A stretch of DNA of 64,000 nucleotides, taken from contig JALVDV010000007.1 of the NCBI GenBank assembly GCA_027008775.1, positions 5,797 through 69,796 on the forward strand, read 5' to 3'. Positions within the stretch are counted from its first letter, which is position 1. Every line of letters starts with the position of its first letter. The notes below the pieces were generated by a model, which worked only from the letters and a program-made list of their open reading frames with translations, did not search any database and was not told the origin of the DNA. The stretch is from Candidatus Moraniibacteriota bacterium. GTDB taxonomy: Bacteria > Patescibacteriota > Minisyncoccia > Moranbacterales > DUUL01. A program made the position numbers and the translations under genes. Shown here in pieces: positions 1 through 64,000 of this stretch.

Positions 1-59
1 ACCGGCCGGTTTATGATTATATATTCAAGCGACGCGGACTAGATAAAAAAATCAGACGA

Positions 60-458
60 ATGTCTTTCAGTCAAGATACGAATGAAAATTGTCTGTTTGT
101 TGCCATTGACCATCATCGGCACCGGGAAACGCCGAGAATTCCGAGGAATCATAAGAATGAGTTTGAGAAAGTGGCCGGAGGTAAGAAAGAAATTGGCTTT
201 GTAACAGTGTGGATGGTTCATCGTAAGTTGGTGAGGTCAAAAGTCGGAAGTAACAATGAGCAGAGAACAGTGAGCAGGGAGCAGAGAGCAGAGAACAGTG
301 AGCAGGGAGCAGTGAGCAGAGAGCAGAGAACAGTGAGTAAGGAACAGGAAGGAATGAGAGGAGGACGAAAGAAAATTAAGAAACCGAGGAGAGTGGAAAG
401 AGTGAGCTGGAGAGATTTTTTTGAATTTTTGCGGAAGAAATCGGGTTGGCACCATTGA
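60..458 (+). CDS. hypothetical ORF. It spans a ~110-bp tandem repeat (~21-24-nt units, about 4-5 copies) that encodes reiterated SREQRTV/SREQRAEN peptides. It may be non-coding.
   Basis: Tandem DNA repeat gagcagagaacagtgagcaggg reiterated across 250-350. No recognisable domain. Confidence 0.2.
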   Translation: MSFSQDTNENCLFVAIDHHRHRETPRIPRNHKNEFEKVAGGKKEIGFVTVWMVHRKLVRSKVGSNNEQRTVSREQRAENSEQGAVSREQRTVSKEQEGMRGGRKKIKKPRRVERVSWRDFFEFLRKKSGWHH

Positions 459-516
459 AAGTTTTGAGTGAATTTTCTATAATAAGGGGGAATGTTGAGT
501 TGACCCGGTAATTTGG

Positions 517-1143
517 TTGATTCCGGGTCGCTTGGTTTTTAAATTTTTATTGGATAAGATTAAACTTATGAATTACAATGAAGTGACAGTTATAGATAGG
601 TTTTTGGCGCGAACATTGTTAAGGTTTATTCCGGAGAGTGTTACCCCCAATCAGGTGACCGGTTTGCGTTTTGTTTTGACTCCTGTGGTTTTTTGGTTGT
701 TGTACAAAGAATATTATTTCTGGGGATTTATTTTGTTTTTGTTTAATATGCTGACGGACGCCATTGACGGAGCGATGGCCAGAACAAGAAATCAAATTAC
801 CGACTTGGGCAAAATCATTGATCCTTTGGCTGACAAGTTGGCCATTGGCTCGGTGGCGATTCTTTTGCTTTTTCGCTTCTTAAATCATTGGCTAGCTTGG
901 GCCGTTGTACTACTGGATGTAGCTATAATGTTGGTGGGCGCTTTTGAGAAATATATTTTGGGACGGACTATTCAGGCGGAAATTTTTGGTAAATTGAAAT
1001 TGATTAGCCAAGTGATAGCTTTAGCTGTTTTGTTGATTTTTGTTTTGACGCAAATTCCTTTCTTTTTGTTTTTGACGAAAGTGGTTTTGTGGCTAGCTAT
1101 TATTTTGGCGACAATTAGTTTATTTAGGCCTCATTCCATATAA
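517..1143 (+). CDS. CDP-alcohol phosphatidyltransferase family protein (PgsA-like)
   Basis: DAIDGAMAR-x8-GKIIDPLADKL matches the D-G-x2-A-R...G-x3-D-x3-D signature. Multi-pass hydrophobic protein. Confidence 0.7.
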   Translation: MIPGRLVFKFLLDKIKLMNYNEVTVIDRFLARTLLRFIPESVTPNQVTGLRFVLTPVVFWLLYKEYYFWGFILFLFNMLTDAIDGAMARTRNQITDLGKIIDPLADKLAIGSVAILLLFRFLNHWLAWAVVLLDVAIMLVGAFEKYILGRTIQAEIFGKLKLISQVIALAVLLIFVLTQIPFFLFLTKVVLWLAIILATISLFRPHSI

Positions 1144-1164
1144 TCTTTTAGTGACGATTAGGTT

Positions 1165-1968
1165 ATGGCAAAAAAATCTCAAGCGGAAAAATTCGGAGTT
1201 TCCGCAGAACTATTGGCCAGGTGGAAGGCGAAACCTTTCTTTTTGCCGGGAGAGGGTCGGCGAAAAAAAACTTTGATTATTTTAGTGCACGGTTGGTCAA
1301 TTTCTACCAAGCAAGTGCGTTTTTTGGCGGAAAAATTGCAGGAATACGGTTTTTCGGCCAGCGCGCCTCGTTTGCGGGGACATGGCACCAGGCCGGAGGA
1401 TTTGGAAGGGGTTACTTGGAAGGATTGGCTGGCTGATGTGGTAAAAGAGATTAGACGACGTAAGCGTTCGGGTGAGTTTGAAAGGATTGTGGTGGGGGGA
1501 GTTTCCATGGGTGGTAATCTTTCTTTGTTGGCCAGCTTGGAAGAAGAGGTGGACGGCTTGTTTTTGATTGGGGCGCCGGTTTATTTAAAGAATCACCTTT
1601 TTATTAAAACTGTTTCAATAATAGCTCCGTGGTTTGTAGATTATATTAAAAAAAGGAGACCAAAGAAGATTTCTTATGAAGAGGACAGTTCTTATCAATA
1701 TTTTCCCGTAATCAATATGCGAGAGATTTTGCAAACAATAAAAGAATCTGTTCGTTCTCTTAAAAAAATTAAGACACCTTTGCTAATTTTACAGACAAAA
1801 AATGATTTTTTTGTTACCAAGCAATCTCCTTGGATTATTTACAAAAACGTGCCGGCAAGAACAAAAAGAATTCAATGGATTGAAACAGACACGGAGAACC
1901 ATGTTCCTCAGGGAGAGGAAGTTGATAAAGTGGCGGAAGCGGTAAGGGATTTTGTTGATAAAATTTAG
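1165..1968 (+). CDS. alpha/beta-fold hydrolase (carboxylesterase/lipase-like)
   Basis: Nucleophile elbow GVSMGG (G-x-S-x-G), and a LILVHGW oxyanion-region motif. Confidence 0.65.
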   Translation: MAKKSQAEKFGVSAELLARWKAKPFFLPGEGRRKKTLIILVHGWSISTKQVRFLAEKLQEYGFSASAPRLRGHGTRPEDLEGVTWKDWLADVVKEIRRRKRSGEFERIVVGGVSMGGNLSLLASLEEEVDGLFLIGAPVYLKNHLFIKTVSIIAPWFVDYIKKRRPKKISYEEDSSYQYFPVINMREILQTIKESVRSLKKIKTPLLILQTKNDFFVTKQSPWIIYKNVPARTKRIQWIETDTENHVPQGEEVDKVAEAVRDFVDKI

Positions 1969-1990
1969 GCTATTTGGGAACGGTTTCGTT

Positions 1991-4141
1991 TTATTCCCAG
2001 TGGGTGACAATATTCAATCTCTCTAACTCTTTTTTAAGTCGGGGGAATTTTTTTAGTTGGGGATCAAAATGAATAAGCCTTTGCGCTTCTTGGCGGGCTT
2101 GTTCAATGGTTTTAAGATCGGAAAGGGATTCCATAGCGATGTCCGGCAGTCCGGATTGAGCAGTACCCATAAATTGCCCCGGTCCGCGCAGCTGTAGGTC
2201 GGCTTGGGCAATTTTGAAGCCATCGTTGGTTTGCTCCAAGATACGCAGGCGGGAGGTTGTTTCCGGGGCTGAACCGGAAGTGGATAGAAAGCAGTAGGAT
2301 TGATGTTCTCCGCGACCGACCCGGCCACGAAATTGGTGCAATTGGGCCAAGCCGAATCTTTCGGCGCCCTCAATGAGCATAATGTTGGCGTTGGGAACGT
2401 CAACGCCGACTTCCACTACGGAAGTGGAAATTAAAATGTCCAATTTTTTATTTTTAAAGTCGGCCATAATTTTGTTTTTTTCCTTAGGTTTCATTTTGCC
2501 ATGTAGGAGTCCCAACTTGAATTCTGGGAAAATTTCTTTTTGTAGTCGTTGGTGTTCGGCGGTAGCCGCTTTAACCTCTGACATTTTACTGGATTCGTTT
2601 ACCAAGGGAAAGATGACAAAAGCTTGGCGTCCGTTTTTGATTGCTTCCTTGATGAAACGATGGACTTTCGCCAGTTCTGCTTGGGGAACAATTTTAGTAA
2701 TGATTTTTTTTCTACCCTTGGGGAATTCGTCTATGATGGAAAGGTCAAGGTTGCCAAACATCGTCAAAGAAAGACTGCGAGGAATGGGGGTGGCGGTCAT
2801 ACTGAGTAGGTGGGGGGTGAGATTGTTTTTTTTATTTTCCAGCCCCAAATTCTCCTGCAAAAAAGCTCTTTGTTTGACACCGAAGCGGTGTTGTTCGTCA
2901 ATGATAACCAGTCCGAGATTGTTGAAGGTGACGCTTTTTTGAATAATGGCGTGAGTGCCGATTAAAATATCAACCCGACCTCTTTTGAGTTGTTTCAAAA
3001 GTTTAGGGCGACTGATTTTGGCGCTTTCTTGGTTGGCCGGCGCCAGTTGACTTTCCGAGCGAGTTAATAGAGCGATGGAAAAATCAAGTTGTCGGAAGAA
3101 TTTTCTCAAACTTTTGTAATGTTGAACCGCCAGAACTTCGGTGGGCGCCAAGAGAGCCACTTGGTAGAGTTGATTAACAACTGAGAGAGCGGCGATAGCG
3201 GAAACGACTGTTTTGCCGGTGCCGACGTCACCTTCCAACAATCTGTTCATTGGTTTATCTTTGCTCAGATCTTGGATAATTTGCCAGGTGGCTTTTTTTT
3301 GAGCGTTGGTTAGCTGAAAAGGTAAATTTTGCACGAATTCTTTAATGAATTCTTCGTTGAAAGGGATGGCCGGAGCCTTTTGCTGATTCCAGGTGGCTTT
3401 GGCTAGAAACGATTTTAGTTGGATAAGAAATATTTTTTCAAAGGCGAAACGTTCTCGGGCTTTGCTTATTTCTTTTTGAGATTGAGGGAAATGAACATAG
3501 CGAAAGGCTTTGGCCAAGTCGGTCAGTTTTTGGGATTTTAGGATGCTTTGAGGAATAAATTCTTCAACAGCCACTTGGGACAGGATATTTTTAATTATGC
3601 GACGGAACCAGAAGCTGTTTAATCCGCCGGTTTCGTGGTAAATTGGCGCCAAGATGCCGGTGTTGCAGGAATAATTTTCCTCTTCCACTTGAATAATGGT
3701 TTCACTTTGTTCCCTCTGCAGAGCGCGCAAGGGAATGAATTCAAAATTTGGGTGAGAAAGAAAGGCTTCTTGCTGTTTGTTTAGACTGACTTTTCCGCTG
3801 AGGCGAATGGCGCGTCCTTCTCTCAGATTTTGTAAGGGAAGAGGGCTGTTAAACCAAACAACTTTAATTGAGCCGGTGTCGTCTTCAACGTAAGCTTCGG
3901 TGATGGTAAGACGACGATAACGAGCTTGAGTTGTTTTGAGGGAGACGATTCGTCCTTGGATGGTGATAGTTTCACCTATCTTGATTTGGTCTATTTTTTT
4001 AAATTCGGAAAAGTCATCGTAGCGGTGGGGGAAATAGTAAAGTAGATCACCAACGGTTTTGATGTTAAGATTTTCCAATTTCTTCTGATATTTTTTGCCT
4101 ATGCCGGAAACTTTGTTTACAGGTGTGTTTAGTTGGAGCAT
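1991..4141 (-). CDS. recG: ATP-dependent DNA helicase RecG
   Basis: Walker A GDVGTGKT, DEQHRFG box, N-terminal wedge/OB region, ~700 aa. Confidence 0.9.
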   Translation of the reverse strand: MLQLNTPVNKVSGIGKKYQKKLENLNIKTVGDLLYYFPHRYDDFSEFKKIDQIKIGETITIQGRIVSLKTTQARYRRLTITEAYVEDDTGSIKVVWFNSPLPLQNLREGRAIRLSGKVSLNKQQEAFLSHPNFEFIPLRALQREQSETIIQVEEENYSCNTGILAPIYHETGGLNSFWFRRIIKNILSQVAVEEFIPQSILKSQKLTDLAKAFRYVHFPQSQKEISKARERFAFEKIFLIQLKSFLAKATWNQQKAPAIPFNEEFIKEFVQNLPFQLTNAQKKATWQIIQDLSKDKPMNRLLEGDVGTGKTVVSAIAALSVVNQLYQVALLAPTEVLAVQHYKSLRKFFRQLDFSIALLTRSESQLAPANQESAKISRPKLLKQLKRGRVDILIGTHAIIQKSVTFNNLGLVIIDEQHRFGVKQRAFLQENLGLENKKNNLTPHLLSMTATPIPRSLSLTMFGNLDLSIIDEFPKGRKKIITKIVPQAELAKVHRFIKEAIKNGRQAFVIFPLVNESSKMSEVKAATAEHQRLQKEIFPEFKLGLLHGKMKPKEKNKIMADFKNKKLDILISTSVVEVGVDVPNANIMLIEGAERFGLAQLHQFRGRVGRGEHQSYCFLSTSGSAPETTSRLRILEQTNDGFKIAQADLQLRGPGQFMGTAQSGLPDIAMESLSDLKTIEQARQEAQRLIHFDPQLKKFPRLKKELERLNIVTHWE

Positions 4142-4310
4142 TGCTATTGACTGGATACTGCTTGGTTATTTAAGAAAGACTTTTACATTTACTTTAACAG
4201 AAAGTGCGAAAAAAGTCAGTATGGGTGAGATTTTTTGAATGATTTGGAAGTTTAAAGATTGATTTAGCCGGTTGGTTTTGTAGATTAAGGTGAGATTTAC
4301 GGGTTTTTGC

Positions 4311-4340
4311 ACAATAAAAAAATCGGTTAAACCGATTTTG
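4311..4340 (-). terminator. intrinsic terminator downstream of the minus-strand tRNA. Hairpin aaatcgg-ttaaa-ccgattt, followed on the minus strand by a T-run.
   Basis: 7-bp stem, A-run on the + strand (T-run on the - strand) at 4311-4320. Confidence 0.5.
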
Positions 4341-4413
4341 TGCCCTTGGCAGGAGTCGAACCTACGACCTTTCGGACCGCAACCGAACGCTCTATCCACT
4401 GAGCTACAAGGGC
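4341..4413 (-). tRNA. tRNA-Arg. A manual cloverleaf gives anticodon loop TTGCGGT, i.e. anticodon GCG.
   Basis: The reverse complement GCCCTTGTAGCTCAGTGGATAGAGCGTTCGGTTGCGGTCCGAAAGGTCGTAGGTTCGACTCCTGCCAAGGGCA folds with a 7-bp acceptor stem, GCTC/GAGC D stem, TTCGG/CCGAA anticodon stem and GTAGG/CCTGC T stem with a TTCGACT loop. No encoded CCA. Confidence 0.8.
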
Positions 4414-4511
4414 GACTGACGAAAACAGTTGTTTTGAAAAACAGGAAATTTCCCCAAGACTCTCATCAGCTTAACAAGAGATTGGATGGTTGTCAATTTT
4501 AAGTGTTTGTC

Positions 4512-5003
4512 TTAAATGATGTGTTCCAAGTGGTCCCAAAGAGACTCTTTATGGATGTCTTCCACCAGGAAACGGGAAAGTATTTTTCTAATTTCATTGG
4601 GATCTTGTTGTCCCAAAGGAATGTGAATGTAGGGCAGAAAACGGCTTTCGGTACGCAGAGAAAGTTCTTTACGGGCCATTTCTCCGGGTTCGTAAAATAT
4701 CCAGAAATCTTCTATTTCGGTAAAATCATAAAATTTGTTGTGAGCGATAATGCCGGTCTCGCAGATGGCAAACCGATAAGTTTCCGGCTCCTTTTTTTCA
4801 AATAAGTAGGCGACAATTCCGGCCAAAATGACAATTAGACTAAGGAGGAAGTTGTCGGTAGCCAAACTGTAAATGAGTAGGAGAATGGCAATTACAAAAA
4901 GAGCGAGCAACCACCAGGGATGTTTGGGGAAACTTTCAAATTTTGTGACTTTCCAGGAAGCCAGATAAGGTCCATTTGATTTAATTTTGGTTTGACCGCT
5001 CAT
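4512..5003 (-). CDS. membrane protein with a bacterial PH-like (YdbS/DUF304-like) C-terminal region
   Basis: Two predicted TM helices (WWLLALFVIAILLLIYSL..., LIVILAGIVAYLF), then a soluble domain. Preferred over the antisense ORF 4503..4805. Confidence 0.4.
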   Translation of the reverse strand: MSGQTKIKSNGPYLASWKVTKFESFPKHPWWLLALFVIAILLLIYSLATDNFLLSLIVILAGIVAYLFEKKEPETYRFAICETGIIAHNKFYDFTEIEDFWIFYEPGEMARKELSLRTESRFLPYIHIPLGQQDPNEIRKILSRFLVEDIHKESLWDHLEHII

Positions 5004-5016
5004 TATTGTTTTGTTT

Positions 5017-5415
5017 TTATTTTTTGTCTTCCATCAATTCATTCATCTCTTTCTCGGCAAAAATGGAGAAAATTACTCTGATGGTGATGATTAAAACCAG
5101 AGAGGCTAAATCAATCCAAAGGGCGCTGTTGGATTTGAGAATAACCGTTTCAATAATGTCTCTGGAGATCAAAAAGTCAAGACCAAGCAGAATGTGTTTT
5201 ACCAGAATGACTCTGATTTTCCAAAAGTTTCTTTTGGTGACATAAAGGTAAAAACCATGGATTACTCCGAAAATAATGACAGCTACTCCAATGAGACCGA
5301 CCAGGAAGGCGGCCAAATTTAGAGAATCCAAAATAATTTTTTGCAGATAACTGAACGTTGCCATGTTGGAAATGGTGTTTATTGTGTTGGTGGAAAGATG
5401 ACGGAAAGATCTCAA
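5017..5415 (-). CDS. small integral membrane protein (DUF1622-like)
   Basis: Three hydrophobic segments. The real start is probably an internal Met (MATFSY...). Confidence 0.4.
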   Translation of the reverse strand: MRSFRHLSTNTINTISNMATFSYLQKIILDSLNLAAFLVGLIGVAVIIFGVIHGFYLYVTKRNFWKIRVILVKHILLGLDFLISRDIIETVILKSNSALWIDLASLVLIITIRVIFSIFAEKEMNELMEDKK

Positions 5416-5638
5416 ATAAGTTTCTTTTTTTATTATATACCGAAACAGCAGTTTGGCAAATTTTTTAAAGGTTGCTGTTGATTAACATTGTAAATTTTGT
5501 GGCGATTACTTTTTGCTAGAAAACTGATTTTTCTAAATTAGTTTGTGGAAGATTGTTTGTCTAAAAAATAAAATCAATTATAATGAAAGGGAGATGATAG
5601 AATAATTTTGAGAAAGAGAGGAAAAAGAAAAAATAAGT

Positions 5639-7063
5639 TTGTTGTTTATTATGCCGGAGAAAGTTATCAGGGTTTTCCCGCGGGGATTTTGTGCCGGGGT
5701 GACCAGGTCAATCAAGGCGGTGGAAGAAGCTTTGCGATTGTTTGGTCCGCCAATTTATGTTAAACATGCTATTGTACACAACAAAACCGTTATAGCTGAT
5801 CTGGAGCGAAAAGGGGCGGTCTTTGTTGAGGATTTAAAAGAAGTGCCTGAGGGGGCGACAGTTGTTTTCAGCGCGCATGGGTCTCCGCCGGAGCATTTTC
5901 GGGAAGCTAAAAAAAGAGGGTTGAGGTTAATTGACGCCACTTGTCCTTTGGTAACCAAGGTTCATTTTGAAATCGTTAAGGCTATTAAGGAGGGAAAACA
6001 ACCACTTTATATCGGTCACAAGGATCATGTGGAGGCGCAGGGAGTATTGGGGGAAGCAGAGCGACTTGGAGTTTCTGTGCCGGTTGTTAAAGATGAAAAG
6101 GATGTGGAGCTTTTGGATTTGAAAACAAAAAAGCCGATTGTAATTCTGGCGCAGACAACTTTCAAGGCGGAAAAAATTAAAGAGTTGGCGAAGCTTTTAC
6201 AGAAAAAGTTTGTCGGACAGAGGGTTGAGTTGATTGAAGACGATATCTGTTACGCCACCAGCAATAGGCAGAGGGCGATAACCGAATTGGCCAAAAAGGT
6301 GGAGGTGGTTTTGGTGGTTGGATCTAAAGAATCTTCCAATTCCAATCGTCTGGTGGAAGTGGCTAAGGAGGCCGGAGCGGAAGCTTTTTTGTTGGATGGC
6401 GTGGAAGATTTGCGGGCTGAGTGGTGGCGAGGGAAAAAGACGGTAGGACTATCGGCCGGAGCCAGCGCGCCGGAGTATAAGGTGCAAGAGTTGGCGGATT
6501 TTTTTCAAAAAAAAGGAGCCAGTTTGGAAGAATTGACCTTTGAGGAGAGGGAGTTGGTTTTTAAGGAGCCCTTGGAATTGGTGAAGATAAGACAAGCGTT
6601 GTCTCGGCTTAAAATTGAGTTTAATGGGGGAGGATTTGATATCAAAAAAGATTTTGTGGAAAATATTTTGCGGGAAACATTTTTGACTTTGTTGGAGAAG
6701 AAAGTTTTAACAAAAGAGGATTGTTGGCGACTAAGTGTGGCGGCGGTCACAAAGGCAACGATTAGAAAATTGAATAAAAAATGGCGTCAGACAGATAAAG
6801 AAACCGATGTTTTATCTTTCTATTACGGTCGAGAAGATGACTGCAAGGAAGGAGAGATTGTTTTGGCGCCGGAGGTTATTGCCGGAAATGCCAAGGAGGA
6901 CGGAGTTCCTTTTGATTATGAGTTGGCGAAAAATTTAATTCACAGTTTTTTACACATTATCGGTTATGAGCACAGTCGGGAGATGTTTGTTTGGCAAGAT
7001 AAAATTTTGAAGAGAATATTGAATAATAACTTAATAGGGAAAGAAAATGAGAAAATTTCTTAG
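5639..7063 (+). CDS. ispH: IspH (4-hydroxy-3-methylbut-2-enyl diphosphate reductase, LytB; aa 1-~318) fused in frame to the endoribonuclease YbeY (aa ~335-474)
   Basis: - IspH part: PRGFCAGV, DATCPLVTKVH, ICYATSNRQ (the three Fe-S cysteine motifs), SSNSNRL, FEERELVFKEPLEL C-terminus.
- YbeY part: TDVLSF, and HSFLHIIGYEH (the H-x3-H-x5-H metal triad).
- No stop or ATG between the two domains. Confidence 0.85.
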   Translation: MLFIMPEKVIRVFPRGFCAGVTRSIKAVEEALRLFGPPIYVKHAIVHNKTVIADLERKGAVFVEDLKEVPEGATVVFSAHGSPPEHFREAKKRGLRLIDATCPLVTKVHFEIVKAIKEGKQPLYIGHKDHVEAQGVLGEAERLGVSVPVVKDEKDVELLDLKTKKPIVILAQTTFKAEKIKELAKLLQKKFVGQRVELIEDDICYATSNRQRAITELAKKVEVVLVVGSKESSNSNRLVEVAKEAGAEAFLLDGVEDLRAEWWRGKKTVGLSAGASAPEYKVQELADFFQKKGASLEELTFEERELVFKEPLELVKIRQALSRLKIEFNGGGFDIKKDFVENILRETFLTLLEKKVLTKEDCWRLSVAAVTKATIRKLNKKWRQTDKETDVLSFYYGREDDCKEGEIVLAPEVIAGNAKEDGVPFDYELAKNLIHSFLHIIGYEHSREMFVWQDKILKRILNNNLIGKENEKIS

Positions 7064-7406
7064 AAGTTTTTGTTTCGCTTTAGAAGGTCTGTGGGCTTTG
7101 TTGAAAACGGAGCGCAATTTTAGAATAGAAATGGCGGTGGCTTTATTGGTTCTTTTTTTAATGTTCTACTTGGATTTAACTTTTTTAGAAAGGTTGATTT
7201 TATTCTTTGTGACAATGGCTGTTTTGATAATGGAAATCGTTAATACGGTTTTGGAAAAGTTATTGGATTTACAAAGGAAACGAAAAGATAGAAGGGTAAA
7301 ATTTTTGAAAGACGCGATGGCGGGAGCGGTTTTGTTAACGGCCGTTTTGGCTTTGGTTTCCGGCTTATTTATTTTTGGGCACTATTTTTTCAAGAATTGG
7401 TTTTAA
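7047..7406 (+). CDS. dgkA: diacylglycerol/undecaprenol kinase DgkA
   Basis: EIVNTVLEKLLD matches the prokaryotic DAGK signature. Three TM helices. It overlaps the end of ybeY by 17 nt, and ybeY-dgkA is the conserved order. Confidence 0.7.
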   Translation: MRKFLRSFCFALEGLWALLKTERNFRIEMAVALLVLFLMFYLDLTFLERLILFFVTMAVLIMEIVNTVLEKLLDLQRKRKDRRVKFLKDAMAGAVLLTAVLALVSGLFIFGHYFFKNWF

Positions 7407-7407
7407 T

Positions 7408-7435
7408 TTGACAATATTCGCTTGTTTGTTACAAT
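7408..7435 (+). promoter_or_regulatory. sigma70-type promoter TTGACA-16nt-TACAAT, followed by a hairpin (aaacggg...cccgttt)
   Basis: Near-consensus -35 and -10 hexamers about 110 nt upstream of the ATG at 7546. Confidence 0.4.
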
Positions 7436-7545
7436 AACGGGCAAACGGGGGTATCTCAGGTATCCCGTTTGAACATTAACAAGTAAATTTTTGTCAATCT
7501 CTCGGAGATTGGGCAGAATAATTTCTAGAAAGCGAGGTGAAAATA

Positions 7546-8264
7546 TGGAAGAAAAAATAGAGACTCAAGAGGACTTGAGCAAAGGAGGGAAATTTAAGAA
7601 TTGGCTTCAGGATAATATCAGGATTATTTTATCGGTTTTAATCGTGGCCACTATTGCTGTCGGGATTTATTCTTATTCCAACAGACAGGTGGAAACGGTA
7701 GCCGACAACGGTCAGGAGAAAGTGAATTTGGCCGGTGAAGTGAAGGGGGGAGAAGAAGGAGTTGTAACTGTTGAAGGACAGGGTGAAAAGAAGAAAAAGG
7801 AAGAGAAGAAAAATTCCAGCCAAAAGCTTTCTGTTGAAGAAAAAAAAGAAACTGAAAAGGCTGCTGAAGCCAAGCAAAAAACCGAGGAGGGCAAAAAATC
7901 TCAACAAGCTGAAGGTCAAGCTGTTAAGAGGGTTCAAAAAGAGGAGAACAAAAATGTTAGTGAGGAAACAGAGCATTCTTTCTTGGAAACAGCTTCGGCC
8001 GGAGACAGTTTGACAACTTTGGCGCGTAGGGCCTTGAAGGACTACTTGGCCAAAAATCCGGTGGAAGGTTTGACGCCGGAGCACAAGATTTACATAGAGG
8101 ACTATCTTAGACGTCATGTAAATCATTCCAGTAGAGTTTTGGTGGGAGAGAAGATTTCTTTCTCCAAAGACTTAATTGCTCAGGCTGTAAAGGCGTCACA
8201 GAACTTGAGTGATACTCAGCTAAAAAACTTGCACAAGTATGTGGTTAGAGTGTCTAACTTATAG
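7546..8264 (+). CDS. membrane-anchored Lys/Glu-rich low-complexity protein with a C-terminal globular domain (hypothetical)
   Basis: GAGGTG RBS 7 nt before ATG 7546. One N-terminal TM (IRIILSVLIVATIAVGIYSY). The E/K-rich spacer explains the many spurious antisense ORFs. The ORF track extends it to 7491 through an alternative start. Confidence 0.5.
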
Positions 8265-8338
8265 AATTTAGAACACAAAGACTGGTCTTTGGTTTTGACT
8301 GAGAAATTAAAATAAATTTAAATATTGATCTTTCTTGA

Positions 8339-8376
8339 TAAAGCAAAATTCCGGCAACGTCCGGAATTTTGCTTTA
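8339..8376 (+). promoter_or_regulatory. perfect 16-bp inverted repeat (taaagcaaaattccgg-caacgt-ccggaattttgcttta) in the argS upstream region
   Basis: Seen directly. It is not followed by a T-run and has no T-box consensus. Confidence 0.35.
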
Positions 8377-8494
8377 TCCGGAGCATTTAGCAAAAGTGAA
8401 TCTTGCAAGCAGATTGATTTTTGGGAAAACGGATGATATATTTGGTTTGTCGTCTTTAAGCGTGTTTGGTGAATTTGTAAAGAAGTAAAAGTTT

Positions 8495-10282
8495 ATGTTG
8501 AAAAATAAATTAGAAAGTATTTTAATTGAATTTTTGCGAGAGAGTGGATTTTTGACGGCTGATATTCAGTCAGACTTGCTTAAACTAGAAATTCCTCCCA
8601 ATTTGGAGTGGGGTGATTTGTCTTTGCCTTGTTTTGGTTTGGCTAAGATTAAAAAGAAATCGCCGGTGGAAGTGGCTGAAGAGGTAGCTGTTTTGTTAAG
8701 GTCTGAAAAAGCGCAGAAAGACGGTTTGTCAGACAAGGTGATTGAAGTCAAGGCGATGGGTCCTTATGTTAATCTAAAATTAAAAAGCAAGTTTTCTTTT
8801 GGGGAAATTTACAATGATGTTTTTGCCAAAAAAACTGTTGCCGGGGCAACTCTTGCCGGGAAGAAGCGAGAGCAAGTAATGTTGGAATATCTTTCGCCGA
8901 ATACCAACAAGCCTTTACATTTGGGTCATTTGCGGAACGGAGTTCTGGGGATGAGTCTGGCCAATATTTTGGAGGCCAGGGGAGAAGATGTTTTAAAAAC
9001 AACCTTGATTAACGACAGAGGAGTTCATATTTGCAAGAGTATGTTGGCTTGGAAAAAGTTTGGAAACGGTGATACTCCAATCAGCACCGGGGTTAAAGGT
9101 GATCATTTTGTGGGTGATTACTATGTAAAATTTGCTCAAGAGGCGGAGGTTAATCCGGAGTTAGGGGAGGAGGCGCAACTGATGCTGAAAAAATGGGAAG
9201 AAGGCGACGAGAAAGTTAGGAAAATTTGGCAGAGAATGAATGATTGGGTTTGGGATGGTTTCAAAAAAACATTCAAGGTTTTCGGTTTTAAGTTTGATGT
9301 GATTTACAAAGAGTCGGAAACCTATCGTCTGGGTAAAGATATTGTTTTGGAGGGATTAAGAAAGGGGATTTTCCAGAAAGACGCCAAGGGAGCGGTAATT
9401 TTTGTTTTACCGCGGGAGTTCGGTTTAGATGAAAATGGTCAGAGGAAAAGAGTAACGCTTTTACGCGCTGATGGCACCAGTGTTTATCTGACGCAAGATT
9501 TGGGTACGGCTGTAAAGAGGATGAATGATTTTGTCTTGGATAAAATGATTTATGTGGTGGCCAGTGAGCAAAATTACCATTTTAAGGTTTTGTTTGCTGT
9601 TTTGAAAGCGCTGGGTTATACTTGGGCGAACAAGCTTTTTCATCTCTCTTATGAGATGGTCTATCTGCCAGAGGGTAAAATGAAATCTCGCGAGGGAAAG
9701 GTGGTTGACGCTGACGATTTGCTGGAAGAAGTTAAAAATTTGGCAAAGAAAGGTTTATTAGAGAGACATTCGGAAAAGAAATTATCGGAGAAAGAAGCGG
9801 AAAAAAGAAGTTTAAAGATTGCTTTGGCGGCAATTAAATTTTATTTGTTGAGAGTTAATCCTTCTCAGACGATTAATTTTAATCCGGAAGAGTCGCTTTC
9901 TTTTGAAGGCTTTACCGGACCTTATTGTCAGTATGCTTATGCTAGAGGGAGCAAGTTGTTGCGGGATGGAGGAGTTGATTTAAAGGAGAAATTAGAGACC
10001 GATTTTTCCCAATTGGGTAGTCGGTCGGAGAGAGCATTGCTAATGCTGATTGCCCGGCGAGAGGAGAAAATAAAAATGGCCGAGGAGGATTTTAATCCGG
10101 CTGTTTTGGCCAATTATGCTTTTGAGTTGGCCAAAGCTTTCAATCATTTTTATCATCAAGAGTCTATTCTGAAAGCGGAAACTGGTTTGAAAAAAGCGCG
10201 TCTGGCATTGGTGCAAACTTTCTTATTAACTTTGGAGGAAGTCTTGTCTTTACTGGGGATAGAAGTTTTGGCAGAAATGTAG
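8495..10282 (+). CDS. argS: arginine--tRNA ligase
   Basis: Class I HIGH motif PLHLGHLRN, an ArgS-type anticodon-binding C-terminus, ~595 aa. Confidence 0.9.
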   Translation: MLKNKLESILIEFLRESGFLTADIQSDLLKLEIPPNLEWGDLSLPCFGLAKIKKKSPVEVAEEVAVLLRSEKAQKDGLSDKVIEVKAMGPYVNLKLKSKFSFGEIYNDVFAKKTVAGATLAGKKREQVMLEYLSPNTNKPLHLGHLRNGVLGMSLANILEARGEDVLKTTLINDRGVHICKSMLAWKKFGNGDTPISTGVKGDHFVGDYYVKFAQEAEVNPELGEEAQLMLKKWEEGDEKVRKIWQRMNDWVWDGFKKTFKVFGFKFDVIYKESETYRLGKDIVLEGLRKGIFQKDAKGAVIFVLPREFGLDENGQRKRVTLLRADGTSVYLTQDLGTAVKRMNDFVLDKMIYVVASEQNYHFKVLFAVLKALGYTWANKLFHLSYEMVYLPEGKMKSREGKVVDADDLLEEVKNLAKKGLLERHSEKKLSEKEAEKRSLKIALAAIKFYLLRVNPSQTINFNPEESLSFEGFTGPYCQYAYARGSKLLRDGGVDLKEKLETDFSQLGSRSERALLMLIARREEKIKMAEEDFNPAVLANYAFELAKAFNHFYHQESILKAETGLKKARLALVQTFLLTLEEVLSLLGIEVLAEM

Positions 10283-10286
10283 ATTG

Positions 10287-11417
10287 TTAGAAATTCTTAT
10301 TAAGGGTTGTTTGGAAGTCTTTTTCAGCTTTGATAAGGTCTTTGTTTTTAAATATGACTTTCAAACTATTGTTGCTTGGTTTAACCTGGTATTCTTCGGC
10401 GACGACTTCCAGAAGTCGTTGGTCTTTGAAATAGAACTGTCCGTGGGTATCATCTTTTTGGCTGTAGAATATTCCAAAGATTCTGGCGCGCGGGTAGTTT
10501 TTTCGTAATTCGCTCAGTATTTTGGGGATGTGTTTTTCTTCAGCTCTTGATTTTAAAAAGTCTTCCGTGGAGAGGAGCGTCCAGACAAATTTTTTGGAAT
10601 TATCCCAGTTTAGCCTGGCCATGGCGCGACCCCACAATTTTAGAAAAGAAAGGGGTTTGGTGCGATAAAGTTTTCTAATAATTTCTTTTTGGTTGGCTCC
10701 CAATTTGATTAATTTGGCGGCGGTGAGAAGGGTTTGGGGGGTGGTGGTGGCTTTTTGAAAACTGTCCGTAGCGTTGATGATGCCTGTTAGTAATAATTGC
10801 GCCGTATCTTTGTTTAGACTGTCCGGATAAAGTTTTTCTAAGAGATTTGTTATCATTTCTCCCACCGATGGAGAAGTGAGATCCACAATGTTTACCTGAG
10901 CATAATCTTCATTGTCGCTATTGTTGTTGATGTTTATTTTCGGCACTTCAAAAAATAAGTCGGTGTTTTTTTGGTAAATTTCTCCGAGCGATTCAAGTTG
11001 AGGGGCGCCGATGATAACAATGAGGTCGTACTTAAAGTCAGCCGGTGCCAGAGAGAAGTCACGAGGATCTATGGCGCCTTTTTCCGGAGTGACTCTAATG
11101 ATTACTTCATCATCTTTCTCTTCCGTTTTGATATTTATGATTTTGTTGTGTTGAGTGTTAAAGATTAAAAGGAAGTCACGACTACCATCCAGGGAATCAA
11201 TAAATATTTCATCTCCCGGTTGTTTCAGAAAAGATAGTTCCTGGCGTTGTTCCAGATTATTGTTTATTATTTTAACTTCTTTGTTGTTTGTTTTTAAAGC
11301 TTGTTCCAAAGCAAAAGTGGCGGTGAGGTGGTCAAGGTTTGGCTGAGGTGGGGTAACCAGTAAAATCTGTGATGATTTATCTACTAAATTTTTAAATTCT
11401 TTGTATTGTTTTTCCAT
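10287..11417 (-). CDS. NrnA/DHH-family phosphoesterase homolog with degenerate catalytic motifs (likely pseudoenzyme)
   Basis: Collinear with Bacillus NrnA, but the catalytic motifs are substituted:
- PDPDAYGS becomes PNLDHLTA
- CDTAN becomes FNTQH
- DHH becomes NNN (ININNNSDNEDY)
- GDTG becomes NATD
The DHHA1-like C-terminus is retained. Confidence 0.55.
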   Translation of the reverse strand: MEKQYKEFKNLVDKSSQILLVTPPQPNLDHLTATFALEQALKTNNKEVKIINNNLEQRQELSFLKQPGDEIFIDSLDGSRDFLLIFNTQHNKIINIKTEEKDDEVIIRVTPEKGAIDPRDFSLAPADFKYDLIVIIGAPQLESLGEIYQKNTDLFFEVPKININNNSDNEDYAQVNIVDLTSPSVGEMITNLLEKLYPDSLNKDTAQLLLTGIINATDSFQKATTTPQTLLTAAKLIKLGANQKEIIRKLYRTKPLSFLKLWGRAMARLNWDNSKKFVWTLLSTEDFLKSRAEEKHIPKILSELRKNYPRARIFGIFYSQKDDTHGQFYFKDQRLLEVVAEEYQVKPSNNSLKVIFKNKDLIKAEKDFQTTLNKNF

Positions 11418-11797
11418 TTTTTATGTGGAGAAAATTTTTATTTTTGGTTTGCTATTATAACAGATTAAGAAAAGAAAACAAATTTTTTGTATTAGATGAC
11501 CACTTCTTGGACACTTTAGCACACCTTGAGGCAAATCTTACAAATGACAGATGGCGAATAATTTGGGTGGAGACAATTGATAAAGATTGTGGATAAATTT
11601 GGGTTTGCTTAATTGGTCTGGTTGTAAATTTAAATTGTGATTGAAAGATTCAGTATCCGTTGTTAACTGTCAGCATCAAAAGGGTGAAGAGGACTGAGAA
11701 GATAGAAAGAATCAGGAAAATAGAAGGGGTTAAAAAGTTGGGAATAATGTTTTTTATTTTCTTAATTTTTTAAACTTCATTTTTTCACGGTCGTTTC

Positions 11798-11883
11798 TAT
11801 TATGATATTATCAATAATATCATAATATTTGTTTGTGTTGTTGTTGGGAGTTGTATTATGATATTATCAATAATATCATAATA
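11798..11883. repeat. pair of 30-bp perfect palindromes (tattatgatattat-ca-ataatatcataata) separated by 26 nt. This is copy A of a ~130-bp repeat unit that also occurs at 61570-61700.
   Basis: Seen directly. 14-nt arms with a 2-nt centre. The same downstream flank motif (GTTT..GGGnGGGTA.T.ACTGA.AA) follows both loci. Confidence 0.8.
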
Positions 11884-12249
11884 CTTGTTTAGGGAGGGTA
11901 TTTTTACTGATAATGCTTGTTGGTTAAAATGAGAAGGGGTTCTGTTGTTTGACTGGGGTGTGACATTGTTGGGGGCACTTCTTGATTTTGCTTTTGGGGA
12001 AGAACTAAATTTTTTTGTTACAGTTTGTTGAGCCTGTTGGACAGAATGTTTTTTGCCGACCGGATGTTGAATGGTGTCTTGTTTGTTTTTGTTGTTAGTT
12101 AAAGATAGAGAAGAACAATAAGATAGGGACACTTCGTTTTTTTGTGATTTGATTCACGCCTGGACAAAGAAAAAGAGTTAGTGGGGAAATAAAATAACGA
12201 GTCTTAGAGCGTGTGAAAATATTAAGAGTATAAGTTTAGAAAAATTGTG

Positions 12250-12700
12250 AGATGTTTCACTCTTACTTTGGAGGCAAAAAAGACTACGGAAATTGTTGAG
12301 TTGAATAGAAAAACGGCACAAAACTGTTACAACAAAATTCGTAGAGTGGTAGCAAATCTCAGAAAAGATAGAATTGCCTGAAAGTTGCTTTGGTGGAAAA
12401 AGAAAGAGTAAAGACAATAGAGAAGTAAATGCTGTAGAGGGGATATCTGTTTTGGGGTTAAAAAGAAGAATAGAGAAATTGTATACATAAATTACAAAAG
12501 ACGCCTCAAGAGAAAAGTCTTGGGAATAGTCTAAGATGCGACTGGCAAAGTTTTGCGGATTGAATTAAAGGGGTGGGACGGAATCTTGTTGAAAGTTAGC
12601 ATACCTGGTATTTCTTTGTTAAAAGGATGGTGTTTTGAGGTGCGCTCGGGATATGAGATAAAAAATTGTAGCGTCGTTGAAATAAAAAAGTGAAGATTGT
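12250..12700 (+). pseudogene. decayed IS1595-family (ISXO2-like) transposase remnant, frameshifted and truncated
   Basis: Frame 1 encodes TTEIVELNRKTAQNCYNKIRRVVANL, which resembles the IS1595 N-terminal HTH (..sy.TAW.mlHKIR.am). After a +1 shift comes LPESCFGGKRKSKDNREVNAVEGISVLGLKRRIEKL, which resembles the start of the DDE domain (DEtyfGGK.k..rG...K..V.G..eR.G). Multiple stops, no intact ORF. Confidence 0.45.
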
Positions 12701-12703
12701 TTT

Positions 12704-13456
12704 CTAGTGTTGTCTGCCCAAAACGATGGCAGAAATACTTTTCGGTTGGAGCTTTTTAACTTCTCGGGCCAAAGTGAAGAGAGTGGCGCCGGTGGTGCTG
12801 ACATCATCCACCAACAAAACATGTAGGTTGTTTAGATTTTTTTGAGAGGAGCGATTGATTTGTTGCCAGTCAAAGTCTTTGTTTATCTGAAAGGAATGGC
12901 GGACATTTTCTTGTCTTTGTCGGTATTTTTTAATTTTTCGTTGAGGAGTGGTGTAGCGTTTTTTGTTAACCAAATTTTTAACCAAAGGGATTTCCAGACT
13001 CGGCAATAGTTGGGAAGCGATTTCTTGGGCTAATAGTTCCGATTGATTGAAGCCTCGCCAGCGGAGACGATAAGGGTGTAGAGGGACCGGTATGATAAGG
13101 TCGGGAATTGGCAGAGAGCTTTTCCTTAGTTTTTCTATCATTATTTGTGATAAGGGGGCGGCCAGTTTTTTGACAAATTTGTATTTCAAATAATGAATGG
13201 CCGTAGCCAATAATTTGTCTTTATAATCGGCGACCACCAACAATCGGTCCAAGGAGACATTGGTTTGTTGGCGACAGGAGCGACAGATTTCCCCGTTTTT
13301 GGTAACGGATTTTTCACAGAGCGGGCAGACTTGCCAAGAAAGTTGCCGGATGCTTTTCAGGCATTCCGGACAGAGGATTTGATTTTCTTTTTGACAACCG
13401 AGACATTGTTGCGGAAAGAGAAGTTGCCGAATGATTTTTTTCAGAAAAGAAAGCAT
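12704..13456 (-). CDS. comFC: competence protein ComFC (ComF-family phosphoribosyltransferase-fold protein)
   Basis: N-terminal tetra-Cys zinc finger (CLGC...CPEC...CPLC), C-terminal PRTase motif VLLVDDVSTTGATL. Confidence 0.75.
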   Translation of the reverse strand: MLSFLKKIIRQLLFPQQCLGCQKENQILCPECLKSIRQLSWQVCPLCEKSVTKNGEICRSCRQQTNVSLDRLLVVADYKDKLLATAIHYLKYKFVKKLAAPLSQIMIEKLRKSSLPIPDLIIPVPLHPYRLRWRGFNQSELLAQEIASQLLPSLEIPLVKNLVNKKRYTTPQRKIKKYRQRQENVRHSFQINKDFDWQQINRSSQKNLNNLHVLLVDDVSTTGATLFTLAREVKKLQPKSISAIVLGRQH

Positions 13457-13490
13457 AATTTAGAGAATTCTTGGGCGAGAGCAGTCTGCT

Positions 13491-15917
13491 CTATTGAACC
13501 ATAATTTTTCTCTTTTGCGCCAGAAGTTTAAATTTTTTTGGTGACTTGGGGGAGGCGGTTTGTTTAAGAATGAGTTGAGCAACAACCGGTTCAACCAAGT
13601 TCTGAATATTTTGTCTGACCAGACGAGCGCCTTGTTGAGAAAGATGACTTTTTTGTTTTAAGAGTTCAATTACACTCTTGTCTATTTCCAGTTGAATTTT
13701 CTTCTGGACCAGTTTTTGTTTTAGCTCGTTTAATTCTCGTTTGATAATAGTGGAAAGCTCGCGGTTGTTGAGTTGGTTGAAGACTAAAATGTTGTCTAAG
13801 CGATTGATTAACTCGGGACGCAGTTGCTTTTCCAGTTCTTTGAAAATATCTTTTTCCAGATTTTTAGCAGATATTTTTTGCGAAGGTTGTTTGGCGAAGC
13901 CGAGAGAAAGTTGTTTGCTGAATTTTTCGCTGCCAATGTTGGAGGTTAGGATAATCAGTGAATTTTTCAAATTGAGTTTTTTATTTTTGGCGTCAACCAG
14001 TTCTCCCTCTTCCAAAATTTGTAAGAGGATGTTAAGAATCTGAGGATTAGCTTTTTCTATTTCATCAAAGAGAACGACGCTAAAAGGATTTTTTAAGAGC
14101 TTGTTGCTAAATTCGCCTCCTTCTTCGTAGCCAATGTAGCCGGCGGGCGCTCCTAGAAGTCGGGAAAGACTGTGTTTTTCGGTAAATTCGCTCATATTTA
14201 TTTGGATCAAAGAAGGTTGTTCATTGGGAGAAATGGCTTCGGCCAATAGTTTGGCTGTCATTGTTTTGCCAACACCGCTGGGTCCGATAAACAGGAAAGA
14301 GCCCAGTGGTCGGTTCTCTTTGCTGAGACCGGCCAAACGTCTGGCAATGGTTTCATTTATTTTTTTCTTGACGTGGGTTTGTCCAACCAATTTACGATTG
14401 AGATTTTGGGAGATTTTGCTGGCCAGAGCGGAATTGTGGTTATTGAGGACATCCAAAGAAATTCCGGAAATGGCCGACAAAGTCGTGAGAACATCGTCAC
14501 GGGTAACCTTGCTTTTTTTATTTTTCAAATCTTTTTGTAAAATTCTTTCCTCATTTTGTAATTCCTTCAGGAGGGCCACCTCTCTTTTTTTAATAGCCAA
14601 GGCTTCGCGGTATTTGTTTTGCAGGATAAGTTTTTCTTTCAACTGATTGAGCTGTTGCAATTGCTGTTTTTTGTTGAAATATTTTCGTGATTTCTCCGTA
14701 TCGGCTTGTTGGCTCTTGCGACGGGCGGCGCTTTCATCCAATAGGTCAATGGCGCTGTCGGGCAGGAAGCGATTGGTAATGTATCTCTTAGCCAGTCGGG
14801 GAATTTCTTTTAAGGCCGAGTCTGCAAAAGAGACATTATGAAAAGTTTCATAGTGTTTTTTAAGTCCGCGGATTATATTCTCTGTTTCAGACAGGCTGGC
14901 TTCCTGAATGATAATCGGCTGCATTCGTCGCTCCAGAGCGGAATCTTTTTCAATGTGTTTTTTGTATTCGTCAATGGTGGTGGCGCCGATGATTTGAATT
15001 TCACCCCTGGCCATAGCCGGCTTGAGAATGTTGGCGGCATCCATCCCGCCGGTGGCATTGCCGGCTCCCACCAAAGTATGCACTTCGTCAATGAAAAGAA
15101 TTATATTTCCTTGTCTTTTGACGGTGGCGATGACTTCTTTTAAGCGAGCTTCAAACTCTCCGCGGAAAGTTGTGCCGGCAATCAATTGGCTTAAGTCTAG
15201 AAGCATAATTTGTTTGTTCATCAGATATTCCGGGACTTCCAATTGATTGATTTTTTGGGCCAGACCTTCAACAATGGCTGTTTTACCTACGCCGGGATCG
15301 CCGATTAAAATGGGATTGTTTTTGGTTTTGCGTCCCAAAATTTGAATAAGCCGATTGATTTCTTTCTCTTTGCCGATCAGAATTTGTTTGCGAGGGTCTA
15401 TCTTATTGAGATTGGTGCAATAAACGTTCAGAATGTTGTTAGCTTCCGGTGTTGCTTGGGGTAGTCTGCCGGGGAACAAATCACGGAGCAATTTTTCAAC
15501 TTCTTCATCCATTTCTTCAGCGGCAAAATCTTTGGGCGGTCTGCCGAGGGCGTGGAGAAGGCCTATTTTCTTGCCGTTTTCCAAAAAATTGCTTCCGTTT
15601 TGCGGTTCCAGGTAATTGATAAATACTTGGAGAAGGTGCTCGGTGCCTACCAATGGATTTCCGTTCAGGTAGGCCATGCGGGTGGCTTGAAAAATCAAAT
15701 CGCCGGCGCTCAGGTTGCTTTTTTTTAAGGCATTGATAATAAACTCTTTGGTTTTGATGTCTAAGGAGTCAAAAATGCTTTTGCCGTAGCAACCGCTTTT
15801 CTTTAAAATATTCTCAATGATGTATCTGGCTTTGATGTTGACTAATTTTTGTCCGGGAAAGGTTTTCTCGGTCAGTTTGATAATTTCTTTGGCGTTGTTG
15901 GTAAAATACTTGTACAT
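13491..15917 (-). CDS. clpC: Clp/Hsp100 AAA+ chaperone, ClpC-type ATP-binding subunit
   Basis: Two AAA+ modules ([31 protein letters not shown]), Clp_N repeats at the N-terminus, ~808 aa with a short middle domain. Confidence 0.85.
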
Positions 15918-16038
15918 TTTTTTTATTATGTTATAATTCTGGTGAGTAGTTGAAATTCAGCGTTTTTTATTTTTCTGTTGCCTGATTTTATCACAAAAAA
16001 CGCCTTTTATCAATAGTAAAAAGAAAAAGAAAATTACA

Positions 16039-17172
16039 ATGAGTAGCAAGTTACTAGGGAGTTTGCTGGGTGGTATTTCCGAGGTTTTTGATAAAGACGA
16101 CACAGCTGTCGGAGTTGATGTTGGGAGTAACAGTATTAAGGTGGTTTCGCTTAAAAGAAAGGGGGAAAAGATTGTTTTGGATAATTATGCGGTAGTGAGA
16201 AGCGAAGATAAACTTTTGAATTTAGCCAATCCGGGAGTTATCAATGATTTGGCGGGGGTTGTTGCCAAACAAGCTTTGGAAGCGGCCGGTATAAAAGAAA
16301 AAAAGGTGAATGTGGCCACTCCGAGCTTTACTTCTTTGGTGGTAACCATTGAAGTTCCCAAGATGCCCGAGGAGCAATTTGAGGAAGCGGTTCGCAAGGA
16401 AGTTTCCAAATATATTCCGGTGAGCATTGAAGACGTGGTTTATGATTGGCAGGTAATCAATGAAGATGTTTTGCAAAGTAATGAGAAGGCTATTACGCCG
16501 GAGGAACGACAGAAGCTTCAAAATCAGTCCAATTCGGTAAAGATTTTGGTGATCGCTATTATAAAAGAAATAAGCGCTAGGTATAATAAGGTTTTTAGAG
16601 ATAATGGTTTGGAGTTGAACCTGTTGGAGATAGACTCTATTTCTTTGGCCAGGGCTCTGGCCGGGCCGGAAGGGGAGATTTCTTTGATTTTGGACATTGG
16701 ACATGAAACCTGCAATGTGATCATTTCTTCTCGGGAAGGGTTGTTGTTGAATAGAACGATAGATGTTGGAGGAGACACTATAACCAGAAAAATTGCCGAA
16801 ACTTTGGGAGTTGATTTTGCGGAGGCGGAGCGTTTAAAAATAGAAAAGGGATTGCACCTGGTGGATTCGAAAAGTGGAAAAAATATTTCTCTGGAGCCGG
16901 TGATTAAAATAGTGGATGAGCTAAAAAGGACACTCAAGATTTTTGAGGAAGATTTTCAGAGGTTAAAAGTGAAGGAAGTCTATTTAACCGGGGGTTCGGC
17001 GGCAATGATTGGTTTGAAAGATTTTTTGGAAAAAGAGCTGAATTTGCCGGTTTTGGTAGCCAACCCTTTGCGAGGAATCGCTTTTGCGCCGGAAGTAGAA
17101 GAGGCTTTATTGAAGCATGCTCCGCTGTTGACCATTGCTATCGGATTGGCTTTGGCCAATTTTGAAAAATAA
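16039..17172 (+). CDS. pilM: type IV pilus assembly protein PilM (actin-like ATPase fold)
   Basis: VGVDVGSNSIKVV phosphate-1 motif, later DIGHETCNV. It opens the pilMNO-pilB-pilT-pilC operon. Confidence 0.8.
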   Translation: MSSKLLGSLLGGISEVFDKDDTAVGVDVGSNSIKVVSLKRKGEKIVLDNYAVVRSEDKLLNLANPGVINDLAGVVAKQALEAAGIKEKKVNVATPSFTSLVVTIEVPKMPEEQFEEAVRKEVSKYIPVSIEDVVYDWQVINEDVLQSNEKAITPEERQKLQNQSNSVKILVIAIIKEISARYNKVFRDNGLELNLLEIDSISLARALAGPEGEISLILDIGHETCNVIISSREGLLLNRTIDVGGDTITRKIAETLGVDFAEAERLKIEKGLHLVDSKSGKNISLEPVIKIVDELKRTLKIFEEDFQRLKVKEVYLTGGSAAMIGLKDFLEKELNLPVLVANPLRGIAFAPEVEEALLKHAPLLTIAIGLALANFEK

Positions 17173-17255
17173 GGAACAAAAATAAAATAAAAATAAAAAG
17201 TAAATTAAATTTTTTTGGTCTGAATTTTTAGGCCGAGAAAATTGTTGAAAAAACA

Positions 17256-17837
17256 GTGAAGAAGATAAATTTGAAAGCCGGGGAGATAAAGGGTGACTCC
17301 TCCTCAATCTCGGGAGGTGGTTTTGGCGCCATCCTTTCCGCAGTTTTTGTTTTGGTTTTGACGGCCGGTTTATACGGAGCGTCCTACTACCTCTTGAAAC
17401 GAGAGCAGGGTAAAAAGCGGCATCTGGAGACGGAGATTGTTAATATCAAAAATAGTTTAGATAGAAATCAGGAGTTTCAAAAACTGTATGCTTTTCAAGA
17501 AAGACTTTTTAATTTGTCTGAAATTTTTAATGTCAAAATTGGGCAGGCTGAATTTCTTTCTCGTCTTTCGGCCAAAACTTTGGATAGAAATACTGTTAAG
17601 GATTTAAATATTGACTTCAAAGAAGGAAGCAGAAAGATTGTGTTGACGGAAGTTGTGCCCGATCTGTCAAGTTTGGCTGAGCAAATTGCGGCTTATAACT
17701 CCCTTGACAAGGAAGGGCAGGCTTCTTTGACTGATATGAAATTGCAAGGTGATGCTTTGGAGTCCACCATTTCTTTTAATTTAAAAGAGAAGGAGAAACA
17801 GACCGGAAAAACCGGTGATTCTTCCGCGGGGAAGTAG
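17256..17837 (+). CDS. pilN: PilN-like bitopic pilus assembly protein
   Basis: Single N-terminal TM, coiled periplasmic region, position immediately after pilM. Confidence 0.5.
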   Translation: MKKINLKAGEIKGDSSSISGGGFGAILSAVFVLVLTAGLYGASYYLLKREQGKKRHLETEIVNIKNSLDRNQEFQKLYAFQERLFNLSEIFNVKIGQAEFLSRLSAKTLDRNTVKDLNIDFKEGSRKIVLTEVVPDLSSLAEQIAAYNSLDKEGQASLTDMKLQGDALESTISFNLKEKEKQTGKTGDSSAGK

Positions 17838-17878
17838 TTTATTGTTTTATTGTTAATAATAATTTATTCAATAACTAG

Positions 17879-18700
17879 ATGAACATTAGGCTTTTATTTT
17901 TACCTCTCTCCATTGTTGTTTTTTTGTGGGTGACAATTGGTTTTACTAAAAGCAATTGGGATCAGTACCGGCAGACGAAGAAAGAGGTGAAAGAATTGAC
18001 CGTTTCCAGAGATAAATTGGCTCGGGGTGTGAGTAAAATTAGAAAGGCTTTGGCTGATTACAAGGCTTTGGACGAAGAAACTCTTCTTTATGTTAACAAT
18101 GCTTTGCCGGAGAAGAAGAAGGCGGAGGATTTGGTGGCGGAATTAAATAAGAATGCCAGTCAGGGAGGGGTTTTGTTGACCAAGGTTACTGTGGCTCAAA
18201 ACAGACAGAGGCGCAGAACAAATTGTTCGCGAAAAAGCGGGACTGCCAGCGCTAAGAGTGGGGCCAGGCCAAATTGTGTGGCTCAGCCCGACAGTTTACA
18301 AGTGAGATTGACTTTATTTTCTTCTTATTTGTCCGCTAAGAATTTTTTGGCCAAACTGGATAAGGAGAATAGGGTTATTTTGCCGGTAGCTTTGCGAATA
18401 TCTAAGAATACAAACAAACAACAGGCTGAGGAAAACAAGGATAAATTGGGAGAGGGTGGTACCGGAGAGGATTTGGTGAGTACCGATTTGCGTTTCAATA
18501 TTTTTTACAAAAAACCGAGAAGCGAGAATTTGAGATTTTCTCAAATGTTGGGCAAGGATAAAGTTTTGGACAGTTTGTTGAGTAAGGGCTTGGCCAAGGA
18601 TACTATTGATAAATTAAAAGAAGTTGTTGGCGGACAACTTTTCCGGCCGGTGGAAGTTGGAAATACCGGAAAAGAAGATTTGTTTAAAAAGAATTCGTAA
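17879..18700 (+). CDS. pilO: PilO-like bitopic pilus assembly protein
   Basis: N-terminal TM (LLFLPLSIVVFLWVTIGF), position between pilN and pilB. Confidence 0.45.
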   Translation: MNIRLLFLPLSIVVFLWVTIGFTKSNWDQYRQTKKEVKELTVSRDKLARGVSKIRKALADYKALDEETLLYVNNALPEKKKAEDLVAELNKNASQGGVLLTKVTVAQNRQRRRTNCSRKSGTASAKSGARPNCVAQPDSLQVRLTLFSSYLSAKNFLAKLDKENRVILPVALRISKNTNKQQAEENKDKLGEGGTGEDLVSTDLRFNIFYKKPRSENLRFSQMLGKDKVLDSLLSKGLAKDTIDKLKEVVGGQLFRPVEVGNTGKEDLFKKNS

Positions 18701-18709
18701 AATATTGAC

Positions 18710-20563
18710 ATGGTTGATCTTGATAATGGTAATAGTAAAAACGAAGGGAACTCTAAGGAAGAGAGTTCTGCTCCAGAGACGAGCTCGCCTGCTTCAGCCG
18801 GGACAAGTGGAGGAACTTCTTCTTTAGTTGGTCAGCCGGGGCAAAAAGGGGTGAATGGCGATGACGTTGTTCAAAGTGAAGATTCTTCCAATGTTGACTG
18901 GGAGAAGTTGCAGATTGATGAGAAGGCTTTGGATCTGGTTTCTATTGAGTCATTGGATAAATTTAAATTTATTCCTTTTGAAGTGCGTGATGACTTTGTG
19001 AAGGTGGCGGTGGTTGATCCTAATGATATGAATACCCAGAATGCTTTGCGATTCTTTTCTCGGAAGGTTAGGAAGCGTCTAGAAATTTATCCGGTAGATG
19101 AAAGCACTTTTGATCTGCTTCTCAATAAAATCAGGAACAGGTTTATTGATGTGGAGAGTGCTTTGGATGTCTATGAAAAAAAGGAAGAGGAGGAGTCCAA
19201 GCGAAAGCAGACCAGTTTGCGTCGGCGGAAAACGACTACACAAATCTTGAAGGATGCGCCAATTTCCAAGATGGTGGAGTCTATCATTGAAAATGCCATT
19301 GACAGTAATGCCAGTGATATCCATATAGAACCCTTGGAAGACAGTGTTAGGGTGAGATACAGAATTGATGGCGATTTGCGGACGGTGGTTGTTCTACCGA
19401 AAAAAATAGCTCCGGCTTTGGTTTCGCGTATCAAGATTTTGGCCAATTTAAAAATTGATGAAAAAAGAAAACCGCAAGATGGCCGTTTTAGAATCAATGA
19501 TTTGGGGAGAGTGATAGATTTCAGGGTTTCCTCTTTTCCGACGGCCAACGGAGAAAAAGTGGTTTTACGTATTTTGGATACCAAGGAAGGCTTGATGAAG
19601 TTGGAGAAGTTGGGAATTATGCCGCGGGAGCGTAGAATTATTGAGGCGGCTATTCATGAGCCTTACGGGATAATTTTGATTACCGGTCCGACCGGTAGCG
19701 GAAAGTCAACCACTTTGTATTCCATGTTGCGAATAATCAACAAGGAGAATGTCAATATCATTACCCTGGAAGACCCGATAGAGTACATTTTGAAGGGGAT
19801 TAATCAAAGCCAAATCAGACCGGAAATCGGCTATACTTTTGCTTCCGGTTTGCGGAGTGTCTTGCGACAAGATCCGGATATTATTATGGTGGGTGAGATT
19901 AGAGATCAAGAGACGGCGGAGTTGGCTATCCATGCTTCTTTGACCGGTCATTTGGTTTTGTCCACCTTACATACCAACTCGGCGGCCGGGGCTGTTCCGC
20001 GTTTGATTGATATGGGTATTCAACCATTTCTATTGGCTTCTTCTTTGCGTTTGTTGATGGCACAGCGTTTGGTGAGGAAGATTTGTCAGTATTGCAAACA
20101 GCCGGTGGAGGATTTGCCGGAGGAGGTGCAACAGCAAATCAAAGATGATTTGCGTTTGGTGCCCAAGAAAATTTTTGCCGACAGAGGGATAGAGTTGGAT
20201 GTCAATGATCCCAATAGTAAAGTGGTGGTTTACAAAGGAGTTGGATGCCCCAAGTGTCAGGGCAAGGGCATGAAAGGAAGAATTGGTATTTTTGAGGTTA
20301 TTGAGGCAGATAAAAAATTTAATCGATTGGTTAGTAAAGGTGTTTTGGGCCCGGAATTGGAAGCCGAGGCTCGCAAGAATGGTTTTATCACGATGAAGGA
20401 AGACGGACTGTTGAAAGTTTTAATGGGCTTAACAACACTGGAAGAAGTGGAAAGGGTGACTGAAGATGACTGGACAGAGGAAAATGAAGAAATCAATCTT
20501 AAAAACAAAAAAGTTGAGAAGAGTGAAGGGGAGGAGAGCGATCAGAACAACTTAACCACTTAA
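18710..20563 (+). CDS. pilB: type IV pilus extension ATPase PilB (GspE family)
   Basis: Walker A ILITGPTGSGKSTTL, Asp/His boxes, the tetra-Cys motif CQYC...CPKC, a GSPII_E N-domain, and a low-complexity S/T/G N-terminal extension. Confidence 0.9.
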   Translation: MVDLDNGNSKNEGNSKEESSAPETSSPASAGTSGGTSSLVGQPGQKGVNGDDVVQSEDSSNVDWEKLQIDEKALDLVSIESLDKFKFIPFEVRDDFVKVAVVDPNDMNTQNALRFFSRKVRKRLEIYPVDESTFDLLLNKIRNRFIDVESALDVYEKKEEEESKRKQTSLRRRKTTTQILKDAPISKMVESIIENAIDSNASDIHIEPLEDSVRVRYRIDGDLRTVVVLPKKIAPALVSRIKILANLKIDEKRKPQDGRFRINDLGRVIDFRVSSFPTANGEKVVLRILDTKEGLMKLEKLGIMPRERRIIEAAIHEPYGIILITGPTGSGKSTTLYSMLRIINKENVNIITLEDPIEYILKGINQSQIRPEIGYTFASGLRSVLRQDPDIIMVGEIRDQETAELAIHASLTGHLVLSTLHTNSAAGAVPRLIDMGIQPFLLASSLRLLMAQRLVRKICQYCKQPVEDLPEEVQQQIKDDLRLVPKKIFADRGIELDVNDPNSKVVVYKGVGCPKCQGKGMKGRIGIFEVIEADKKFNRLVSKGVLGPELEAEARKNGFITMKEDGLLKVLMGLTTLEEVERVTEDDWTEENEEINLKNKKVEKSEGEESDQNNLTT

Positions 20564-20586
20564 TCTTTTGAGATATAATTATTTAT

Positions 20587-21681
20587 TTGATATTTATGCA
20601 AACGGAAAGTTTAAAAGAAAGACTAAATAAATACTTGAACTATGTTGTTCAGCAAGGCTGTTCTGATTTACATCTTTCTGTCAATGAATATCCAATTGTT
20701 CGTTTGGATGGTGATTTGTATCGCTTGGATAAAGAGCCGAAATTGACCAAGCAGGATATGGGGGAATTGGCCAAAGCGATTCTGGATGATTTGAAATTGA
20801 AAAAGTTGAAAGAGGATAGAACGATTGATTTTTCGGTGGCTTTGGAAAACGGCGATAGATTTAGAGCGAATATGTTTTTTCAAAAGGGCAATTTGAGTTT
20901 GGCCTTAAGATATATTCCGAAAAAAATAAAGACATTACAGGAGTTGAATATGCCCGCTCATATTTATAATTTTATGGAGAAGAGTCAGGGTTTGTTTCTG
21001 GTGACCGGTCCGACAGGTCACGGGAAGAGTACGACTTTGGCGGCATTAATAGATTATTTGAATGTTAACAAGCGCTATCATATTGTTACCATAGAAGATC
21101 CGATAGAATATTTGCATGAATCTAAACAATCTTTAATAGAACAACGGGAGGTTTTTTCCGATGCTTTGGATTTTGCTTCCGCTTTGCGCTCGGCTTTTCG
21201 TGAAGATGTGGATGCGATTTTATTGGGAGAGATGCGTGACTTGGAAACGATCTCCACAGCGGTGACGGCGGCGGAGACAGGGCATTTGATTTTGGCCACT
21301 TTGCATACCAATGATTCCATCCAAACGGTTGACAGGATTATTGATATATTTCCTCCGCACCAACAGAATCAGATCAGGGCGCAGTTGGCAAATGTCTTGG
21401 TGGGTATTGTTTCTCAGAGGCTTTTAAAAAAGAAAAATGGAGGAAGAATTCCGGCAGTGGAAGTTTTGATTAACAATGTGGCCGTTCAGAACCTGATTCG
21501 AGAAAAACAGACTCATCAGATCGGAACGGTTATTGATACATCTTTAGACAAAGGAATGATAAGCATCAATCGTTCTTTGGCGCGCTTGGTTAAACAAGGT
21601 ATTGTTGATATTCATGAGGCGGAGGCTTATGCAACCAATTTAGACTCCTTCAAAATGTTTTTGGAAGCGGAGGAGGCTTAG
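20587..21681 (+). CDS. pilT: type IV pilus retraction ATPase PilT
   Basis: Walker A FLVTGPTGHGKSTTLAA, ~364 aa, PilT-specific AIRNLIRE-like LIREKQTHQ. Confidence 0.9.
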   Translation: MIFMQTESLKERLNKYLNYVVQQGCSDLHLSVNEYPIVRLDGDLYRLDKEPKLTKQDMGELAKAILDDLKLKKLKEDRTIDFSVALENGDRFRANMFFQKGNLSLALRYIPKKIKTLQELNMPAHIYNFMEKSQGLFLVTGPTGHGKSTTLAALIDYLNVNKRYHIVTIEDPIEYLHESKQSLIEQREVFSDALDFASALRSAFREDVDAILLGEMRDLETISTAVTAAETGHLILATLHTNDSIQTVDRIIDIFPPHQQNQIRAQLANVLVGIVSQRLLKKKNGGRIPAVEVLINNVAVQNLIREKQTHQIGTVIDTSLDKGMISINRSLARLVKQGIVDIHEAEAYATNLDSFKMFLEAEEA

Positions 21682-21730
21682 TCGGGCGATTTTGTTTTTA
21701 TCTATAAATTCATCATTAAAATAAGAGGAA

Positions 21731-22939
21731 ATGCGCTTTAAGTACAAGGGAAAAAATAGAGAGGGTGTCTGGCAGAAGGGTATTGTAGAAACAATTTCCA
21801 GGCATTCGGCGGAAAAACTGTTGAGTTCCTACGGATTGACCGAGGTTGAATTGAAAGAAATCAAACCCAACAGTTTACAGGAGATTTTGTATAAAATGTT
21901 GAACGGAGTTAGCCCCAAGGAATTTGTGATTTTTTCCAGACAGTTGGCTATTTTGATAGATTCCAATGTGCCCTTGTTGTCCGCTTTGAATTCCATTGTG
22001 GAACAGACGGAAAATTCTTTCTTTGCTTTAAAATTGAAGTCAATAATGTTTGATGTGGATGCCGGCATGTCTCTTTCGGAGGCCTTGTCCAAACATAGAG
22101 ATATTTTTTCCGATTTTTATATCAGTATGATCAGGGCCGGTGAGGTTTCGGGGACTTTACAAAAAACTTTGAATAAGCTGGCTGATAATATAGAAAAAAA
22201 TTACGAGTTGACTTCGGCTCTAAAAGGAGCGATGTATTACCCGGCTTTTGTTTTGTCGGCGATGGTGGCTGTCGGGGCCTTAATGATGGTGACGGTTATT
22301 CCCAAGTTGCTGGAAATATTGACGGAGACTAATCAAACTTTGCCTTTGCAAACACGACTTTTGATTTGGACCAGTAATTTTATGGTGCACTATTGGTGGG
22401 CGGCTCTGTTAGTGGTGGTCGCTCTAATTATCCTGGTGACTTACTATTTGAAAACTCCTTCCGGCCGACGTCAATTCGACCAGATTGTGATTAAGTTGCC
22501 GATTGTTGGCAGAATATTGAGAAATATTTACGTGGCTCGTTTTGCGGAAAATTTGGAGACTTTGTTGGAGAGTGGTTTGCCTATCAGGCTGTCACTGGAT
22601 ATTACGGCGGATGTAATAGGCAATTCGGTTTTTCGCGATATTGTGAAGCAAGCGGCGGAAGAAATTAAAAAGGGTGGAAATCTGTCGGAGGTGTTGGGTC
22701 GTTACGAGGAGATTCCGCCGGTGATGGTGCAGATGGTGGAAGTGGGGGAGCACACGGGTAGAATATCTTTTTCTTTGGGAAAAATATCTGAATTTTATAC
22801 CAAGGAAGTGGATAGGATGGTGCAGAATTTCTCTACCTTGATTGAACCGGTTTTGATGGTGTTTTTGGCGATTGGAGTGGGAATTTTGGTTTCGGCTATT
22901 CTGTTACCGATTTACCAGGTGGCAATGAGTATAAAATAA
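21731..22939 (+). CDS. pilC: type IV pilus platform protein PilC (GspF family)
   Basis: Duplicated GspF domains with 3-4 TM helices, ~400 aa. Confidence 0.85.
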   Translation: MRFKYKGKNREGVWQKGIVETISRHSAEKLLSSYGLTEVELKEIKPNSLQEILYKMLNGVSPKEFVIFSRQLAILIDSNVPLLSALNSIVEQTENSFFALKLKSIMFDVDAGMSLSEALSKHRDIFSDFYISMIRAGEVSGTLQKTLNKLADNIEKNYELTSALKGAMYYPAFVLSAMVAVGALMMVTVIPKLLEILTETNQTLPLQTRLLIWTSNFMVHYWWAALLVVVALIILVTYYLKTPSGRRQFDQIVIKLPIVGRILRNIYVARFAENLETLLESGLPIRLSLDITADVIGNSVFRDIVKQAAEEIKKGGNLSEVLGRYEEIPPVMVQMVEVGEHTGRISFSLGKISEFYTKEVDRMVQNFSTLIEPVLMVFLAIGVGILVSAILLPIYQVAMSIK

Positions 22940-23065
22940 TATATTTGGCTAAATTGGTGTTGGATATTTTTTGATTGTATGTTATAATTCTCTTGTGGAA
23001 TAGTATCTGGGAAGAATTAAAATAATATAAAAATTAAAATAAAATAGAATGGAGGTGAGTAAAGT

Positions 23066-23512
23066 ATGAAATTGAAGAGTAATTCAAGGGGTTTTACGCT
23101 GGTGGAGTTGCTTTTGGTGATCGCCATTATCGGTATTTTGGCAGCAGTTGTTTTCATTGTGATTGGTCCGGCGCGTAAAAAAGCTCGGGTAGCCACTTTC
23201 AAAGAGCATATGGTTGATTTGGTAAAGGCCGGAGCTTCTTGTATAGACAGTGAAGGGATAATACAAGATGGGCAGGCTGATGGTACGCAACCCTTTTGTC
23301 TAAATAGTGCCGGAAATCCAGTTGGTGGTTTAGACAATATTCCAGAGATAAAGGTTTGTAGAGGTGGTTCAGGTGTGATAACGATCAGTGTTCAGAATGG
23401 TGGCAGTGATGATTTTGAGATTACGGCTGATTGCCCAGTAAGTGACACTGCCAATTGTACCGCTGATTGTACTATTGGTGGTTGTACGTTTAGTGATGAA
23501 TGTAATCTATAA
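23066..23512 (+). CDS. type IV major pilin paralog 1
   Basis: Class III signal ...SRGFTLVELLLVIAIIGILAAV (prepilin cleavage G|F, Glu+5). C-terminal Cys pairs. GGAGG RBS. Confidence 0.8.
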   Translation: MKLKSNSRGFTLVELLLVIAIIGILAAVVFIVIGPARKKARVATFKEHMVDLVKAGASCIDSEGIIQDGQADGTQPFCLNSAGNPVGGLDNIPEIKVCRGGSGVITISVQNGGSDDFEITADCPVSDTANCTADCTIGGCTFSDECNL

Positions 23513-23688
23513 TGTTTTAGAAATCGGTTATGGGTTTTTAGGACGGGTTCGTCTTAAAAACTCATATTCCGGTTTTTAGAGTGTTAGTTTTTGTTGTGGC
23601 TTGGGTGGATTTGTTTGGGAAAGGCGTCGCTTTATTGGAGACAGTAAAGTGTTTAGATATAACATCGTATTTATTAAAGCGAAAAAAT

Positions 23689-24081
23689 ATGTTGCGGAAA
23701 AATAAAAGTGGTTTTACCTTAGTTGAGATATTATTGGTGATCGCGGTTATTGGGATTTTGTCCAGTGTAATCATGGTGGGGATTGGTGGTGTTCGGAAAA
23801 AAGCCAGAACATCGGCAGCTCTGAAAACGGCCGAGAGCGCAACGGCTGAACTGGCGCATTGTTATTTAAATGATAAGCCTATTACACCGTGGACCAATAA
23901 TATAAATGGTGGCGGAATTATCTGTTCTGGCGCCGGGGAATGGCCTTCTTTAACGCATCGTTGTCATTATGATATTTTTAATGCTGCTAATTATGAGTTT
24001 TCAATTAAGTGTAATGATGACCAGCATACCATAACTTGCAATTACGCCGATGGTAAGTGTATCGTCAGTTATGGTAGCTAG
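23689..24081 (+). CDS. type IV pilin paralog 2
   Basis: MLRKNKSGFTLVEILLVIAVIGILSS, with C-terminal cysteines. ATG 23689 is chosen over the longer alternative-start ORF at 23581. Confidence 0.75.
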   Translation: MLRKNKSGFTLVEILLVIAVIGILSSVIMVGIGGVRKKARTSAALKTAESATAELAHCYLNDKPITPWTNNINGGGIICSGAGEWPSLTHRCHYDIFNAANYEFSIKCNDDQHTITCNYADGKCIVSYGS

Positions 24082-24137
24082 CAGGTTTTTATTTGACTTT
24101 GATTAGTGAGCGTTTTGTTAATAGATAAACAGAAAAA

Positions 24138-24593
24138 ATGAGATTTGGTTTTTTGAAGAGGGAAAATGGTTTTACTTTAATAGAATTATTAACAGTGATG
24201 GCCATTATTGGGATTTTGTCGGCGGCGATGCTGATTACTTTATCGGTTTACAAGAAAAGAGCGACGGCTAGCAAGTTGTTGCTAGAATTATCTTCAGCTA
24301 TGCAAAAGGTTTATCTTTGTATTTCCGATGGAAATCAGGTTGCTCAACCGACTGATGCCGGTGGGGGTGTCATTTGTCAAGATGCAGGTGATAATGATTT
24401 GCCAAATTATGGACGTTGGCCCGAATTACCTTCCGGATATGTGTATCAATCGTCTTCTTCTTTTGGGAATAGCTGGTTTTATATGGTTACCAGTGGTGAT
24501 GGTGACTTGAGGATTTGTTGCAATTCAACTTCCGGTAAATGTAAGAAATTTGATTCGGTCGCTCCCTGTAATACAACTACAGATTTAAATTAG
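24138..24593 (+). CDS. type IV pilin paralog 3
   Basis: MRFGFLKRENGFTLIELLTVMAIIGILSAA, with four C-terminal cysteines. Confidence 0.75.
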   Translation: MRFGFLKRENGFTLIELLTVMAIIGILSAAMLITLSVYKKRATASKLLLELSSAMQKVYLCISDGNQVAQPTDAGGGVICQDAGDNDLPNYGRWPELPSGYVYQSSSSFGNSWFYMVTSGDGDLRICCNSTSGKCKKFDSVAPCNTTTDLN

Positions 24594-24598
24594 CCTTT

Positions 24599-25417
24599 AT
24601 GTTTTGGTTGGTATTTTTCAAGTTTTCGGTTGTTTTCGTGTTGGGTTTGATTTTTGGCAGTTTTGCCGGGGTGTTAATAGAAAGAGGAGAGAAAGGAGAA
24701 AGTTTGCGGGGGCGCTCCCATTGTGATCATTGTAAAAAGAAAATAGTTTGGTACGACAATATCCCGGTGGTCAGTTTTCTGTTGTTACGGGGCAGGTGTC
24801 GCTATTGTGGGCAAAGAATATCTTGGTGGCACCCTTTGACAGAACTGATTTTTGGGGTAACGTTTGTTGGGTTAGCTTGGCAGAGCGGATTTTTTGCCGG
24901 TTGGCTCAGTGGTGATGATATTTGGCGGACTGTTTTTTGCCTGGCCATCGGTTTTATTCTTTTGACAATTTTGTTTTGGGATTGGAAGTATATGATAATT
25001 CCCGATGGGCTGGTGGTAGGAGGGCTAGTCATCGGAGTTCTTTTTTATCTGCGCGCTTATTTGCTTTCCCCGGATACCTTGTTGGCGGTGAATACTGATT
25101 TGAGTCGTAATTTATTGGGTGGTTTGGCAGTTGGAGGATTTTTTTATTTGCTTTGGCGATTTTCTCGGGGGAAATGGATTGGCGGTGGTGATGTTAAGTT
25201 GGGGTTTTTAGTTGGGTTTTTGGTTGGTTGGAAATTGTCTTACTTTTTGTTACTCTTGAGTTATCTTTTGGGAGCTGTGCCGGCGTTGTATTTGTTGTTG
25301 ATAGGGAAGGCAAAGGCTGGGAGTAAAATTCCTTTTGGGCCTTTCTTGGTTTTGGCTACCTTGATCGTTTTATGCTGGTCGGATAGGCTTAGTCATTTGT
25401 TAAAATATTGGTTTTAA
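24599..25417 (+). CDS. pilD: prepilin peptidase PilD (A24 family)
   Basis: Tetra-Cys zinc motif CDHC...CRYC, multiple TM helices, catalytic Asp region (IIPDG). Confidence 0.85.
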   Translation: MFWLVFFKFSVVFVLGLIFGSFAGVLIERGEKGESLRGRSHCDHCKKKIVWYDNIPVVSFLLLRGRCRYCGQRISWWHPLTELIFGVTFVGLAWQSGFFAGWLSGDDIWRTVFCLAIGFILLTILFWDWKYMIIPDGLVVGGLVIGVLFYLRAYLLSPDTLLAVNTDLSRNLLGGLAVGGFFYLLWRFSRGKWIGGGDVKLGFLVGFLVGWKLSYFLLLLSYLLGAVPALYLLLIGKAKAGSKIPFGPFLVLATLIVLCWSDRLSHLLKYWF

Positions 25418-25432
25418 ATTAGCTTAAAGTAA

Positions 25433-26119
25433 ATGTTCAAGCTGCGTTTAGAAAAGAAAAATAAAAGTAAAAAGGAAAACGGGAAAGAGGGTTCTATTGC
25501 CGGTCATTTTTTCAGGCAGGCCGGGTTTTTGTTTGTAAAAAAGGGAGTTGTTTCAGGTTTTCAGGCCGGTTTTACTTTAATTGAAATGGTGATAGTGATT
25601 GCCATGATTGGAATTATTACCGGGGCGACATTGAAACTGGTGAGATTTTCCGACATTTACAAAAATTTGACTTTGAAAACGATGGAAATTAAAGGAATTT
25701 TGCGAAACGCTCAGATTTTGTCTTTGGCGCCGCCGGTTATTGAGAAAGATGGAAACAAGTTGCTGATTTGCGGATTTGGCTTGCGGAACGACAGTTCTGA
25801 TCTGTCCAAGGTTTCGCTTTTTTATTCCTATTCTCCAAATAATGAGGTGGAAGATTGTGCCAATATAGGAAATATTGGTGATGTCTGTGATGAGGTGGGT
25901 GCGGGTAATGCTTGCCTAGATTATGAGACGAAGAAATTTGATGGTTTTACGATTACCAGAGATGGCAATAGTCAGCCGGTTAAGATATTTTTCCGCTCTC
26001 CTTATGGTGAGACCGTTGGGGTTGCTGATACCGGTTATAATATTGTTATAAAACAGGCTGAAAACAATTACACCAAGACTATTAAGGTAAACAAATTTGG
26101 CAAAATAAATGAAGAGTAA
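25433..26119 (+). CDS. minor pilin / pseudopilin (prepilin-type N-terminal cleavage/methylation domain)
   Basis: QAGFTLIEMVIVIAMIG after a long basic leader. The start codon is uncertain. Confidence 0.6.
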   Translation: MFKLRLEKKNKSKKENGKEGSIAGHFFRQAGFLFVKKGVVSGFQAGFTLIEMVIVIAMIGIITGATLKLVRFSDIYKNLTLKTMEIKGILRNAQILSLAPPVIEKDGNKLLICGFGLRNDSSDLSKVSLFYSYSPNNEVEDCANIGNIGDVCDEVGAGNACLDYETKKFDGFTITRDGNSQPVKIFFRSPYGETVGVADTGYNIVIKQAENNYTKTIKVNKFGKINEE

Positions 26120-26687
26120 GAAGCTTTTTGAGCAAAACAAAGAACGTATATCGGATGAAGCCGGTTACACTTTGATAGAAATAGTGATCGTTTTATTATT
26201 GGTAGCATTTGGTTTTGTCGGCTCTTATCAGTTATTTGTGACTTCTCTGCGAGCGGATACGGAAAGTCGGTATGAAATTATTGCCGGAGAGTTGTTGCAG
26301 GAGGGTCTGGAGATTATTAAAAACAAGAAGGAGGAGAATGATTTGAAGTGGGCTATTTGGGATCCGTCAGATGAGGATGAGCCAAAACTAAATGAGGGGA
26401 TGCGGAATGTTGATTTTAACCCGATAGTTGATTTCAATACCAAGACAATTGAATTTGAAACAAATCATTTTAATTTACAGTACGATTTAGATAAAAAAGA
26501 ATATGTATTGCAAAATAATTGTTCCAATTGTGTTGGACCGGTTTTTGAAAGAAAGTGTACTCAGAGTTTAAATGCTGACGAGGATGTGCTAAGGGCCAGA
26601 TGTACGGTTTCTTGGCAGAGTGTTTTAGCGGGGGGTGGGGAAAGGAGTATTTTGGCGGAAACGGCTTTAACGGATTGGGAGAGATAG
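26109..26687 (+). CDS. minor pilin / pseudopilin
   Basis: EAGYTLIEIVIVLLLVAFG prepilin motif. 11-nt overlap with the upstream gene. Confidence 0.6.
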   Translation: MKSKKLFEQNKERISDEAGYTLIEIVIVLLLVAFGFVGSYQLFVTSLRADTESRYEIIAGELLQEGLEIIKNKKEENDLKWAIWDPSDEDEPKLNEGMRNVDFNPIVDFNTKTIEFETNHFNLQYDLDKKEYVLQNNCSNCVGPVFERKCTQSLNADEDVLRARCTVSWQSVLAGGGERSILAETALTDWER

Positions 26688-26719
26688 GTTTATTGTTCTA
26701 ATTGGAAAATTTTTAGAAA

Positions 26720-27385
26720 ATGGCAAAGTTGAAAATAAATAACAAGGAAAAACCGGGAAGATCAGATATTACGAGAAGCGATTTTTTGCAGGGCGGTTTT
26801 ACTTTGATTGAGGTGGTGGTTTCTTTAGCTATTTTTGCTTTTATTGTCGGCGGGGTGACCGTTTTTGCGGTTAATACCATTAAGGCCCAACAAAGATCAA
26901 GAGCTATGCAAGAGGCGATGGATAATGCTCGCTACGCTATTGATGATTTTGCTAAGAACATTAGAACCAGTTCCAATGTTAAGGGTGATGGCTCTGGCCA
27001 ATTCTTGTTTTTTGTCAGTAATTTAGATTTGGCGAAGTATTGTTACAGATTTAACGGCGATATTTTAGAAGAAGCTAGAATTGTTCCCAATACCAGTGGT
27101 AGCAATGATGATTATAATGGTGTGAAAAGTTGTAGTGATTTTTCTGACTCTGATTTTAAGCCGGTAGTGGGGGGCTCTGCTAACAGTAAGATTTCCGTGG
27201 CTGGCAAATTTCAATTTTGGCAGACTGATGTTCATTCTAATTCTCCCAAGCGAGGTTATGTGCAAATTAATGTTGATTTGATTTATAATGAAAATGGTTT
27301 GCCGGAAGATAATGCTCAGGCCCATATTCAGAGTGGAGTGTCTTTGATGGATTATGGTTTGGAAGATTTTAATTTGGAGTTATAG
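26720..27385 (+). CDS. minor pilin / pseudopilin
   Basis: QGGFTLIEVVVSLAIFAFIVGG prepilin motif. Confidence 0.6.
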   Translation: MAKLKINNKEKPGRSDITRSDFLQGGFTLIEVVVSLAIFAFIVGGVTVFAVNTIKAQQRSRAMQEAMDNARYAIDDFAKNIRTSSNVKGDGSGQFLFFVSNLDLAKYCYRFNGDILEEARIVPNTSGSNDDYNGVKSCSDFSDSDFKPVVGGSANSKISVAGKFQFWQTDVHSNSPKRGYVQINVDLIYNENGLPEDNAQAHIQSGVSLMDYGLEDFNLEL

Positions 27386-27458
27386 CTTGATTTTTGTGGA
27401 AATGGATTTTTGTTTGCAGGGAATTTGAAAATTTTAAATAAAAAATAATAATAAAATT

Positions 27459-28241
27459 ATGAATAAACTTGTTGGCAACAATAGAGAGGGTGAAAAGGGG
27501 TCAATATTGATTCTAACTCTGCTGATTTTGGTGGGAGCTCTATCTATCGGGGTGGCAATTTCGGCCGTGTCGGTGCTGGAGAGAAAAATGACTACCAAAA
27601 GTCGGCGTTCGGTTTCGGCTTTTCAAGCGGCCAATGCCGGAGTGGAGTGGGCGATGAAGCAGATTGATGATGCTGAGCCTGATAAGAAGGTAACTGATGT
27701 TTTTGGTTTTAATGCAGATTCTGGCGAAGTTGTTTGCCCGGATGATTTGTTTTCCGATTCTTCTGACTCTAGCTGTAAGGTAATTTTATTGCAACGGAGC
27801 TCGGGAGGAGGACAAGATGAGTGGCAGAAAATCAATTCTGATATTCCGGTGAAAGATTTGGTGGCGGTTAGAGTTAAGGGTTTTTACAAGCAAGGTTCGG
27901 AAGAAGTGAGTCGGGCTTTGGAAGCCTATGCAATGCCAAACTGTGACAGTAATGAAGAGAGAGTGGCTGATTTTTGTGTGGATAAAAGTTATGTAGGTTC
28001 TCAGCAGGATTGGGGTGATGCGGTGGAAGCGTGTGCCGATTTAGGAAAAAGGTTGTGTTCGGCGGCGGAGTTAAAAGCGGTTGAAGGCTCTTCTCTGACT
28101 TTGGGTAATGATATTGGTTCACGTGATGAATGGGCGGCGGATGCTTCCAGTGGTGGACAAAGAATCTATTTTGGCCATTCTGGCTTAGGAGAATCACCCT
28201 CGGGAACCGATCATGATTTTCGCTGTTGCCGAAATCGCTAA
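27459..28241 (+). CDS. PilX-like minor pilin with a C-terminal C-type-lectin-fold (CTLD/DUF1566-like) domain. Putative pilus tip adhesin.
   Basis: N-terminus GSILILTLLILVGALSIGVAISAVSVLERKMTTKSRRSVSAFQAANAGVEWAM is PilX_N-like. The C-terminus ...DWGDAVEACADLGKRLCSAAELKAV...EWAAD...FRCC fits the W-x2-A-x3-C-x3-G-x2-L-x4-EL CTLD pattern. Confidence 0.55.
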   Translation: MNKLVGNNREGEKGSILILTLLILVGALSIGVAISAVSVLERKMTTKSRRSVSAFQAANAGVEWAMKQIDDAEPDKKVTDVFGFNADSGEVVCPDDLFSDSSDSSCKVILLQRSSGGGQDEWQKINSDIPVKDLVAVRVKGFYKQGSEEVSRALEAYAMPNCDSNEERVADFCVDKSYVGSQQDWGDAVEACADLGKRLCSAAELKAVEGSSLTLGNDIGSRDEWAADASSGGQRIYFGHSGLGESPSGTDHDFRCCRNR

Positions 28242-28250
28242 TTTGAAAAA

Positions 28251-28685
28251 ATGATATTAAGAAAGTGGGAGATTGTTTTTGTTGTTTTGTTGCTTTTATT
28301 GGTAGGATTGGTAACTTATTGGGCGATTGGGCGAGTTCGTTTGAGGGAGGACTTAGCTTTGGTGCAAATTGGTTTGACGGATGCTTTGCTGGCGGCGAAG
28401 AAATGTCTGGAGGCTGGCGGAACGGTACAAGACCCTTCTTTGGGTCGGCCAGGTCGGGTTTTTGTTTGCAGTCGCCAGGAGATTAGCGGGGAAGTTTATC
28501 CTGATCTGCAAAAAATTTCTCCACATCATTATTTTTATCAATATTCTCCCTTAAAAGGCGAATGCAAAATTTTGTCAGAATGTCGGCGACAAGATATTTT
28601 CCCGACTTTTGGAGTGTTGTTGAAAGGTAGCTCAGTCTTACGTTGTGATATAAGAAAAGGTTTTTGTTATACGGTGCAAAATTGA
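28251..28685 (+). CDS. hypothetical Cys-containing membrane-anchored protein in the pilus operon
   Basis: N-terminal TM (IVFVVLLLLLVGLVTYWAI) without a prepilin G|F site. Four Cys. Confidence 0.35.
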   Translation: MILRKWEIVFVVLLLLLVGLVTYWAIGRVRLREDLALVQIGLTDALLAAKKCLEAGGTVQDPSLGRPGRVFVCSRQEISGEVYPDLQKISPHHYFYQYSPLKGECKILSECRRQDIFPTFGVLLKGSSVLRCDIRKGFCYTVQN

Positions 28686-28722
28686 AAAAATAAGTCCGAT
28701 AAATAATAATTAGTTAAAAAAT

Positions 28723-29685
28723 ATGTTGAAAAATTTTAAAAGAGAAATTGGTTTCGGTTGGCGCGATTTGGTTTTTGTGATCGTTGGCTTGATTGTTTTT
28801 GTTTTTTTGTTGATTAAGGTATTTGCTGTTTTACCGACAAATAATCATTTAAAGCTTGCCCCAAGAGCCACTCCCGATTATGCGTCAACCGGTAAAATCT
28901 CGGCAGAAACAATCCGGAAAGAATCTTCATCCGTTAACCCGTTGCCTGCTCCAGGATTGGCTAATGGCACATTATTGACGGAGGTTGAAAGTGATAAGAA
29001 AAATTTTGCAAGAAAAATAGTGAAAAATGGCAACATTAAATTGCAAGTTGATGATGCGCTTGCAACCGCCGAAAAAATCCAGGAAATAGTGAAAGGATTT
29101 TCCGGAGATCTTTTGAATAGTAGCAGTTCCAAAAATCGGTACGGAAGCCGGCAAGTTTTTCTTTTCTTTCAAGTGCCGGCGGACAAGTTTGAAGAAGCTC
29201 GTCGGGCCATTAAGAATTCCGGCGGAGAAGTTCTGGCGGACAGTGTCAATACCAGTGATGTGACGGCGGAATACGTTGATTTGGAAGCTCGCTTAAAAAA
29301 TAAGAGGTTGGAGGAAGAAACTTTCCAAAAGATGTTGGACAAAGCGAAGACAGTGGATGAGATTTTGAAAATAACTAGAGAAATAAACAGGGTGAGAGGA
29401 GAAATTGATCGCTTGGAAGGGCGAAAGAAATATTTAAATTCTCAAACGGCTATGTCCAGAATCAGTGTGGAGATCACGGAATTTGTAAAAGCCGGTCCGG
29501 GGGAATATAAGTGGAAACCGGCGCGGAGTTGGCAGAGGGCTTTGCATAAGTTGGTATTGGTTAGTCAAAAGGTGGCGGATGCGGTGATTGAGTTTGTGGT
29601 GGTTGATTTACCGTTTATTGTTGCCGGTTTAATCTTACTTTGGCTTTTGTGGAGAGGTGGTAAAATTATTAAAAATCGTTTTTAG
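28723..29685 (+). CDS. bitopic membrane protein with a coiled-coil ectodomain and a C-terminal TM (DUF4349-like)
   Basis: N-terminal TM (LVFVIVGLIVFVFLLI), central coiled-coil (EARLKNKRLEEE...EIDRLEGRKKYL), C-terminal TM (LPFIVAGLILLWLLW). Confidence 0.4.
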   Translation: MLKNFKREIGFGWRDLVFVIVGLIVFVFLLIKVFAVLPTNNHLKLAPRATPDYASTGKISAETIRKESSSVNPLPAPGLANGTLLTEVESDKKNFARKIVKNGNIKLQVDDALATAEKIQEIVKGFSGDLLNSSSSKNRYGSRQVFLFFQVPADKFEEARRAIKNSGGEVLADSVNTSDVTAEYVDLEARLKNKRLEEETFQKMLDKAKTVDEILKITREINRVRGEIDRLEGRKKYLNSQTAMSRISVEITEFVKAGPGEYKWKPARSWQRALHKLVLVSQKVADAVIEFVVVDLPFIVAGLILLWLLWRGGKIIKNRF

Positions 29686-29916
29686 GTCGCTTGCGTAGTT
29701 GGTTTTAAAACAATTTTGAGGAAATATTGGGGTTAATTGATTGAAACGGCTTCATCTTGAAGTTAATATTTCCAGAGATAGTATTTCCAGAGTCATTTAA
29801 ACTGAAAATACGGTGGTGTGAAAATTTTGCCGAGATGACACCATTGTTTCCTGTCGGGGGTATTGTTTATTTTTTCCGGTCCGGTCTTTTGTCTTTTTTG
29901 TTTTTGTGGTTATTAT

Positions 29917-29946
29917 CCGAAAAACTTTCTATTTTCGGTTTTTTGT
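29917..29946 (+). terminator. intrinsic terminator ccgaaaa-acuuucua-uuuucgg followed by UUUUUUG
   Basis: 7-bp stem plus T-run at the end of the pilus operon. It lies inside the N-terminal extension of ORF 29906..30862, which argues for the later start at 30002. Confidence 0.5.
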
Positions 29947-30001
29947 GCTACTTTGGGAATTAACCCGGGCTGTTTTGTTTTTTGCCGTTAATTTGAATGT
30001 T

Positions 30002-30862
30002 ATGGAGAATTTTTCTTTGAAGGAGTATGTGGATAATCAATTGAAATTTCGTCTGATTCAATCGGAAGTGAACCGAAAACTTTCTTGGAGGTTGTTGTTG
30101 AACAAAGAGGCCAATTGGAAAGAAAGAACATTGGCCGTGTTTAATCTTCTGACTCATTTGTTGCCGGAAAAAACTGTGCGGCGGTGGCGCAATGTTTTAC
30201 GTCAAAAGGATTTAAGCAAATTGCCGTTTAAGAAGGATTTTATTATTCACCGGGTTCAACTGGGTGAAGGTTTTTACAAAGATGTTCATTTATTGGAAGC
30301 CAAAAATAAGGAAGAAAAATCTTACGTGGTAAAAATTGAGTATAGTGAAGGATTCAAAAAGCTTTCTTTAAAAGAAGCCGAAGAAATAGCTCAAGAGGAG
30401 AAATGGGAATATCGTCTTTTGCGTGAATATTATAAAATAGACGATTTTATTCCCGAAGAACTGGTTTTGTTGGCGGAAGCTTCAAAGGACGGAGGTCCGG
30501 CGGTGATTACTTTACAGGCTTTTGCCGGGTATGATTTGCGGGATATTTTTGAAGAAATTGGCAAAAAAGAATTAGAAAAGAAATTGCTGTCAAATAAGAA
30601 GTTGAGGGAATCTTTTTTGCGATTCGTAGAAAAGACGGATAACTGGTTGACTAAGAAGGATATAATGGTGGATTTGACGGGAAAGAAAAATATTGTTTTG
30701 GCTGTTGATGAAAATGGACGGGATGTTTTGAAGTTTCTTGATCCTCACTCCATCAGGTATTTTTCCAAGGATAAAGAAGAAAGACCGGAGAGAACGGAAA
30801 TTTTTTTGAAGAAATTGGAATATCTCAAATCAATTTATGAGGAAGTTAAAAATGAGGAATGA
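30002..30862 (+). CDS. hypothetical protein with a protein-kinase-like (PKL) fold. Putative atypical kinase.
   Basis: - G-loop-like LGEGFYKDV
- VAIK-like SYVVKIEY
- acidic helix (EAEEIAQEEKWEY)
- catalytic-loop-like MVDLTGKKNIVLAVDENG
- DFG-like KFLD
Spacings are consistent with Kdo-kinase/RIO-type PKLs. Confidence 0.45.
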   Translation: MENFSLKEYVDNQLKFRLIQSEVNRKLSWRLLLNKEANWKERTLAVFNLLTHLLPEKTVRRWRNVLRQKDLSKLPFKKDFIIHRVQLGEGFYKDVHLLEAKNKEEKSYVVKIEYSEGFKKLSLKEAEEIAQEEKWEYRLLREYYKIDDFIPEELVLLAEASKDGGPAVITLQAFAGYDLRDIFEEIGKKELEKKLLSNKKLRESFLRFVEKTDNWLTKKDIMVDLTGKKNIVLAVDENGRDVLKFLDPHSIRYFSKDKEERPERTEIFLKKLEYLKSIYEEVKNEE

Positions 30863-30912
30863 CGAGAACGGTTTTGTTGATTTAAGGTTATTTGGAAAAA
30901 GATAAGTAAATT

Positions 30913-32373
30913 TTGACGGTTGTGATTATGAATGAATTTAAAAGAGTTTATATTGTTGGTATTGAAGGAGCCGGTACTTCCGCTTTGGCCGGTATTTTGA
31001 GGGTGCAAGGTAAAGAAGTGGTTGGCTCAGATGAAGGTGATCATTTCTATTATGATGTTCTGCGGCGGCAAGGAATAAAAGTATTTCATCGTTTTGATAA
31101 GGATAATCCTCGGCGAGCTTTTGCCGGTCAAAAAATTGATTTGGTGATTTATTCCACTGTTTTTTCGCAGAAGGATAATGTGGAGTTGCGGGAGATAAAG
31201 AAAAAGAAATTAGCCAAAGTGGTTTGGGAGTACCCGCGGGCTTTGGCGGAGGTTTTCAACAGGGCCGGTTTTGGCATAGCTGTTTGCGGCACCCATGGGA
31301 AGACAACCACTACGGCCATGTTGGGAACCGTTTTGCAAAAGCTGGGGTTAGCGCCGACTGTTTTAGTGGGAGCCAAGGTTTTGGAGTGGGGCAGTAATTG
31401 TTTGGTTGGGAATCGTAAGGACTCAATTTTGCTTGGTTCGCAAAAAATGGATTCTTGTACTGATTGTTTTGTGATTGAAGCGGATGAGTATCAGAATAAA
31501 TTACGCTATTATCAGCCACGGGCGGTGATTTTGACGAGTGTGGATTACGACCATCCGGATTTTTTCAAAAGCGAGGAGGAGTACAAACAAGTTTTCAAAG
31601 ATTTTGTGGCTAAAATTCCGGCAGACGGATTTTTAGTAGCTTACGCGGGAGACAAGAATGTAGTTGAAGTTTCCCGGAGCGCTTCTTGCGAAGTGGTTTT
31701 CTATGACAAGTTGGCGGCCAAGGATATCTTGTTAGGTGATGATTTTTGCAGTTTGTCTGAGTGTCGGGGGCGAACCTTCGGTTGTTGTCCGGCAGGCAAA
31801 GAGAGTCAAGACAAAATTCGTTTGTTTGGCGAACATAATCTGCTGAATGCCATGGCTGTTTTTCGCTTGGCGCAAAAGTTGAATCTGGATTTGGATAAGG
31901 TGAAAAAAATTTTACGGGAATTTCGGGGGACGGCCAGGCGCTTTGAAATAAAGGGAGAGTTTCAGGGAGCGTTGATTGTTGATGATTACGCTCATCACCC
32001 GGCGGAAATTAGGGCGACTTTAAAAATGGTCAAGGAGAGATATCCGAATAAAGTTTTGAAGGTGATTTTTCACCCGCACACTTTCAGTCGGACTGAGGCT
32101 TTGTTGAGCGAATTTGTTGACAGTTTTAAGTTGGCAGATGAAATTTATTTTTTGGATATTTTCGGTTCGGCCAGAGAAAGGGAGGGAAAAGTGGATAGTG
32201 ATGATCTGGTGGCTTCGGCCAGAAAAAAATATCCGGAGAAGCGAGTGGAAAATTTACAGACGATTGAAAAGGCAGTTGAGTATTTTCGGAAAAATCTTGG
32301 TCGCGATGATATTTTACTGACTATGGGCGCCGGCGATGTTTACTTGGTAGCGGAGAAATTACTTAAATTCTAA
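30913..32373 (+). CDS. murC: UDP-N-acetylmuramate--L-alanine ligase MurC
   Basis: N-terminal VYIVGIEGAGTSALAGIL...GSDEGD, P-loop GTHGKTTTTAML, Mur ligase middle and C domains, ~486 aa. Confidence 0.8.
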   Translation: MTVVIMNEFKRVYIVGIEGAGTSALAGILRVQGKEVVGSDEGDHFYYDVLRRQGIKVFHRFDKDNPRRAFAGQKIDLVIYSTVFSQKDNVELREIKKKKLAKVVWEYPRALAEVFNRAGFGIAVCGTHGKTTTTAMLGTVLQKLGLAPTVLVGAKVLEWGSNCLVGNRKDSILLGSQKMDSCTDCFVIEADEYQNKLRYYQPRAVILTSVDYDHPDFFKSEEEYKQVFKDFVAKIPADGFLVAYAGDKNVVEVSRSASCEVVFYDKLAAKDILLGDDFCSLSECRGRTFGCCPAGKESQDKIRLFGEHNLLNAMAVFRLAQKLNLDLDKVKKILREFRGTARRFEIKGEFQGALIVDDYAHHPAEIRATLKMVKERYPNKVLKVIFHPHTFSRTEALLSEFVDSFKLADEIYFLDIFGSAREREGKVDSDDLVASARKKYPEKRVENLQTIEKAVEYFRKNLGRDDILLTMGAGDVYLVAEKLLKF

Positions 32374-32383
32374 GGCATAGCCA

Positions 32384-33577
32384 ATGATGCGGAGAAAATA
32401 CTTTTATTGGTTTGTTTTGCTTTTATTTCTTGGTGTTCCGGTTGTGTTTATTCTTTACCAAAGTGTTTTTTTATCCAGGTTGGTTGGCGGAGATTATTTT
32501 CAAGAATACAGTGATTTAGAAGCGAAGAAAATGGAGGTTTTAGGTAGAAGTGACCTCAGGAAAGAAATAAATCAGCATAGCTTGTTCACCGTCGGAAAGA
32601 GAAGGGATGATAAAGTAGTCAAGCAAGTTCTGGTAACAAATTCGCCGAAAATTTTGTTTTTGGGGGATTTGATGTTGGATCGGCAGAATAGGATTTTGTT
32701 GGACAGAAAAGGCGCGGGATTTTTTACAGAGAAAATAGAACACTTGTTTTGGGGTCAAGATCTGAATATAGCTAACTTGGAGGGCCCAATTACCACTCGG
32801 TCATCGCTTTCCGTTGGTCAGCCGGTGGAAAATCCCAATCATTTTCGTTTCACTTTTAAACCCAGGGAAACTATCAATTTTTTACAGGCCAATCGGATAA
32901 ACTTGGTAAATCTTGGTAATAATCATATTCTTAATTTCGGCTCTAAGGGATTGGAGCAGACGGAGGAAGTTTTAACTAAAAACAACATTGATTATTTTGG
33001 AGATCCTCTGGATTTAACCAGAATGAGTATCGTAAAGAGGGTGGGAGAATGGAGAATCGGTTTTGTAAATTATAATCAGTTTGTCGGTTTTTCCTCGGAA
33101 CAAGTTGTTGAGATAATTAAAAGTTTAAAAACGAAGAGTGATTTTGTAATTGTTTATTCTCACTGGGGGGAGGAATATAAATTGGTTAACAATGCTCGCC
33201 AACAGCAATTAGCTCATCAATTTATTGAAGCCGGCGCCGATTTGATTGTCGGCAGTCACCCCCATGTTGTTCAGTCAATAGAAGTTTACCGAGGGAAGGC
33301 TATTTTTTATTCCTTGGGAAATTTTGTTTTTGACCAATATTTCTCCAAGGATGTTCGTTCGGAACTGGCGCTTCTGCTGACAATAAAGAATGGACGATTT
33401 GAGTTTACTTTGCTACCATTGTTTAGGCAGAATAATGGACAGTTGGTTTTGATGGAAGGCGCACAAAGAAAAGATTTTCTAGCCGGTTTGGCGGAGAGAT
33501 CTTCGCTGGAGAAGGAAATTAAAAAAGAAATTAAAGAAGGTGTTTTTATATTGTCGGGCAAGAAAATTAAAGACTGA
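32384..33577 (+). CDS. CapA/PgsA-family metallophosphoesterase (poly-gamma-glutamate/capsule synthesis protein)
   Basis: ILFLGDLMLDR...NIANLEGPIT...GNNHILNFG...SHWGEEY...GSHPHVV (PGA_cap signature). N-terminal TM anchor. Confidence 0.8.
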   Translation: MMRRKYFYWFVLLLFLGVPVVFILYQSVFLSRLVGGDYFQEYSDLEAKKMEVLGRSDLRKEINQHSLFTVGKRRDDKVVKQVLVTNSPKILFLGDLMLDRQNRILLDRKGAGFFTEKIEHLFWGQDLNIANLEGPITTRSSLSVGQPVENPNHFRFTFKPRETINFLQANRINLVNLGNNHILNFGSKGLEQTEEVLTKNNIDYFGDPLDLTRMSIVKRVGEWRIGFVNYNQFVGFSSEQVVEIIKSLKTKSDFVIVYSHWGEEYKLVNNARQQQLAHQFIEAGADLIVGSHPHVVQSIEVYRGKAIFYSLGNFVFDQYFSKDVRSELALLLTIKNGRFEFTLLPLFRQNNGQLVLMEGAQRKDFLAGLAERSSLEKEIKKEIKEGVFILSGKKIKD

Positions 33578-33597
33578 AAGAGCATTAAATTGGATAT

Positions 33598-34089
33598 ATG
33601 AAAAAACTTTTTGTAAAAAAGAGATTGGATTCATTGAAAGAAACCAAAAAATGGGCGCGAGAATTCTTGAGAGATTTGAAAAGAGAGGCCGACAAAATAA
33701 ACGTGGTTTTTCTGCAGGGAGACTTGGGTGCCGGCAAAACCACCTTCAGTCGTTTTTTATTGGAGGAATTGGGAGCGACTGGTCCTTTTACTTCGCCGAC
33801 TTTTGTGATAATGAAAGAATATGAGTTGAAACGGCCAGAGAAAATGGAGAAGGACGATTTAGTTTGGGAAAAAATTTGTCATTGGGATTGTTACCGGGTG
33901 GATGCCAAGACGGTGCTGGATTTGGGTTGGTGGGAGCAGGTGACCGATAGAAAAAATTTGCTGTTGGTGGAATGGCCGGAAAAAATCAGTGAGATTTGGC
34001 CGGAGAATTATTGGTTGTTAAAATTCAGTCACGACGGAGAGATGGCGCGAATGGTGAGAGTGGAAAAGGTTTTGGCAAATGAAAATTAA
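33598..34089 (+). CDS. tsaE: tRNA threonylcarbamoyladenosine biosynthesis protein TsaE
   Basis: P-loop GDLGAGKTTFSR, ~160 aa, conserved C-terminal W/E-rich motif. Confidence 0.8.
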   Translation: MKKLFVKKRLDSLKETKKWAREFLRDLKREADKINVVFLQGDLGAGKTTFSRFLLEELGATGPFTSPTFVIMKEYELKRPEKMEKDDLVWEKICHWDCYRVDAKTVLDLGWWEQVTDRKNLLLVEWPEKISEIWPENYWLLKFSHDGEMARMVRVEKVLANEN

Positions 34090-34131
34090 TTTTTTTGGAA
34101 GAGAGGAGCTTAATCGTTAAATTAAATTTTT

Positions 34132-34776
34132 ATGGAGCTAAAAGAATTTTTAAATCTTGTTCGCAGGGAAAAATTTGTTTTTTTCGGTCTTTGGGCGACG
34201 ATTGTTTGTCTGGCTTTATTCACTCTTTATGTTCAGCCCAAACAATATCAGGTGGAAAGCAGTTTTGTGTTGGGACGGCAACAGGTGAAAAATGAAAAGG
34301 CAACCTCTGGCGAAGGGGAAAAATATGATTATTATTACCAACTGGAAGCAAATAAAAGATTGGTGGAGATGATGATAAATCTTTTGTCGGATGAAAGTTT
34401 CCAGGAAAAAGTTTTTTCCGGTCAGATTAAATCTATTCCAAGCGGGGAAAAAAAATTCATAATTAAACACTGGCGAGGCAAGAAAGGGGGCGCCGGTTAT
34501 TTCAGGGTTTATGTGGTTGGTCACAATTTGGAGCAAACAGGCTTGGTTGCGGAGGCGATAGGGAAGGAGTTTAAGGAATTTATTGGTGATATCAATAGTA
34601 AACAGAGCAATTTTATCGTCTTGAAAAGTGGAAAGCCGGTCGCGCAAGAGAAAACCAAACCCTACTCATTGACAATGCTTACCTCCTTTTTGTTTGGATT
34701 GTTGGTTAGTTTAGTTTTTGTTCTGTTGAAGGATTATTTGCGAGAGAATGTTAAAAGTGATGTGGACAAGAAATAA
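34132..34776 (+). CDS. Wzz-like polysaccharide chain-length determinant (short form)
   Basis: N-terminus ELKEFLNLVRREKFVFFGLWATIVCLALFTLYVQPKQYQVESSFVLG is Wzz-like, plus a C-terminal TM. Sits beside a GT1 glycosyltransferase. Confidence 0.5.
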   Translation: MELKEFLNLVRREKFVFFGLWATIVCLALFTLYVQPKQYQVESSFVLGRQQVKNEKATSGEGEKYDYYYQLEANKRLVEMMINLLSDESFQEKVFSGQIKSIPSGEKKFIIKHWRGKKGGAGYFRVYVVGHNLEQTGLVAEAIGKEFKEFIGDINSKQSNFIVLKSGKPVAQEKTKPYSLTMLTSFLFGLLVSLVFVLLKDYLRENVKSDVDKK

Positions 34777-34818
34777 TTTCCGTGCTTATTTGGAAGAGCT
34801 GTTTAGAAGCAAAAATAA

Positions 34819-36003
34819 ATGTTTATGAAAAAAGAGAAAAGAAGGAAAGACAAGGTTAGAATAATTGGTGTGGACGGGCGTTGTTTGTTGGATGCAAATT
34901 ATACCGGTGTCAGTGAGTACACCGTTTTTTTATTGAAGAAAATTTTGCGTGATTATCCCAACTATCGCTTGCGAGTATTTGTAAACAGTTTTCATAAGGT
35001 TGAGTTGAAAAAAAAACTGCCTTGGCTTTATCGTTCGCAACGGGTGGAGGTCAAGTACTACAGAATTCCCAATAAATTATTAAATTTTTCCTTTTGGTTT
35101 TTCGGTTGGCCGAAATTGGATAAGCTCTTGGGTGGAGTTGATTTGTTATTGGTTCCCAATATTTCTTTCTTGGCGGTCAGTAAAGATGTTTTTTTTATCT
35201 TGACACTTCATGATTTATCTTTTGAGAGATGGCCGGAAACTTTTTCTCGCAAAAGACGTTGGTGGCATTTTTTTGTCAATCCCAGAAGGTTGGCGCAGAG
35301 AGCGAATGAAATTTGGACAGTTTCCGATTCTACCAAATCAGATTTGGTTGATCTTTATGGTGTGCAAAAAGAAAAAGTGAAGGTAAAGAATTTATTTGAG
35401 GCAAAAATTATTTCAGGTCCGAATAAATTGGATGAAAGAAGAAAGAGGGAGGTGAGAAAGAAATATAACCTCCCGGATAAATTTGCTTTGTACTTAGGAA
35501 CAATTGAGCCGAGGAAAAATATTCTAACTTTGTTAAAAACATTTGTTTATTTGTGGGAAAAGAAATTAATTGACCAACGTTGTAAATTGGTCTTGGCCGG
35601 ACAGCTTGGCTGGAAGTACGGAGAAGTGGTTAAGTTTATTGAAAAATCCTCTTGGCGACGAAATATCATCCTAACCGAATTTATTGAAAGCAAAGACAAG
35701 AGATGCTTGTATGCGATGGCTGAACTCTTTGTTTATCCTTCTCTGTTTGAAGGTTTCGGTATTCCGGTTTTGGAAGCGATGGCTATGGGAACGCCGGTGA
35801 TAACGGGAGACAACTCATCTTTGCCGGAAGTTGTTGGTTCGGCCGGTATAATGGTTGACGTGGAAAGAATTGATGAGTTGGCGGAGGCAATCAGGTTGAT
35901 TCTCAATAACCCTCATTTAGCTGATTACTATCGGCGGAAAGGTAGACGACAGGCGCAGATAATAAATGACCGGAGCGCTAAAACAAAGCTTTTTGCCGAT
36001 TGA
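34819..36003 (+). CDS. family GT1 (GT4-type) glycosyltransferase
   Basis: EGFGIPVLEAMAMGTPVITGDNSSLPEV (the E-x7-E GT-B motif). Confidence 0.8.
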   Translation: MFMKKEKRRKDKVRIIGVDGRCLLDANYTGVSEYTVFLLKKILRDYPNYRLRVFVNSFHKVELKKKLPWLYRSQRVEVKYYRIPNKLLNFSFWFFGWPKLDKLLGGVDLLLVPNISFLAVSKDVFFILTLHDLSFERWPETFSRKRRWWHFFVNPRRLAQRANEIWTVSDSTKSDLVDLYGVQKEKVKVKNLFEAKIISGPNKLDERRKREVRKKYNLPDKFALYLGTIEPRKNILTLLKTFVYLWEKKLIDQRCKLVLAGQLGWKYGEVVKFIEKSSWRRNIILTEFIESKDKRCLYAMAELFVYPSLFEGFGIPVLEAMAMGTPVITGDNSSLPEVVGSAGIMVDVERIDELAEAIRLILNNPHLADYYRRKGRRQAQIINDRSAKTKLFAD

Positions 36004-36210
36004 TTATTTTAGGTGAAATTTTTGATTTGCGATGGAAAAATGATTCTGATTTGACATTTTTCTGTTTTTGTGTTATCTTTGGGAAGTTATCAGAGTTCTT
36101 GAAGCGGGTGGAAATTGTTGTTTTAGGGCAAGTGGGTAGGATAATTTGTCGGGAGGCAAGAAGTTTTGCAGAGAGTAAAGTGAAACTTTTAATTAGAAGG
36201 TGAAGTATAG

Positions 36211-36219
36211 TGGTATAAT
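36211..36219 (+). promoter_or_regulatory. extended -10 promoter TGgTATAAT, 14 nt before the ATG (near-leaderless transcript)
   Basis: Seen directly. No SD sequence. Confidence 0.35.
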
Positions 36220-36232
36220 TTATTTTTGAAGA

Positions 36233-37327
36233 ATGAAGAAAATTACGGAAAAAGAGTGGCGGAGGGCAACAGATTTGTTCTTAAATGAACTAAGCGAGAG
36301 ACAAAGAAAATTAGTTTCTCGCCGTTTTGGTTTACAGAATAAAAAAGCGCGGACATTGGCCGCCATCGGTAGAAGTGAGGGAGTGTCCAGAGAACGTGTC
36401 AGGCAGATTGTGACCGGCGCTTTGAGAAAACTTAAAAAGAAAATAGAAAGAGCCGGAGAGAATGAAGAGAAAAAAGAGTTTTACAAAACGATTCTTGGGA
36501 GAATTGAGGAAGAGGGCGGAGTTATTGGCCGGAATGTTCTTTTGCGAGAAACATTGTCTGATAAGACGACTCTGTCGCGGGCGAAGCGAGCGGGAATGAT
36601 TAGTTTTATTTTAAGTTCTTTGCCCGGTTTGCAATACAAAAAACCTTCCGTTCGTTTTGGTGAGTTGTGGTATTTGCCTCAGGCCAAAGATTTTGTTACT
36701 AAAGTTGATCGTTTTCATAATGATTTGGTTGCTTATTTTGAAAAGCAGCAGAGGCCTTATACTTTTGCCAAGTTGCGAAAGGAATTCGGATCTTATGCAA
36801 AGGCTTATGCAGAAAAAGGAATTAAAAAATTAGAGATTGACAAAAAGAAGCTAGGGTTGCTTTTGCGGGAAAGTTATCTTTTAGGAGAGAATATTTTGGG
36901 GCAATGGGGATTAGCGAAGTGGAAGATTGTTAGGCCGACGGCTGTCAGGGAGAAAGCTTATTTGGTTTTCAAAAAAGAGAGGGAGCCTTTGCATTTTAGA
37001 GCGCTGACGACACGGATTAACAAGTACTGGAGTAGTGGCAGGCGCGCTTTGCCGCAAACGGTGCATAACGCCATTATTAAATATCCGGAGTTTGTGGTGG
37101 TTGATTTGGGGACCTACGGCTTAAAGGAATGGTTGTATGAAGAAAATGATATTCGGCAGAGGTTACTGGATTTTTTTGAGAAAAACAAAAAGGCCTCCAT
37201 TGAGGAATTAGTGAGTTCTTTGAAGAAAACAAAAGAAAGCAGGGTTCGTCTGGAAATCACTTTGCGAGCAATACTGCACAGAGAAAAGATGTTTATTCGC
37301 CGAAATGGTAAATATATGGTAAAATAG
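36233..37327 (+). CDS. DNA-binding protein with an N-terminal sigma-70 region-4 HTH and a C-terminal HARE-HTH-like domain
   Basis: - LSERQRKLVSRRFGL...TLAAIGRSEGVSRERVRQIVTGALRKLKK is sigma70_r4-like.
- EPLHFRALTTRINKYW...LPQTVHNAIIKYPEFVVVDLGTYGLKEW is HARE-HTH-like. Confidence 0.55.
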   Translation: MKKITEKEWRRATDLFLNELSERQRKLVSRRFGLQNKKARTLAAIGRSEGVSRERVRQIVTGALRKLKKKIERAGENEEKKEFYKTILGRIEEEGGVIGRNVLLRETLSDKTTLSRAKRAGMISFILSSLPGLQYKKPSVRFGELWYLPQAKDFVTKVDRFHNDLVAYFEKQQRPYTFAKLRKEFGSYAKAYAEKGIKKLEIDKKKLGLLLRESYLLGENILGQWGLAKWKIVRPTAVREKAYLVFKKEREPLHFRALTTRINKYWSSGRRALPQTVHNAIIKYPEFVVVDLGTYGLKEWLYEENDIRQRLLDFFEKNKKASIEELVSSLKKTKESRVRLEITLRAILHREKMFIRRNGKYMVK

Positions 37328-37500
37328 TCTTGGCGTAGAACTTATCTATGGTTTTCCCTTTCTAATGTTCAGTTAGGCTTTCTGGATGTTATTTTCTATC
37401 TGGTGTTTGAGGCTTCGTTGATTGAAAAAGGAGTCAAACATGTGTCTGAAAATAATATTCAAAAGGCTTGGCGGATAAAGGGTTTGAAATGATGACTCCG
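37317..37500 (+). promoter_or_regulatory. extended -10 (TGgTAAAAT, 37317-37325) plus conserved leader element copy A (~37368-37500)
   Basis: ~80% identical over ~130 nt to 42122-42265 (GGATGTTATTTT..TGGTGTTTGA..GTTGATTGAA..AAGTCAAA..GTCyGAAAATAA..TCAAAAAGCTTG). The minus-strand ORFs covering it are presumed spurious. Confidence 0.5.
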
Positions 37501-37584
37501 AATGAATTGACGACGAGGGCAGTAGGAAACGGAGCGGTATTTTCTCTTGCTTGTCTTGTTTTTTGGAAATTGTCAAAATAAAAT

Positions 37585-38976
37585 ATGATAAAAGAGGAGA
37601 AAGAAAATGTAAAATTAAAACATCTTTGGCAGTTTTTGGCGGGAGGTTCGTTGGTGGTTTGGTTTTTAATGTTTTTTCTTTTTCCGGCAGAGGCAAAGAT
37701 TTTTTGGACGACCATATTTGTGCTTTTCAAAGATTACTGGTGGATAGTTTTGCCTTTTCCGATGTGGGAAATTTATCAATCAATGTGGATGGAACAGGTG
37801 GTGGGGGCTTGGTTGTCCAGTCGGGAATATACGTTATTGGAATTGATTCCTCCACGGGATATTGAGAAAAGTCCCAAGTTAATGGAACATGTTTTTGCCG
37901 GAATAAATGATTATTCCACGCCGAATCGTTTAGAGATTCATTGCGGTTGGCGTGTTTTGCAGCCACGTTGGTCTTTTGAGCTGACCGGTGATGAAGGGAT
38001 GGTCAGATATTTTATTCGTTGCCCGAAGGCCTCCAAGGCGACAGCTGAAGCGCAAGTGTACGCTCATTATCCGGATATAATCATCAAGGAAGTGGAGGAC
38101 TATGTGAAGAAGGCGCCTCACAATATTCCCAATGCTCGTTGGGATATTTGGGGAGCCACTCTAACCTTGGTTAAGCCGGACCCGGTGCCTATTAGGACGT
38201 ACCGACAGTTTCAGGAGGAGGTAACCGGTAAAATGATTGATCCTCTGGCTAATATTGTTGAGGTGATGGGCGCCTTGCCCAAGGGTCAACATCTCTGGTT
38301 TCAAATTTTATTGGAAAGTGAGAAACCACCGAATTGGCACCCCGCCAGCTTGGCCTATATTCAAAGTTTAATTGATGAGCATTTGGGTAAAAAAAATGGA
38401 AAAGAGTTTCCTCTGTTGAGATTTTGGCATGAATTAAAGTTGTTGCCGGGGAACCTTTTGAGCGCTTTGGCGGGCAAAGAATTAGCTACACCACCAAGCA
38501 GTGGAGGAGAAGAAGAGCCGGAGTTTAATATAAATAAACTGCCGCCGGGAGTGCAGGAAAAAATAGAAGCCATCTCGCAAAACATTTCCAAACCCGGTTT
38601 CCGAACAGTGATAAGGTTTATATACTTTGGCACCAGAGATAATTTCAACAAGGCGCTGGGAGTAGCCGGTATTATGGGTCCGATAAAACAGTTGGGAGAC
38701 GTTAATTTAAATGACTTGGTGCCTTCAAATTTAACTAAAACTTTTGCCAATTACTATTTTGATGAAGAGAGGTTGTTACGGAAGAAAAGAAAAATTTATA
38801 ATGATTTTATCTCCCGAGATATGGTTGGGCTTTGGATGATTATGAATACGGAGGAATTGGCCACTCTTTATCACTTCCCAGATATGTCTATCAGAAGTCA
38901 GGCTATTACCAGAGTGGAATCCAGACGGGAAGAAGCTCCCGCCAATTTACCGGTTGATTTGGAAGTTGAAGAATAA
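37585..38976 (+). CDS. hypothetical membrane protein (two N-terminal TM helices, large soluble C-terminal region). First gene of VirD4-like module A.
   Basis: TM1 LWQFLAGGSLVVWFLMFFLF, TM2 IFWTTIFVLFKDYWWIVLPF. No recognised domain. Translationally coupled position upstream of 39015. Confidence 0.5.
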   Translation: MIKEEKENVKLKHLWQFLAGGSLVVWFLMFFLFPAEAKIFWTTIFVLFKDYWWIVLPFPMWEIYQSMWMEQVVGAWLSSREYTLLELIPPRDIEKSPKLMEHVFAGINDYSTPNRLEIHCGWRVLQPRWSFELTGDEGMVRYFIRCPKASKATAEAQVYAHYPDIIIKEVEDYVKKAPHNIPNARWDIWGATLTLVKPDPVPIRTYRQFQEEVTGKMIDPLANIVEVMGALPKGQHLWFQILLESEKPPNWHPASLAYIQSLIDEHLGKKNGKEFPLLRFWHELKLLPGNLLSALAGKELATPPSSGGEEEPEFNINKLPPGVQEKIEAISQNISKPGFRTVIRFIYFGTRDNFNKALGVAGIMGPIKQLGDVNLNDLVPSNLTKTFANYYFDEERLLRKKRKIYNDFISRDMVGLWMIMNTEELATLYHFPDMSIRSQAITRVESRREEAPANLPVDLEVEE

Positions 38977-39014
38977 AAATCCAAACTTAATCAGTTAAGT
39001 AAGCTAAAATAACA

Positions 39015-40973
39015 ATGGTTGAGACAAAAGAAGAAATAAATTTCTTTGCCAAAACCAATTTTCGCAACAAGGAGCGTCCTTTCGGAATAAAAACCGATGA
39101 TCGGCGCAGGCATTTCTATACTCTGGGAAAAACGGGAATGGGTAAGACGAGCATGATTCAGAATATGGCCATTCAGGATATTCGCAGTGGCAAGGGTTTG
39201 GCCATTGTTGATCCGCATGGTGAATTTGCCGAGGAATGTTTGAAGGCCGTGCCGGAAGAAAGAATCAAAGATGTTATTTATTTTAATCCGGCCGATTTGG
39301 AATATCCGATTTCTTTGAATATTTTGGAAAAGGTTGATCCGGAACATAGACATCTGGTTTCTTCCGGTTTGATAGGAATTTTTAAAAAACTTTGGGCTGA
39401 TTCTTGGGGTCCTCGTTTGGAGTATATTTTACGCAATGCCATTTTGGCTTTGTTGTCGCATCCTTCTTCCACTTTATTAGGAATCAATCGTTTGTTGGTT
39501 GACAAACAGTATCGGGAAGAGGTTCTGTCTTACGTTGACGATCCGGTGGTGAGTTCTTTTTGGAAGGATGAATTTTCCAAGTATAACGACCGTTTGTTAA
39601 CAGAGGCTATTTCTCCCATCCAAAATAAAGTTGGTCAGTTCTTGTCAAGCGGTTTGATTAGGAACATTGTGGGGCAAACCAAATCTTCTTTTTCCGTCAG
39701 GGAAGCGATGGATAGCAATAAGATTTTGATTTTAAATCTCTCCAAGGGACGGATTGGAGAGGATAGTAGCGCTTTGCTGGGAGCAATGATGATTACCAAG
39801 ATTCAACTGGCGGCAATGAGTAGAGTTGATATTCCCGAGGCGGAAAGAAAGGATTTCTATCTTTATGTTGATGAGTTCCAGAATTTTGCCACCGAATCTT
39901 TCGCCGGTATTCTTTCAGAAGCCAGAAAATACCGATTGAGTTTGATTTTGGCGCATCAGTTTATGGCTCAGTTGGATGAGTCGGTGATGAATGCCGTTTT
40001 GGGTAATGTGGGAACGATTGTAGCTTTTCGAGTGGGGGCGATGGACGCGGAGATTTTGGAAAAGGAGTTTGAGCCGGTTTTTTATGCCAATGACTTGGTT
40101 AATTTGGACAAGTATAATATTTATCTGAAGCTGATGATTGACGGAGTGGCCACTCGGCCGTTTTCGGCAACTACGTTGATGCCGATAGACACCAGTGATA
40201 CAGCTGAGAATCTGGAGAAAGTAATAGAAATGTCTCGCCGGCAATATGCTCACGATCGGGCGACGGTGGAACGGCGCATTATGGAATGGAGCGGGATGCG
40301 CAGCGGGGCGGTTAGCAAGAATATTGAATCTTTAGCCAAAAACAGAATACGTGATTTGGTGAAAGGAAGCGCAAATGTTTCGGCGCAGAAGTCGGTAAAC
40401 GATGATCAAAATAGAAACAAAAAGGGAAAAGGAAAAGGACAAGCAAAAAAAGGCGCGGGAAAAGCGAAAGTAACGAAAACCGATGCTTTGATAAATGAAC
40501 TGGGAATTGGTTTGGGAGAAGAGACAGTTGGCTCTTCGGAGGGAGATCTTGAAGTGGGGCAATCGGAAGTGTCTCCGATAAATGCGGGAAGAGAAGAGGG
40601 AACTATATCAGGAGAGCCGAAAGCAAACAAAAAGAAAAAGGCAAAACCAGCGGAAGAAAAACAACAAACAAGGATAAAAGTTAATTGCTCCGGTTGCGGT
40701 ATAGAAACAGAGGTGAATTTTCAGCCGGATGGAGTGCGGCCGGTTTTTTGTCCGGAATGTTTGAAGGAGTACCGTCGTCAACAGGCCAAGTTGAAACAAG
40801 AGATGGAAATGGCCAACTCAGCGTCGGCGCAGATAAATGAGTCGGGTCAAACAAAAGATAAATCAAACGTTAATAGGCCGGTGTTGACGAGAAAAAAAGA
40901 AGCAAAGAAGACGTCGGTGGATACCGATGAAGTCAAAAGATTAATTCAGGAAGCTATTGATGGAAAAAAGTAA
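39015..40973 (+). CDS. soluble VirD4/TraD/TrwB-like coupling-protein ATPase with a C-terminal Lys/Gly-rich tail and zinc ribbon
   Basis: - Walker A TLGKTGMGKTS
- DPHGE box
- Walker B YVDEFQNF
- TrwB-like LILAHQFMAQL...GNVGTIVAFRV
- no TM segment
- C-terminus KKGKGKGQAKKGAGKAK... then CSGCG-x17-RPVFCPEC. Confidence 0.7.
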   Translation: MVETKEEINFFAKTNFRNKERPFGIKTDDRRRHFYTLGKTGMGKTSMIQNMAIQDIRSGKGLAIVDPHGEFAEECLKAVPEERIKDVIYFNPADLEYPISLNILEKVDPEHRHLVSSGLIGIFKKLWADSWGPRLEYILRNAILALLSHPSSTLLGINRLLVDKQYREEVLSYVDDPVVSSFWKDEFSKYNDRLLTEAISPIQNKVGQFLSSGLIRNIVGQTKSSFSVREAMDSNKILILNLSKGRIGEDSSALLGAMMITKIQLAAMSRVDIPEAERKDFYLYVDEFQNFATESFAGILSEARKYRLSLILAHQFMAQLDESVMNAVLGNVGTIVAFRVGAMDAEILEKEFEPVFYANDLVNLDKYNIYLKLMIDGVATRPFSATTLMPIDTSDTAENLEKVIEMSRRQYAHDRATVERRIMEWSGMRSGAVSKNIESLAKNRIRDLVKGSANVSAQKSVNDDQNRNKKGKGKGQAKKGAGKAKVTKTDALINELGIGLGEETVGSSEGDLEVGQSEVSPINAGREEGTISGEPKANKKKKAKPAEEKQQTRIKVNCSGCGIETEVNFQPDGVRPVFCPECLKEYRRQQAKLKQEMEMANSASAQINESGQTKDKSNVNRPVLTRKKEAKKTSVDTDEVKRLIQEAIDGKK

Positions 40974-42021
40974 AAGTGTTTTAGTTGGTTTGAGCGGAGG
41001 GGTTGATTCCTTGGTGACAGCTCATTTGTTACAAGAAAGCGGTTATAGGGTGAAGACTGTTTTTTTGAAACTTAGGGATGACAAGGCCGAAGAAGCGAGG
41101 GCAAAAATGGCAGCCGATTCTTTGGGTTTGAAATTGGGTGTTTTTGATTTACGAAAAGAGTTCGAAAAAACCGTTCGCTCTGATTTTGTAAAAAAATATC
41201 AAAAAGGTTTGACTCCCAATCCGTGTGTCTTTTGCAATCCGGAAATCAAGTTTGCTTTTTTGCAAAAAATGGCTGATAGATTGGATTGCAAGAAAATAGC
41301 CACCGGACATTATGCCAAGGTGGAGTGCCGGCCGGAAAGTGAGGAGAAAGATAAAAAGTGCTTGTTGATAAAAGCTAAAGATAAATCCAAGGACCAGTCT
41401 TACTTTCTTTACAGGTTAAGCGCAAAGCAGTTGCGGAAGATTTTGTTTCCCTTGGGCGGTTTGAAAAAAGCGGAAGTTAAAAAAATTGCTCAGAAAAATA
41501 ATCTACCTTTACCAAAGGCGGAGTCTCAAGATGCTTGTTTTTTGGTTGGTTCCAACTTAGATGATTTTTTGCGTAACAATTTGTCAAGCAATCTTTTTAC
41601 TCCAGGAGAGATTGTGGATGAAAAGGGTGAAAAAGTCGGGACCCACCGGGGGCTGTTGTCTTACACAATCGGGCAAAGAAAGGGGATAGATGTTGGGGGA
41701 ACGGGTCCTTTTTATGTCAAGGGTAAGGATTTTAAGAAAAATGTTTTGTTGGTGACACGTCGTCGGGATGACTTGCTTTCTGATAAAGTTGTGTTTAGGC
41801 AAACAAATTGGCTGGCCGGTTTGCCTGAAAAGGATAAACAATATCATGTTAAAATCAGATATCAGATGAAACCGGTGAGGGCGACTGTGCAGAGAAAGGG
41901 TAGTCATTGGGAAGCAGTGGCGCAGGAGGGAGACGCCTTTAGTATGGTTACACCCGGGCAGTCATTGGTGGTTTATGATGGTGATGTGGTTATTGGGGGA
42001 GGAGTGATAGAATTTGTTTAA
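40957..42021 (+). CDS. mnmA: tRNA-specific 2-thiouridylase MnmA
   Basis: PP-loop VLVGLSGGVDSLV, catalytic cysteines (NPCVFCN, ...QDACF), ~354 aa. Confidence 0.9.
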   Translation: MMEKSKSVLVGLSGGVDSLVTAHLLQESGYRVKTVFLKLRDDKAEEARAKMAADSLGLKLGVFDLRKEFEKTVRSDFVKKYQKGLTPNPCVFCNPEIKFAFLQKMADRLDCKKIATGHYAKVECRPESEEKDKKCLLIKAKDKSKDQSYFLYRLSAKQLRKILFPLGGLKKAEVKKIAQKNNLPLPKAESQDACFLVGSNLDDFLRNNLSSNLFTPGEIVDEKGEKVGTHRGLLSYTIGQRKGIDVGGTGPFYVKGKDFKKNVLLVTRRRDDLLSDKVVFRQTNWLAGLPEKDKQYHVKIRYQMKPVRATVQRKGSHWEAVAQEGDAFSMVTPGQSLVVYDGDVVIGGGVIEFV

Positions 42022-42077
42022 AGTTTTAATTTTTTGAGAATGTCATTGTAAAATTTCACCAAATAGTCAAAGTGGTG

Positions 42078-42265
42078 TATAATTTTTGTTGAAGAATTCA
42101 TCGGGTTCTCCTTTTTCAATATTTAGTCAAGCTTTTTGGATGTTATTTTTTACTTGGTGTTTGACACTTTGTTGATTGAAGAATAAGTCAAATATATGTC
42201 CGAAAATAACACTCAAAAAGCTTGAGAGACAAAGAGTTTAGGAGGGTAGCTCTAAGTGAATTATG
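42078..42265 (+). promoter_or_regulatory. -10 TATAAT (42078-42083) plus conserved leader element copy B (~42122-42265)
   Basis: Paralogous to 37368-37500. Confidence 0.5.
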
Positions 42266-42302
42266 GAAGTTTTGTTGGTTGATTCTGTTTTAAATTAAAA
42301 TT

Positions 42303-42611
42303 ATGAATAATGAGACAAATATCAGGGAACTGAGAAATCTTTTAACAGCTCTCAATGTTAAATTGGTTGATTTGGAGGCCGATGAGAAAAGATTGAAAGT
42401 GGAAAAGGAAAAATTGGCTTTGGAAATTAGACGAAAAAAGAAGGAGAGGCAGAGATTGGAATTGTTTATCAGGGAGTTAAAAAACCGAGAAAAAGAAATT
42501 GAAAAAAAGTTTTTTGAATTCTCGGCGGATAAAAAACGTCTTTTAAAGAAGAGGGAGGAATTATTGGCCAAAATGAGATTGCTTGAAAGTAAATCTGATA
42601 ATAATTTTTAA
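42303..42611 (+). CDS. small coiled-coil protein. First gene of VirD4-like module B.
   Basis: 102 aa, heptad-rich K/E sequence. Preferred over antisense ORF 42290..42571. No SD. Confidence 0.35.
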   Translation: MNNETNIRELRNLLTALNVKLVDLEADEKRLKVEKEKLALEIRRKKKERQRLELFIRELKNREKEIEKKFFEFSADKKRLLKKREELLAKMRLLESKSDNNF

Positions 42612-42624
42612 TTAGTTCTGGGCA

Positions 42625-46361
<3,737 letters not shown>

Positions 46362-46540
46362 ATAAAGGTTGGAAAATGTTTTAAGGGGAAACTGAAGGTG
46401 GTAAATTTGCAAGCAGGTCGTTATTGGTTTTGGTTGCTTTCCTTGATAAAGGCTCAATCTTTGTGGACGTGAGAATTGAGTCTTTGCTTTCTTATTGTTG
46501 GATGGGCAAAAAAGGCGGATAATATCATTTCTTAAACAAA

Positions 46541-48334
46541 ATGGCTGGAGAAATTGAGCAAATAAAAGAAAGAGTGGGGGTGGTGGAACTCATTGGAGAA
46601 TATGTTAAGTTGGAAAAAGCCGGGAGTAATTATCGGGCGCTTTGTCCTTTTCATAACGAAAAGACGCCCTCTTTTATGGTCAATCCGGAGAGGAATTTCT
46701 GGTATTGTTTTGGTTGTCAGGAAGGCGGAGACATTTTTACTTTTTTGCAAAAAATAGAGGGTCTGGAATTTAGAGAGGCTCTGGTTAAGTTGGCGGAAAG
46801 AGCCAATGTTCAGCTGCCGCGTTTGCAAAGAGGAGATTATCAAAAAGAAAAGTCTGAGAAGGAGGAGGTTTGGCGGGCTCTGGAATTGACTACCGAATTT
46901 TACCAAAGACAGTTGTTGAAAAATAATAAGGCTAGGGCGGTAATTCAATATTTAAAAGAGAGAGGTTTTACTCGGTCGGTGATTTATGATTTTAAAATAG
47001 GTTATGCTCCGGAAGGATGGGATAATCTCCTCAATTATTTGCAAGGAAGGAAAATCAGGCCGGCTGTAATGCTGAGAGCCGGCTTGTTGGTTGAGGGGAA
47101 GGCCGGAGGAATGAAAGAGCAGGGGAAGTCTTATTATGACAGATTTCGGGACAGGATAATGTTTCCAATTCTGGATGCCAGTGGTCGGACGGTTGGCTAT
47201 TCGGGTCGGATAAATCCCACCGAAGAAAAGACGGCGGTGGCCAAATACATTAACACGCCTCAAACTTTAGTTTACGATAAAAGCCGAGTGCTTTACGGTC
47301 TTTATCAAGCCAAGGAAGCTATTCGGCGGAGTGGTTACGCGATTGTGGTGGAAGGTAATGCCGATGTGGTCCTGTCTCACACGGTTGGCGTGAAGAATAT
47401 TGTAGCGGTTTCCGGAACGGCTCTGACCGAGGAGCAAGTGGCTTTACTGAAGCGTTACACTGATAAAGTGATGTTGGCTTTTGATATGGATGAGGCCGGA
47501 CGCAAAGCGACGGAACGCAGTTTGGCGGCTTGTTTGCGTAATGATTTGGAAGTGAAAATTATTTTGTTGACTGAGCGTTATAAAGATGTTGGCGATGTTA
47601 TTCAAGATAAACCTCAGCGTTGGCCGGAGTTCATTAAAAAGGCTTTGCCGGTGATGGAATATTATTTTGATACTTTAATTAACGAGGAATCAATTTCTGA
47701 TATACGGAGAAAGAAATTAGTCATCAGAAAGTTGATAGGGATTATAGCAAACATTGCCGATCCGGTGGAGCGATCCTACTGGTTGAAGAAATTGGCGGCG
47801 AGGACGGCGGTGGAAGAAACTTTGTTGACAGATTTGCTGAAAAAAGTTAAATTGAAGGATGTGCAAAAAGATATTGAAGGGAAAAAAGCGGAAGAAGGAC
47901 AGTCTTTTAGAAGCTTCAGAGAGAAGGAGGCGGATCGGTATTCTGTTTTGCAGTGTCGTCTGCTCGGTTTAGCCAGTGAATTTAGGGAAGAGTTGAAGGA
48001 TGAGTTACGTTCTTTTCCGGCTGAAAATTATCTTTCGCCGATGTTTTTGACTTTATTTGAAAATGTTCGACGGGAAAGTGTTGATAAGGAACAAGAAAAT
48101 TTGTTGAACAAATGTGTTTTGGAATTGAAGTATAAGAAAGAGGGCGATGATTTGTTGGAAGTTGAAATCAAGCCTCAGAGGGAATGGACGTTAGTGCTGG
48201 AAGAAATGGATAAAATAAAAAAACAAGCCAGGATTAAGGCGATTCAAAAAAAATTGAGGCTGTTGGAGGAACGGGGAGACGAACAGGGCGCGCAAAAATT
48301 ACTCTCCAAACTAACTGAGATTTTAGATACTTAG
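46541..48334 (+). CDS. dnaG: DNA primase DnaG
   Basis: CHC2 zinc finger CPFHNEKTPSFMV...CFGC, TOPRIM (VVEGNADV...DMDEAG). Confidence 0.9.
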   Translation: MAGEIEQIKERVGVVELIGEYVKLEKAGSNYRALCPFHNEKTPSFMVNPERNFWYCFGCQEGGDIFTFLQKIEGLEFREALVKLAERANVQLPRLQRGDYQKEKSEKEEVWRALELTTEFYQRQLLKNNKARAVIQYLKERGFTRSVIYDFKIGYAPEGWDNLLNYLQGRKIRPAVMLRAGLLVEGKAGGMKEQGKSYYDRFRDRIMFPILDASGRTVGYSGRINPTEEKTAVAKYINTPQTLVYDKSRVLYGLYQAKEAIRRSGYAIVVEGNADVVLSHTVGVKNIVAVSGTALTEEQVALLKRYTDKVMLAFDMDEAGRKATERSLAACLRNDLEVKIILLTERYKDVGDVIQDKPQRWPEFIKKALPVMEYYFDTLINEESISDIRRKKLVIRKLIGIIANIADPVERSYWLKKLAARTAVEETLLTDLLKKVKLKDVQKDIEGKKAEEGQSFRSFREKEADRYSVLQCRLLGLASEFREELKDELRSFPAENYLSPMFLTLFENVRRESVDKEQENLLNKCVLELKYKKEGDDLLEVEIKPQREWTLVLEEMDKIKKQARIKAIQKKLRLLEERGDEQGAQKLLSKLTEILDT

Positions 48335-48366
48335 CTAATTGTATTTAAGTTACTTCTAAAAAGAAA

Positions 48367-49683
48367 ATGACACTTGCTCAAAAAAACAAAAAGAATATAA
48401 AGATTGGCCGGGCTGGTTCGGTAAGCGGGCGGATGGCTGCAAAGACGGTTGGACGTCCTAAAAAGAAAACGGTGGCGATTAGAGCCAGAGTGGCACAACA
48501 GCAGAGAAAGCGGGCGACCGGCAAAGAGCCGAGAAAAAGTCGGGAAGAGAACTCGGTTAAGGAAGCGGTTTCCGGAGGGAAGATTACCGAGGCGGAGTTA
48601 AAAGCAAAGAGTAATTTTTTGGAAGAGGGTCGTCGTCGGGGCTTTGTGACGGAAGAGGAGATTGTGCAAACATTTGGGAGTATTGAAGATAATGTGGAAG
48701 AGATTGAGGAATTGTATGAGGAGTTGGAAAAAAATGGAATAAAAGTTATTGACTCGGAGGAGGTTATAAAAAATGAGATAGAAAAAGAAAGTCAGGAAGA
48801 CGAGAAGGTGCAAAAGAAGAAGTTTGAAGAAAGGATAAAAGCGGACAGCGTCAATCTTTCCGATTCGGTGCAAATGTATTTGCAAGAAATAGGAAAGACC
48901 GATTTGATTGATGCCAAAAAGGAAATTGAATTGGCCAAAAGAATAGAGAAAGGTGATGAATTGGCGCGCAAAGAGTTGACGGAGGCCAATTTGCGATTGG
49001 TGGTTTCCATTGCCAAGAAATACGTGGGACGAGGACATAGTTTGTCTTTTTTGGATTTAATTCAGGAGGGTAATATCGGCTTGTTCAGAGCGGTGGAAAA
49101 GTTTGATTATCGAAGAGGTTATAAATTTTCCACTTATGCTACTTGGTGGATCAGACAGTCTATTACCAGGGCGATTGCCGACCAGTCTCGCACAATCAGA
49201 ATTCCTGTCCATATGGTGGAAACGATAAACAAATATATTCAAACGACCAGGCGCTTGGTGCAGGAATTGGGTCGGGAACCTTTGCCGGAGGAGGTTGCTT
49301 CAGAGATGGGGATAGATGTTGATAAAGTGCGTCATATTATGAAAATTTCCCAGGAGACCGTTTCTTTGGAAACCTCGGTCGGTACCGGAGAGAATGAAAG
49401 TACCTTGGTTGATTTTATAAAAGACAATAAAACGGTTATGCCGAGCAAGGCGGCGGCCAGAATGTTGTTGCGGAAATATATTAATGAATCTTTGGAAACT
49501 TTAACTCCGCGGGAACAGAAAGTTTTGAAAATTCGTTTTGGTCTGGAGGATGGCATAACTCATACCTTGGAGGAGGTTGGTCGTGAGTTTGGAGTAACGC
49601 GAGAGCGAATTAGACAAATTGAGGCCAAAGCTTTGGAAAAAATAAGGAATGATAAAAGGAGTAAAAAATTAAAGCATTACTAG
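48367..49683 (+). CDS. rpoD: RNA polymerase sigma factor RpoD (sigma-70) with a basic N-terminal extension
   Basis: Regions 2-4 present ([27 protein letters not shown]; region 4 [20 protein letters not shown]). dnaG-rpoD operon order. Confidence 0.9.
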
Positions 49684-49778
49684 GTTTGTTTTGTCTGTTG
49701 ATTTTTGTTAAGAGGGCTCTTTCGGGAAGACGATAGTTCTGCTACAATAATTTTATACAAGTTTATACAAAAATAAAA

Positions 49779-51023
49779 ATGGATTATATTACCACAATTG
49801 ATGTTGGCTCGGATAATGTAAGAACTATTATTAGTCAGGTTAACGACGAAGCTCTGCCGCGGATTGTGGGGGTTGGTTCTGTGCCGACCGAAGGTATGCG
49901 TCGGGGGGCGGTGGTGGAAATTGAAGAAGTAAGTGATTCTATCAGGAAGTCGGTGGAGATGGCTGAACTTCATTCCGGGGTTCAGGTTAGTGAGGCCTAT
50001 GTTTCGGCAAATGGAACGGACCTGGAATTTATGGAAATCAAGGGAGTGGTGGCGGTTGGTTTGGCTAACGGTGAGGTGGTGGAGAGTGATGTTCAGCGAG
50101 CTATTGAAGCCGCTCAGGCAATTAATCTCCCTCTAAACAAGGAGATAATACATGTTATTCCTCAAGGTTTTCAGGTTGACGATCAGGAGAAGGTTAAAGA
50201 TCCGGTGGGGATGAGCGGGGTAAGGTTGGAAATGACCGGAGTGGCTATTTTGGCCGGCAGTTCCAATTTAAAAAACTTGACAAAGTGTTTTGACAATAAT
50301 GATATATCGGTTCTGGGTTTTGTGGCGGCGCCTTTGGCGGCAAGTCAGTCGGCTTTAAACAAAAGGCAGAAAGAATTGGGTAGTGTGTTGATTGAATTGG
50401 GCGGAGGAGTGACATCTTTAATTGTTTATGAGGAACAAAATATTTTGGATGTGAAAGTGATTCCCATTGGTATGAATTTGGTGACCAATGATGTTGCCAT
50501 TGGGTTGCGAACATCAGTGGAGGTGGCGGAAAAAGTAAAGTTAAAATATGGCTCTGCTTTGCCAGCGGAAATCAGCAATGACGATGAGATTAATCTGGCT
50601 GATCTGGACGAGGAGGAAGAGGGGGTTGTCTCTCGCAAGTACGTGGCGGAAATAATAGAAGCCAGAGTAGAGGAAATTTTTTATGAAGTGGAAAAGGAAT
50701 TGAAACGAATAGAAAGAAGCGCTCTGTTGCCGGCCGGTTCAATTTTGAGTGGAGGAGGCGCTTATGTTCACGGAGCAGTTGATTTGGCTAAAGATATTTT
50801 GAAGCTACCGGCGCAAATTGGTTTCCCTAAAGAGATGAGTGGCTTAACAGACAAGGTTGACAGCCCAATGTTTAATGTGGCGGTAGGGATGTTGTTGTGG
50901 GTATTGGAAAATGAGGATGTTTCGGAGGCGGGGGTGAGTAGGGGAAATTTTCTGGAAAATTTAAAAGGGGCCTGGCCGGAGTTGGCGGAAAAAATTAAAA
51001 AAGTTTTTAAAAAGTTTGTTTAG
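49779..51023 (+). CDS. ftsA: cell division protein FtsA
   Basis: Actin-fold motifs IDVGSDNVRTII, LIELGGGVTSL. Lies upstream of ftsZ. Confidence 0.85.
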   Translation: MDYITTIDVGSDNVRTIISQVNDEALPRIVGVGSVPTEGMRRGAVVEIEEVSDSIRKSVEMAELHSGVQVSEAYVSANGTDLEFMEIKGVVAVGLANGEVVESDVQRAIEAAQAINLPLNKEIIHVIPQGFQVDDQEKVKDPVGMSGVRLEMTGVAILAGSSNLKNLTKCFDNNDISVLGFVAAPLAASQSALNKRQKELGSVLIELGGGVTSLIVYEEQNILDVKVIPIGMNLVTNDVAIGLRTSVEVAEKVKLKYGSALPAEISNDDEINLADLDEEEEGVVSRKYVAEIIEARVEEIFYEVEKELKRIERSALLPAGSILSGGGAYVHGAVDLAKDILKLPAQIGFPKEMSGLTDKVDSPMFNVAVGMLLWVLENEDVSEAGVSRGNFLENLKGAWPELAEKIKKVFKKFV

Positions 51024-51156
51024 AAATTTTATTGGGCTTGACTAGGTTAATTTGTTTTGTTAGAATTATTGACTAGATAAAATTTGTTGGGGAGGCTAGA
51101 AAATCTTATTTTATCTTGGAAAATTGAGTAAAAAATAATGTCAATAAAATAAAAGT

Positions 51157-52461
51157 ATGGTTGAAATAAAACCGGATGTGGAGACCTTTGCGAGGATTAA
51201 AGTAGTGGGTGTAGGAGGTAGTGGAAGCAATGCGGTAAGCAGGATGGTGGAAAGTCAAATGACTGGGGTGGAATTTATGGTGGTCAATACGGATGCTCAG
51301 GCTTTGCATCACTCTTTAGCGGACGAAAAGATTCACATCGGTAAGAATTTGACACAGGGTTTAGGGGCTGGTATGAATCCGGAAATTGGTCGGCAAGCGG
51401 CCGAGGAAAACAGAGATGAGATTCATGAGGCTTTGAAAGGTGTAAATATGGCTTTCATTGTTTATGGCGCCGGTGGAGGTACGGGTTCCGGAGCCGGTCC
51501 GGTGATTGCCGAGGCGGCTAAAGAGGCTGGTGCATTGACTATCGGGGTGGTTACCAAGCCGTTTTCTTTTGAGGGCAAGCAACGAGCGATGATTGCTGAT
51601 GAATCAATTGAGAATCTGAAAGAAAGAGTAGATACTTTGATTGTTATTCAGAATGATAAGTTGTTGCATATGATTGACAAAAGCACTTCTTTAATTGAGT
51701 CTTTTAGAATAGTTGATGATGTTTTGCGACAAGGAGTGCAAGGTATATCAGATTTGATTACCAAGCCGGGTATTGTGAATCTTGACTTTGCCGATATAAA
51801 TACGGTTATGAAAGAGAGTGGTAATGCTTTAATGGGTGTTGGCGTGGCTAGCGGAGAAGATAGGGCGGCTCAGGCGGCTAAATCAGCTATTAATTCTCCT
51901 TTGTTAAATGTTTCTATAGAAGGAGCGAAAGGGGTTTTGTTTAATATCAGTGGATCCGACAATGATTTAACCCTGGCGGAAATTAATGAGGCGGCTGAGC
52001 TGATTACGGAGAATGTTGACCCCAACGCGCGTATTATTTTTGGGGCCTCGGTGGACGAGCAGGCCAATGAGGGGGAGATAAGAGTGACAGTAATAGCAAC
52101 CGGATTTGATTTTGATTCGCGAAGTAGTAATGATGATTTGTTATCCAGTAGAAAGCCTTATCTGAGAGAGAAAAAAGAAAAAACTCATCAAGAGGATAAG
52201 GAGAAGATTAGTGAACAAAAAGAAAACAAGCTTTCAGTGAAGGGTAATGAGGAAATCAAGGAGGACAAGATTGGATTGGTTGGTGAAGAAAAAGAGGAAG
52301 TAAAAGAAAAAGGTTTTAAGTTATTTAACAGAAAAAATAATCGTCAAGAAGATAAGGAAGAGAGTGGGTTAGGTCTGAGTACCAAGAGTGGGAGTAACTC
52401 CTTTGATGAAATTGATGATGTGGAGGTTCCCGCTTTCATTAGGAAGAAATTGGGAAAATAG
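51157..52461 (+). CDS. ftsZ: cell division protein FtsZ
   Basis: Tubulin signature GAGGGTGSGAGP, T7 loop NLDFADI, disordered E/K-rich linker, C-terminal peptide DDVEVPAFIRKK. Confidence 0.9.
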   Translation: MVEIKPDVETFARIKVVGVGGSGSNAVSRMVESQMTGVEFMVVNTDAQALHHSLADEKIHIGKNLTQGLGAGMNPEIGRQAAEENRDEIHEALKGVNMAFIVYGAGGGTGSGAGPVIAEAAKEAGALTIGVVTKPFSFEGKQRAMIADESIENLKERVDTLIVIQNDKLLHMIDKSTSLIESFRIVDDVLRQGVQGISDLITKPGIVNLDFADINTVMKESGNALMGVGVASGEDRAAQAAKSAINSPLLNVSIEGAKGVLFNISGSDNDLTLAEINEAAELITENVDPNARIIFGASVDEQANEGEIRVTVIATGFDFDSRSSNDDLLSSRKPYLREKKEKTHQEDKEKISEQKENKLSVKGNEEIKEDKIGLVGEEKEEVKEKGFKLFNRKNNRQEDKEESGLGLSTKSGSNSFDEIDDVEVPAFIRKKLGK

Positions 52462-52630
52462 TTTTTCGCTTTTCGGTGGTTTGACCAGTCTTGGTTGCGG
52501 TGTTTTTTGTTGGTGTTTTTTGGAGGCGTGGCAGGAGTGTTAAGGCGCCTTGGTCCATTAGTTTGATATCCTCTTTTTTAGATAATTTTCCGAAGAGCGC
52601 TTAGAGAACCAAGGTTTTCCGAAAGTTTTC

Positions 52631-52659
52631 TTGACAATTTTTGTTATTGGTAGTAAACT
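52631..52659 (+). promoter_or_regulatory. candidate str-operon promoter TTGACA-17nt-TAAACT
   Basis: Seen directly, 65 nt upstream of rpsL. Confidence 0.35.
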
Positions 52660-52722
52660 TTGCGAAGTAGTTTTTATCGTTTAGATGATTTTTGTTTTAT
52701 AAATTTTTTGAGTAACTAAAAT

Positions 52723-53139
52723 ATGCCGACAATTAATCAGTTAAGAAAAAGAGCGAGAAAGTCAGTTAAGAAAAAGCCGAAATCTCCGGCTTTGACTTTT
52801 TCTTTTAATTCTTTAAAAAACAAGCCTGTTTACAAGAGAACTTCTCCTTTTAAAAGAGGGGTTTGTGTGAAAGTGGCGACAACCACTCCCAAAAAGCCCA
52901 ATTCGGCTTTACGTAAAATTGCCAGAGTTAAGTTGACAAATGGGATGGAAGTGACAGCTTATATTCCCGGAATCGGACATAATTTGCAGGAGCACTCCAT
53001 AGTTTTGATTAGAGGTGGCAAGGTGCCGGATTTGCCGGGGGTCAGGTATCATGTGGTTAGAGGTGTTTTGGATACGGCCGGTGTAGCTGACAGAAAGAAA
53101 AGTCGTTCCAAATACGGAACCAAGAAGCCGAAAGAATAA
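52723..53139 (+). CDS. rpsL: 30S ribosomal protein S12 (carries a ~14-aa N-terminal-region insertion)
   Basis: PTINQLRK..., [23 protein letters not shown]. 138 aa against ~124 aa canonical. Confidence 0.9.
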
Positions 53140-53205
53140 GATAAATTTAGAGATTTTATTTAGTGTTTAGATTTCAAATAAAAGAGAATAATATAAGGAA
53201 GTATT

Positions 53206-53673
53206 ATGTCTAGAAAAAATAGAGTTTACAGAAATTTTTGGAAAGCTGATCCCAAATACAACTCAATTTTGGTGGGTCGTTTTGTTGGTCATTTAATGAA
53301 AAGAGGAAAAAGAAGTGTGGCGGAAGAAATTGTTTATGAAGCTTTTGATATTATTCACCAAAGGGTGAAAAAGGGAGGTTTGAATGTTTTTGAACAGGCG
53401 ATCAAGAATGTTTCTCCTTTGATGGAGTTGAAGGGGCGACGAATTGGAGGCGCCAATTATCAGGTACCGGTACCGGTGTCTGGAGATCGTCGGATTACTT
53501 TGGCAATGCGTTGGATTTTGGAAGCAGCGCGGGCGCGGAAGGGTAAAAAAATGTCGGAGAAGTTAGCCGATGAACTTTTAGATGCAATGAATAAGACCGG
53601 AGCGGCTATTAAGAAAAGAGAAGATACTCATCGGATGGCAGAGGCTAACAAGGCTTTTGCTCATTTTGCTTAG
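53206..53673 (+). CDS. rpsG: 30S ribosomal protein S7
   Basis: Typical S7 length and motifs (PDPKYNS..., VSPLMELKGRRIGGANYQVP). Confidence 0.9.
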   Translation: MSRKNRVYRNFWKADPKYNSILVGRFVGHLMKRGKRSVAEEIVYEAFDIIHQRVKKGGLNVFEQAIKNVSPLMELKGRRIGGANYQVPVPVSGDRRITLAMRWILEAARARKGKKMSEKLADELLDAMNKTGAAIKKREDTHRMAEANKAFAHFA

Positions 53674-53880
53674 GATTTTAAAATCAAAAGTTGGCTTGCG
53701 GATATTAGTTTCGTAGGATTGGTTGTTTTTGTCTTTTTGGGTGGTATTTTTGGGAGGAGCGCAAAGGGGAATGATTTAGTTTTTGTAAATATTTGGAGTT
53801 ATTTTGGGGAAACAATCCGGAAGCATTATTAAGGAATATTTAAAAATTTGTTTGTCTAAATTTATTTTAAAATTAAAATT

Positions 53881-55998
53881 ATGCCTAGAGAATATCCTAT
53901 AGAAAAATATAGAAATATTGGAATTATCGCTCATGTTGATGCCGGTAAAACGACTACAACGGAGCGGATTTTGTTTTACACCGGAATCTCGCATAAAATT
54001 GGAGAAGTGCACGAAGGTGAGGCCACGATGGACTGGATGGAACAAGAGCAAGAACGGGGGATTACTATTACTTCGGCAGCCACGACTTGTTTCTGGTTAA
54101 ATCATCAAATTAATATTATTGATACTCCCGGGCACGTTGATTTTACCGTAGAAGTTGAACGTTCTTTGCGAGTGCTTGATGGCGGTGTGGTTGTTTTTGA
54201 TGGTAAGGAAGGAGTGGAGCCACAATCAGAGACGGTTTGGCGACAAGCCGACAAATACAATGTGCCACGTATTTGTTTTATCAACAAAATAGACAAAGAA
54301 GGGGCCAGTTTTGAATTTTCTCTTTCTTCAATTAACGACCGTCTTTCTCCCAATGCGGTTGCTATTCAATACCCAATCGGGCAAGGCAGTGATTACAAAA
54401 GTCAAGAGAGTGACCCGGAGAGTGTGGGGATTATTGATTTGGTTAAAATGAAAGCTGTTTATTTTAAAGGAGATAACGGTAGGGATGTTGAAGAGAAGGA
54501 GATTCCCGAAGAGATGAAGGCAGTGGCGGAAGAGTGGCGAGAAAAGATGCTGGAGAAAATTGCAGAGCTGGATGATAACTTGATGGAAAAATATTTGGGT
54601 GGAGAAGAGATTTCTGAGGAGGAGATACACAAGGTGATTAGAAAAGGAACTATAGATGGGGATATTTATCCTGTAATGGTTGGTTCCGCTTTTAAAAATG
54701 TTGGTGTGCAAAAAGTTTTGGATGCAGTGGTGGAGTATTTGCCTTCTCCGATAGATATCCCGCCGGTGGAAGGAACTTTGGTTTCTGATCCGAGTAAAAA
54801 AGTTGTGCGAGAAGCCAGAGACGACGAAAAGTTAACGGCCTTGGCTTTTAAAGTGGCAACTGATCCCTTTGTCGGTCAATTGACTTTTTTCCGGATTTAT
54901 TCCGGCACGATGAAGGCCGGCTCCTATGTTTACAACGCTTCCAAAGGTAAAAAAGAAAGAATTGGACGAATTTTGCGAATGATGTCTAATGACAGAGAGG
55001 AAATGGAGGAGATGTATGCCGGTGATCTGGGAGCTTTAGTGGGGATGAAATATACAAAAACGGGAGACACTCTTTGTACCGAGGATGAACCGATACTTCT
55101 GGAAAATATTGAATTTCCGGAACCGGTTATCTCGGTGGCTATTGAACCGAAGACAAAGGCTGATCAAGAAAAAATGGCTATAGCTTTAAGCAAACTCTCG
55201 GAGGAGGATCCCACTTTTCAGGTTAGAACGGATGAAGAGACGGGGCAAAATATTATTTCGGGAATGGGAGAGTTGCATTTGGATATTATCATAGATCGGA
55301 TGAAGAGAGAGTTTAAAGTGGAAGCCAATATCGGAAAACCGCAGGTGGCTTATCGGGAAACAATTAAGAAGGAGGCGGAAGCGGAAGGTAAATTTATTAA
55401 ACAATCCGGTGGTCGCGGACAATACGGTCATTGTTGGTTGCGAGTAAAGCCGGCAGAAGAAGGAAAAGGATTTGTATTTCATAATGAAATTAAAGGAGGT
55501 GTTATCCCACAGGAATATATTCCTTCGGTGGAAAAGGGAGTGAAAGAAGCTTTGAATACCGGAGTGTTGGCCGGGTATCCGGTGGCGGATGTGGATGTTA
55601 CTTTGTATGATGGTTCTTATCATGAAGTTGACTCTTCGGAAGCGGCTTTCAAAGTGGCCGGATCAATAGCTCTTAAAGAGGCCTTAAAGAAGGCCAATCC
55701 GGTTATCTTGGAACCGATTATGAAAGTAGAGGTGACAACACCGGAAGAATTTATGGGTGATATTGTTGGGGATATCAATGCCAAAAGAGGACAGGTGGAA
55801 GAGATGATTGACAAAGGTGAAGGTAAATCTGCCTTGAAAATTATTAAAGCCAAAGTGCCTCTATCTTCCTTGTTTGGTTACGCTACCCAGTTGCGGTCAA
55901 TGAGTCAGGGACGAGCCAGTTATGCTATGGAATTTGATCATTATGCTGAAGTTCCAAATAATATTGCCGAGGAGATCAAGGCCGGAAAAGTGAAATAG
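53881..55998 (+). CDS. fusA: elongation factor G
   Basis: G-domain [28 protein letters not shown]. Domains II-V. 705 aa. Confidence 0.95.
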
Positions 55999-56051
55999 CT
56001 GATCGTTGAATTAAAGGTAAGAAGAGAGTTTTGGAAAAATTCTGAAAGTAG

Positions 56052-56079
56052 TTGACAATATTTTTTTCTTCCCTATAAT
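56052..56079 (+). promoter_or_regulatory. consensus sigma70 promoter TTGACA-16nt-TATAAT upstream of tuf
   Basis: Perfect hexamers, 112 nt before the tuf ATG. Confidence 0.5.
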
Positions 56080-56190
56080 TAAGGAAGTCACCGAAACTAT
56101 TTCGGTTGGTTTAATAAGTTGTAAAAATTTAATCAGTAAGAAGCATATTCACAGGCAAGTTTTGTCTGGGAGTGTGCGCAGAAAAAACAA

Positions 56191-57381
56191 ATGGCAGAAA
56201 CATTTGACAGAAGTAAACCCCATGTAAACGTGGGAACAATCGGTCACGTTGACCACGGAAAAACGACCTTGACAGCCGCTATTCTTCATGTTTTGGGAAT
56301 GAAGGGTCAGGCTCAAGTTAAAGGAGTTGATGAAATAGATAAGGCTCCGGAAGAAAAAGAGCGTGGAATAACCATTGCAACCGCTCACTGTGAGTATGAA
56401 TCAGATAAGCGTCATTACGCTCACGTTGACTGTCCCGGACACGCCGACTATATTAAAAACATGATCACCGGGGCGGCGCAAATGGACGGAGCTATTTTGG
56501 TTGTCTCCGCTACCGATGGTCCAATGCCTCAAACCAGAGAGCATATTTTGTTGGCCAAGCAAGTTGGAGTGCCGGAGATTGTTGTTTTCATTAACAAGGT
56601 TGATCAAGTTGATGACCCCGAGTTGGTTGATTTGGTTGAGGAAGAAGTGCGAGAGTTGTTAAGTAAATATGATTTTGATGGAGAGAATGCCGCTGTTATC
56701 AGAGGTTCGGCTTTGAAAGCTTTGGAGACTAAGAGCGTTGATGATCCGGATGCTAAACCTATTTTGGATTTAATAAATGCTTTGGACGAAAAGATTCCAA
56801 CTCCGGAAAGAGATGTTGATAAACCTTTCTTGATGCCGATTGAGGATATCTTCTCCATTGAAGGACGAGGAACGGTAGTTACCGGAAGGATTGAGAGAGG
56901 GAAAGTCAATCTTAATGATGAGGTGGAAATTGTTGGTTTGAGAGATACACAGAAGACAGTTGTAACCGGAATAGAAATGTTCAACAAACAGTTGGATCAC
57001 GGTGAGGCCGGTGATAATGCGGGAATTTTGTTGCGAGGTCTAAAGAAAGAGGATGTGGAAAGGGGTCAAGTTTTAGCTGAACCCGGCTCAATTACTCCTC
57101 ACACCGAATTTGATTCTGAGGTTTATGTCTTAACCAAAGAAGAAGGCGGACGTCATACTCCATTCTTCAAGGGTTACAAACCACAGTTTTATATCAGAAC
57201 AACAGATGTTACTGGTGATGTAACTTTGCCAGAGGGGACCGAGATGGTGATGCCCGGAGATACGGTTAACTTGAAAGTTAAGCTGGTTGCGCCGGTAGCA
57301 ATGGAGGAAGGAATGCGTTTTGCTATTCGTGAGGGTGGTAAAACAGTTGGCGCTGGAGTGGTAACCAAGATCATCAAGTAG
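56191..57381 (+). CDS. tuf: elongation factor Tu
   Basis: [26 protein letters not shown]. 396 aa. Confidence 0.95.
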
Positions 57382-57406
57382 CTTTCTCACTTTTTACCCT
57401 AGCAAG

Positions 57407-57446
57407 AACAGGTCCTTAATTTCGGGACCTGTTTTTGTTTTCTGTT
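57407..57446 (+). terminator. intrinsic terminator aacaggucc-uuaauuucg-ggaccuguu plus U-run after tuf
   Basis: 9-bp stem then tttgttttctg. A second hairpin+T-run lies at ~57481-57510 (aaatccct-ataata-agggattt-ttttttt). Confidence 0.65.
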
Positions 57447-57524
57447 TATAAACTGTTGATAATTTTTTCTGAAATTTTGAAAAATCCCTATAATAAGGGA
57501 TTTTTTTATGGTGTAGAGAGAGAT

Positions 57525-57553
57525 TTGACTGGTGTTGTGAGGTGGGGTATAAT
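57525..57553 (+). promoter_or_regulatory. dcw-cluster promoter TTGACT-17nt-TATAAT upstream of mraZ
   Basis: Seen directly. ~147-nt leader. Confidence 0.45.
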
Positions 57554-57699
57554 GTAACTGTAGTGGTGAAATGTGGGGAACATTTAGATTTTAATTTGTA
57601 GGTTTTAAATTTTAGGCGGGAGAATTTCTGGATGTGATGCTGGCTAAGGTGAAAAAATTTGGATTAAGTACCGATGACTAAGGCTTAAAATTTAAAATC

Positions 57700-58146
57700 G
57701 TGTGCAGAGCCGTGTTTATTGGAGAATATCAGCATATTTTAGACGAGAAGAAAAGATTGGCTGTTCCGGCTAAATTTCGTAAAAGTTTTCGGCCGGGCAT
57801 CGTGTTGACAAGGGGTTTGGACGGTTGTTTGTTTGTCTACACTATCAAAGAATGGGAAAAAATTGCGGAAAAACTGGGTTCCTTGCCACTGGGAGAAAGA
57901 GATACGAGAAGTTTCATCAGGATGGTTTTGGCTGGAGCGACCGATGGAAAATTGGATTCTCAGGGTAGAGTTTTAATTCCCGGCTATTTGAAAAAATATG
58001 CCAATCTGAAAAAGGAAGTAGTGATAGCCGGATTATTTAACAGGTTGGAGATCTGGGATAAGGAGTTGTGGGAGAGTTATAAAAAGAATGCTGAAAGAAA
58101 TCAAGATGAAATAGCGGAGCAATTGGGACGGCTGGGAATGTATTAG
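57700..58146 (+). CDS. mraZ: division/cell wall cluster transcriptional regulator MraZ
   Basis: Two MraZ repeats (LDEKKRLAVPAKFR, LDSQGRVLIPGYL). Alternative (GTG) start. Confidence 0.85.
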   Translation: MCRAVFIGEYQHILDEKKRLAVPAKFRKSFRPGIVLTRGLDGCLFVYTIKEWEKIAEKLGSLPLGERDTRSFIRMVLAGATDGKLDSQGRVLIPGYLKKYANLKKEVVIAGLFNRLEIWDKELWESYKKNAERNQDEIAEQLGRLGMY

Positions 58147-58198
58147 TTTAAAGTTGTTTGGAGGGACAAAGAATTTTTGAGGAGTAATTTTTCAAAGA

Positions 58199-59176
58199 AT
58201 GGCTGATTCAGAAAAAGAGTTTCATAGAACAGTTTTGTTAAAAGAGACCATTGAAGCGCTGAACATTAAAAAAGGAGATGTAATCATTGATGCCACCTTG
58301 GGGGCAGGGGGACATGCCTTGGAGATTTTGCGACTGATTGGCGAAAGAGGGAAATTGATTGCCTTTGATGTTGACAAAAAAGCGGTGGATGATTTTAAAA
58401 AAAGAATTACCGAGAATTTTCCCGAGCTAAGGAATAGATTAATTCCGGTGGTCGATAATTTTAAGAATATAAAGAAAGTAGTGAAGAGATTGCAGGCAGA
58501 AGGCAGGATTAAAAGGGATAAGGTTAACGGTGTTCTGGCTGATCTGGGTTGGCGAATAGAACAGGTTGCAGATGAGCGTTACGGTATGAGTTTTAGAAAG
58601 GAGATGCCTTTAAAGATGAATTTCAGTGGGGATGATAAGGTTCTGACGGCGGAAAAAGTTGTCAATGAATGGTCGGAGGAAGAATTGAGAAATATTTTTC
58701 AGTCATTGGGAGAGGAAAGAGAAGCTGGTCGGATAGCTAAAAAGATTGTTGAGAGTCGGCAAAAGGAGCGAATTGTGACGACGACGCAATTGGCGGATTT
58801 GATTACGGATGCCAAAAAAAATAGGAATGGTCGTATTCACCCGGCTACCAAGGTTTTTCAAGCGCTGAGAATAGTGGTGAATGCGGAGTTGTCAAATCTG
58901 GAGTTATTTTTAGAAGGAGCTACCGATGTTTTGGAAAGTGAGGGGAGATTGGTTGTAATCTCTTTTCACTCTCTGGAGGATCGGACGGTTAAAAAGTTCT
59001 TTCGGGCAAAGGCGAGGGGATGTGTTTGTCCGGAAGAACTTCCCGTCTGTGTTTGCGGACAGTCTAATCAATTTATCATTCTGCAAAAAAAAGGAGTGAG
59101 GCCGAGCTTAGCTGAATTGAAGGAGAATCCCAGAGCGCGAAGCGCGGTTTTGCGAATATTAAAAAAAAGAAAATAA
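58199..59176 (+). CDS. rsmH: 16S rRNA (cytosine1402-N4)-methyltransferase RsmH
   Basis: DATLGAGGHA SAM motif, ADLGWR (DLGVSS equivalent), ~325 aa. Confidence 0.9.
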   Translation: MADSEKEFHRTVLLKETIEALNIKKGDVIIDATLGAGGHALEILRLIGERGKLIAFDVDKKAVDDFKKRITENFPELRNRLIPVVDNFKNIKKVVKRLQAEGRIKRDKVNGVLADLGWRIEQVADERYGMSFRKEMPLKMNFSGDDKVLTAEKVVNEWSEEELRNIFQSLGEEREAGRIAKKIVESRQKERIVTTTQLADLITDAKKNRNGRIHPATKVFQALRIVVNAELSNLELFLEGATDVLESEGRLVVISFHSLEDRTVKKFFRAKARGCVCPEELPVCVCGQSNQFIILQKKGVRPSLAELKENPRARSAVLRILKKRK

Positions 59177-59218
59177 AAATAAAATTTAAAATGTCAGAGG
59201 GGGAGACTTTGACATCTT

Positions 59219-59596
59219 ATGGTTGTTTACCTAGGGGTCGCTGAAAAAGTTGCGGCGACCAATTTGATTTCTCGCGATAAAGTTAAAACTAAAAAAAGAG
59301 TAGTCGATGGCAAGGAGCGATTTCCGCTTCCCGGCTGGCGTTTTTGTTTACTATTGTTGGTAACTTTGGTGTTGTTTTACGGGTATTTGGCCAACAGAGT
59401 GATTGTACTTGGTCATACGGTGGAGCAATTGGAGAAAAAAAATAAGACTTTAAGAGCGACTAATACTGAAATGAAAGTGAATGTTTCTTGGTTATATTCG
59501 GTGGGCAACCTGGAAGAAGAAGCGGAAAATTTTCAAATGGTTGTCCCACGAGAAATTTCTTATTTGAATGTTAACAGAGAAATAGCTTTGAAATAA
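59219..59596 (+). CDS. ftsL: FtsL-like bitopic cell division protein
   Basis: Single TM (LLLLVTLVLFYGYLANRVIVL) plus a short coiled coil. Position between rsmH and ftsI. Confidence 0.5.
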   Translation: MVVYLGVAEKVAATNLISRDKVKTKKRVVDGKERFPLPGWRFCLLLLVTLVLFYGYLANRVIVLGHTVEQLEKKNKTLRATNTEMKVNVSWLYSVGNLEEEAENFQMVVPREISYLNVNREIALK

Positions 59597-59606
59597 GTGA
59601 TTTTTT

Positions 59607-61448
59607 ATGAAAAAAAAGAAAAGTCGTAATCTGGTTAGACGTTATGTTTCGGCCAACAGGATGTTGTTGCTTATTCTGTTGGTTGTTTTTTTAGTAGGCG
59701 GTATTCTTTTTCGTTTTTATTTTTTACAGGTTAGAGAACACGAAAAATACGTTGCTTTGGCGGAAGCTCAATATAAGATTAAGAGAAAGCTAGTTTCTCG
59801 GAGGGGAGAAATATTTTTTCAAGAAGGAACAAAGTTGGTGCCGGCGGCGGTGAATAAAAATATGCCAACTCTTTATATTAATCCAACAGAGATAAAAAAT
59901 CAGGAGAAAACGGTTAGTTTGTTGACAGATATTTTGGATTTAGATGAGCAATTTGTCCGACAAAAAGTTAATAAAATTGATGATCCTTACGAAGTGCTGA
60001 AGAAAAAGTTGTCTGAAGAAGAAGTAAAGAGGGTGAAACAAGTTTCTTTGCCGGGGGTGTATTTACAAAATAAAGAATGGCGTTATTATCCGGGTAAAAC
60101 TTTAGCTGCTCAGACTCTTGGTTTTCTTGGTTATAAGGAAAATGAATTAGTGGGGCGGTACGGGGTGGAGCAATATTTTGACACTATATTGCGAGGGCAA
60201 GCCGGTTTTTTGGAAGAAGACAAGGATGCCCGAGGGAATTGGATGGCTATTGGTAGTAAAATTTTTAATCCTTCTTATGATGGAGCCGATTTGATTCTGA
60301 CCGTTAATCCCACCATTCAGTTTAAAGTGGAGAAAGTTTTGGAGGCGGCGGTAAAAAAACATAAAGCGGACAGCGCCAAGGCTATCGTAGTGGAGCCAAG
60401 AACCGGTAGAATTCTGGCAATGGCCGCTTGGCCCACTTTTGATCCGAATGAATATTATCGGGCGGAAACAAAATTGTTCAAAAATCCAAATGTCAGTGAT
60501 GCTTATGAACCGGGTTCGGTTTTTAAAATCCTGACGATGGTGGCCGGTTTAGATGCCGGACGAGTAACTCCTGAAACGGTTTATACTGACACGGGAGTGG
60601 TTGAGGTGGGTGGATTTACCATTAAAAATTCCGATGGTAAAGCTCACGGACAACAAACAATGACGCAAGTGATTGAAAAGTCTTTGAATACGGGAGCCAT
60701 TTTTGTGGAGAAGCGTTTAGGTAACAAACTGTTTGCCGATTATATCAAGGCTTTTGGCTTTGGTAAAAAAACTGGTATTGAATTACCGGCGGAAGTTTCC
60801 GGAAATATCAGTCACTTACACTCTAAGGGTGATACCGAGTATTATACTGCTTCTTATGGGCAGGGGGTAACAGTGACACCTTTGCAACTGGCTATGGCCT
60901 ATTCCACTTTAGCTAATGGTGGAGTTTTAATGAAACCGATTATAGTTGACAGAATAGAAAAAAATGGTCAATTGCTGAAAGAGCGAAAACCTCAACTGGT
61001 AAGACAAGTTGTTTCAGCGGAGAGCACCAAACAGGCAGCTTTGATGTTGGAAGCTAATGTTAAAAAAGGACATGGTAAATTGGCCGGTGTTCCTGGTTAT
61101 AAAATTGCCGGAAAAACCGGAACAGCTCAAATTCCTGATTTGCAAAATGGCGGTTACTTGGAGGGGGCAACGGAAGCAACTTTTGCCGGTTTTGCGCCAG
61201 TGGAAAATCCGGTTTTTGCCATGGTGGTAGTTATTGATCATCCGCGAGATGTTGAGTGGGCAGCGGCTACGGCGGCGCCGGCTTTTGGAGAAATCTCCCG
61301 TTTTCTTTTGAGTTATTTTTCTCAAAAACCAACGGAGGCTTATACTGAGAAAGACTGGGAGATTTTCCATAAAAAACACGATTATTTGTTGGACATAAAA
61401 AATCAAACTAAGGAGTATGAACAGAATGATGAAAATGACACCGACTGA
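59607..61448 (+). CDS. ftsI: penicillin-binding protein, class B transpeptidase (FtsI/PBP2-like)
   Basis: N-terminal TM, SVFK (SxxK), SLN (SxN), KTGT (KTG) motifs. Confidence 0.85.
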   Translation: MKKKKSRNLVRRYVSANRMLLLILLVVFLVGGILFRFYFLQVREHEKYVALAEAQYKIKRKLVSRRGEIFFQEGTKLVPAAVNKNMPTLYINPTEIKNQEKTVSLLTDILDLDEQFVRQKVNKIDDPYEVLKKKLSEEEVKRVKQVSLPGVYLQNKEWRYYPGKTLAAQTLGFLGYKENELVGRYGVEQYFDTILRGQAGFLEEDKDARGNWMAIGSKIFNPSYDGADLILTVNPTIQFKVEKVLEAAVKKHKADSAKAIVVEPRTGRILAMAAWPTFDPNEYYRAETKLFKNPNVSDAYEPGSVFKILTMVAGLDAGRVTPETVYTDTGVVEVGGFTIKNSDGKAHGQQTMTQVIEKSLNTGAIFVEKRLGNKLFADYIKAFGFGKKTGIELPAEVSGNISHLHSKGDTEYYTASYGQGVTVTPLQLAMAYSTLANGGVLMKPIIVDRIEKNGQLLKERKPQLVRQVVSAESTKQAALMLEANVKKGHGKLAGVPGYKIAGKTGTAQIPDLQNGGYLEGATEATFAGFAPVENPVFAMVVVIDHPRDVEWAAATAAPAFGEISRFLLSYFSQKPTEAYTEKDWEIFHKKHDYLLDIKNQTKEYEQNDENDTD

Positions 61449-61569
61449 TTTGTCAGTTTCGTTTTGGTTAGGAATGTTTTCAGTCTGTTCAGATTTTTTG
61501 TTAATGAATTTTTTGTTAGTGAGCCAAGGAAGTTTTAGATAAAATTACTTACTCATGGAGATGTCAACT

Positions 61570-61653
61570 TATTATGATATTATTGATAATATCATAATAT
61601 ATTTGTTATCTGTGGTGGGGTGGTATTATGATATTATCAATAATATCATAATA
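61570..61653. repeat. second pair of the 30-bp palindrome (centre tg in the first copy, ca in the second), separated by 24 nt. This is copy B of the ~130-bp repeat unit.
   Basis: Seen directly. Same palindrome arms as at 11798-11883, and a similar G-rich downstream flank. Confidence 0.8.
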
Positions 61654-62303
61654 CCCGAAAAGTTTGTTGCTGGGGGGGGTAGTGACTGAAAAGATGAGGA
61701 TTATTTTTATTCCTGCCTTTTGATGACGGTAGTCGATCTATTGATATTAAAGTTCTTGTTTACTATCTATAACCATAGTTTGTTTCGGTAGCTAAGGCCA
61801 ATAAGCTGAGTGCGATTTCTTTTGTTTATGGTTGGTTTTGAATTTTTTCTATTGTTTGTTACCTGTGGGATTTTTTAAATACGTTGACTATTTGAAAAGT
61901 TGCTCTCTTGTGTTTGACCCATCAAGGATTCTCTTTCTAAATTTTTTGCCCATCAAACTTTCCGGGCATTATTTTCAGATTTATATTTGATTTCTTCTTT
62001 AAGCAACAAAGTGTCAAATATCAGGCAGAGAACAACATCCAGAAAGCTTGACTGAATATTGGAAAAGAAAAATCCTAAATGAGTTTATTGGTAAAGTGTC
62101 GAGTAAATGATTAGTAGGAGGTGGTGCCGTTGAGGTTCAGACAATGTTGAGAGATGAGGTAGGGATTTCAGAGAGGTTTGGGGTTGTTTGTATTGCGATT
62201 ATTTTGTACACTTTGTTTATCAGAAGAAATTGTTATACCAGAATGATTAGCCCACAGTTTTGTTTTGAATATTTTTGGAGGGGATAAGTTTTAGTTTAAT
62301 TGT

Positions 62304-63548
62304 ATGCTGAGAAAGGAAATTGTTTTACAAAAAATTTTGAGAATTTTAGCCGGTGCTGTTTTGAAAAAATACCAGTCAAGGGTGGTGGCGGTTACCGGCA
62401 GTGTGGGTAAAACAACCGCCAAGGAAATGATTTTTAGAGTCTTATCCGGCGATAAACTGAAAGTTTGGAAAAGTCAAAAGAACTACAATAATGAGTTGGG
62501 AATTCCCTTGGCGATTTTGGGGATTTCCGGGGAGAAAAAAAATTGGTGGGGCTGGTTGTCTGTTTTGTTGCGAGCCGGACAATTGATAATTTTTCCCAAT
62601 AATTATGCTGATGTTTTAGTTTTGGAATTGGCGGCTGATTCCAGGGGAGATATTAAATATTTTTGCAGCTTCATTCCAATTGAAGTGGGGGTTGTTACCA
62701 ATGTTGGAATTTCTCACTTGAAAAAGTTTGGCAGTCAGAAAGCTATTTTTGAAGAAAAGACTTATTTACTGAAGAGAGCAAAGGAGGTAGCGATTTACAA
62801 TAGAGATTCTTTGGAAGTAGAAAGCTTAAAATTAAAGCAAAAAACTTATTCTTATGCTTGTGAAAAAAAGGCTGATTTTAAAGCGGATGATATTGACTAT
62901 TTTTACAAAAAAGATAAGCGTTTGCCTCAGGGTCTTGTTTTTACAGTAAAGCATCAAGAGAAATCAATGGTGATTAAATTAGAGGGTTTGTTTGGCAGGG
63001 GTTATATTTACGGGGTGTTGGCTGCCTTGGCGGTGGCCCAATATTTTGCCATTGATTTAAATAAAGCCAAGAAGCGTCTGGAAAAAACAAAACCGCTTTC
63101 AGCACATTTGGAAGTAATTCAAGGAAGAAGGGGGGCTATTATTATAAATGACGTTTACAATAGCGCGCCTGACAGTTTGCGAGAAGCATTGCGGTTGGTG
63201 AAAGATTTACCGGCGGAGAGAAGGTGGCTGGTTTTGGGGGACATGTTGGAATTGGGCGAATTTGAAGATAGCGCTCATCGGGAAGTTGGCGAGCTTTTAT
63301 CTTCGGGAGAGAAGAATTTTGTTCTGGTAACGGTGGGAGAGAGAATGAAATTGGCGGGTGAGGAGTACCAAAAACGAACCGGTAATAAATTTTTTGCTTT
63401 TGCTAAGGCGGCTGAGGCCGGTCGGTGGCTAAGAAAAAAAATCAGGAAGGGAGATGTTGTGTTGGCAAAAGGCTCCCGAGGAATGAAAATGGAAGAGGCG
63501 GTGAAGGAATTGGTGACGGGGAAGAAAGCAAAAATAAAGAATTCTTAA
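62304..63548 (+). CDS. murF: UDP-N-acetylmuramoyl-tripeptide--D-alanyl-D-alanine ligase MurF, lacking the canonical N-terminal domain
   Basis: LAGAVLKKYQSRVVAVTGSVGKTTAKEM aligns with E. coli MurF LAAWVRQQVPARVVALTGSSGKTSVKEM. IINDVYNSAPDS. ~85 N-terminal residues are absent. Confidence 0.7.
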   Translation: MLRKEIVLQKILRILAGAVLKKYQSRVVAVTGSVGKTTAKEMIFRVLSGDKLKVWKSQKNYNNELGIPLAILGISGEKKNWWGWLSVLLRAGQLIIFPNNYADVLVLELAADSRGDIKYFCSFIPIEVGVVTNVGISHLKKFGSQKAIFEEKTYLLKRAKEVAIYNRDSLEVESLKLKQKTYSYACEKKADFKADDIDYFYKKDKRLPQGLVFTVKHQEKSMVIKLEGLFGRGYIYGVLAALAVAQYFAIDLNKAKKRLEKTKPLSAHLEVIQGRRGAIIINDVYNSAPDSLREALRLVKDLPAERRWLVLGDMLELGEFEDSAHREVGELLSSGEKNFVLVTVGERMKLAGEEYQKRTGNKFFAFAKAAEAGRWLRKKIRKGDVVLAKGSRGMKMEEAVKELVTGKKAKIKNS

Positions 63549-63567
63549 GTTGCTTTGTTATAGATGT

Positions 63568-64000
63568 ATGAATAGAATAATTGAAACTTGCAAATTCGTT
63601 GTTGATAATTCTCAACATGTAAAAATAAACTCTGAAAAAGTTAATGAGTTTGTTAATTATTTTAATCATTCTCATATCAAACATTGGATTGATGAATCGC
63701 CATTTAATCTCAGAAAGTTAAACCCAAAAGATAGATTGCATTTTTTGCTCGTGTTTAACTCAATTAGTTTTTCTTATTGGGGCGACCCAAAATGGAAAAT
63801 AATTTATCATTCCAAAGAAGTTGATGGTGCTTATGGAATGATTTGTGCCATTGCCAGAGCAATAGAGAATAAGATTCCCATTTTGGACGCGAAATTTCTT
63901 TCTGAGATTAAAGAAGAAGAGCTTAGTAAAATCTTAGAGGGCAATGTTCAAATTCCTCTTTTTGAAGAAAGATTGAATATTTTACGAGAGATTGGAACAA
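63568..64000 (+). CDS. hypothetical protein, 3'-truncated by the window end
   Basis: Open frame MNRIIETCKFVVDNSQHVKINSEKVNEF... runs to the window edge. No confident family assignment. It is not in the ORF track because it is unterminated. Confidence 0.35.
   Translation, partial: MNRIIETCKFVVDNSQHVKINSEKVNEFVNYFNHSHIKHWIDESPFNLRKLNPKDRLHFLLVFNSISFSYWGDPKWKIIYHSKEVDGAYGMICAIARAIENKIPILDAKFLSEIKEEELSKILEGNVQIPLFEERLNILREIGT

Follow-up and report, generated by a model that had tools for sequence, protein, structure and literature searches.

The closest described counterpart of the gene considered here is the fusion of IspH with ribosomal protein S1 (IspH-RPS1; NF000907; PMC4746011), which is represented by >400 sequences from Clostridia, Fusobacteria and other anaerobes and for which a role in the ribosome/stringent response or as an Fe/O2 sensor has been proposed (PMC4746011). 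The 2015 census of IspH fusions (Rao et al., PMC4746011) also describes IspH-UbiA, CMP kinase-IspH-RPS1, IspH-helicase, FBPase-IspH and UDP/PNP phosphorylase-IspH proteins, but none of the catalogued fusions contains YbeY or any RNase. YbeY, for its part, is joined to the product of an operon neighbour in the clostridial Era-YbeY fusion (Wood et al. 2019, PMC6738653), and its gene is followed by dgkA in the Firmicute ybeZ(phoH)-ybeY-dgkA-cdd-era operon (PMC6738653), where genes for ribosome maturation and for a lipid/carrier-lipid kinase stand together. The DgkA of B. subtilis is an undecaprenol kinase (PMC5723303).

The gene described here lies within the window, by which we mean the whole 64-kb stretch of DNA that was analyzed, and joins IspH in frame to YbeY. 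It shares with IspH-RPS1 an N-terminal IspH and a ribosome-related (30S) protein at the C-terminus; in both cases the IspH module appears to be catalytically complete, here to judge from its sequence, and in both the fusion may be regarded as a Rosetta stone. The two differ in the partner, which is a YbeY metallo-RNase of ~150 aa here and a set of four S1 OB-fold repeats in IspH-RPS1, in their hosts, which are Patescibacteria in the present case, and in abundance, since IspH-YbeY is found only in a handful of lineages. The NF000907 model matched only the IspH part of the window protein, with 233 bits, which is far below its cut-off of 624. IspH is fused in two unrelated groups to unrelated proteins of the 30S platform, S1 in the Clostridia and Fusobacteria and YbeY in the Patescibacteria. 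The other catalogued fusions resemble the window protein in combining a second enzyme with an intact IspH, and IspH-UbiA does so with the partner likewise at the IspH C-terminus; IspH-UbiA, however, joins two isoprenoid steps, whereas YbeY has no known isoprenoid role. The Era-YbeY fusion is similar in that YbeY is linked to the product of an operon neighbour and tolerates a place in a larger polypeptide, but Era is known to bind YbeY and to work with it in 30S maturation, whereas for IspH no interaction with YbeY is known. Compared with the Firmicute operon, ybeY is again followed by dgkA, but ispH takes the place of ybeZ and is fused to ybeY, and neither cdd nor era comes after.

The fused gene and its surroundings

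The sequence and the ORF list define a single uninterrupted ORF at 5639..7063 (+ strand), of 474 aa if the TTG at 5639 is the start. Public gene callers place the start at ATG 5651, where the N-termini of the homologs also match. The corresponding 470-aa product was found in public protein collections, and a look-up from this protein found no contig record that encodes the window's own 470-aa product. The features of the locus are as follows.

5557..5584, + strand: candidate sigma-70-like promoter upstream of the fused gene, TTGTCT-16-TATAAT (consensus scan 10/12, pattern match only)
5651..7063, + strand: fused ispH::ybeY ORF, 470 aa plus stop, with the upstream TTG 5639 as alternative start (474 aa)
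7047..7406, + strand: dgkA, prokaryotic diacylglycerol/undecaprenol kinase family (Pfam DAGK_prokar, E 3e-28)
7408..7435, + strand: promoter-like site directly 3' of dgkA, TTGACA-16-TACAAT with TG (consensus scan 11/12, pattern match only)

A dgkA gene overlapping the 3' end of the fusion had been noted in an earlier reading of the sequence alone (the sequence-only reading), and the Pfam match bears this out; the overlap measures 17 nt. This gene is the third member of a conserved ispH-ybeY-dgkA unit, being located downstream in all of the fused and unfused relatives examined, and the promoter-like site that follows it is probably where the unit ends on its 3' side. An Rfam scan revealed no RNA elements in the region of the fused gene, and its sole match across the window was one tRNA.

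Integrity of the IspH and YbeY modules

The following features of the fused protein are referred to in this and later sections.

5651..6598, + strand: IspH (LytB) module, aa 1-316 (Pfam, NCBIfam, E. coli IspH alignment, Foldseek, dN/dS)
5690-5692, 5942-5944 and 6248-6250, + strand: codons of the [4Fe-4S] ligands Cys14, Cys98 and Cys200, aligned with the cluster cysteines of E. coli IspH
6572..6625, + strand: junction (AlphaFold secondary structure; comparison with unfused orthologs)
6599..6601, + strand: in-frame TTG (Leu317), aligned with Met1 of unfused YbeY (P0121, L009)
6599..7060, + strand: YbeY module, aa 317-470 (Pfam, NCBIfam, PDB sequence matches, Foldseek, dN/dS)
6941-6973, + strand: metal-binding H-x3-H-x5-H (H431, H435, H441), invariant among fused proteins

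Both modules are complete and no stop codon separates them, in agreement with the sequence-only reading. The IspH half scores well above the family cut-offs (Pfam LYTB PF02401, E 1e-83, 281 bits versus 24.5; NCBIfam TIGR00216, 287 bits versus 187.85), and the E. coli IspH alignment runs end to end with the module (E 2e-81). Cys98 and Cys200 are invariant in the seven sequences aligned, and Cys14 is identical in all six that cover its region, the N-terminally truncated P0091 having been left out of that count. The SSNSNRL motif is present; the His residues of VHN and SAHG, the His and Glu residues of GHxxHxE, the Thr of QTT, SSNSN and the Ser of GASAP are all identical to those of E. coli IspH, and from the E. 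coli IspH structures we take them to be substrate and proton-relay residues. Among the fused proteins, the cluster cysteines and the substrate-binding His, Glu, Thr, Ser and Asn residues are invariant. The AlphaFold model predicts the complete trefoil three-domain IspH fold, and a Foldseek comparison superposed its IspH part on 3ke8, an IspH:HMBPP complex, with a TM of 0.94 and an rmsd of 1.9 A over 308 columns. Between the window and L088, a fused relative with 92% identity, the dN/dS of the IspH half is 0.052.

The YbeY half likewise exceeds its cut-offs (Pfam PF02130, E 6e-23, 81.6 bits versus 25; NCBIfam TIGR00043, 87.1 bits versus 45), and its PDB sequence matches include TM1509, AQ_1354, S. 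aureus YbeY and E. coli YbeY. The TDVLSF motif is present, and H431-SFL-H435-IIGYE-H441 aligns with HGILHLAGYDH of TM1509 and AQ_1354. The fused protein aligns from aa 317 onward with residue 1 of stand-alone YbeY proteins, which makes this module full-length, N-terminal strand included. Foldseek matched it to 1oz9 (141 residues) with a TM of 0.79 over 145 columns, and its dN/dS between the window and the 92% relative is 0.159.

These observations bear on the idea that IspH is an orphan in an organism without the MEP pathway, either decaying, as the sequence-only reading had suggested it might be, or reused as an extension at the N-terminus of YbeY that has no catalytic function of its own. 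In favor of this idea, the 64-kb window contains no dxs, dxr, ispDEFG or uppS; but bacterial MEP genes are normally scattered over the genome, so that their absence from 64 kb says little. The sparse distribution of the MEP pathway reported across the CPR (PMC6107057) also speaks for it. Decay is nonetheless contradicted by the intact catalytic residues, by a dN/dS of 0.05 that is stricter than that of YbeY and by the close superposition on E. coli IspH in complex with HMBPP, and we consider the orphan reading as a whole to be very improbable. The metabolic role that IspH might have in this organism is drawn from sequence conservation only, because the window holds no other MEP genes and the pathway is reported to be sparse in the CPR.

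Recurrence of the fusion and its unfused relatives

It had also been suggested, from the sequence alone, that the fusion could be a sequencing frameshift artefact. In an artefact of sequencing or assembly, a missed stop codon or a homopolymer indel would falsely join two genes. The region is in fact A/T-rich and contains homopolymer runs (e.g., A8 at 6508-6515), and MAG assemblies do carry such errors. However, the search of related genomes that had been proposed along with this suggestion uncovered the same fusion repeatedly. Four other 470-aa variants, 92-99% identical and within the same 90% cluster, are encoded on other contigs from other assemblies and samples, and the uninterrupted 1410-nt ORF occurs in at least five such variants. 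Five diverged fused homologs (P0002-P0005 and P0091), 51-58% identical and from different samples, have dgkA downstream in every case. The architecture is reproduced in at least 10 independent contigs from about five lineages. The linker indels among the fused homologs are multiples of three, and the window and its 92% relative are equal in length, with no indels, at a dS of ~0.37. To either side of the junction dN/dS is much smaller than 1, and purifying selection acts on IspH and YbeY alike while they are fused. The artefact reading is effectively refuted by this recurrence in independent assemblies and diverged lineages and by the purifying selection on both halves, and we regard it as improbable in the extreme. 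The fusion is genuine and heritable in a small group of the ultra-small Patescibacteria (CPR).

The IspH-YbeY architecture is rare, being carried by a handful of Patescibacteria lineages, and it is as unusual as it had seemed at first reading: none of 1.84 billion protein representatives spans both the IspH and the YbeY halves, and YbeY is missing from the partner list of the 2015 census (PMC4746011). The more distant IspH genes of metagenome contigs (mostly ~45-48% identical, the top two 53-56%) include no members of the clade among the matches listed and served as a negative control only. A homolog search with the YbeY half alone as query gave 33 candidates and one match, and missed known relatives. 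With verified YbeY-only queries, the adjacency of ispH and ybeY proved to be clade-specific, occurring at 13 of 174 IspH loci.

The orthologs are not always separate genes, as the sequence-only reading had allowed they might be, nor are they always fused. Separate genes for IspH, YbeY and DgkA occur in L005, L008 and L009, with ispH-ybeY spacers of 105, 18 and 43 nt, respectively, and L009 has both flanks in common with the window. The ispH and ybeY genes of L008 are in the same frame with one TAA between them; its fused sisters L087 and L175 have GAA where L008 has TAA, they translate the spacer, and a non-start codon stands in place of the ybeY ATG. Fused and unfused forms are interleaved on the trees, and a single event was recovered in 0 of 500 bootstraps, so that at least 3-4 events are needed and the merger of ispH and ybeY appears to have happened several times. 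The number and the direction of these events (fusion versus fission) are approximate, since the trees are neighbour-joining trees of 300-560 columns.

The junction is considerably shorter than the ~20 aa of linker that had been estimated from the sequence. The IspH module aligns with E. coli IspH through aa 314, about two residues from the E. coli C-terminus, and in the AlphaFold model the IspH C-terminal helix (aa 308-317, LELVKIRQAL) is followed after two residues by YbeY strand 1 (aa 320-325, LKIEFN), which leaves a linker of ~2-6 aa. The junction-spanning peptide of the predicted full-length product is ...VKIRQALSRLKIEF..., also given as IRQALSRLKIEFNGGGFDIK. The model has a pLDDT of 90.9 overall and of 90-95 across the junction, which is thus predicted to be structured; its pTM of 0.85 supports rigid packing of the two modules weakly, because it comes without PAE and only seven sequences cover the YbeY half and the junction.

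No ATG is found near the junction, in accord with the sequence-only reading, and the single further Met is at aa 445. The GTG that this reading placed at ~6658 is not the only internal alternative start: it lies at 6656, and it is one of several in-frame TTG and GTG codons, including the TTG at 6599-6601, which may be a vestigial or weak internal start. A separate YbeY could still arise by way of TTG 6599; at the same position the fused lineage L001 keeps a strong SD (GGGAGGA) and the ATG of the old ybeY start, with a duplex dG of -11.8 kcal/mol.

The production of two proteins from the one ORF, by additional or predominant initiation at the vestigial ybeY start or by cleavage at the junction, would leave the cell with free YbeY and with IspH in a free or extended form. 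It would be consistent with the location of this TTG exactly at the ancestral Met position, with its conservation as TTG in L088 and with the start signals kept by L001. No convincing SD was detected upstream of TTG 6599, where the score (-5.8, versus -1.9 at the equivalent TTG of L088) is inside the background of internal codons, and a consensus scan found no strong promoter-like site just upstream. The SD result is in itself uninformative, as the unfused ybeY genes of the clade also lack an SD and 41% of internal codons pass the threshold of the duplex-energy scan. In other fused lineages the old start is gone: the codon is TTA in L003 and ATA or ACT in L087 and L175, and there is none in L089, although the YbeY module is intact and conserved, and the fused form must therefore be functional in these four. 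Since the prediction for the junction is also of a structured segment and not of an exposed linker open to cleavage, we think it rather unlikely that two proteins are made.

Possible roles of the fusion

The explanation that we favor, and hold to be highly probable, is that of a genuine fusion derived from an ispH-ybeY-dgkA unit, with canonical modules and with fixed 1:1 co-expression as its main effect. The ancestor would have carried the clade-specific unit with a very short ispH-ybeY spacer; loss of the ispH stop codon, absorption or in-frame deletion of the spacer and loss of the ybeY ATG would then have produced one ORF. Its product would be a two-module polypeptide of ~53 kDa, in which a complete N-terminal [4Fe-4S] HMBPP reductase would yield IPP/DMAPP and a complete C-terminal YbeY metallo-endoribonuclease would serve in ribosome quality control and in maturing the 3' end of 16S rRNA. 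Both modules most likely have their canonical functions, and the bifunctional protein most likely enforces the co-expression of two housekeeping proteins within a compact operon, to which dgkA would be translationally coupled through its overlap. We infer that the cell makes no product other than the fused polypeptide, that neither activity has been lost and that the benefit lies in co-expression. Co-expression had been proposed in the sequence-only reading and is plausible; the further idea of that reading, that the fusion would tie the level of IspH to ribosome biogenesis, is speculative. The IPP/DMAPP would be needed for undecaprenyl phosphate, because the organism encodes peptidoglycan synthesis; Mur ligases, a PBP and MraZ/MraW are encoded within the window.

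One might suppose instead that the fusion was selected for functional coupling, in the sense of a Rosetta stone, with YbeY tethering the Fe-S enzyme IspH to small subunits that are immature or defective, or vice versa. The affinity that YbeY has for the 30S platform and for the 3' end of the 16S rRNA would then connect isoprenoid, redox or iron status with ribosome maturation and quality control. [quoted passage not shown] Within a single small clade the boundary between ispH and ybeY has closed or opened on at least 3-4 occasions, the loss of the ybeY start codon in several fused lineages leaves YbeY there only as a fusion, and a short, structured junction is predicted. However, chance alone will readily fuse genes that lie 18-105 nt apart and in some cases share a frame beforehand, so that the recurrence may reflect opportunity only. 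The fusion is rare overall, split genes serve close relatives well, and removal of the S1 domains from IspH-RPS1 left its IspH activity unchanged (PMC4746011). Selection for coupling is in our view unlikely, and the idea that IspH is functionally connected with the 30S subunit, in an echo of the IspH-S1 fusions, is speculative. It is slightly more doubtful still that IspH has a second, ribosome-linked role for which an oxygen- and iron-sensitive [4Fe-4S] enzyme is deliberately placed on small subunits, as its fusion to 30S-platform proteins in two unrelated groups and the recurrence in Patescibacteria might be taken to mean; if this were true, IspH could be a sensor or a gate through which redox, iron or isoprenoid status affects the maturation of 16S rRNA, the quality control of ribosomes or the stringent response.

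Among enzyme fusions, the one described here is a new, if modest, entry, and it puts the rRNA-maturation nuclease YbeY as a previously uncatalogued partner on the short list of natural IspH fusions. With it, IspH is seen for a second time, and independently, in union with a protein associated with the 30S subunit, and as such the fusion has a bearing on the abundant IspH-S1 fusions and on the old connection between lytB and the stringent response. The 470-aa IspH-YbeY protein and its naturally split close relatives offer a clean comparative system for a ribosome-related role of IspH. For the streamlined genomes of the CPR, the locus shows in good resolution how neighbouring genes of an operon fuse time and again when a stop codon simply turns into a sense codon. 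The annotation of Patescibacteria MAGs should retain ORFs of this kind as bifunctional genes and not have them "corrected" as frameshifts.

Architecture of the fused gene

The genes for IspH (HMBPP reductase, the last enzyme of isoprenoid-precursor synthesis) and YbeY (the 16S rRNA 3'-end maturation nuclease) share a single ORF, with dgkA next in line.

Features of the ispH::ybeY locus (window coordinates)
5557-5584: promoter-like site upstream of the fused gene (pattern match)
5639..7063, + strand: uninterrupted ORF (ORF list, sequence)
5651, + strand: ATG start of ispH::ybeY, 470-aa product (public gene callers, homolog N-termini)
6599-6601, + strand: in-frame TTG exactly where ancestral ybeY had its start codon
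7047-7406: dgkA, prokaryotic DAG/undecaprenol-kinase family protein; next ORF after the fusion, 17-nt overlap with the fused ORF
7408-7435: promoter-like site directly after dgkA (pattern match)

The ATG at 5651 is the likely biological start. The sequence-only reading of an in-frame IspH-YbeY fusion with an overlapping dgkA is borne out by the single ORF, by Pfam matches to LYTB (E 1e-83) and YbeY (E 6e-23), and by the NCBIfam equivalog models for ispH (287 bits, cut-off 188) and YbeY (87 bits, cut-off 45). In alignment with E. coli IspH, the cluster cysteines C14, C98 and C200 are identical, and so are the His, Glu, Thr, Ser and Asn residues lining the active site. C14 is identical in the six proteins of the fused set that cover it (the diverged homolog P0091 is N-terminally truncated), and the cluster and active-site residues that P0091 does cover are invariant across all fused proteins. 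The YbeY half conserves the H-x3-H-x5-H motif (H431, H435, H441) and TDVLSF.

The IspH part aligns over aa 5-314 with the E. coli enzyme, C-terminal VFxxPxEL...IR tail included, to within ~2 residues of that enzyme's end, and the first residue of stand-alone YbeY proteins aligns at nt 6599 (aa 317); the linker is therefore ~2-6 residues long, and not ~20 aa as first estimated. An AlphaFold model (mean pLDDT 90.9, pTM 0.85) was built from 48 aligned sequences, of which just 7 extend over the YbeY half. It places two residues between the IspH C-terminal helix (aa 308-317) and YbeY strand 1 (aa 320-325), pLDDT staying at 90-95 through the junction; the rigid packing of the two modules that it predicts has weak support. 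Foldseek matched the N-terminal module to the E. coli IspH:HMBPP complex at TM 0.94; for the C-terminal module it matched full-length YbeY from A. aeolicus, S. aureus and E. coli at TM 0.69-0.79. None of the solved structures that it matched spans both modules.

A GTG had been taken as the sole internal alternative start, but the junction region has several in-frame TTG/GTG codons, and the TTG at 6599 might in principle serve for additional initiation in the window's lineage. The fused gene of locus L001 (lineage P0005) keeps the old GGGAGGA SD and an ATG in frame at the former ybeY start (L001 8955-8969); by appearance a recent fusion, it may still yield free YbeY too. Several fused lineages have no start codon left at that place, yet their YbeY module is conserved, which argues that the fused form is a functional source of YbeY. 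We consider additional initiation at the TTG unlikely.

Recurrence of the fusion

The suspicion of a sequencing frameshift artefact does not hold, since the fusion recurs in other samples and both of its halves are under purifying selection. The window's own product is present in public collections, and a search of relatives recovered the fusion in four further full-length 470-aa variants of its 90% cluster (92-99% identical, from other contigs and samples) and in five more diverged proteins of LYTB+YbeY architecture (51-58% identical) from different JGI, ENA and NCBI samples. Linker lengths among the fused homologs differ by whole codons. Between the window and its close fused relative L088 (91% nucleotide identity, dS ~0.37), both genes are 1410 nt long with no indels, and dN/dS is 0.052 for IspH, 0.159 for YbeY and 0.27 for 18 junction codons; the values for the two halves indicate that purifying selection maintains both while fused.

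In a tree of 75 IspH sequences, fused proteins are scattered among unfused ones at no fewer than four or five positions. For the ten loci carrying the cluster, trees of IspH, YbeY, DgkA and their concatenation each recovered a single fused/unfused split in 0 of 500 bootstraps, and the concatenated tree joins unfused L008 with fused L087, and unfused L009 with fused L003/L089, at 99-100% support. At least three fissions or at least four fusions are required, counts that are approximate because the trees are NJ; the many unfused sequences on the 75-sequence tree make independent fusions the more economical reading. Junction sequences differ between fused lineages. That the fusion is genuine, conserved and recurrent we regard as confirmed.

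Exhaustively searching 1.84 billion cluster representatives by HMMER, with the C-terminal 90 aa of IspH together with YbeY as the query, gave no match among the best 150 that covers both halves; these were stand-alone YbeY proteins or IspH C-termini only. A full-text literature search for IspH, YbeY and fusion found nothing relevant. A 2015 census of IspH fusions lists RPS1 (447), UbiA (47), CMP kinase, helicase, FBPase and UDP/PNP phosphorylase as partners, and not YbeY (PMC4746011). A YbeY fusion, Era-YbeY in clostridia, has been described, and ybeY-dgkA adjacency is likewise already known (PMC6738653). YbeY is thus a new partner within a known class of IspH fusions.

Probable origin in a packed operon

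In all of the closest unfused relatives (L005/L007, a Patescibacteria MAG, L008 and L009), ispH, ybeY and dgkA are separate but adjacent. The spacer between ispH and ybeY measures 105 nt in L005, 18 nt in L008 and 43 nt in L009; L009 has the window's flanking genes on both sides. The L009 spacer (4461-4503) is mostly a 4x tandem repeat of AAGTATA, and such a slippage-prone repeat could ease length changes and fusion. With verified YbeY queries, ybeY adjoins ispH in 13 of 174 IspH loci, all 13 in this small clade, to which the adjacency is specific; it was not found in 77 other species-representative loci or in 80 metagenome loci, and two further ispH settings in Patescibacteria (PFOR-ispH-rmuC and maf-ispH-M50) lack it as well. 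In a different Patescibacteria lineage, P0028 (L092 595-4939, L093 1638-3679), ispH directly follows PFOR subunits and ferredoxin, overlapping the last pyruvate:ferredoxin oxidoreductase gene by 4 nt, an arrangement that may be an electron-donor operon for IspH.

The mechanism is directly visible in a sister lineage. In L008, ispH and ybeY already share a frame, with just one TAA and 18 nt between them; in fused L087 and L175, which group with L008 at 99-100% bootstrap, a GAA aligns with this TAA, the spacer is translated and down to 12 nt, and a non-start codon replaces the ybeY ATG. We infer the same mechanism for the window's lineage, whose nearest split relative (~63% aa) is too distant for nucleotide reconstruction.

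In fused L089 a metallophosphoesterase gene (1416-2099) lies between ispH::ybeY and dgkA, overlapping the fused ORF's 3' end by 50 nt. Fused and unfused relatives share a conserved Lys/Glu-rich protein of ~260 aa with no Pfam match, encoded right after dgkA (window 7491-8264, + strand; L009 5847-6632; L001 9827-10633), and it may belong to the same conserved neighbourhood.

Genomic setting and meaning of the fusion

The genome is Patescibacteria-like, with 40% GC, and the window, an ordinary stretch of its chromosome, encodes RecG, ArgRS, ComF-like, Clp ATPase, a type IV pilus cluster, Mur ligases, TsaE, MnmA, LigA, DnaG, RpoD, FtsA/FtsZ, S12/S7/EF-G/EF-Tu, MraZ/MraW and a PBP. The pilus cluster (16039-28241, + strand), typical of episymbiotic Patescibacteria, is complete, with PilM, PilB-like and PilT-like ATPases, PilC, at least five N-methyl pilins, prepilin peptidase and a PilX_N protein. 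The tRNA thiolase gene mnmA lies between genes for two paralogous TrwB/VirD4-like coupling-protein ATPases (39015-40973 and 42625-44163, + strand), one of which has a treble-clef zinc finger. The 64 kb contain a single RNA gene, for a tRNA-Arg whose anticodon is GCG (4340-4413, - strand); bacteria usually decode CGN by tRNA-Arg(ACG) edited to ICG by TadA, and the decoding set-up of this lineage may be unusual.

The flanking promoter-like matches suggest that ispH::ybeY and dgkA form a two-cistron unit. Within the 64-kb window ispH is the only MEP gene, ispH and ybeY each occur once, and uppS is absent; the MEP pathway is reported to be sparse in CPR (PMC6107057). The presence of peptidoglycan genes implies that undecaprenyl phosphate is required, which gives IspH a rationale. 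Gram-positive DgkA homologs are reported to serve as undecaprenol kinases (PMC5723303). IspH proteins 51-54% identical to the window's (P0081, P0089, L010, L011) carry Micrarchaeota, Woesearchaeota, 'archaeon' and Methanosarcinales MAG labels, consistent with reported CPR-DPANN sharing of MEP genes, or with mis-binning.

The most interesting reading of the fusion is functional coupling, in which YbeY would bring IspH to the 30S platform; its support is circumstantial, it would parallel the IspH-S1 fusions, and we think it quite improbable. Our preferred interpretation, held with good confidence, is that the polypeptide is real and bifunctional, each module carrying out its canonical reaction, and that the fusion arose as a by-product of a tightly packed operon and was retained because it is without cost and fixes 1:1 co-expression of IspH and YbeY.

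Follow-up and report, generated by a model that had tools for sequence, protein, structure and literature searches.

Two pairs of a perfect palindrome lie in long intergenic spacers

The window, by which we mean the whole 64-kb stretch of DNA that was analysed, contains two unusually long intergenic spacers: one of 1.3 kb that separates a 376-aa gene from a ComF-like gene, and one of 0.85 kb that separates ftsI from a murE-like Mur ligase gene (Table 1). Each spacer holds two copies of the palindrome TATTATGATATTAT-NN-ATAATATCATAATA, giving four copies arranged as two tandem pairs. We refer to each copy as a dyad. The start-to-start spacing of the dyads is 56 bp in pair 1 and 54 bp in pair 2. 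Dyad 1b lies within a longer inverted repeat, GTATTATG...CATAATAC. A palindrome search that allowed up to three mismatches returned 8 strand-matches, where 0.00 were expected from 100 shuffles. With a looser template, ATTAT-N3-ATTAT-N2-ATAAT-N3-ATAAT, and the same tolerance we recovered the same four sites and nothing further, so that in the 64-kb window no degenerate or graded sites were found by this template; copies are either perfect or absent.

Table 1. Positions of the dyads, their inner spacers and the neighbouring features. Coordinates are those of the window except for the last two rows, which refer to the loci named.
Feature	Position	Strand	Description
376-aa gene	10287-11417	minus	left neighbour of the spacer with pair 1
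Intergenic spacer with pair 1	11418-12703		1.3 kb; between the start of the 376-aa gene and the end of the ComF-like gene
Extended -10 of the 376-aa gene, TGTTATAAT	11462-11454	minus	the gene's own promoter element, apart from the dyads
Dyad 1a	11798-11827		perfect 14-2-14 palindrome, TATTATGATATTAT-CA-ATAATATCATAATA, 0 mismatches
Inner spacer of pair 1	11828-11853		26 nt, G/T-rich
Dyad 1b	11854-11883		perfect palindrome, centre CA; 32 bp long with the flanking G and C
ComF-like gene	12704-13456	minus	right neighbour of the spacer with pair 1
ftsI	59607-61448		left neighbour of the spacer with pair 2
Intergenic spacer with pair 2	61449-62303		0.85 kb; between ftsI and the Mur ligase gene
Dyad 2a	61570-61599		perfect palindrome, centre TG; equals dyad 1a in the opposite orientation
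Inner spacer of pair 2	61600-61623		24 nt, G/T-rich
Dyad 2b	61624-61653		perfect palindrome, centre CA; 34 bp long with the GG/CC flanks
Long-hairpin repeat	61917-62086		in the spacer with pair 2; unrelated to the dyads
Mur ligase gene (murE-like)	62304-63548		right neighbour of the spacer with pair 2
Doublet in L082	17149/17203		24-nt inner spacer, sequence unrelated
Doublet in L090	1528/1584		26-nt inner spacer

The dyads of the window do not appear to be at promoters: they lie 340-650 nt away from the next start codon, and the stretch beyond them is free of genes for 380-820 nt. Neither locus matched Rfam, at the gathering threshold or at E values up to 1. In a sensitive blastn comparison of 90 related loci, the conserved content of both long spacers consisted only of the dyads and an unrelated 170-nt hairpin repeat.

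The initial annotation of this stretch described the palindrome as occurring twice, 26 nt apart, and this is borne out at 11798-11827 and 11854-11883. It also reported that the pair recurs with a similar spacer and flank at 61570-61700. The palindrome pair is indeed present there, but the alignment shows no such similarity of spacer or flank, and the repeat unit of ~130 bp said to be common to both loci comes down, in alignment and blastn, to identity that is essentially that of the palindromes. The flank singled out as G-rich is the same thing as a GC skew of +0.2 to +0.45 over almost the entire window; the flanks look G-rich because the skew is positive nearly everywhere. The uniformly positive skew across the window rules out a replication origin or terminus. 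An island of 49.7 kb bounded by the two loci was also ruled out, because the interval carries core genes (type IV pilin-like repeats, mraZ/mraW/ftsL/ftsI, rpoD and ftsA) and is collinear in a 99.3%-identical scaffold.

An IS1595-type transposase remnant had also been noted in the pair 1 spacer, and for this we found faint support. The stitched translation of 12247-12693 had no Pfam match. By tblastn, it gave weak matches to annotated IS1595-like transposases (E = 0.8, 28.6% identity) and matches at E = 0.01 to unannotated Neisseria DNA. No IS1595-like remnant was seen next to the dyads at other dyad loci.

The pairs are retained in related assemblies

Related assemblies of the same population were recovered at 100% identity (SRR8439053), 99.3% (JOHN19-1 scaffold_248) and 97.9% (GCA_026992875.1). 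Pair 2 is kept in the 99.3%-identical sequence (L082) and pair 1 in the 97.9%-identical one (L085), and from the first pair to the second the 99.3%-identical scaffold and the window are collinear. In this small sample of related assemblies we found no empty site and no presence-absence difference. The exact 376-aa neighbour protein is not on record, and a strain comparison by way of that protein gave no result.

Just to the right of the window, L082 contains a third pair, with 54-bp spacing and an unrelated inner spacer, together with one single copy. The third pair precedes a conserved block and the TTGACA promoter of secreted-protein genes, and these genes are homologous to cassettes of MAG S145_42 that carry the same dyad. 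The density of dyads is 7 copies in about 74 kb, or ~1 per 10 kb. Six short-read contigs (L083, L084 and L086-L089) start or end inside a dyad, L083 and L084 both beginning within dyad 2b, which indicates that the repeat breaks short-read assemblies. This behaviour is useful to know when finishing CPR genomes.

The dyad recurs in Patescibacteria genomes and metagenomes

We scanned one genome per species with the pattern TATGATATTAT-NN-ATAATATCATA and found 21 loci, 20 of which belong to Patescibacteria, Paceibacterota, Parcubacteria or Saccharibacteria MAGs. Twelve contigs from a single MAG are among the genome-scan loci. A pattern scan of metagenomes added 48 further loci, and a pattern scan of a viral collection of 2.9 million contigs returned no dyads. 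The dyad is thus not confined to the two window loci, occurring also at 20 Patescibacteria genome loci and 48 metagenome loci. Literature searches for the motif string and for a CPR regulator-motif returned nothing relevant.

In 79 non-redundant instances the dyad follows the conserved template TATTAT-NNN-ATTAT-NN-ATAAT-NNN-ATAATA. Positions 1-3 and 28-30 are conserved although the search pattern left them free. The dyad begins TATTAT or CATTAT, with C1 paired mostly with G30, and the central dinucleotide is CA/TG in 61% of the instances. Rare changes in one arm are usually mirrored in the opposite arm. Every variant has (C/T)ATAAT as the outer hexamer of both arms, which gives each arm an outward-facing -10-like box, and AT-centred variants carry an additional inner TATAAT. 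Palindromy continues beyond the dyad into the non-conserved flanks, over a mean of 2.08 bp versus 0.49 bp expected by chance, and perfect palindromes reach 40-42 bp where the flanks extend the dyad. A subgroup of dyads in other genomes, for example L024 and L064, has A-tract or T-tract flanks.

Almost every copy is intergenic, and a stop codon lies 0-30 nt before many of them. The orientation of the centre relative to gene direction was 14 versus 20, without bias, which fits symmetric recognition of duplex DNA. The doublet spacing of 54-56 bp is kept in four pairs whose inner spacers differ, and no conservation of spacer sequence was found among the three doublets compared.

A winged-helix gene is bracketed by the dyad

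When all ORFs within 1.5 kb of the dyad instances were clustered, one family recurred across unrelated contexts: a winged-helix protein of 95-102 aa that begins MKITEKQIKLLELYFKAVANKKRIKIL... The ORF clustering places its gene by a dyad in L006/L039, L015, L023/L043/L058, L031, L049 and L062. In L015, L023, L031, L043 and L058 a dyad stands on either side of the gene; L006 and L039 have one dyad, after the stop codon of the gene, and L062 has a variant dyad (G7A with C24T) 20 nt upstream of the gene start. The arms of dyad 1a are the same as those of the GAT-type dyads at this gene in L006, L015, L031 and L090.

A homology search from the protein gave 34 clusters, in which all source names given were Patescibacteria or Pacebacteria. 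For all eight homologues that were looked up (L070-L081) the template dyad is present in both flanking spacers, as it is for the homologue P0018. At the eight loci all 16 spacers that flank the gene contain the dyad, compared with 1 of the 25 remaining spacers (Fisher p = 1.6e-10). The upstream dyad ends 13-50 nt before the ATG of the winged-helix gene (14 loci), and the downstream dyad starts 3-25 nt past the stop codon, or 102 nt past it in two loci. This dyad-gene-dyad cassette occurs in at least four different gene neighbourhoods. In one of them the regulator is divergent from a P-type cation ATPase with Cation_ATPase_N/C domains, which we take to mark P2-type pumps and not the heavy-metal P1B type. 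Neighbour clustering detected no partner genes that recur beside the winged-helix gene and its dyads, and among the neighbours of 88 dyad instances no transposase, recombinase, RAYT or Y1 transposase was recurrent.

We found no homologue of the winged-helix gene in the 64-kb window or in the L082-L084 stretches beyond its right end (~9.5 kb in L082). A weak match to the regulator at 49456 was rejected as sigma-70 region 4. P0018 is a candidate regulator for the dyads of the window: it has GAT-type dyads on both sides and a 56-bp doublet nearby, and it comes from other samples of the JOHN19-1 series, which also yielded the 99.3%-identical scaffold. MAG RS_5_36 carries GAT-type dyads on contigs other than that of the regulator P0016.

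The protein is predicted to have an ArsR/SmtB winged-helix fold and to be closest to HlyU. Its AlphaFold model (pLDDT 96) has the topology a1-a2-a3-a4-b1-b2-a5, and the top Foldseek matches were CzrA (the highest, TM 0.86), SmtB, NolR, HlyU and CadC. A sequence profile search of the PDB ranked HlyU first (3jth, E = 1.4e-6), followed by AspA, SlyA, MntR, CadC, PagR and CzrA. Pfam matches were marginal in the seven proteins submitted: MarR was above the cut-off in five and HTH_24 in six, and the ArsR model HTH_5 was at or below the cut-off in all but one. In the alignments, P0001 and most other members contain no cysteine, and no metal-site residues were found at alpha3N or alpha5, including a His/Asp/Glu cluster of a5. 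In this it is like those family members that do not sense metals, for example HlyU, NolR and PagR. The family is a narrow clade, with one representative at E < 1e-30 and only 111 matches at E up to 1e-10 among 1.84 billion 50%-identity representatives. Regulators across the dyad lineages are only 56-85% identical.

The triplet at positions 7-9 of the dyad depends on the lineage or paralogue, and each change is matched by the complementary one in the opposite arm. It is GAT in the window and for P0001, P0002, L023, L031, P0027 and P0018; GTT for P0016, P0028 and P0011; ACG for P0025; ATT for P0021 and P0013; AGT for P0019; and AAT for L062. P0025 and P0028 are paralogues on one contig with different triplets, and the triplets of P0013 and P0019 (FLOH01000029) differ too, less cleanly. 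These matched changes look like those of co-evolving regulator-operator pairs, but the one position of the recognition helix that was compared (A-S/T-H versus A-V-H) fails to follow the triplet cleanly. A recognition helix with A-S/T-H accompanies GAT in five of five cases, but P0011 (ASH) has GTT, and no simple code linking the helix to the triplet could be derived.

The dyads are probably operators of the winged-helix protein

We think it probable that the palindromes are 14-2-14 operators of the winged-helix regulator, analogous to the 12-2-12 sites of SmtB and CzrA. The dyad is shared across Patescibacteria and brackets one regulator gene, and the dyads are therefore most likely the docking sites of that protein. 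It is from co-location only that we infer this link. The suggestion in the initial annotation of a dyad-symmetric site for a dimeric HTH regulator gains support here, since in related loci the dyad brackets a gene of ArsR/SmtB fold. One or two protein dimers would bind each dyad, and bound protein would occlude the -10-like boxes, giving autoregulation of the regulator's own gene. Dispersed orphan copies, including the four in the window, would also be bound by this protein. The two dyads of a pair are about five helical turns apart, a distance at which binding may be cooperative. Orphan pairs could then serve as bidirectional promoters open to repression, or could separate neighbouring transcription units as a roadblock or insulator; in the window, the units so separated would be ftsI and the murE-like gene at one locus and comF and the 376-aa gene at the other.

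Several observations speak against a plain regulon. The copies are perfect or absent, a pattern that is uncommon in regulons and closer to that of copied repeats. Palindromy runs on into the flanks, for which a duplex-binding protein has no obvious need. The sites in the window are far from gene starts, and the 376-aa gene has an extended -10 of its own. Finally, the regulator gene is bracketed on both sides and many copies directly follow stop codons. Homogenisation by template switching could explain both the symmetry and its extension without selection on structure.

The most serious rival is a REP-like structured element, an RNA hairpin or DNA cruciform at the ends of transcription units that is multiplied by copying. 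We regard it as rather unlikely. Such an element would end transcription, stabilise 3' ends, be a target of RNase or form a topological barrier, and the winged-helix protein would be an incidental neighbour or would recognise the extruded structure instead of a B-form operator. The initial annotation held that a 2-nt centre between 14-nt arms leaves too tight a loop for an RNA hairpin. This was mistaken: the dyad folds as a stem of 13-15 bp with a 4-nt loop (-10.7 to -17 kcal/mol, z about -5), and pair 2 can alternatively fold as a 31-bp hairpin of -37.5 kcal/mol. The above-chance complementarity of the flanks and the palindromes of up to 40-42 bp, the many copies within 30 nt after stop codons, the perfect-or-absent occurrence and the usual compensation of arm changes all agree with a structured element. 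HlyU, the closest solved sequence homologue of the winged-helix protein, acts at a cruciform-forming AT-rich palindrome (PMC10325908). Against this, it is the sequence and not merely the pairing that is conserved, across lineages whose regulators are 56-85% identical, and the two-sided tie to one DNA-binding gene (p = 1.6e-10) would not be expected of a generic hairpin. Strand-orientation bias is absent, and neither a RAYT nor a Y1 transposase is among the recurrent neighbours. A consensus scan found no canonical intrinsic terminator, that is, a G+C-rich stem with a U tract, at the dyads; each arm has one G-C pair.

A more speculative reading, to which we assign a lower likelihood still, is that the dyads and the protein form a genome-structuring system and not an ordinary regulon, with cruciform-prone sites kept symmetric by template switching. 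Paralogue-specific triplets would serve as addresses by which HlyU/AspA-like proteins mark the boundaries of transcription units. In the very small genomes of CPR bacteria, such marks may work as roadblocks formed by protein or cruciform, as insulators or as sites of condensation, and the dyad-gene-dyad unit would itself be a relocatable cassette. Such a system would account for dyads on both sides of the gene, for copies that are perfect or absent, for the palindromy of the flanks, for the doublets and for sites distant from promoters.

We give little credence to a plain bidirectional sigma-70 promoter, built of inverted -10-like hexamers and served by no dedicated binding protein. The (C/T)ATAAT outer hexamers of every variant, the inner TATAAT of the AT-centred ones, the sigma-70 gene in the window and the dyads that end 13-38 nt before the ATG of the winged-helix gene would all suit it. 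However, promoters need neither 28 conserved positions nor perfect dyad symmetry, and a copy of the dyad also directly follows the stop codon of that same gene. Promoter-like sites were no commoner than in shuffled sequence by the consensus scan, and the copies in the window are followed by 380-820 nt without genes.

Least probable is the mobile or recombinogenic origin favoured in the initial annotation, in which the pairs would be a MITE, a non-autonomous IS derivative or a crossover site for a serine or tyrosine recombinase with a 2-bp centre. The 14-2-14 geometry and the variable, often asymmetric central dinucleotide resemble hix/res-type sites, there are multiple identical copies at scattered positions, pair 1 has a weak IS1595-like remnant at a distance of 370-800 nt, and the gene with its dyads forms a cassette in at least four gene neighbourhoods. 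Nonetheless, there are no target-site duplications, the flanks have no direct repeats, and the spacer and flank sequences differ between pairs with no conserved body. No pair is missing in the related assemblies, and the 99.3%-identical scaffold is collinear between the pairs. No transposase or recombinase recurs near the 88 instances, a scan in which the window's own genes were covered in part; Pfam lends the IS remnant no support, and the 2.9 million viral contigs contain no dyad. The origin proposed earlier is thus not supported, and the few related assemblies compared show no presence-absence polymorphism.

A two-repeat CRISPR array, to which the 30-bp repeats and 24-26-bp spacers have a superficial likeness, is ruled out because each repeat is a perfect palindrome, single copies exist elsewhere and copies border the winged-helix gene; a DNA uptake sequence is ruled out by the density of ~1 site per 10 kb and the intergenic position of all window copies, uptake sequences occurring at about 1 per kb.

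Significance and comparison with known systems

Patescibacteria are mostly uncultured and have few transcription factors, and to our knowledge almost nothing is known experimentally of their gene regulation. A conserved and easily recognised candidate protein-site pair, with a 30-bp site and a candidate specificity triplet, offers a testable starting point. It could give the first regulon map for Patescibacteria, or the first insulator or terminator mechanism. The ArsR/SmtB-type dyad operator is of a kind already known. What appears to be new, judged from sequence and with none of it found in the searchable literature, is this particular combination of protein and site, the fact that it is confined to Patescibacteria, the presence of a dyad on either side of the gene and the occurrence of perfect doublets at dispersed positions.

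The known operators of ArsR/SmtB repressors comprise one or two 12-2-12 inverted repeats situated at a promoter or close to one (PMC8790569). With the operators of SmtB (smt O/P, with two repeats), ZiaR, AztR, AzuR and CzrA, the dyads share a long inverted repeat with a 2-bp centre and an occurrence once or twice near the regulator's own gene, and the fold of the partner protein, as modelled, is shared too. In one context the regulator is divergent from a P-type cation ATPase, as in ZiaR/ZiaA or CadC/CadA. In contrast to those operators, the arms here are 14 bp long, perfectly symmetric and unrelated to the TGAA-type consensus; the dyad stands on both sides of the regulator gene, and many identical orphan copies and 54-56-bp doublets are dispersed. 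Unlike the metal-sensing ArsR/SmtB proteins, the protein described here is without cysteines and alpha3N or alpha5 metal-site residues.

Among solved structures, HlyU is the closest in sequence (3jth, E = 1.4e-6); it has about 98 aa and is one of the ArsR/SmtB proteins that do not sense metals. In Vibrio it binds an AT-rich palindrome with flanking inverted repeats that overlaps a cruciform-forming locus at exsBA (PMC10325908). Its site is imperfect (ATATTAG-ATTTAATTTA-CTAATAT) and lies at a few virulence promoters, and there is no report of it as perfect copies scattered over the genome or on both sides of hlyU itself.

AspA, the centromere-binding protein of the archaeal plasmid pNOB8, is likewise a small winged-helix protein and has the highest identity among the structural matches (25-26%). 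Its binding site is a palindrome adjacent to the aspA gene, and the protein spreads over the DNA. AspA is encoded in a three-gene partition cassette (AspA, ParB and ParA) on a plasmid, whereas the sites described here are chromosomal and dispersed.

The REP and BIME elements of enterobacteria and pseudomonads are intergenic palindromes of 20-40 nt, often paired with short linkers and often situated just after genes. Their copies are near-identical within a genome and can fold as RNA hairpins. Compared with these elements, the dyad is of low density (7 copies in about 74 kb), lacks the conserved 5' GTAG and has no RAYT neighbour. It is instead tied to a winged-helix gene, and it is common to distinct MAG lineages and not species-specific.

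Dyad copies, half-site-like 14-mers and regulator genes beyond the two pairs

The dyad, a 30-bp palindrome, recurs past the right end of the window, where the 99.3%-identical scaffold L082 carries a third doublet and a single copy (table). A conserved block (AGGATAAAATTTGTGATYRAAATTTTG...TTGACA) comes after the doublet, and after the block come secreted-protein genes sharing 48-79% identity with dyad-associated cassettes of the metagenome-assembled genome S145_42. Within the window, we also found five half-site-like 14-mers, defined as having up to 2 mismatches to one dyad arm, compared with 0.43 expected for all matches. One of these, TATTATGTTATAAT, lies 7 nt upstream of a clpC-like start codon.

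Paralogues of the regulator, the predicted winged-helix protein whose gene is flanked by dyads in related loci, occur in two recurrent neighbourhoods (L070, L075, L078 and L080 versus L006, L015 and L079). In one, the regulator gene has yqeY after it and is oriented divergently from the gene of a P-type cation ATPase; in the other, rpe-tkt lies on one side and mnmA on the other. A third neighbourhood places the regulator gene near RNase R and mraZ.

Coordinates of repeat copies, half-site-like 14-mers and contig ends
Feature	Sequence	Position	Strand	Remark
Hairpin repeat	window	37319-37508	+	intergenic
Hairpin repeat	window	42074-42263	+	intergenic
Hairpin repeat	window	61917-62086	-	intergenic
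Hairpin repeat	L029	6894-7074
Hairpin repeat	L060	1410-1600
Third doublet	L082	17149-17232		about 5.5 kb past window's right end; 54-bp spacing, second copy imperfect
Single dyad	L082	19325-19354		about 7.6 kb past window's right end
Half-site-like 14-mer	window	7023-7036
Half-site-like 14-mer	window	15924-15937
Half-site-like 14-mer	window	23965-23978
Half-site-like 14-mer	window	31048-31061
Half-site-like 14-mer	window	38797-38810
Contig ends in dyads	window	about 11854-11870 and 61627		L083, L084, L086-L089

Assembly breaks and strain mosaicism

Six independent short-read contigs start or end inside a dyad, and because they terminate there, we conclude that the repeat is a systematic cause of assembly breaks in this population. 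Strain comparison revealed a sharp divergence step between the window and the 97.9% strain L085, which were compared over 7702-18456. Divergence is 6.4% in argS, in the 376-aa gene and over the spacer's initial 100 nt, and less than 1% from about 11523 onward, with the step falling within 11441-11522. The step is a recombination boundary between two strains; it lies ~275 nt away from pair 1, the left dyad pair, and not at it. Similar mosaic blocks were observed against L082 at 56.5-57.5, 60.5 and 63.5 kb.

A second repeat family and window-wide composition

The window also contains a second repeat family, unrelated to the dyads, with copies of 170-190 nt. The whole element forms a long imperfect hairpin (...CAAGCTTTCTGGATGTTATTTTC...GAAAATAACATCCAGAAAGCTTGA...) and had no match in Rfam. 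One copy lies ~270 nt downstream of pair 2, the right dyad pair, and in L029 a copy and a dyad are ~300 nt apart. This repeat could be a MITE-like element or a structured RNA.

GC skew on the plus strand is very strong and uniformly positive across the whole window (about +0.2 to +0.45 per kb), alike in coding and non-coding DNA, and falls only at minus-strand genes, e.g. at 14-16 kb. Near the left end, at least 6 tandem copies of a 14-nt unit (GAGCAGAGAACAGT-like) occupy 244-355, overlapping the ORF listed at 60-458.

Surroundings of pair 1

A perfect extended -10, TGTTATAAT, is present on the minus strand at 11462-11454. The 376-aa gene, whose ATG follows 36 nt downstream, would therefore have its own promoter, independent of the dyads, which are 340 nt further upstream. 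On the plus strand, 12247-12693 holds broken reading frames (e.g. ...ESCFGGKRKSKDNREVNAVEGISVLGLKRRIEKLYT...). These had no match in Pfam, and tblastn returned matches to unannotated Neisseria DNA (E = 0.01) as well as weak matches to IS1595-like ISAcra1 transposases (E = 0.8). The broken frames look like a decayed transposase of the IS1595/ISXO2 type.

Follow-up and report, generated by a model that had tools for sequence, protein, structure and literature searches.

In the window, the whole 64,000-nt stretch of DNA from a Candidatus Moraniibacteriota bacterium analysed here, two non-coding segments at 37368-37500 and 42122-42265 share sequence and lie in front of different genes, which raises the question of whether they represent a regulatory RNA belonging to these genes or a repeat that is placed independently of them. 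A preliminary description had proposed the former, a candidate cis-regulatory RNA of about 130 nt in two copies. The results presented below rather favour, with a probability of about 0.7, a non-autonomous, MITE-like palindromic repeat of ~175 bp, which is co-transcribed as a 5' leader hairpin.

Homology of the two segments was borne out: gap-free extension yielded 159 nt at 75% identity, pairwise and three-way alignments were concordant, and a profile from 14 copies gave three window matches (E = 1e-55, 6e-52 and 3e-50; next best E = 0.6). All shared blocks listed beforehand are present except ‘AAGTCAAA’, which reads GAGTCAAA in copy A. The unit proved to be longer than 37368-37500, however, and occurs three times instead of twice, as delimited by a covariance model of 176 positions (R1), with the parts of copy A taken from the helix map of an alignment of 13 copies (A4):

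37336..37511, plus strand: copy A (R1 score 160.5 bits; sense-strand MFE -42.8 kcal/mol, z = -4.8, against -18.5 on the opposite strand)
37339-37353: left terminal repeat of copy A
37369-37475: central hairpin of copy A
37494-37508: right terminal repeat of copy A
42092..42265, plus strand: copy B (156.9 bits; -40.9 kcal/mol, z = -4.7, against -29.4)
42095-42107: left terminal repeat of copy B
42123-42229: long hairpin of copy B
42248-42262: right terminal repeat of copy B
61913..62088, minus strand: copy C, also recovered by inverted-repeat matches (161.7 bits; -36.1 kcal/mol, z = -2.3, against -22.9)

Indel lengths between copies are not multiples of three, and neither a transposase nor any other ORF is contained in the repeat, in agreement with the earlier statement that the sense strand has no coding potential. 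Because independent assemblies of near-identical strains (L127, L128 and L129; L numbers denote loci collected from other assemblies) carry the same copies, these are not an assembly artefact.

The surroundings of the three copies comprise the following features:

36233-37327: sigma70_r4/HARE-HTH gene upstream of copy A
37317..37325, plus strand: extended -10 box TGGTAAAAT, read from the sequence, feeding into copy A
37585..40973, plus strand: operon 3' of copy A with a DUF8128 protein and a TrwB/VirD4-like ATPase (Pfam)
37585 or 37654 to 38976, plus strand: DUF8128 gene (Pfam)
39015-40973, plus strand: TrwB/VirD4-like ATPase with treble-clef zinc finger (Pfam)
42055..42083, plus strand: promoter upstream of copy B, TTCACC, 17-nt spacer, TATAAT (scan, 10/12 positions)
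42303..46361, plus strand: genes 3' of copy B, the first coding for a 102-aa coiled-coil protein (Pfam)
42625-44163, plus strand: second TrwB/VirD4-like ATPase, paralogous to the one after copy A (Pfam)
44163-46361, plus strand: NAD-dependent DNA ligase, ligA (Pfam)
59607-61448: PBP/FtsI-like gene, neighbour of copy C
62304-63548: Mur ligase gene, neighbour of copy C

Copies A and B do lie in 5' leaders, as first described, directly after the -10 boxes of promoters, whereas the distances originally given have to be revised. The left end of copy A is found 12 nt past its extended -10 box, which partly coincides with the stop codon of the sigma70_r4/HARE-HTH gene before it and was not reported by a strict -35/-10 promoter scan, and copy B starts 10 nt past the TATAAT at 42078-42083, so that the -10 boxes are 10-12 nt instead of 40-50 nt upstream of the true left end. 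Likewise, the first start codons (ATG at 37585 and at 42303) follow the right end after 74 nt in copy A and 38 nt in copy B instead of 85-120 nt. For the 463-aa product of the gene after copy A, an exact sequence look-up returned no record.

Copy C is an orphan, antisense to its neighbours in an 855-nt spacer (61449-62303), with no minus-strand promoter predicted upstream and no ORF downstream. For a genome this compact, the spacer, which holds no ORF of at least 90 aa and no Rfam match, is of unusual length. It also harbours, upstream of the Mur ligase gene, one of two intergenic pairs of a 30-bp perfect palindrome, TATTATGATATTATCAATAATATCATAATA, whose four copies (11798-11827, 11854-11883, 61570-61599 and 61624-61653) are 54-56 nt apart within and ~49.7 kb apart between the pairs, and resemble operator sites or the termini of something. 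Further observations concern the window as a whole. Its strand asymmetry is extreme and uniform: the plus strand contains 16865 G versus 9012 C (positions 1-64000), each of the 4-kb bins has a GC skew of about +0.30, and nearly all long ORFs are on this strand; in a test of replication versus transcription orientation GC skew was confounded with gene strand. Within the first ORF (60-458), six 14-nt tandem repeats (GAGCAGAGAACAGT-like) were found at 244-355, and four ORFs at 23090-25628 have a type IV pilin-like N-terminal segment in common (GFTLIELL...), which indicates a probable cluster of pilin or pseudopilin genes.

Each copy of the repeat is an imperfect palindrome from end to end, folding into a rod of -36 to -43 kcal/mol. 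According to alignment A4 this palindrome is made up of a terminal helix of 15 bp (AACTTATCTAGGGTT with AACCCTGAATGAGTT), a short helix (CCTTT/AAAGG) and a hairpin of ~105 nt, the terminal inverted repeats GAACTYATCTAGGGTT / AACCCTGAATGAGTT thus enclosing the long hairpin. In the terminal helix (helix 1; columns 4-18 with 161-175) 83% of the cells of its 15 pairs are paired, and 14 of the 15 pairs are formed in the copy L072. Overall, 92.9% of the cells are paired, compared with 38-49% with a slid partner; pairs changed on both sides number 13, as against 7.4 ± 1.8 in shuffles; the structure was also obtained with RNAalifold, and paired columns are depleted in substitutions. Pairing exceeded the expectation of a neutral simulation that preserves each copy's own substitution spectrum (P = 0.006 for copy B, 0.0006 for copy C and 0.0002 for the copy in L012). 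Cells with G-U (67) outnumber those with A-C (34), even in copy C, which is encoded on the genome's G-poor strand; the value of this excess as proof of RNA-level selection is nevertheless reduced by the extreme strand composition of the window. Examination of the copies for compensatory changes, which had been proposed beforehand, accordingly revealed a conserved, strand-biased secondary structure in which such changes are present. Excess pairing could also come from arm-to-arm DNA repair or from selection on transposition-competent master copies.

Two smaller features were considered and discarded. The conserved 3' end, AGGAGG ... ATG AGT TAA, had the appearance of a mini-ORF (AGGAGG-N10-ATG AGT TAA), but it forms the 3' side of the terminal helix, and its ATGAGTT covaries with the 5' end, as in copy B, where AATTCAT pairs with GTGAATT. 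A local hairpin P2 (TTTAGG/CCTGAA), which competes with the terminal helix, has 87% of its cells paired, yet performs no better than shuffles. One copy, L096:1408-1584, scores nearly equally on both strands (175 versus 146 bits) because the ~53 nt in its centre have the reverse orientation with respect to the arms, the hairpin loop having flipped between these inverted repeats. Rfam reported only a tRNA at the gathering threshold, and at E up to 10 all matches were far below family gathering scores and mostly belonged to eukaryotic microRNA and snoRNA models; the Rfam scan suggested in the preliminary description therefore gave no known regulatory RNA identity.

Beyond the window, the element was found in other Patescibacteria assemblies at 67-92% identity; assemblies carrying it are GCA_027028205.1, GCA_027023005.1, GCA_015493225.1 (S145_42) and, from ENA, ERZ27262687 and ERZ27262679. 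A pattern scan of species-representative genomes detected three copies in the Patescibacteria MAG S145_42 (at least three are present there), one in L012 and two in tandem gene leaders of L014, and a metagenome scan added eight further copies or contigs, all from Ga0256831 and Ga0256832; the remaining matches of the pattern scans in both sources were chance matches. Searches for the element in phages, plasmids and viral contigs gave nothing beyond chance matches either, and the family is confined to a narrow lineage of Patescibacteria. The window copies are more similar to the consensus-like L072 (77-80% identity) than to each other (68-75%), a star-like pattern. Between genomes, nucleotide similarity is restricted to the element, with unrelated flanks, and the genes 3' of the copies are unrelated as well (groES, hsp20, mscL, DUF389, alpha/beta hydrolase, the DUF8128/VirD4-like operons and several unknowns). 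At 11 independent loci an ORF begins 6-74 nt past the element, which is in sense orientation in all and antisense in none, and 11/13 copies have a -10 box 10-13 nt ahead of the left end, in many cases a TGnTATAAT. Copies C, L031 and L113 are situated in long non-coding stretches with no evident downstream gene.

Comparison of orthologous sites between close relatives was decisive for the nature of the repeat, and presence or absence with precise boundaries was observed at groES and at a gene downstream of greA. At groES, the element lies between promoter and start codon in L012 and L120-L122 but is missing from L118/L119, although L118, with 90-93% nucleotide identity to L012, is closer to it than L120 is. 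Filled and empty loci alike possess the promoter TTGACA, 16-nt spacer, TAAAAT, the -35 of which is overlapped by a CIRCE operator TTAGCACCC-N9-GATTGCTAA, and both are also seen in the more distant, element-free L123; as promoter and CIRCE are kept with or without the element, they are owned by the host, and the element is dispensable at groES. The CIRCE-like inverted repeat is found at L012 ~1085-1111 and at homologous positions in L118, L120 and L123, implying HrcA-type heat-shock control of groES in these Patescibacteria. In addition, repeated tRNA-like segments on the opposite strand were noticed upstream of the groES promoter (L012:800-1100 and L118-L121), in unit numbers which vary between relatives.

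Downstream of greA, the site is filled in L139/L072 and empty in L138 (from S145_42), with near-identical flanks, and the junction reads ...TGTTGTATAATTTATAGTAGAG^TTAAATAAAAAT... The 4-bp sequence AGAG is single in the empty L138 and stands on both sides of the insert in L139/L072, the youngest copy, a duplication which suggests transposition; flanking 4-mers of other copies match at no more than 3/4 positions, and the groES junctions have diverged. At both empty sites the motif TATAGTAG immediately precedes the insertion point, the -10 box belongs to the host, and the host 5' UTRs are ~25-36 nt long. Such short 5' UTRs may by themselves account for the clustering of tolerated insertions immediately behind the transcription start. 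The empty groES site could be a secondary slippage deletion instead of a pre-insertion site.

At the window sites A and B, no copy was found in the syntenic loci L130/L131, L133/L134 and L173-L176 (63-68% protein identity), nhmmer and the covariance model being in agreement. The gene order in these loci is that of the window: sigma70_r4, DUF8128, VirD4-like, mnmA, small gene, VirD4-like. Absence from orthologous loci of related genomes is the very observation that the preliminary description had named as refuting its proposal. Within a single MAG (GCA_027023005.1), the element is present at groES (L120) and lacking at the DUF8128 operon (L176). It is located upstream of a hydrolase gene in L042 while the orthologue in the window (1165-1968) has none. 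As observations apart, the gene order of 36233-46361 is conserved across many Patescibacteria (L130, L133, L173), including a ~100-aa coiled-coil protein between mnmA and the second ATPase, and for the DUF8128 protein a total of 557 homologues was obtained at E up to 1e-30. Positions 35995-47000 compared with L127, whose DUF8128 protein is 99% identical, form a mosaic of ~74% to 100% identity in 200-nt bins, a pattern which suggests frequent recombination within the population.

The copies are thus discrete insertions that come and go between close relatives. A MITE-like repeat is preferred to a gene-specific RNA because the element is multi-copy and palindromic, has unrelated flanks, shows filled and empty sites and is absent from syntenic loci. 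It shares with MITEs a size below ~500 bp, lack of an ORF, terminal inverted repeats, dispersed copies and presence/absence polymorphism; its membership is incomplete insofar as a convincing target duplication was seen only once and no autonomous partner, that is, the same termini enclosing a gene, was detected in the window and the collected loci. Known MITEs favour AT-rich intergenic targets, give rise to transcripts with stable stem-loops and have target duplications which fade with age (PMC10969869, PMC2649163, PMC2229807). The 11:0 sense orientation is not predicted by random insertion. Together with the retained pairing and the G-U excess, this bias suggests host-level or RNA-level selection, possible causes being RNA-level selection on an exapted leader, selection on master copies or arm-to-arm DNA repair, and sense-only placement in 5' UTRs with above-neutral pairing would be compatible with an exapted function as RNA.

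A dedicated cis-regulatory leader RNA (riboswitch-like, protein-binding or thermosensing), serving a stress or envelope regulon and spread by duplication of promoter and leader, is improbable as an alternative. Sense-only occurrence in 5' UTRs at a fixed distance after the -10 box and presence at both paralogous VirD4-like operons of the window would suit such an RNA, but syntenic orthologues are without the element, the set of genes preceded differs between genomes (L120 versus L176), and the orphan copies C and L031 have no target gene. The conserved structure with its 13 doubly changed pairs, pairing above the neutral simulation and the surplus of G-U over A-C also fit a functional RNA; conservation, however, extends over the whole length with no core resembling a ligand pocket, and no Rfam family corresponds to it. 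Although groES, hsp20 and mscL downstream are stress-related, the element is dispensable at groES in a 90-93% identical relative, where a canonical CIRCE already sits on the promoter. A heat-shock regulator, a candidate prompted by groES and hsp20, was rejected for the same reasons, groES having its own CIRCE and promoter and a close relative lacking the element, and a thermometer is contradicted by an AGGAGG too distant from real start codons. Conservation of a dedicated RNA with its genes is hence not supported, in view of syntenic absence, unrelated downstream genes, presence/absence between relatives, the orphan copy C and the lack of an Rfam family.

A role as DNA, with the long palindrome serving as operator or cruciform for a repressor or nucleoid protein just after the transcription start, is very unlikely: the location at ~+5 relative to promoters, the palindromic symmetry and the inverted central segment of L096, which shows that the DNA arms interact, are compatible with it, but 176 bp is far above the size of known operators, folding energies are strongly strand-asymmetric and depend on G-U pairs that have no DNA equivalent, and neither presence/absence nor unrelated downstream genes would be expected. 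A stand-alone small RNA gene in several copies, comparable to the rods of 6S or Y RNA, is scarcely credible, since its rod-like fold with paired 5' and 3' ends and the promoter directly upstream are countered by the missing terminator after every window copy, by a downstream gene following 6-74 nt later with no promoter of its own, by the indel polymorphism and by the lack of a 6S or other Rfam match. That A and B are by-products of a duplication of the DUF8128/VirD4-like operon, with merely paralogous upstream regions, can be dismissed, because, even though the TrwB/VirD4-like ATPase genes that follow them are paralogues, copy C, like more than 10 others elsewhere, is at unrelated genes and relatives with the same two operons lack the element.

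If the element is the co-transcribed MITE-like repeat favoured here, the host promoter would start transcription a few nucleotides before it, and the mRNA would begin with a rod of ~175 nt, the 5' end of which is base-paired in the predicted fold. Putative effects are protection from 5'-end-dependent decay, processing by RNase III in the near-perfect helix of ~26 bp, and binding or holding of ribosomes at the internal AGGAGG. Because the element would form the first ~175 nt of the mRNAs with a paired 5' end, its effect would be generic and post-transcriptional and would involve no sensing of a signal for a particular pathway.

Several known systems resemble this repeat in part. The Correia repeat-enclosed elements, MITEs of Neisseria, are ~100-155 bp long as compared with ~176 bp here, and likewise have terminal inverted repeats and dispersed intergenic copies which differ between strains. 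Some of their copies are promoter-proximal and co-transcribed, and their hairpin is RNase III-cleavable; the one immediately downstream of the mtrCDE promoter is cleaved by RNase III (PMC10969869; PMC2649163). However, there is no sequence similarity, the phylum is a different one, a TA duplication is missing from the present element, orientation here is strictly sense, and the -10 is the host's at both loci with an empty site. ERIC/IRU, RUP and BOX elements of enterobacteria and pneumococcus are imperfect palindromes of ~100-130 bp, transcribed, intergenic and strain-variable, with stable RNA stem-loops (PMC2229807, PMC3049150), but they occur in either orientation and often 3' of genes, whereas the present family, which has no sequence relationship to them, is found almost only near the transcription start. 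REPIN/REP sequences mobilised by RAYT and IS200/IS605-derived PATEs are comparable in being hairpin-based and non-autonomous with no obvious target duplication (PMC8049555 for REPINs). REP units measure 20-40 nt, and the typical place of REPINs is extragenic, close to 3' ends, in contrast to the single 176-nt palindrome described here. The shared TATAGTAG would be in keeping with orientation-specific insertion beside a short target, as in the REPIN/PATE type. Putative mobile promoters (‘promoter propagation’) likewise place highly similar upstream regions before non-homologous genes, both within a genome and between genomes (PMC3488235), but the present repeat unit starts after the -10, and since both empty sites retain the promoter, the moving unit is the leader and not the promoter. 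The motif of the CIRCE/HrcA operator (TTAGCACTC-N9-GAGTGCTAA) is missing from the element itself. Compared with 6S RNA, a single-copy rod of ~180 nt with a central bubble, the element is multi-copy, has no Rfam 6S match and is followed by no terminator in the window.

Two more palindromic families of 160-178 bp with other termini were encountered in comparable intergenic positions:

L012:1325-1484 and L139:815-974: family beginning AGACCTCT..., 160 bp, palindromic from end to end, termini AGACYTCTCCAGAAAC or AGATCTCTTGCAAAAC
L130:11213-11390 and L136:6743-6902, with a short form at L130:6378-6414: family GGGACTGTTTCC...GGAAACAGTCCC

The L130 copy of the GGGACTGTTTCC family occupies the orthologue of window site B, with a -10-like TATAAA and a TATAG motif ~10 nt ahead of it. 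In the groES leader of L012, a AGACCTCT-family copy is inserted directly after the ~175-bp element, and the corresponding operon spacers of L173 contain long perfect inverted repeats of still other kinds. A more far-reaching and rather doubtful proposal would treat all of these as ‘portable leaders’: palindromic families of ~160-178 bp, at least three in number and unrelated to one another, which would be inserted specifically at the first few transcribed nucleotides, beside an initial transcribed sequence resembling TATAGTAG, 10-13 nt after the -10, and kept sense-only because mRNA stability, processing by RNase III or the loading of ribosomes is set by the 5'-paired rod. The internal AGGAGG and the AUG-AGU-UAA start-stop of the rod would, just as tentatively, be part of this proposal.

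A full-text literature search retrieved no description of small palindromic mobile repeats in Patescibacteria. Motif-discovery pipelines would readily mistake the family for a new riboswitch-like leader on account of its covariation and 5'-UTR position, and it is the filled and empty sites that reveal it as a repeat. Its near-exclusive sense placement at transcription starts in compact genomes makes it a tractable case for studying how repeats are tolerated or exapted as 5' leaders and, if the notion of portable leaders were true, such repeats would add a mobile level of post-transcriptional control to genomes that have very few regulators.

Follow-up and report, generated by a model that had tools for sequence, protein, structure and literature searches.

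It is well known that small palindromic repeats can reside inside the messages of proteobacteria and pneumococci. ERIC elements are imperfect palindromes of 127 bp with an orientation-dependent effect on mRNA stability, as summarized in PMC2229807 (citing De Gregorio 2005; Wilson & Sharp 2006). The YPAL (RU-2) repeats of Yersinia are 168 bp long, and their mobility was shown by comparing filled with empty sites (PMC2229807). A Correia element that lies between the native promoter and the gene, as at mtrCDE, is included in the mRNA, and RNase III binds or cuts the resulting hairpin (PMC2649163). For the Patescibacteria, a full-text literature search found MITEs and the phylum almost never mentioned together, and neither term appeared in the titles or abstracts concerned. 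The family described here is new but of a familiar type, and it comes from a phylum in which such repeats have hardly been described.

The window (the whole 64-kb stretch of DNA that was analyzed, from a Patescibacteria MAG) contains a 171-nt element at 42093-42263 (+), referred to as copy B, which is homologous to copy A at 37337-37509 (+). A sequence-only reading of the window had proposed that the two are paralogs, and alignment, repeat search, and covariance models all bear this out. Mean column identity between A and B is 74% across the whole intergenic stretch and ~80% in the core (MAFFT), with overall identity in the range of 75-80%. The repeat search (family D3) matches 37350-37508 to 42104-42262, and covariance models score A and B at 181-184 bits each (E 1e-35 to 1e-40), with 183.6 bits (E 2.7e-40) for copy B under model R2 (alignment A4). 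The limits of the unit (42093-42263) were set from the empty-site comparison described below, together with the alignment. The limits proposed previously, 42122-42265, include the core hairpin and the 3' tail but miss the first ~30 nt.

Copy B sits in a gap (42022-42302) that extends from an MnmA-like gene (40957-42021) to a coiled-coil ORF (42303-42611). The features around it are as follows.

42055-42083, + strand: candidate sigma-70-like promoter site, TTCACC-17-TATAAT, found by consensus scan
42078-42083, + strand: -10 hexamer of the copy B promoter, outside the repeat
42303-42611, + strand: first gene after copy B, encoding a 102-aa coiled-coil-like protein (Pfam scan)
42625-44163, downstream of that gene: TrwB/VirD4-like ATPase
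44163-46361, following the ATPase: NAD-dependent DNA ligase (LigA)

The copy starts 9 nt past the -10 hexamer and ends 39 nt ahead of the ATG at 42303. Its placement in a 5' leader was thus correct, between a sigma-70-like promoter (itself a candidate) and the first ORF, and so was the description of that ORF as encoding a coiled-coil protein (102 aa, 42303-42611). The Pfam scan gave a sub-threshold match of this protein to the coiled-coil family HAP1_N. Between strains, identity over 42303-42611 by codon position is.981/.990/.903, that is, the changes fall mainly in the third position of the sense frame. The gene order downstream of copy B is also found in L150, L153, and L161.

Each copy of the element folds into one long nested hairpin of 60 pairs in four nested helices. 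In copy B, the parts of the fold are as follows.

42095-42104, + strand: 5' arm of the outer helix, the terminal inverted repeat AATTCATCGG, pairing with 42251-42262
42251-42262, + strand: 3' arm of the outer helix, TCTAAGTGAATT (MFE fold and helix 1 count)
42105-42112, + strand: 5' arm of P0, GTTCTCCT, pairing with the AGGAG-containing 42240-42247
42240-42247, + strand: 3' arm of P0, AGGAGGGT, Shine-Dalgarno-like and 56 nt ahead of the ATG
42124-42150, + strand: 5' arm of the main stem P1-P2, 27 positions, pairing with 42202-42228
42202-42228, + strand: 3' arm of the main stem P1-P2 (single-sequence folds and helix 3 count)
42151-42156 and 42196-42201, + strand: conserved 6+6-nt internal loop between P2 and P3 (alignment)
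42157-42195, + strand: apical hairpin P3, with arms 42157-42170 and 42182-42195

The terminal inverted repeats of the element are AACTTATCTAGG (5') and CCTGAATGAGTT (3'). Covariation was counted in a MAFFT alignment of 10 copies from four organisms. The outer helix (helix 1) has 11 pairs, with 81% of cells paired and two pairs changed on both sides. P0 (helix 2), which is the 8-bp helix UUCUCCUU / AGGAGGGU in copy B, has eight pairs, 86% of cells paired, and three pairs changed on both sides, and was independently predicted by RNAalifold. Given that its AGGAG lies 56 nt ahead of the ATG, P0 does not hold the ribosome-binding site of the coiled-coil gene. The main stem P1-P2 (helix 3) has 27 pairs (25-27 bp across the family), 92% of cells paired, and eight pairs changed on both sides, and P3 (helix 4) has 14 pairs, with 86% of cells paired. 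As judged from invariant columns in the 10-copy alignment, conservation across the family peaks in the central part of the hairpin and is lowest at the termini.

Over the whole fold, 88% of cells pair, compared with 38-50% when the partners are slid by one to three columns. Changes on both sides are seen in 16 of the 60 pairs versus 10.1±2.1 in shuffles (two of 500 shuffles reach 16), and the covariation score of 0.261 (0.224 in shuffles) was reached by none of the 500. The minimum free energy (MFE) of full copy B is -51.7 kcal/mol for the sense strand versus -35.7 kcal/mol for the antisense strand, with all four helices reproduced; the corresponding values are -48.6 and -23.3 kcal/mol for full copy A, and -48.7 and -31.9 kcal/mol for full copy C (see below). 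When the three copies are folded over 148-149 nt, the sense strands give -44.8, -41.8, and -33.4 kcal/mol (z-scores of -5.0, -4.6, and -2.4) and the antisense strands -20.7, -32.3, and -21.3 kcal/mol. The strand of the downstream gene is therefore the one that folds better, and the leader has a conserved secondary structure, with the sense strand favored and covariation above that of shuffles.

It should be noted that base composition complicates one part of this evidence. Between the window and a strain with a 99%-identical DUF8128 protein, copy A differs by 25 transitions and five transversions, and these transition-rich changes tend to keep G-U pairing. On the sense strand, G.U pairs number 84 versus 29 A.C mismatches. 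However, the + strand has a GC skew of +0.2 to +0.38, and the sense strand is the G-rich strand in every copy but C. Because a skew this strong confounds the 84:29 excess, we have downgraded it as proof of selection at the RNA level. Copy C keeps its sense/antisense asymmetry although its sense strand is C-rich, so the asymmetry is a property of the family consensus rather than of local mutation bias.

With model R2 and filters off, a search of the whole window recovered exactly three copies (183.6, 183.6, and 169.4 bits; E 1e-37 to 1e-40), and the rest of the 64 kb gave no match above 19 bits besides the copies' own reverse strands (filters off). The two other copies and the genes after copy A are as follows.

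37337-37509, + strand: copy A, starting 11 nt past an extended -10 box, TGGTAAAAT (37317-37325)
37585-38976, downstream of copy A: DUF8128 membrane protein (463 aa)
39015-40973, following the DUF8128 gene: TrwB-like ATPase
61915-62087, - strand: copy C, absent from the sequence-only reading (R2, 169.4 bits; model match span 61904-62102)

Upstream of copy A is a Sigma70_r4/HARE-HTH gene, and its stop codon shares bases with the -10 box of that copy. Copy C, which was also seen as the inverted repeats I1 and I2 (~61932-62085), is flanked by a PBP2/FtsI-like gene and a MurF-like gene, which both lie on the + strand and are separated by 855 nt without an ORF. A -10 box at the usual distance is missing, as is a downstream ORF, and the direction of copy C opposes that of both flanking genes.

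Beyond the window, a DNA pattern scan of genome contigs returned 31 stretches, two of which were checked and only one of which (L027) was real. The same kind of scan of metagenomes returned at least 118 stretches, and among the matches listed only L102 and L147 were confirmed by BLAST; a scan of viral contigs gave two matches, neither of which was supported by the covariance model. Since chance matches dominated the two large DNA scans, only seven independent copies are known, and the family may be wider than this. L027, a Patescibacteria MAG, has two copies, D1 and D2, 760 nt apart (the same is seen in L173), whereas L147 and L102, which are contigs from sister metagenomes, have one copy each. 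Look-ups by protein added the strain variants L161-L164 and L173.

The gene that follows D1 encodes a secreted 179-aa coiled-coil protein, and those after D2, E, and F encode a DUF389 membrane protein, a small 85-aa protein, and an alpha/beta hydrolase, respectively. The genes downstream of A, B, D1, D2, E, and F are mutually unrelated and have no functional theme, yet all six of these copies are in sense orientation relative to the downstream gene. In the five complete gene-adjacent copies (A, B, D1, D2, and E), the element always begins 9-11 nt past the -10 hexamer, whereas the distance from its end to the ATG is variable, 23 to 75 nt. The -10 box is TGn-extended in A, D1, D2, and E; copy B instead has a -35 box at 17-nt spacing. 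Element length is 171-173 nt. Identity is 83% for A and D1, 87% for D1 and D2, and 75-86% for copies across genomes. Two copies from one genome are no more similar than two from separate genomes, which gives no indication of a recent burst and implies some selection on the sequence.

The gene order Sigma70_r4/HARE-HTH, DUF8128, TrwB-like ATPase, MnmA, small coiled-coil protein, TrwB-like ATPase recurs in at least five other genomes, with DUF8128 amino-acid identities to the window of 59-67%. With filters off, the element was absent from the DUF8128 and coiled-coil sites of L150/151, L153-158, and L165/166. In L153-L158, the gap ahead of DUF8128 measures 56 nt. In L150, each of the two gaps is occupied by a long hairpin other than this element, and the one upstream of DUF8128 begins 11 nt past the same -10 box. 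Kinship between the L150 hairpins and the element was undetectable with filters off, the motifs AACTT and TTCAGTTA being alike by eye only.

The clearest comparison of filled and empty sites comes from the DUF389 locus, where the gene order is COLFI-domain protein, 179-aa protein, DUF389. L173, which is the same organism as L027 (DUF389 100% identical), carries D1 and D2 at this locus. L175-177 (DUF389 97% identical) and L178/179 (95%) have the same order, and their gaps measure only 56 and 39 nt and lack the element; overall, the element is absent at the DUF389 loci of L167-172 and L175-179. Flanking and intervening genes of L027 and L175 are 87-98% identical at the DNA level, and the gene between D1 and D2 is no outlier in this respect, which indicates two separate indels rather than one swapped block. 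The sites that are filled in L027/L173 and empty in L175-179 and L167 have collinear flanks that are 83-98% identical, and in two clean comparisons the filled and empty alleles differ in size by ~170-190 nt, located between a pre-existing promoter and the start codon.

At site 2, filled and empty alleles share an identical promoter and flank, TGTTATAATAAGGTTAGTTA. The empty allele reads TGTTATAATAAGGTTAGTTA / ATTTTTTTACTAATTGAAATG and the filled allele TGTTATAATAAGGTTAGTTA / GAAC...GAATGAGTTA / TTAAATATTTTTTACTAATTGAAATG (slashes mark junctions). Because the -10 box is identical in the empty allele, the promoter must pre-date the element, rather than having been supplied by it. TTA/GTTA is found at both junctions, and the empty allele differs by a further 6 nt; the repeat is compatible with a short target duplication. 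Site 1 is rearranged: the empty alleles keep AGAATTCTAG, which is like the 5' end of the element, and in the filled allele, segments resembling the flank are duplicated and a short upstream ORF is present. Given that the filled lineage branches from within the empty ones (its nearest relative being L175, followed by L178/L167 and then L168-L172), gain is more parsimonious than loss.

In several respects the element resembles the systems mentioned at the outset. Like ERIC (IRU), it is a non-coding imperfect palindrome of 100-200 nt in presumably transcribed intergenic DNA, and, like ERIC, it has a central inverted repeat that is best conserved and a sequence that is kept across species at differing chromosomal locations (PMC2229807). 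ERIC elements are cotranscribed with neighboring genes (PMC2229807). However, ERIC is known from enterobacteria and vibrios and the present element from a Patescibacteria MAG; the likeness claimed is one of functional analogy only, with sequence similarity not expected. The element here is also longer (~170 nt), with three copies in 64 kb, and its gene-proximal copies sit right past a -10 box rather than between the genes of an operon. YPAL is of similar size, its termini lack TA, and its insertion-site duplications are variable or unclear, as here (PMC2229807), but YPAL is not A+T-rich, has internal inverted repeats, and has no reported promoter adjacency. The Correia elements (NEMIS, CREE) of Neisseria share small size, terminal inverted repeats, a frequent position 5' of genes, and strain-variable presence (PMC2649163). 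They have 24-26-bp terminal repeats and a TA duplication, and can create promoters or carry an IHF site, whereas the terminal repeats here are ~12 nt and weakly conserved, no TA duplication was seen, and the promoter was pre-existing. Of the features listed for MITEs (PMC2229807 Table 1), the element is short, below the limit of ~200-300 bp, and non-coding, and has terminal inverted repeats, dispersed copies, and filled and empty sites. In one respect the pattern runs against a mobile reading, in that the hairpin center is conserved most and the termini least, which is the opposite of classic MITEs.

5'-terminal stem-loops, such as that of the Escherichia coli ompA leader, protect mRNA from decay that depends on a free 5' end. 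The hairpin described here likewise lies within a few nucleotides of the presumed transcript 5' end, and the constant 9-11-nt offset fits, although ompA-type hairpins are short and gene specific and the present one is a 170-nt dispersed repeat.

We lean toward the reading that the element is a dispersed mobile palindromic repeat of the ERIC/YPAL/Correia type that forms a hairpin at the 5' end of mRNAs, where it probably affects mRNA stability or RNase III processing. In this scenario, a unit of ~170 nt would have been gained, or possibly lost, as a whole within a narrow group of Patescibacteria. As the element lies between an existing -10 box and the start codon, it would be transcribed as the very 5' end of the mRNA. 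The leader would then fold into the terminal-repeat outer helix, the 8-bp helix, the 25-27-bp stem, the internal loop, and the apical stem, and this hairpin could block nucleases that need a free 5' end. Alternatively, the 25-27-bp duplex could serve RNase III as a substrate (none of the 36 window proteins scanned was an RNase III). By analogy with ERIC, YPAL, and Correia (NEMIS) elements, we infer that the hairpin alters the fate of the mRNA. No sensing of an operon-specific signal would be involved, and copy B would simply be a repeat that landed in the leader of the coiled-coil/TrwB-like ATPase operon.

A more specific version of this idea, to which we give only a minor chance, is that the repeat acts as a mobile cassette for 5' leaders with transcription start sites as its target, starting at about +3 to +5 of the transcript. 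It builds on the constant 9-11-nt offset of the five complete copies and on the L150 hairpin that begins at the same offset at an orthologous promoter. If so, the open promoter complex may guide insertion, or hairpins may be kept only when they sit exactly at the 5' end, as mRNA caps; reduced genomes would then be rewiring the 5' ends of their mRNAs with interchangeable hairpin modules.

Four other readings were considered. A dedicated cis-regulatory leader RNA, in which a protein- or ligand-binding site defines a regulon that genes join and leave together with the leader, is unlikely, although several observations suit it. In that case a trans-acting factor would recognize the hairpin with its internal loop, and all genes carrying it would share one signal. 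The structure is backed by covariation, the 6+6 loop and central stem are conserved across genera, the place right past the promoter is fixed, and orientation is sense in six of six. Copies are 75-86% identical across genomes versus ~62% for DUF8128 (window vs. L158, from the assembly of L027), and copy B is 96% identical between strains, compared with 81-92% at third codon positions. This last value, the conserved center, and the lack of within-genome clustering leave room for a sequence-specific partner. However, copy A changes at a roughly neutral rate between strains (85% vs. 81-92% at third codon positions), copy C has neither promoter nor gene, the downstream genes have no common theme, no Rfam family matched, and the fold is a single extended hairpin with no junction, terminator, or sequestered start, its AGGAG being 56 nt from the ATG. 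The element is also not retained at orthologous genes in any other genome examined and varies in presence between genomes that are ~90% identical in flanking DNA. Riboswitch-type leaders share covariation-supported structure with it, but here both retention at orthologous sites and an expression platform are lacking. The same observations bear on what had been implied previously, namely that the leader serves two paralogous modules responding to a shared signal. This is not supported, given the geneless third copy, the unrelated genes elsewhere, absence at the orthologous DUF8128/TrwB-like loci of five other genomes, and presence that varies at ~90% flank identity; dispersed repeats behave in this way, whereas a regulator specific to one operon does not. 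We also consider it unlikely that the element is selfish at the DNA level only, that is, a replication-oriented single-stranded DNA hairpin for a Y1/HUH enzyme (IS200/IS605 or RAYT type) with no role in mRNA. Gene orientation cannot be separated from replication orientation here, because all copies but C have their sense sequence on the G-rich, presumably leading, strand; conservation of the hairpin rather than the termini would suit a hairpin-recognizing enzyme, there is no clear target-site duplication, and a Y1_Tnp gene occurs on the related contig L153. Nevertheless, the genome with that gene has no copy of the family, and copy C is on the other strand of the same skew domain. REP/BIME and IS200/IS605 palindromes have a linked Y1 transposase and are 20-40-nt hairpins with a conserved target or guide tetranucleotide; the ~100-170-nt hairpin here is far longer, and no conserved 4-5-nt target motif is present to the left of the copies. 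The fixed 9-11-nt offset from the -10 box, when the distance to the ATG varies, would be difficult to account for unless transcription is involved.

Two readings remain. A small RNA that acts in trans, either independent or cut from the leader, with copy C as a stand-alone locus, would account for the missing ORF downstream of copy C and for a stable, conserved hairpin, and the weak Rfam matches are all to microRNA precursor models (this reflects shape only). It is very improbable given that no terminator lies 3' of any copy, copy C has no -10 box at the usual distance, and six of seven copies continue straight into an mRNA. A small protein encoded within the element is hardly credible. One sense frame (...LDVIFYLMFD..ENNIQKA) is open through the core in most copies, but this only long sense frame has an in-frame stop codon in copy B and no start codon in copy C, and there is no ribosome-binding site. 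Variability by codon position (.148/.096/.126) shows no third-position excess, and base pairing accounts for the conservation; coding in either direction was rejected. As for antisense ORFs, which the sequence-only reading took for probable leader artifacts, 37373-37696 (-) and 37434-37730 (-) do overlap copy A and are still open in the second strain, yet their amino acids change heavily within the element between strains whose neighboring protein is 99% identical. The third, 42290-42571 (-), has no overlap with the element and is a shadow wholly inside the coiled-coil gene, so its explanation as a leader artifact fails.

Several other identities were considered. At the gathering threshold, the sole Rfam 15 match in the window was a tRNA, and at E<=10 the element gave just the sub-threshold microRNA precursor hairpins (21-30 bits vs. 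thresholds of 56-100); no tRNA or tmRNA was found at the sites of the copies. A leader mini-ORF (AGGAG, ~10 nt, AUG) was dropped because AGGAG and AUG are both within helices and the product, of 2-15 codons, is not conserved. A terminator or attenuator was rejected, as no U-tract or terminator-like site was found 3' of the element, and there is no sequestered start codon, as the start codon lies 23-75 nt past the element and is unpaired. A phage or plasmid origin was searched for, with no match. A search for a parent IS across the window and 179 loci recovered the terminal motif from the known copies alone, and neither a transposase nor a longer element sharing these ends was seen there, which is a weak negative at this scope.

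If the element is indeed a mobile repeat that affects messages, expression differences between very close strains of these tiny, uncultured bacteria could stem in part from hairpin modules placed just past promoters, and the affected genes include the conserved TrwB-like ATPase modules as well as surface-protein genes. There is also a warning for annotation, in that such repeats mimic "conserved leaders" and yield spurious antisense ORFs. The family is one of many of its type in these genomes, as the intergenic regions of related contigs contain many other long palindromic elements, several of which recur between loci and genomes.

The gene order of positions 36233-46361 of the window is conserved and is also found, with 59-67% identity, in several genomes of Patescibacteria (window 36233-46361, L150, L153, L157, L161, L165). 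It comprises a Sigma70_r4/HARE-HTH protein, a DUF8128 membrane protein, a TrwB/VirD4-like ATPase that carries a treble-clef zinc finger at its C-terminus, MnmA, a coiled-coil protein (~100 aa), and a second TrwB-like ATPase, which in the window is followed by LigA. Between the window and L161, a strain whose DUF8128 protein is 99% identical, the ligA-dnaG gap (46362-46540) shows just 68% identity; divergence there is far greater than in any of the genes or in the two copies of the element.

At the L150 sites orthologous to copies A and B, the two ~170-nt hairpin repeats of this region of the window, another long hairpin is present, common to both sites (L150:6198-6523 and L150:11097-11422; type GGGACTGTTTCCAA...TTGGAAACAGTCCC). 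The hairpin located 5' of the DUF8128 gene starts 11 nt past the same -10 box, the one overlapping the upstream gene's stop codon.

In L027, a Patescibacteria MAG, a copy of the repeat (D1) lies 5' of a gene for a secreted 179-aa coiled-coil protein, and this site (L027:1540-1600) also holds two flank-like segments of ~18 nt. The empty alleles (related loci with the same gene order that lack the repeat) retain AGAATTCTAG, which is similar to the 5' end of the element. On the 3' side of D1 there is a strong AGGAG-AUG upstream ORF of 10 codons, whose stop codon and the 179-aa gene's start overlap (ATGTTAA).

Many further long, near-perfect palindromic elements occur between genes of the related genomes, several of them found repeatedly across loci and genomes:

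L158:10051-10240 (=L157:15278-15467), long palindromic intergenic element
L157:6386-6741, long palindromic intergenic element
L153:14824-14994, long palindromic intergenic element
L167:17566-17780, long palindromic intergenic element
L168:16053-16263, long palindromic intergenic element

One of these has a z of -9.2, the folding energy of one gap of 356 nt is -160 kcal/mol, and a Y1_Tnp gene adjoins one such element in L153. The strongest folding outliers of the window itself are very stable intergenic hairpins, which may be terminators or additional palindromic elements:

8311-8460, very stable hairpin
23446-23595, very stable hairpin
57391-57540, very stable hairpin
58921-59070, very stable hairpin

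A 30-nt palindrome (consensus TATTATGATATTATCAATAATATCATAATA), with arms that are 93-100% complementary to each other, has four copies in the window, arranged as two pairs:

11798-11827 and 11854-11883, first pair, within the ORF-free gap 11418-12703
61570-61599 and 61624-61653, second pair, within the ORF-free gap 61449-62303

These gaps are the two longest in the window without ORFs, and they have 88 nt in common (86% identity). The latter (855 nt, flanked by PBP2/FtsI-like and MurF-like genes) also contains copy C, the hairpin repeat at 61915-62087 on the minus strand, ~300 nt away from the second pair; it looks like a collecting place for repeats within a cell-division gene cluster. Its minus strand is very poor in G.

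GC skew on the plus strand is extremely strong and uniform, at +0.20 to +0.38 in all 4-kb bins (window 1-64000). It persists in bins where genes are on the minus strand, and the related contigs behave likewise. Strand arguments that rest on G-U pairs are therefore biased. A tandem repeat of 14-nt period (GAGCAGAGAACAGT / GAGCAGGGAGCAGA) occupies positions 244-355, close to the beginning of the window and within the ORF at 60-458.
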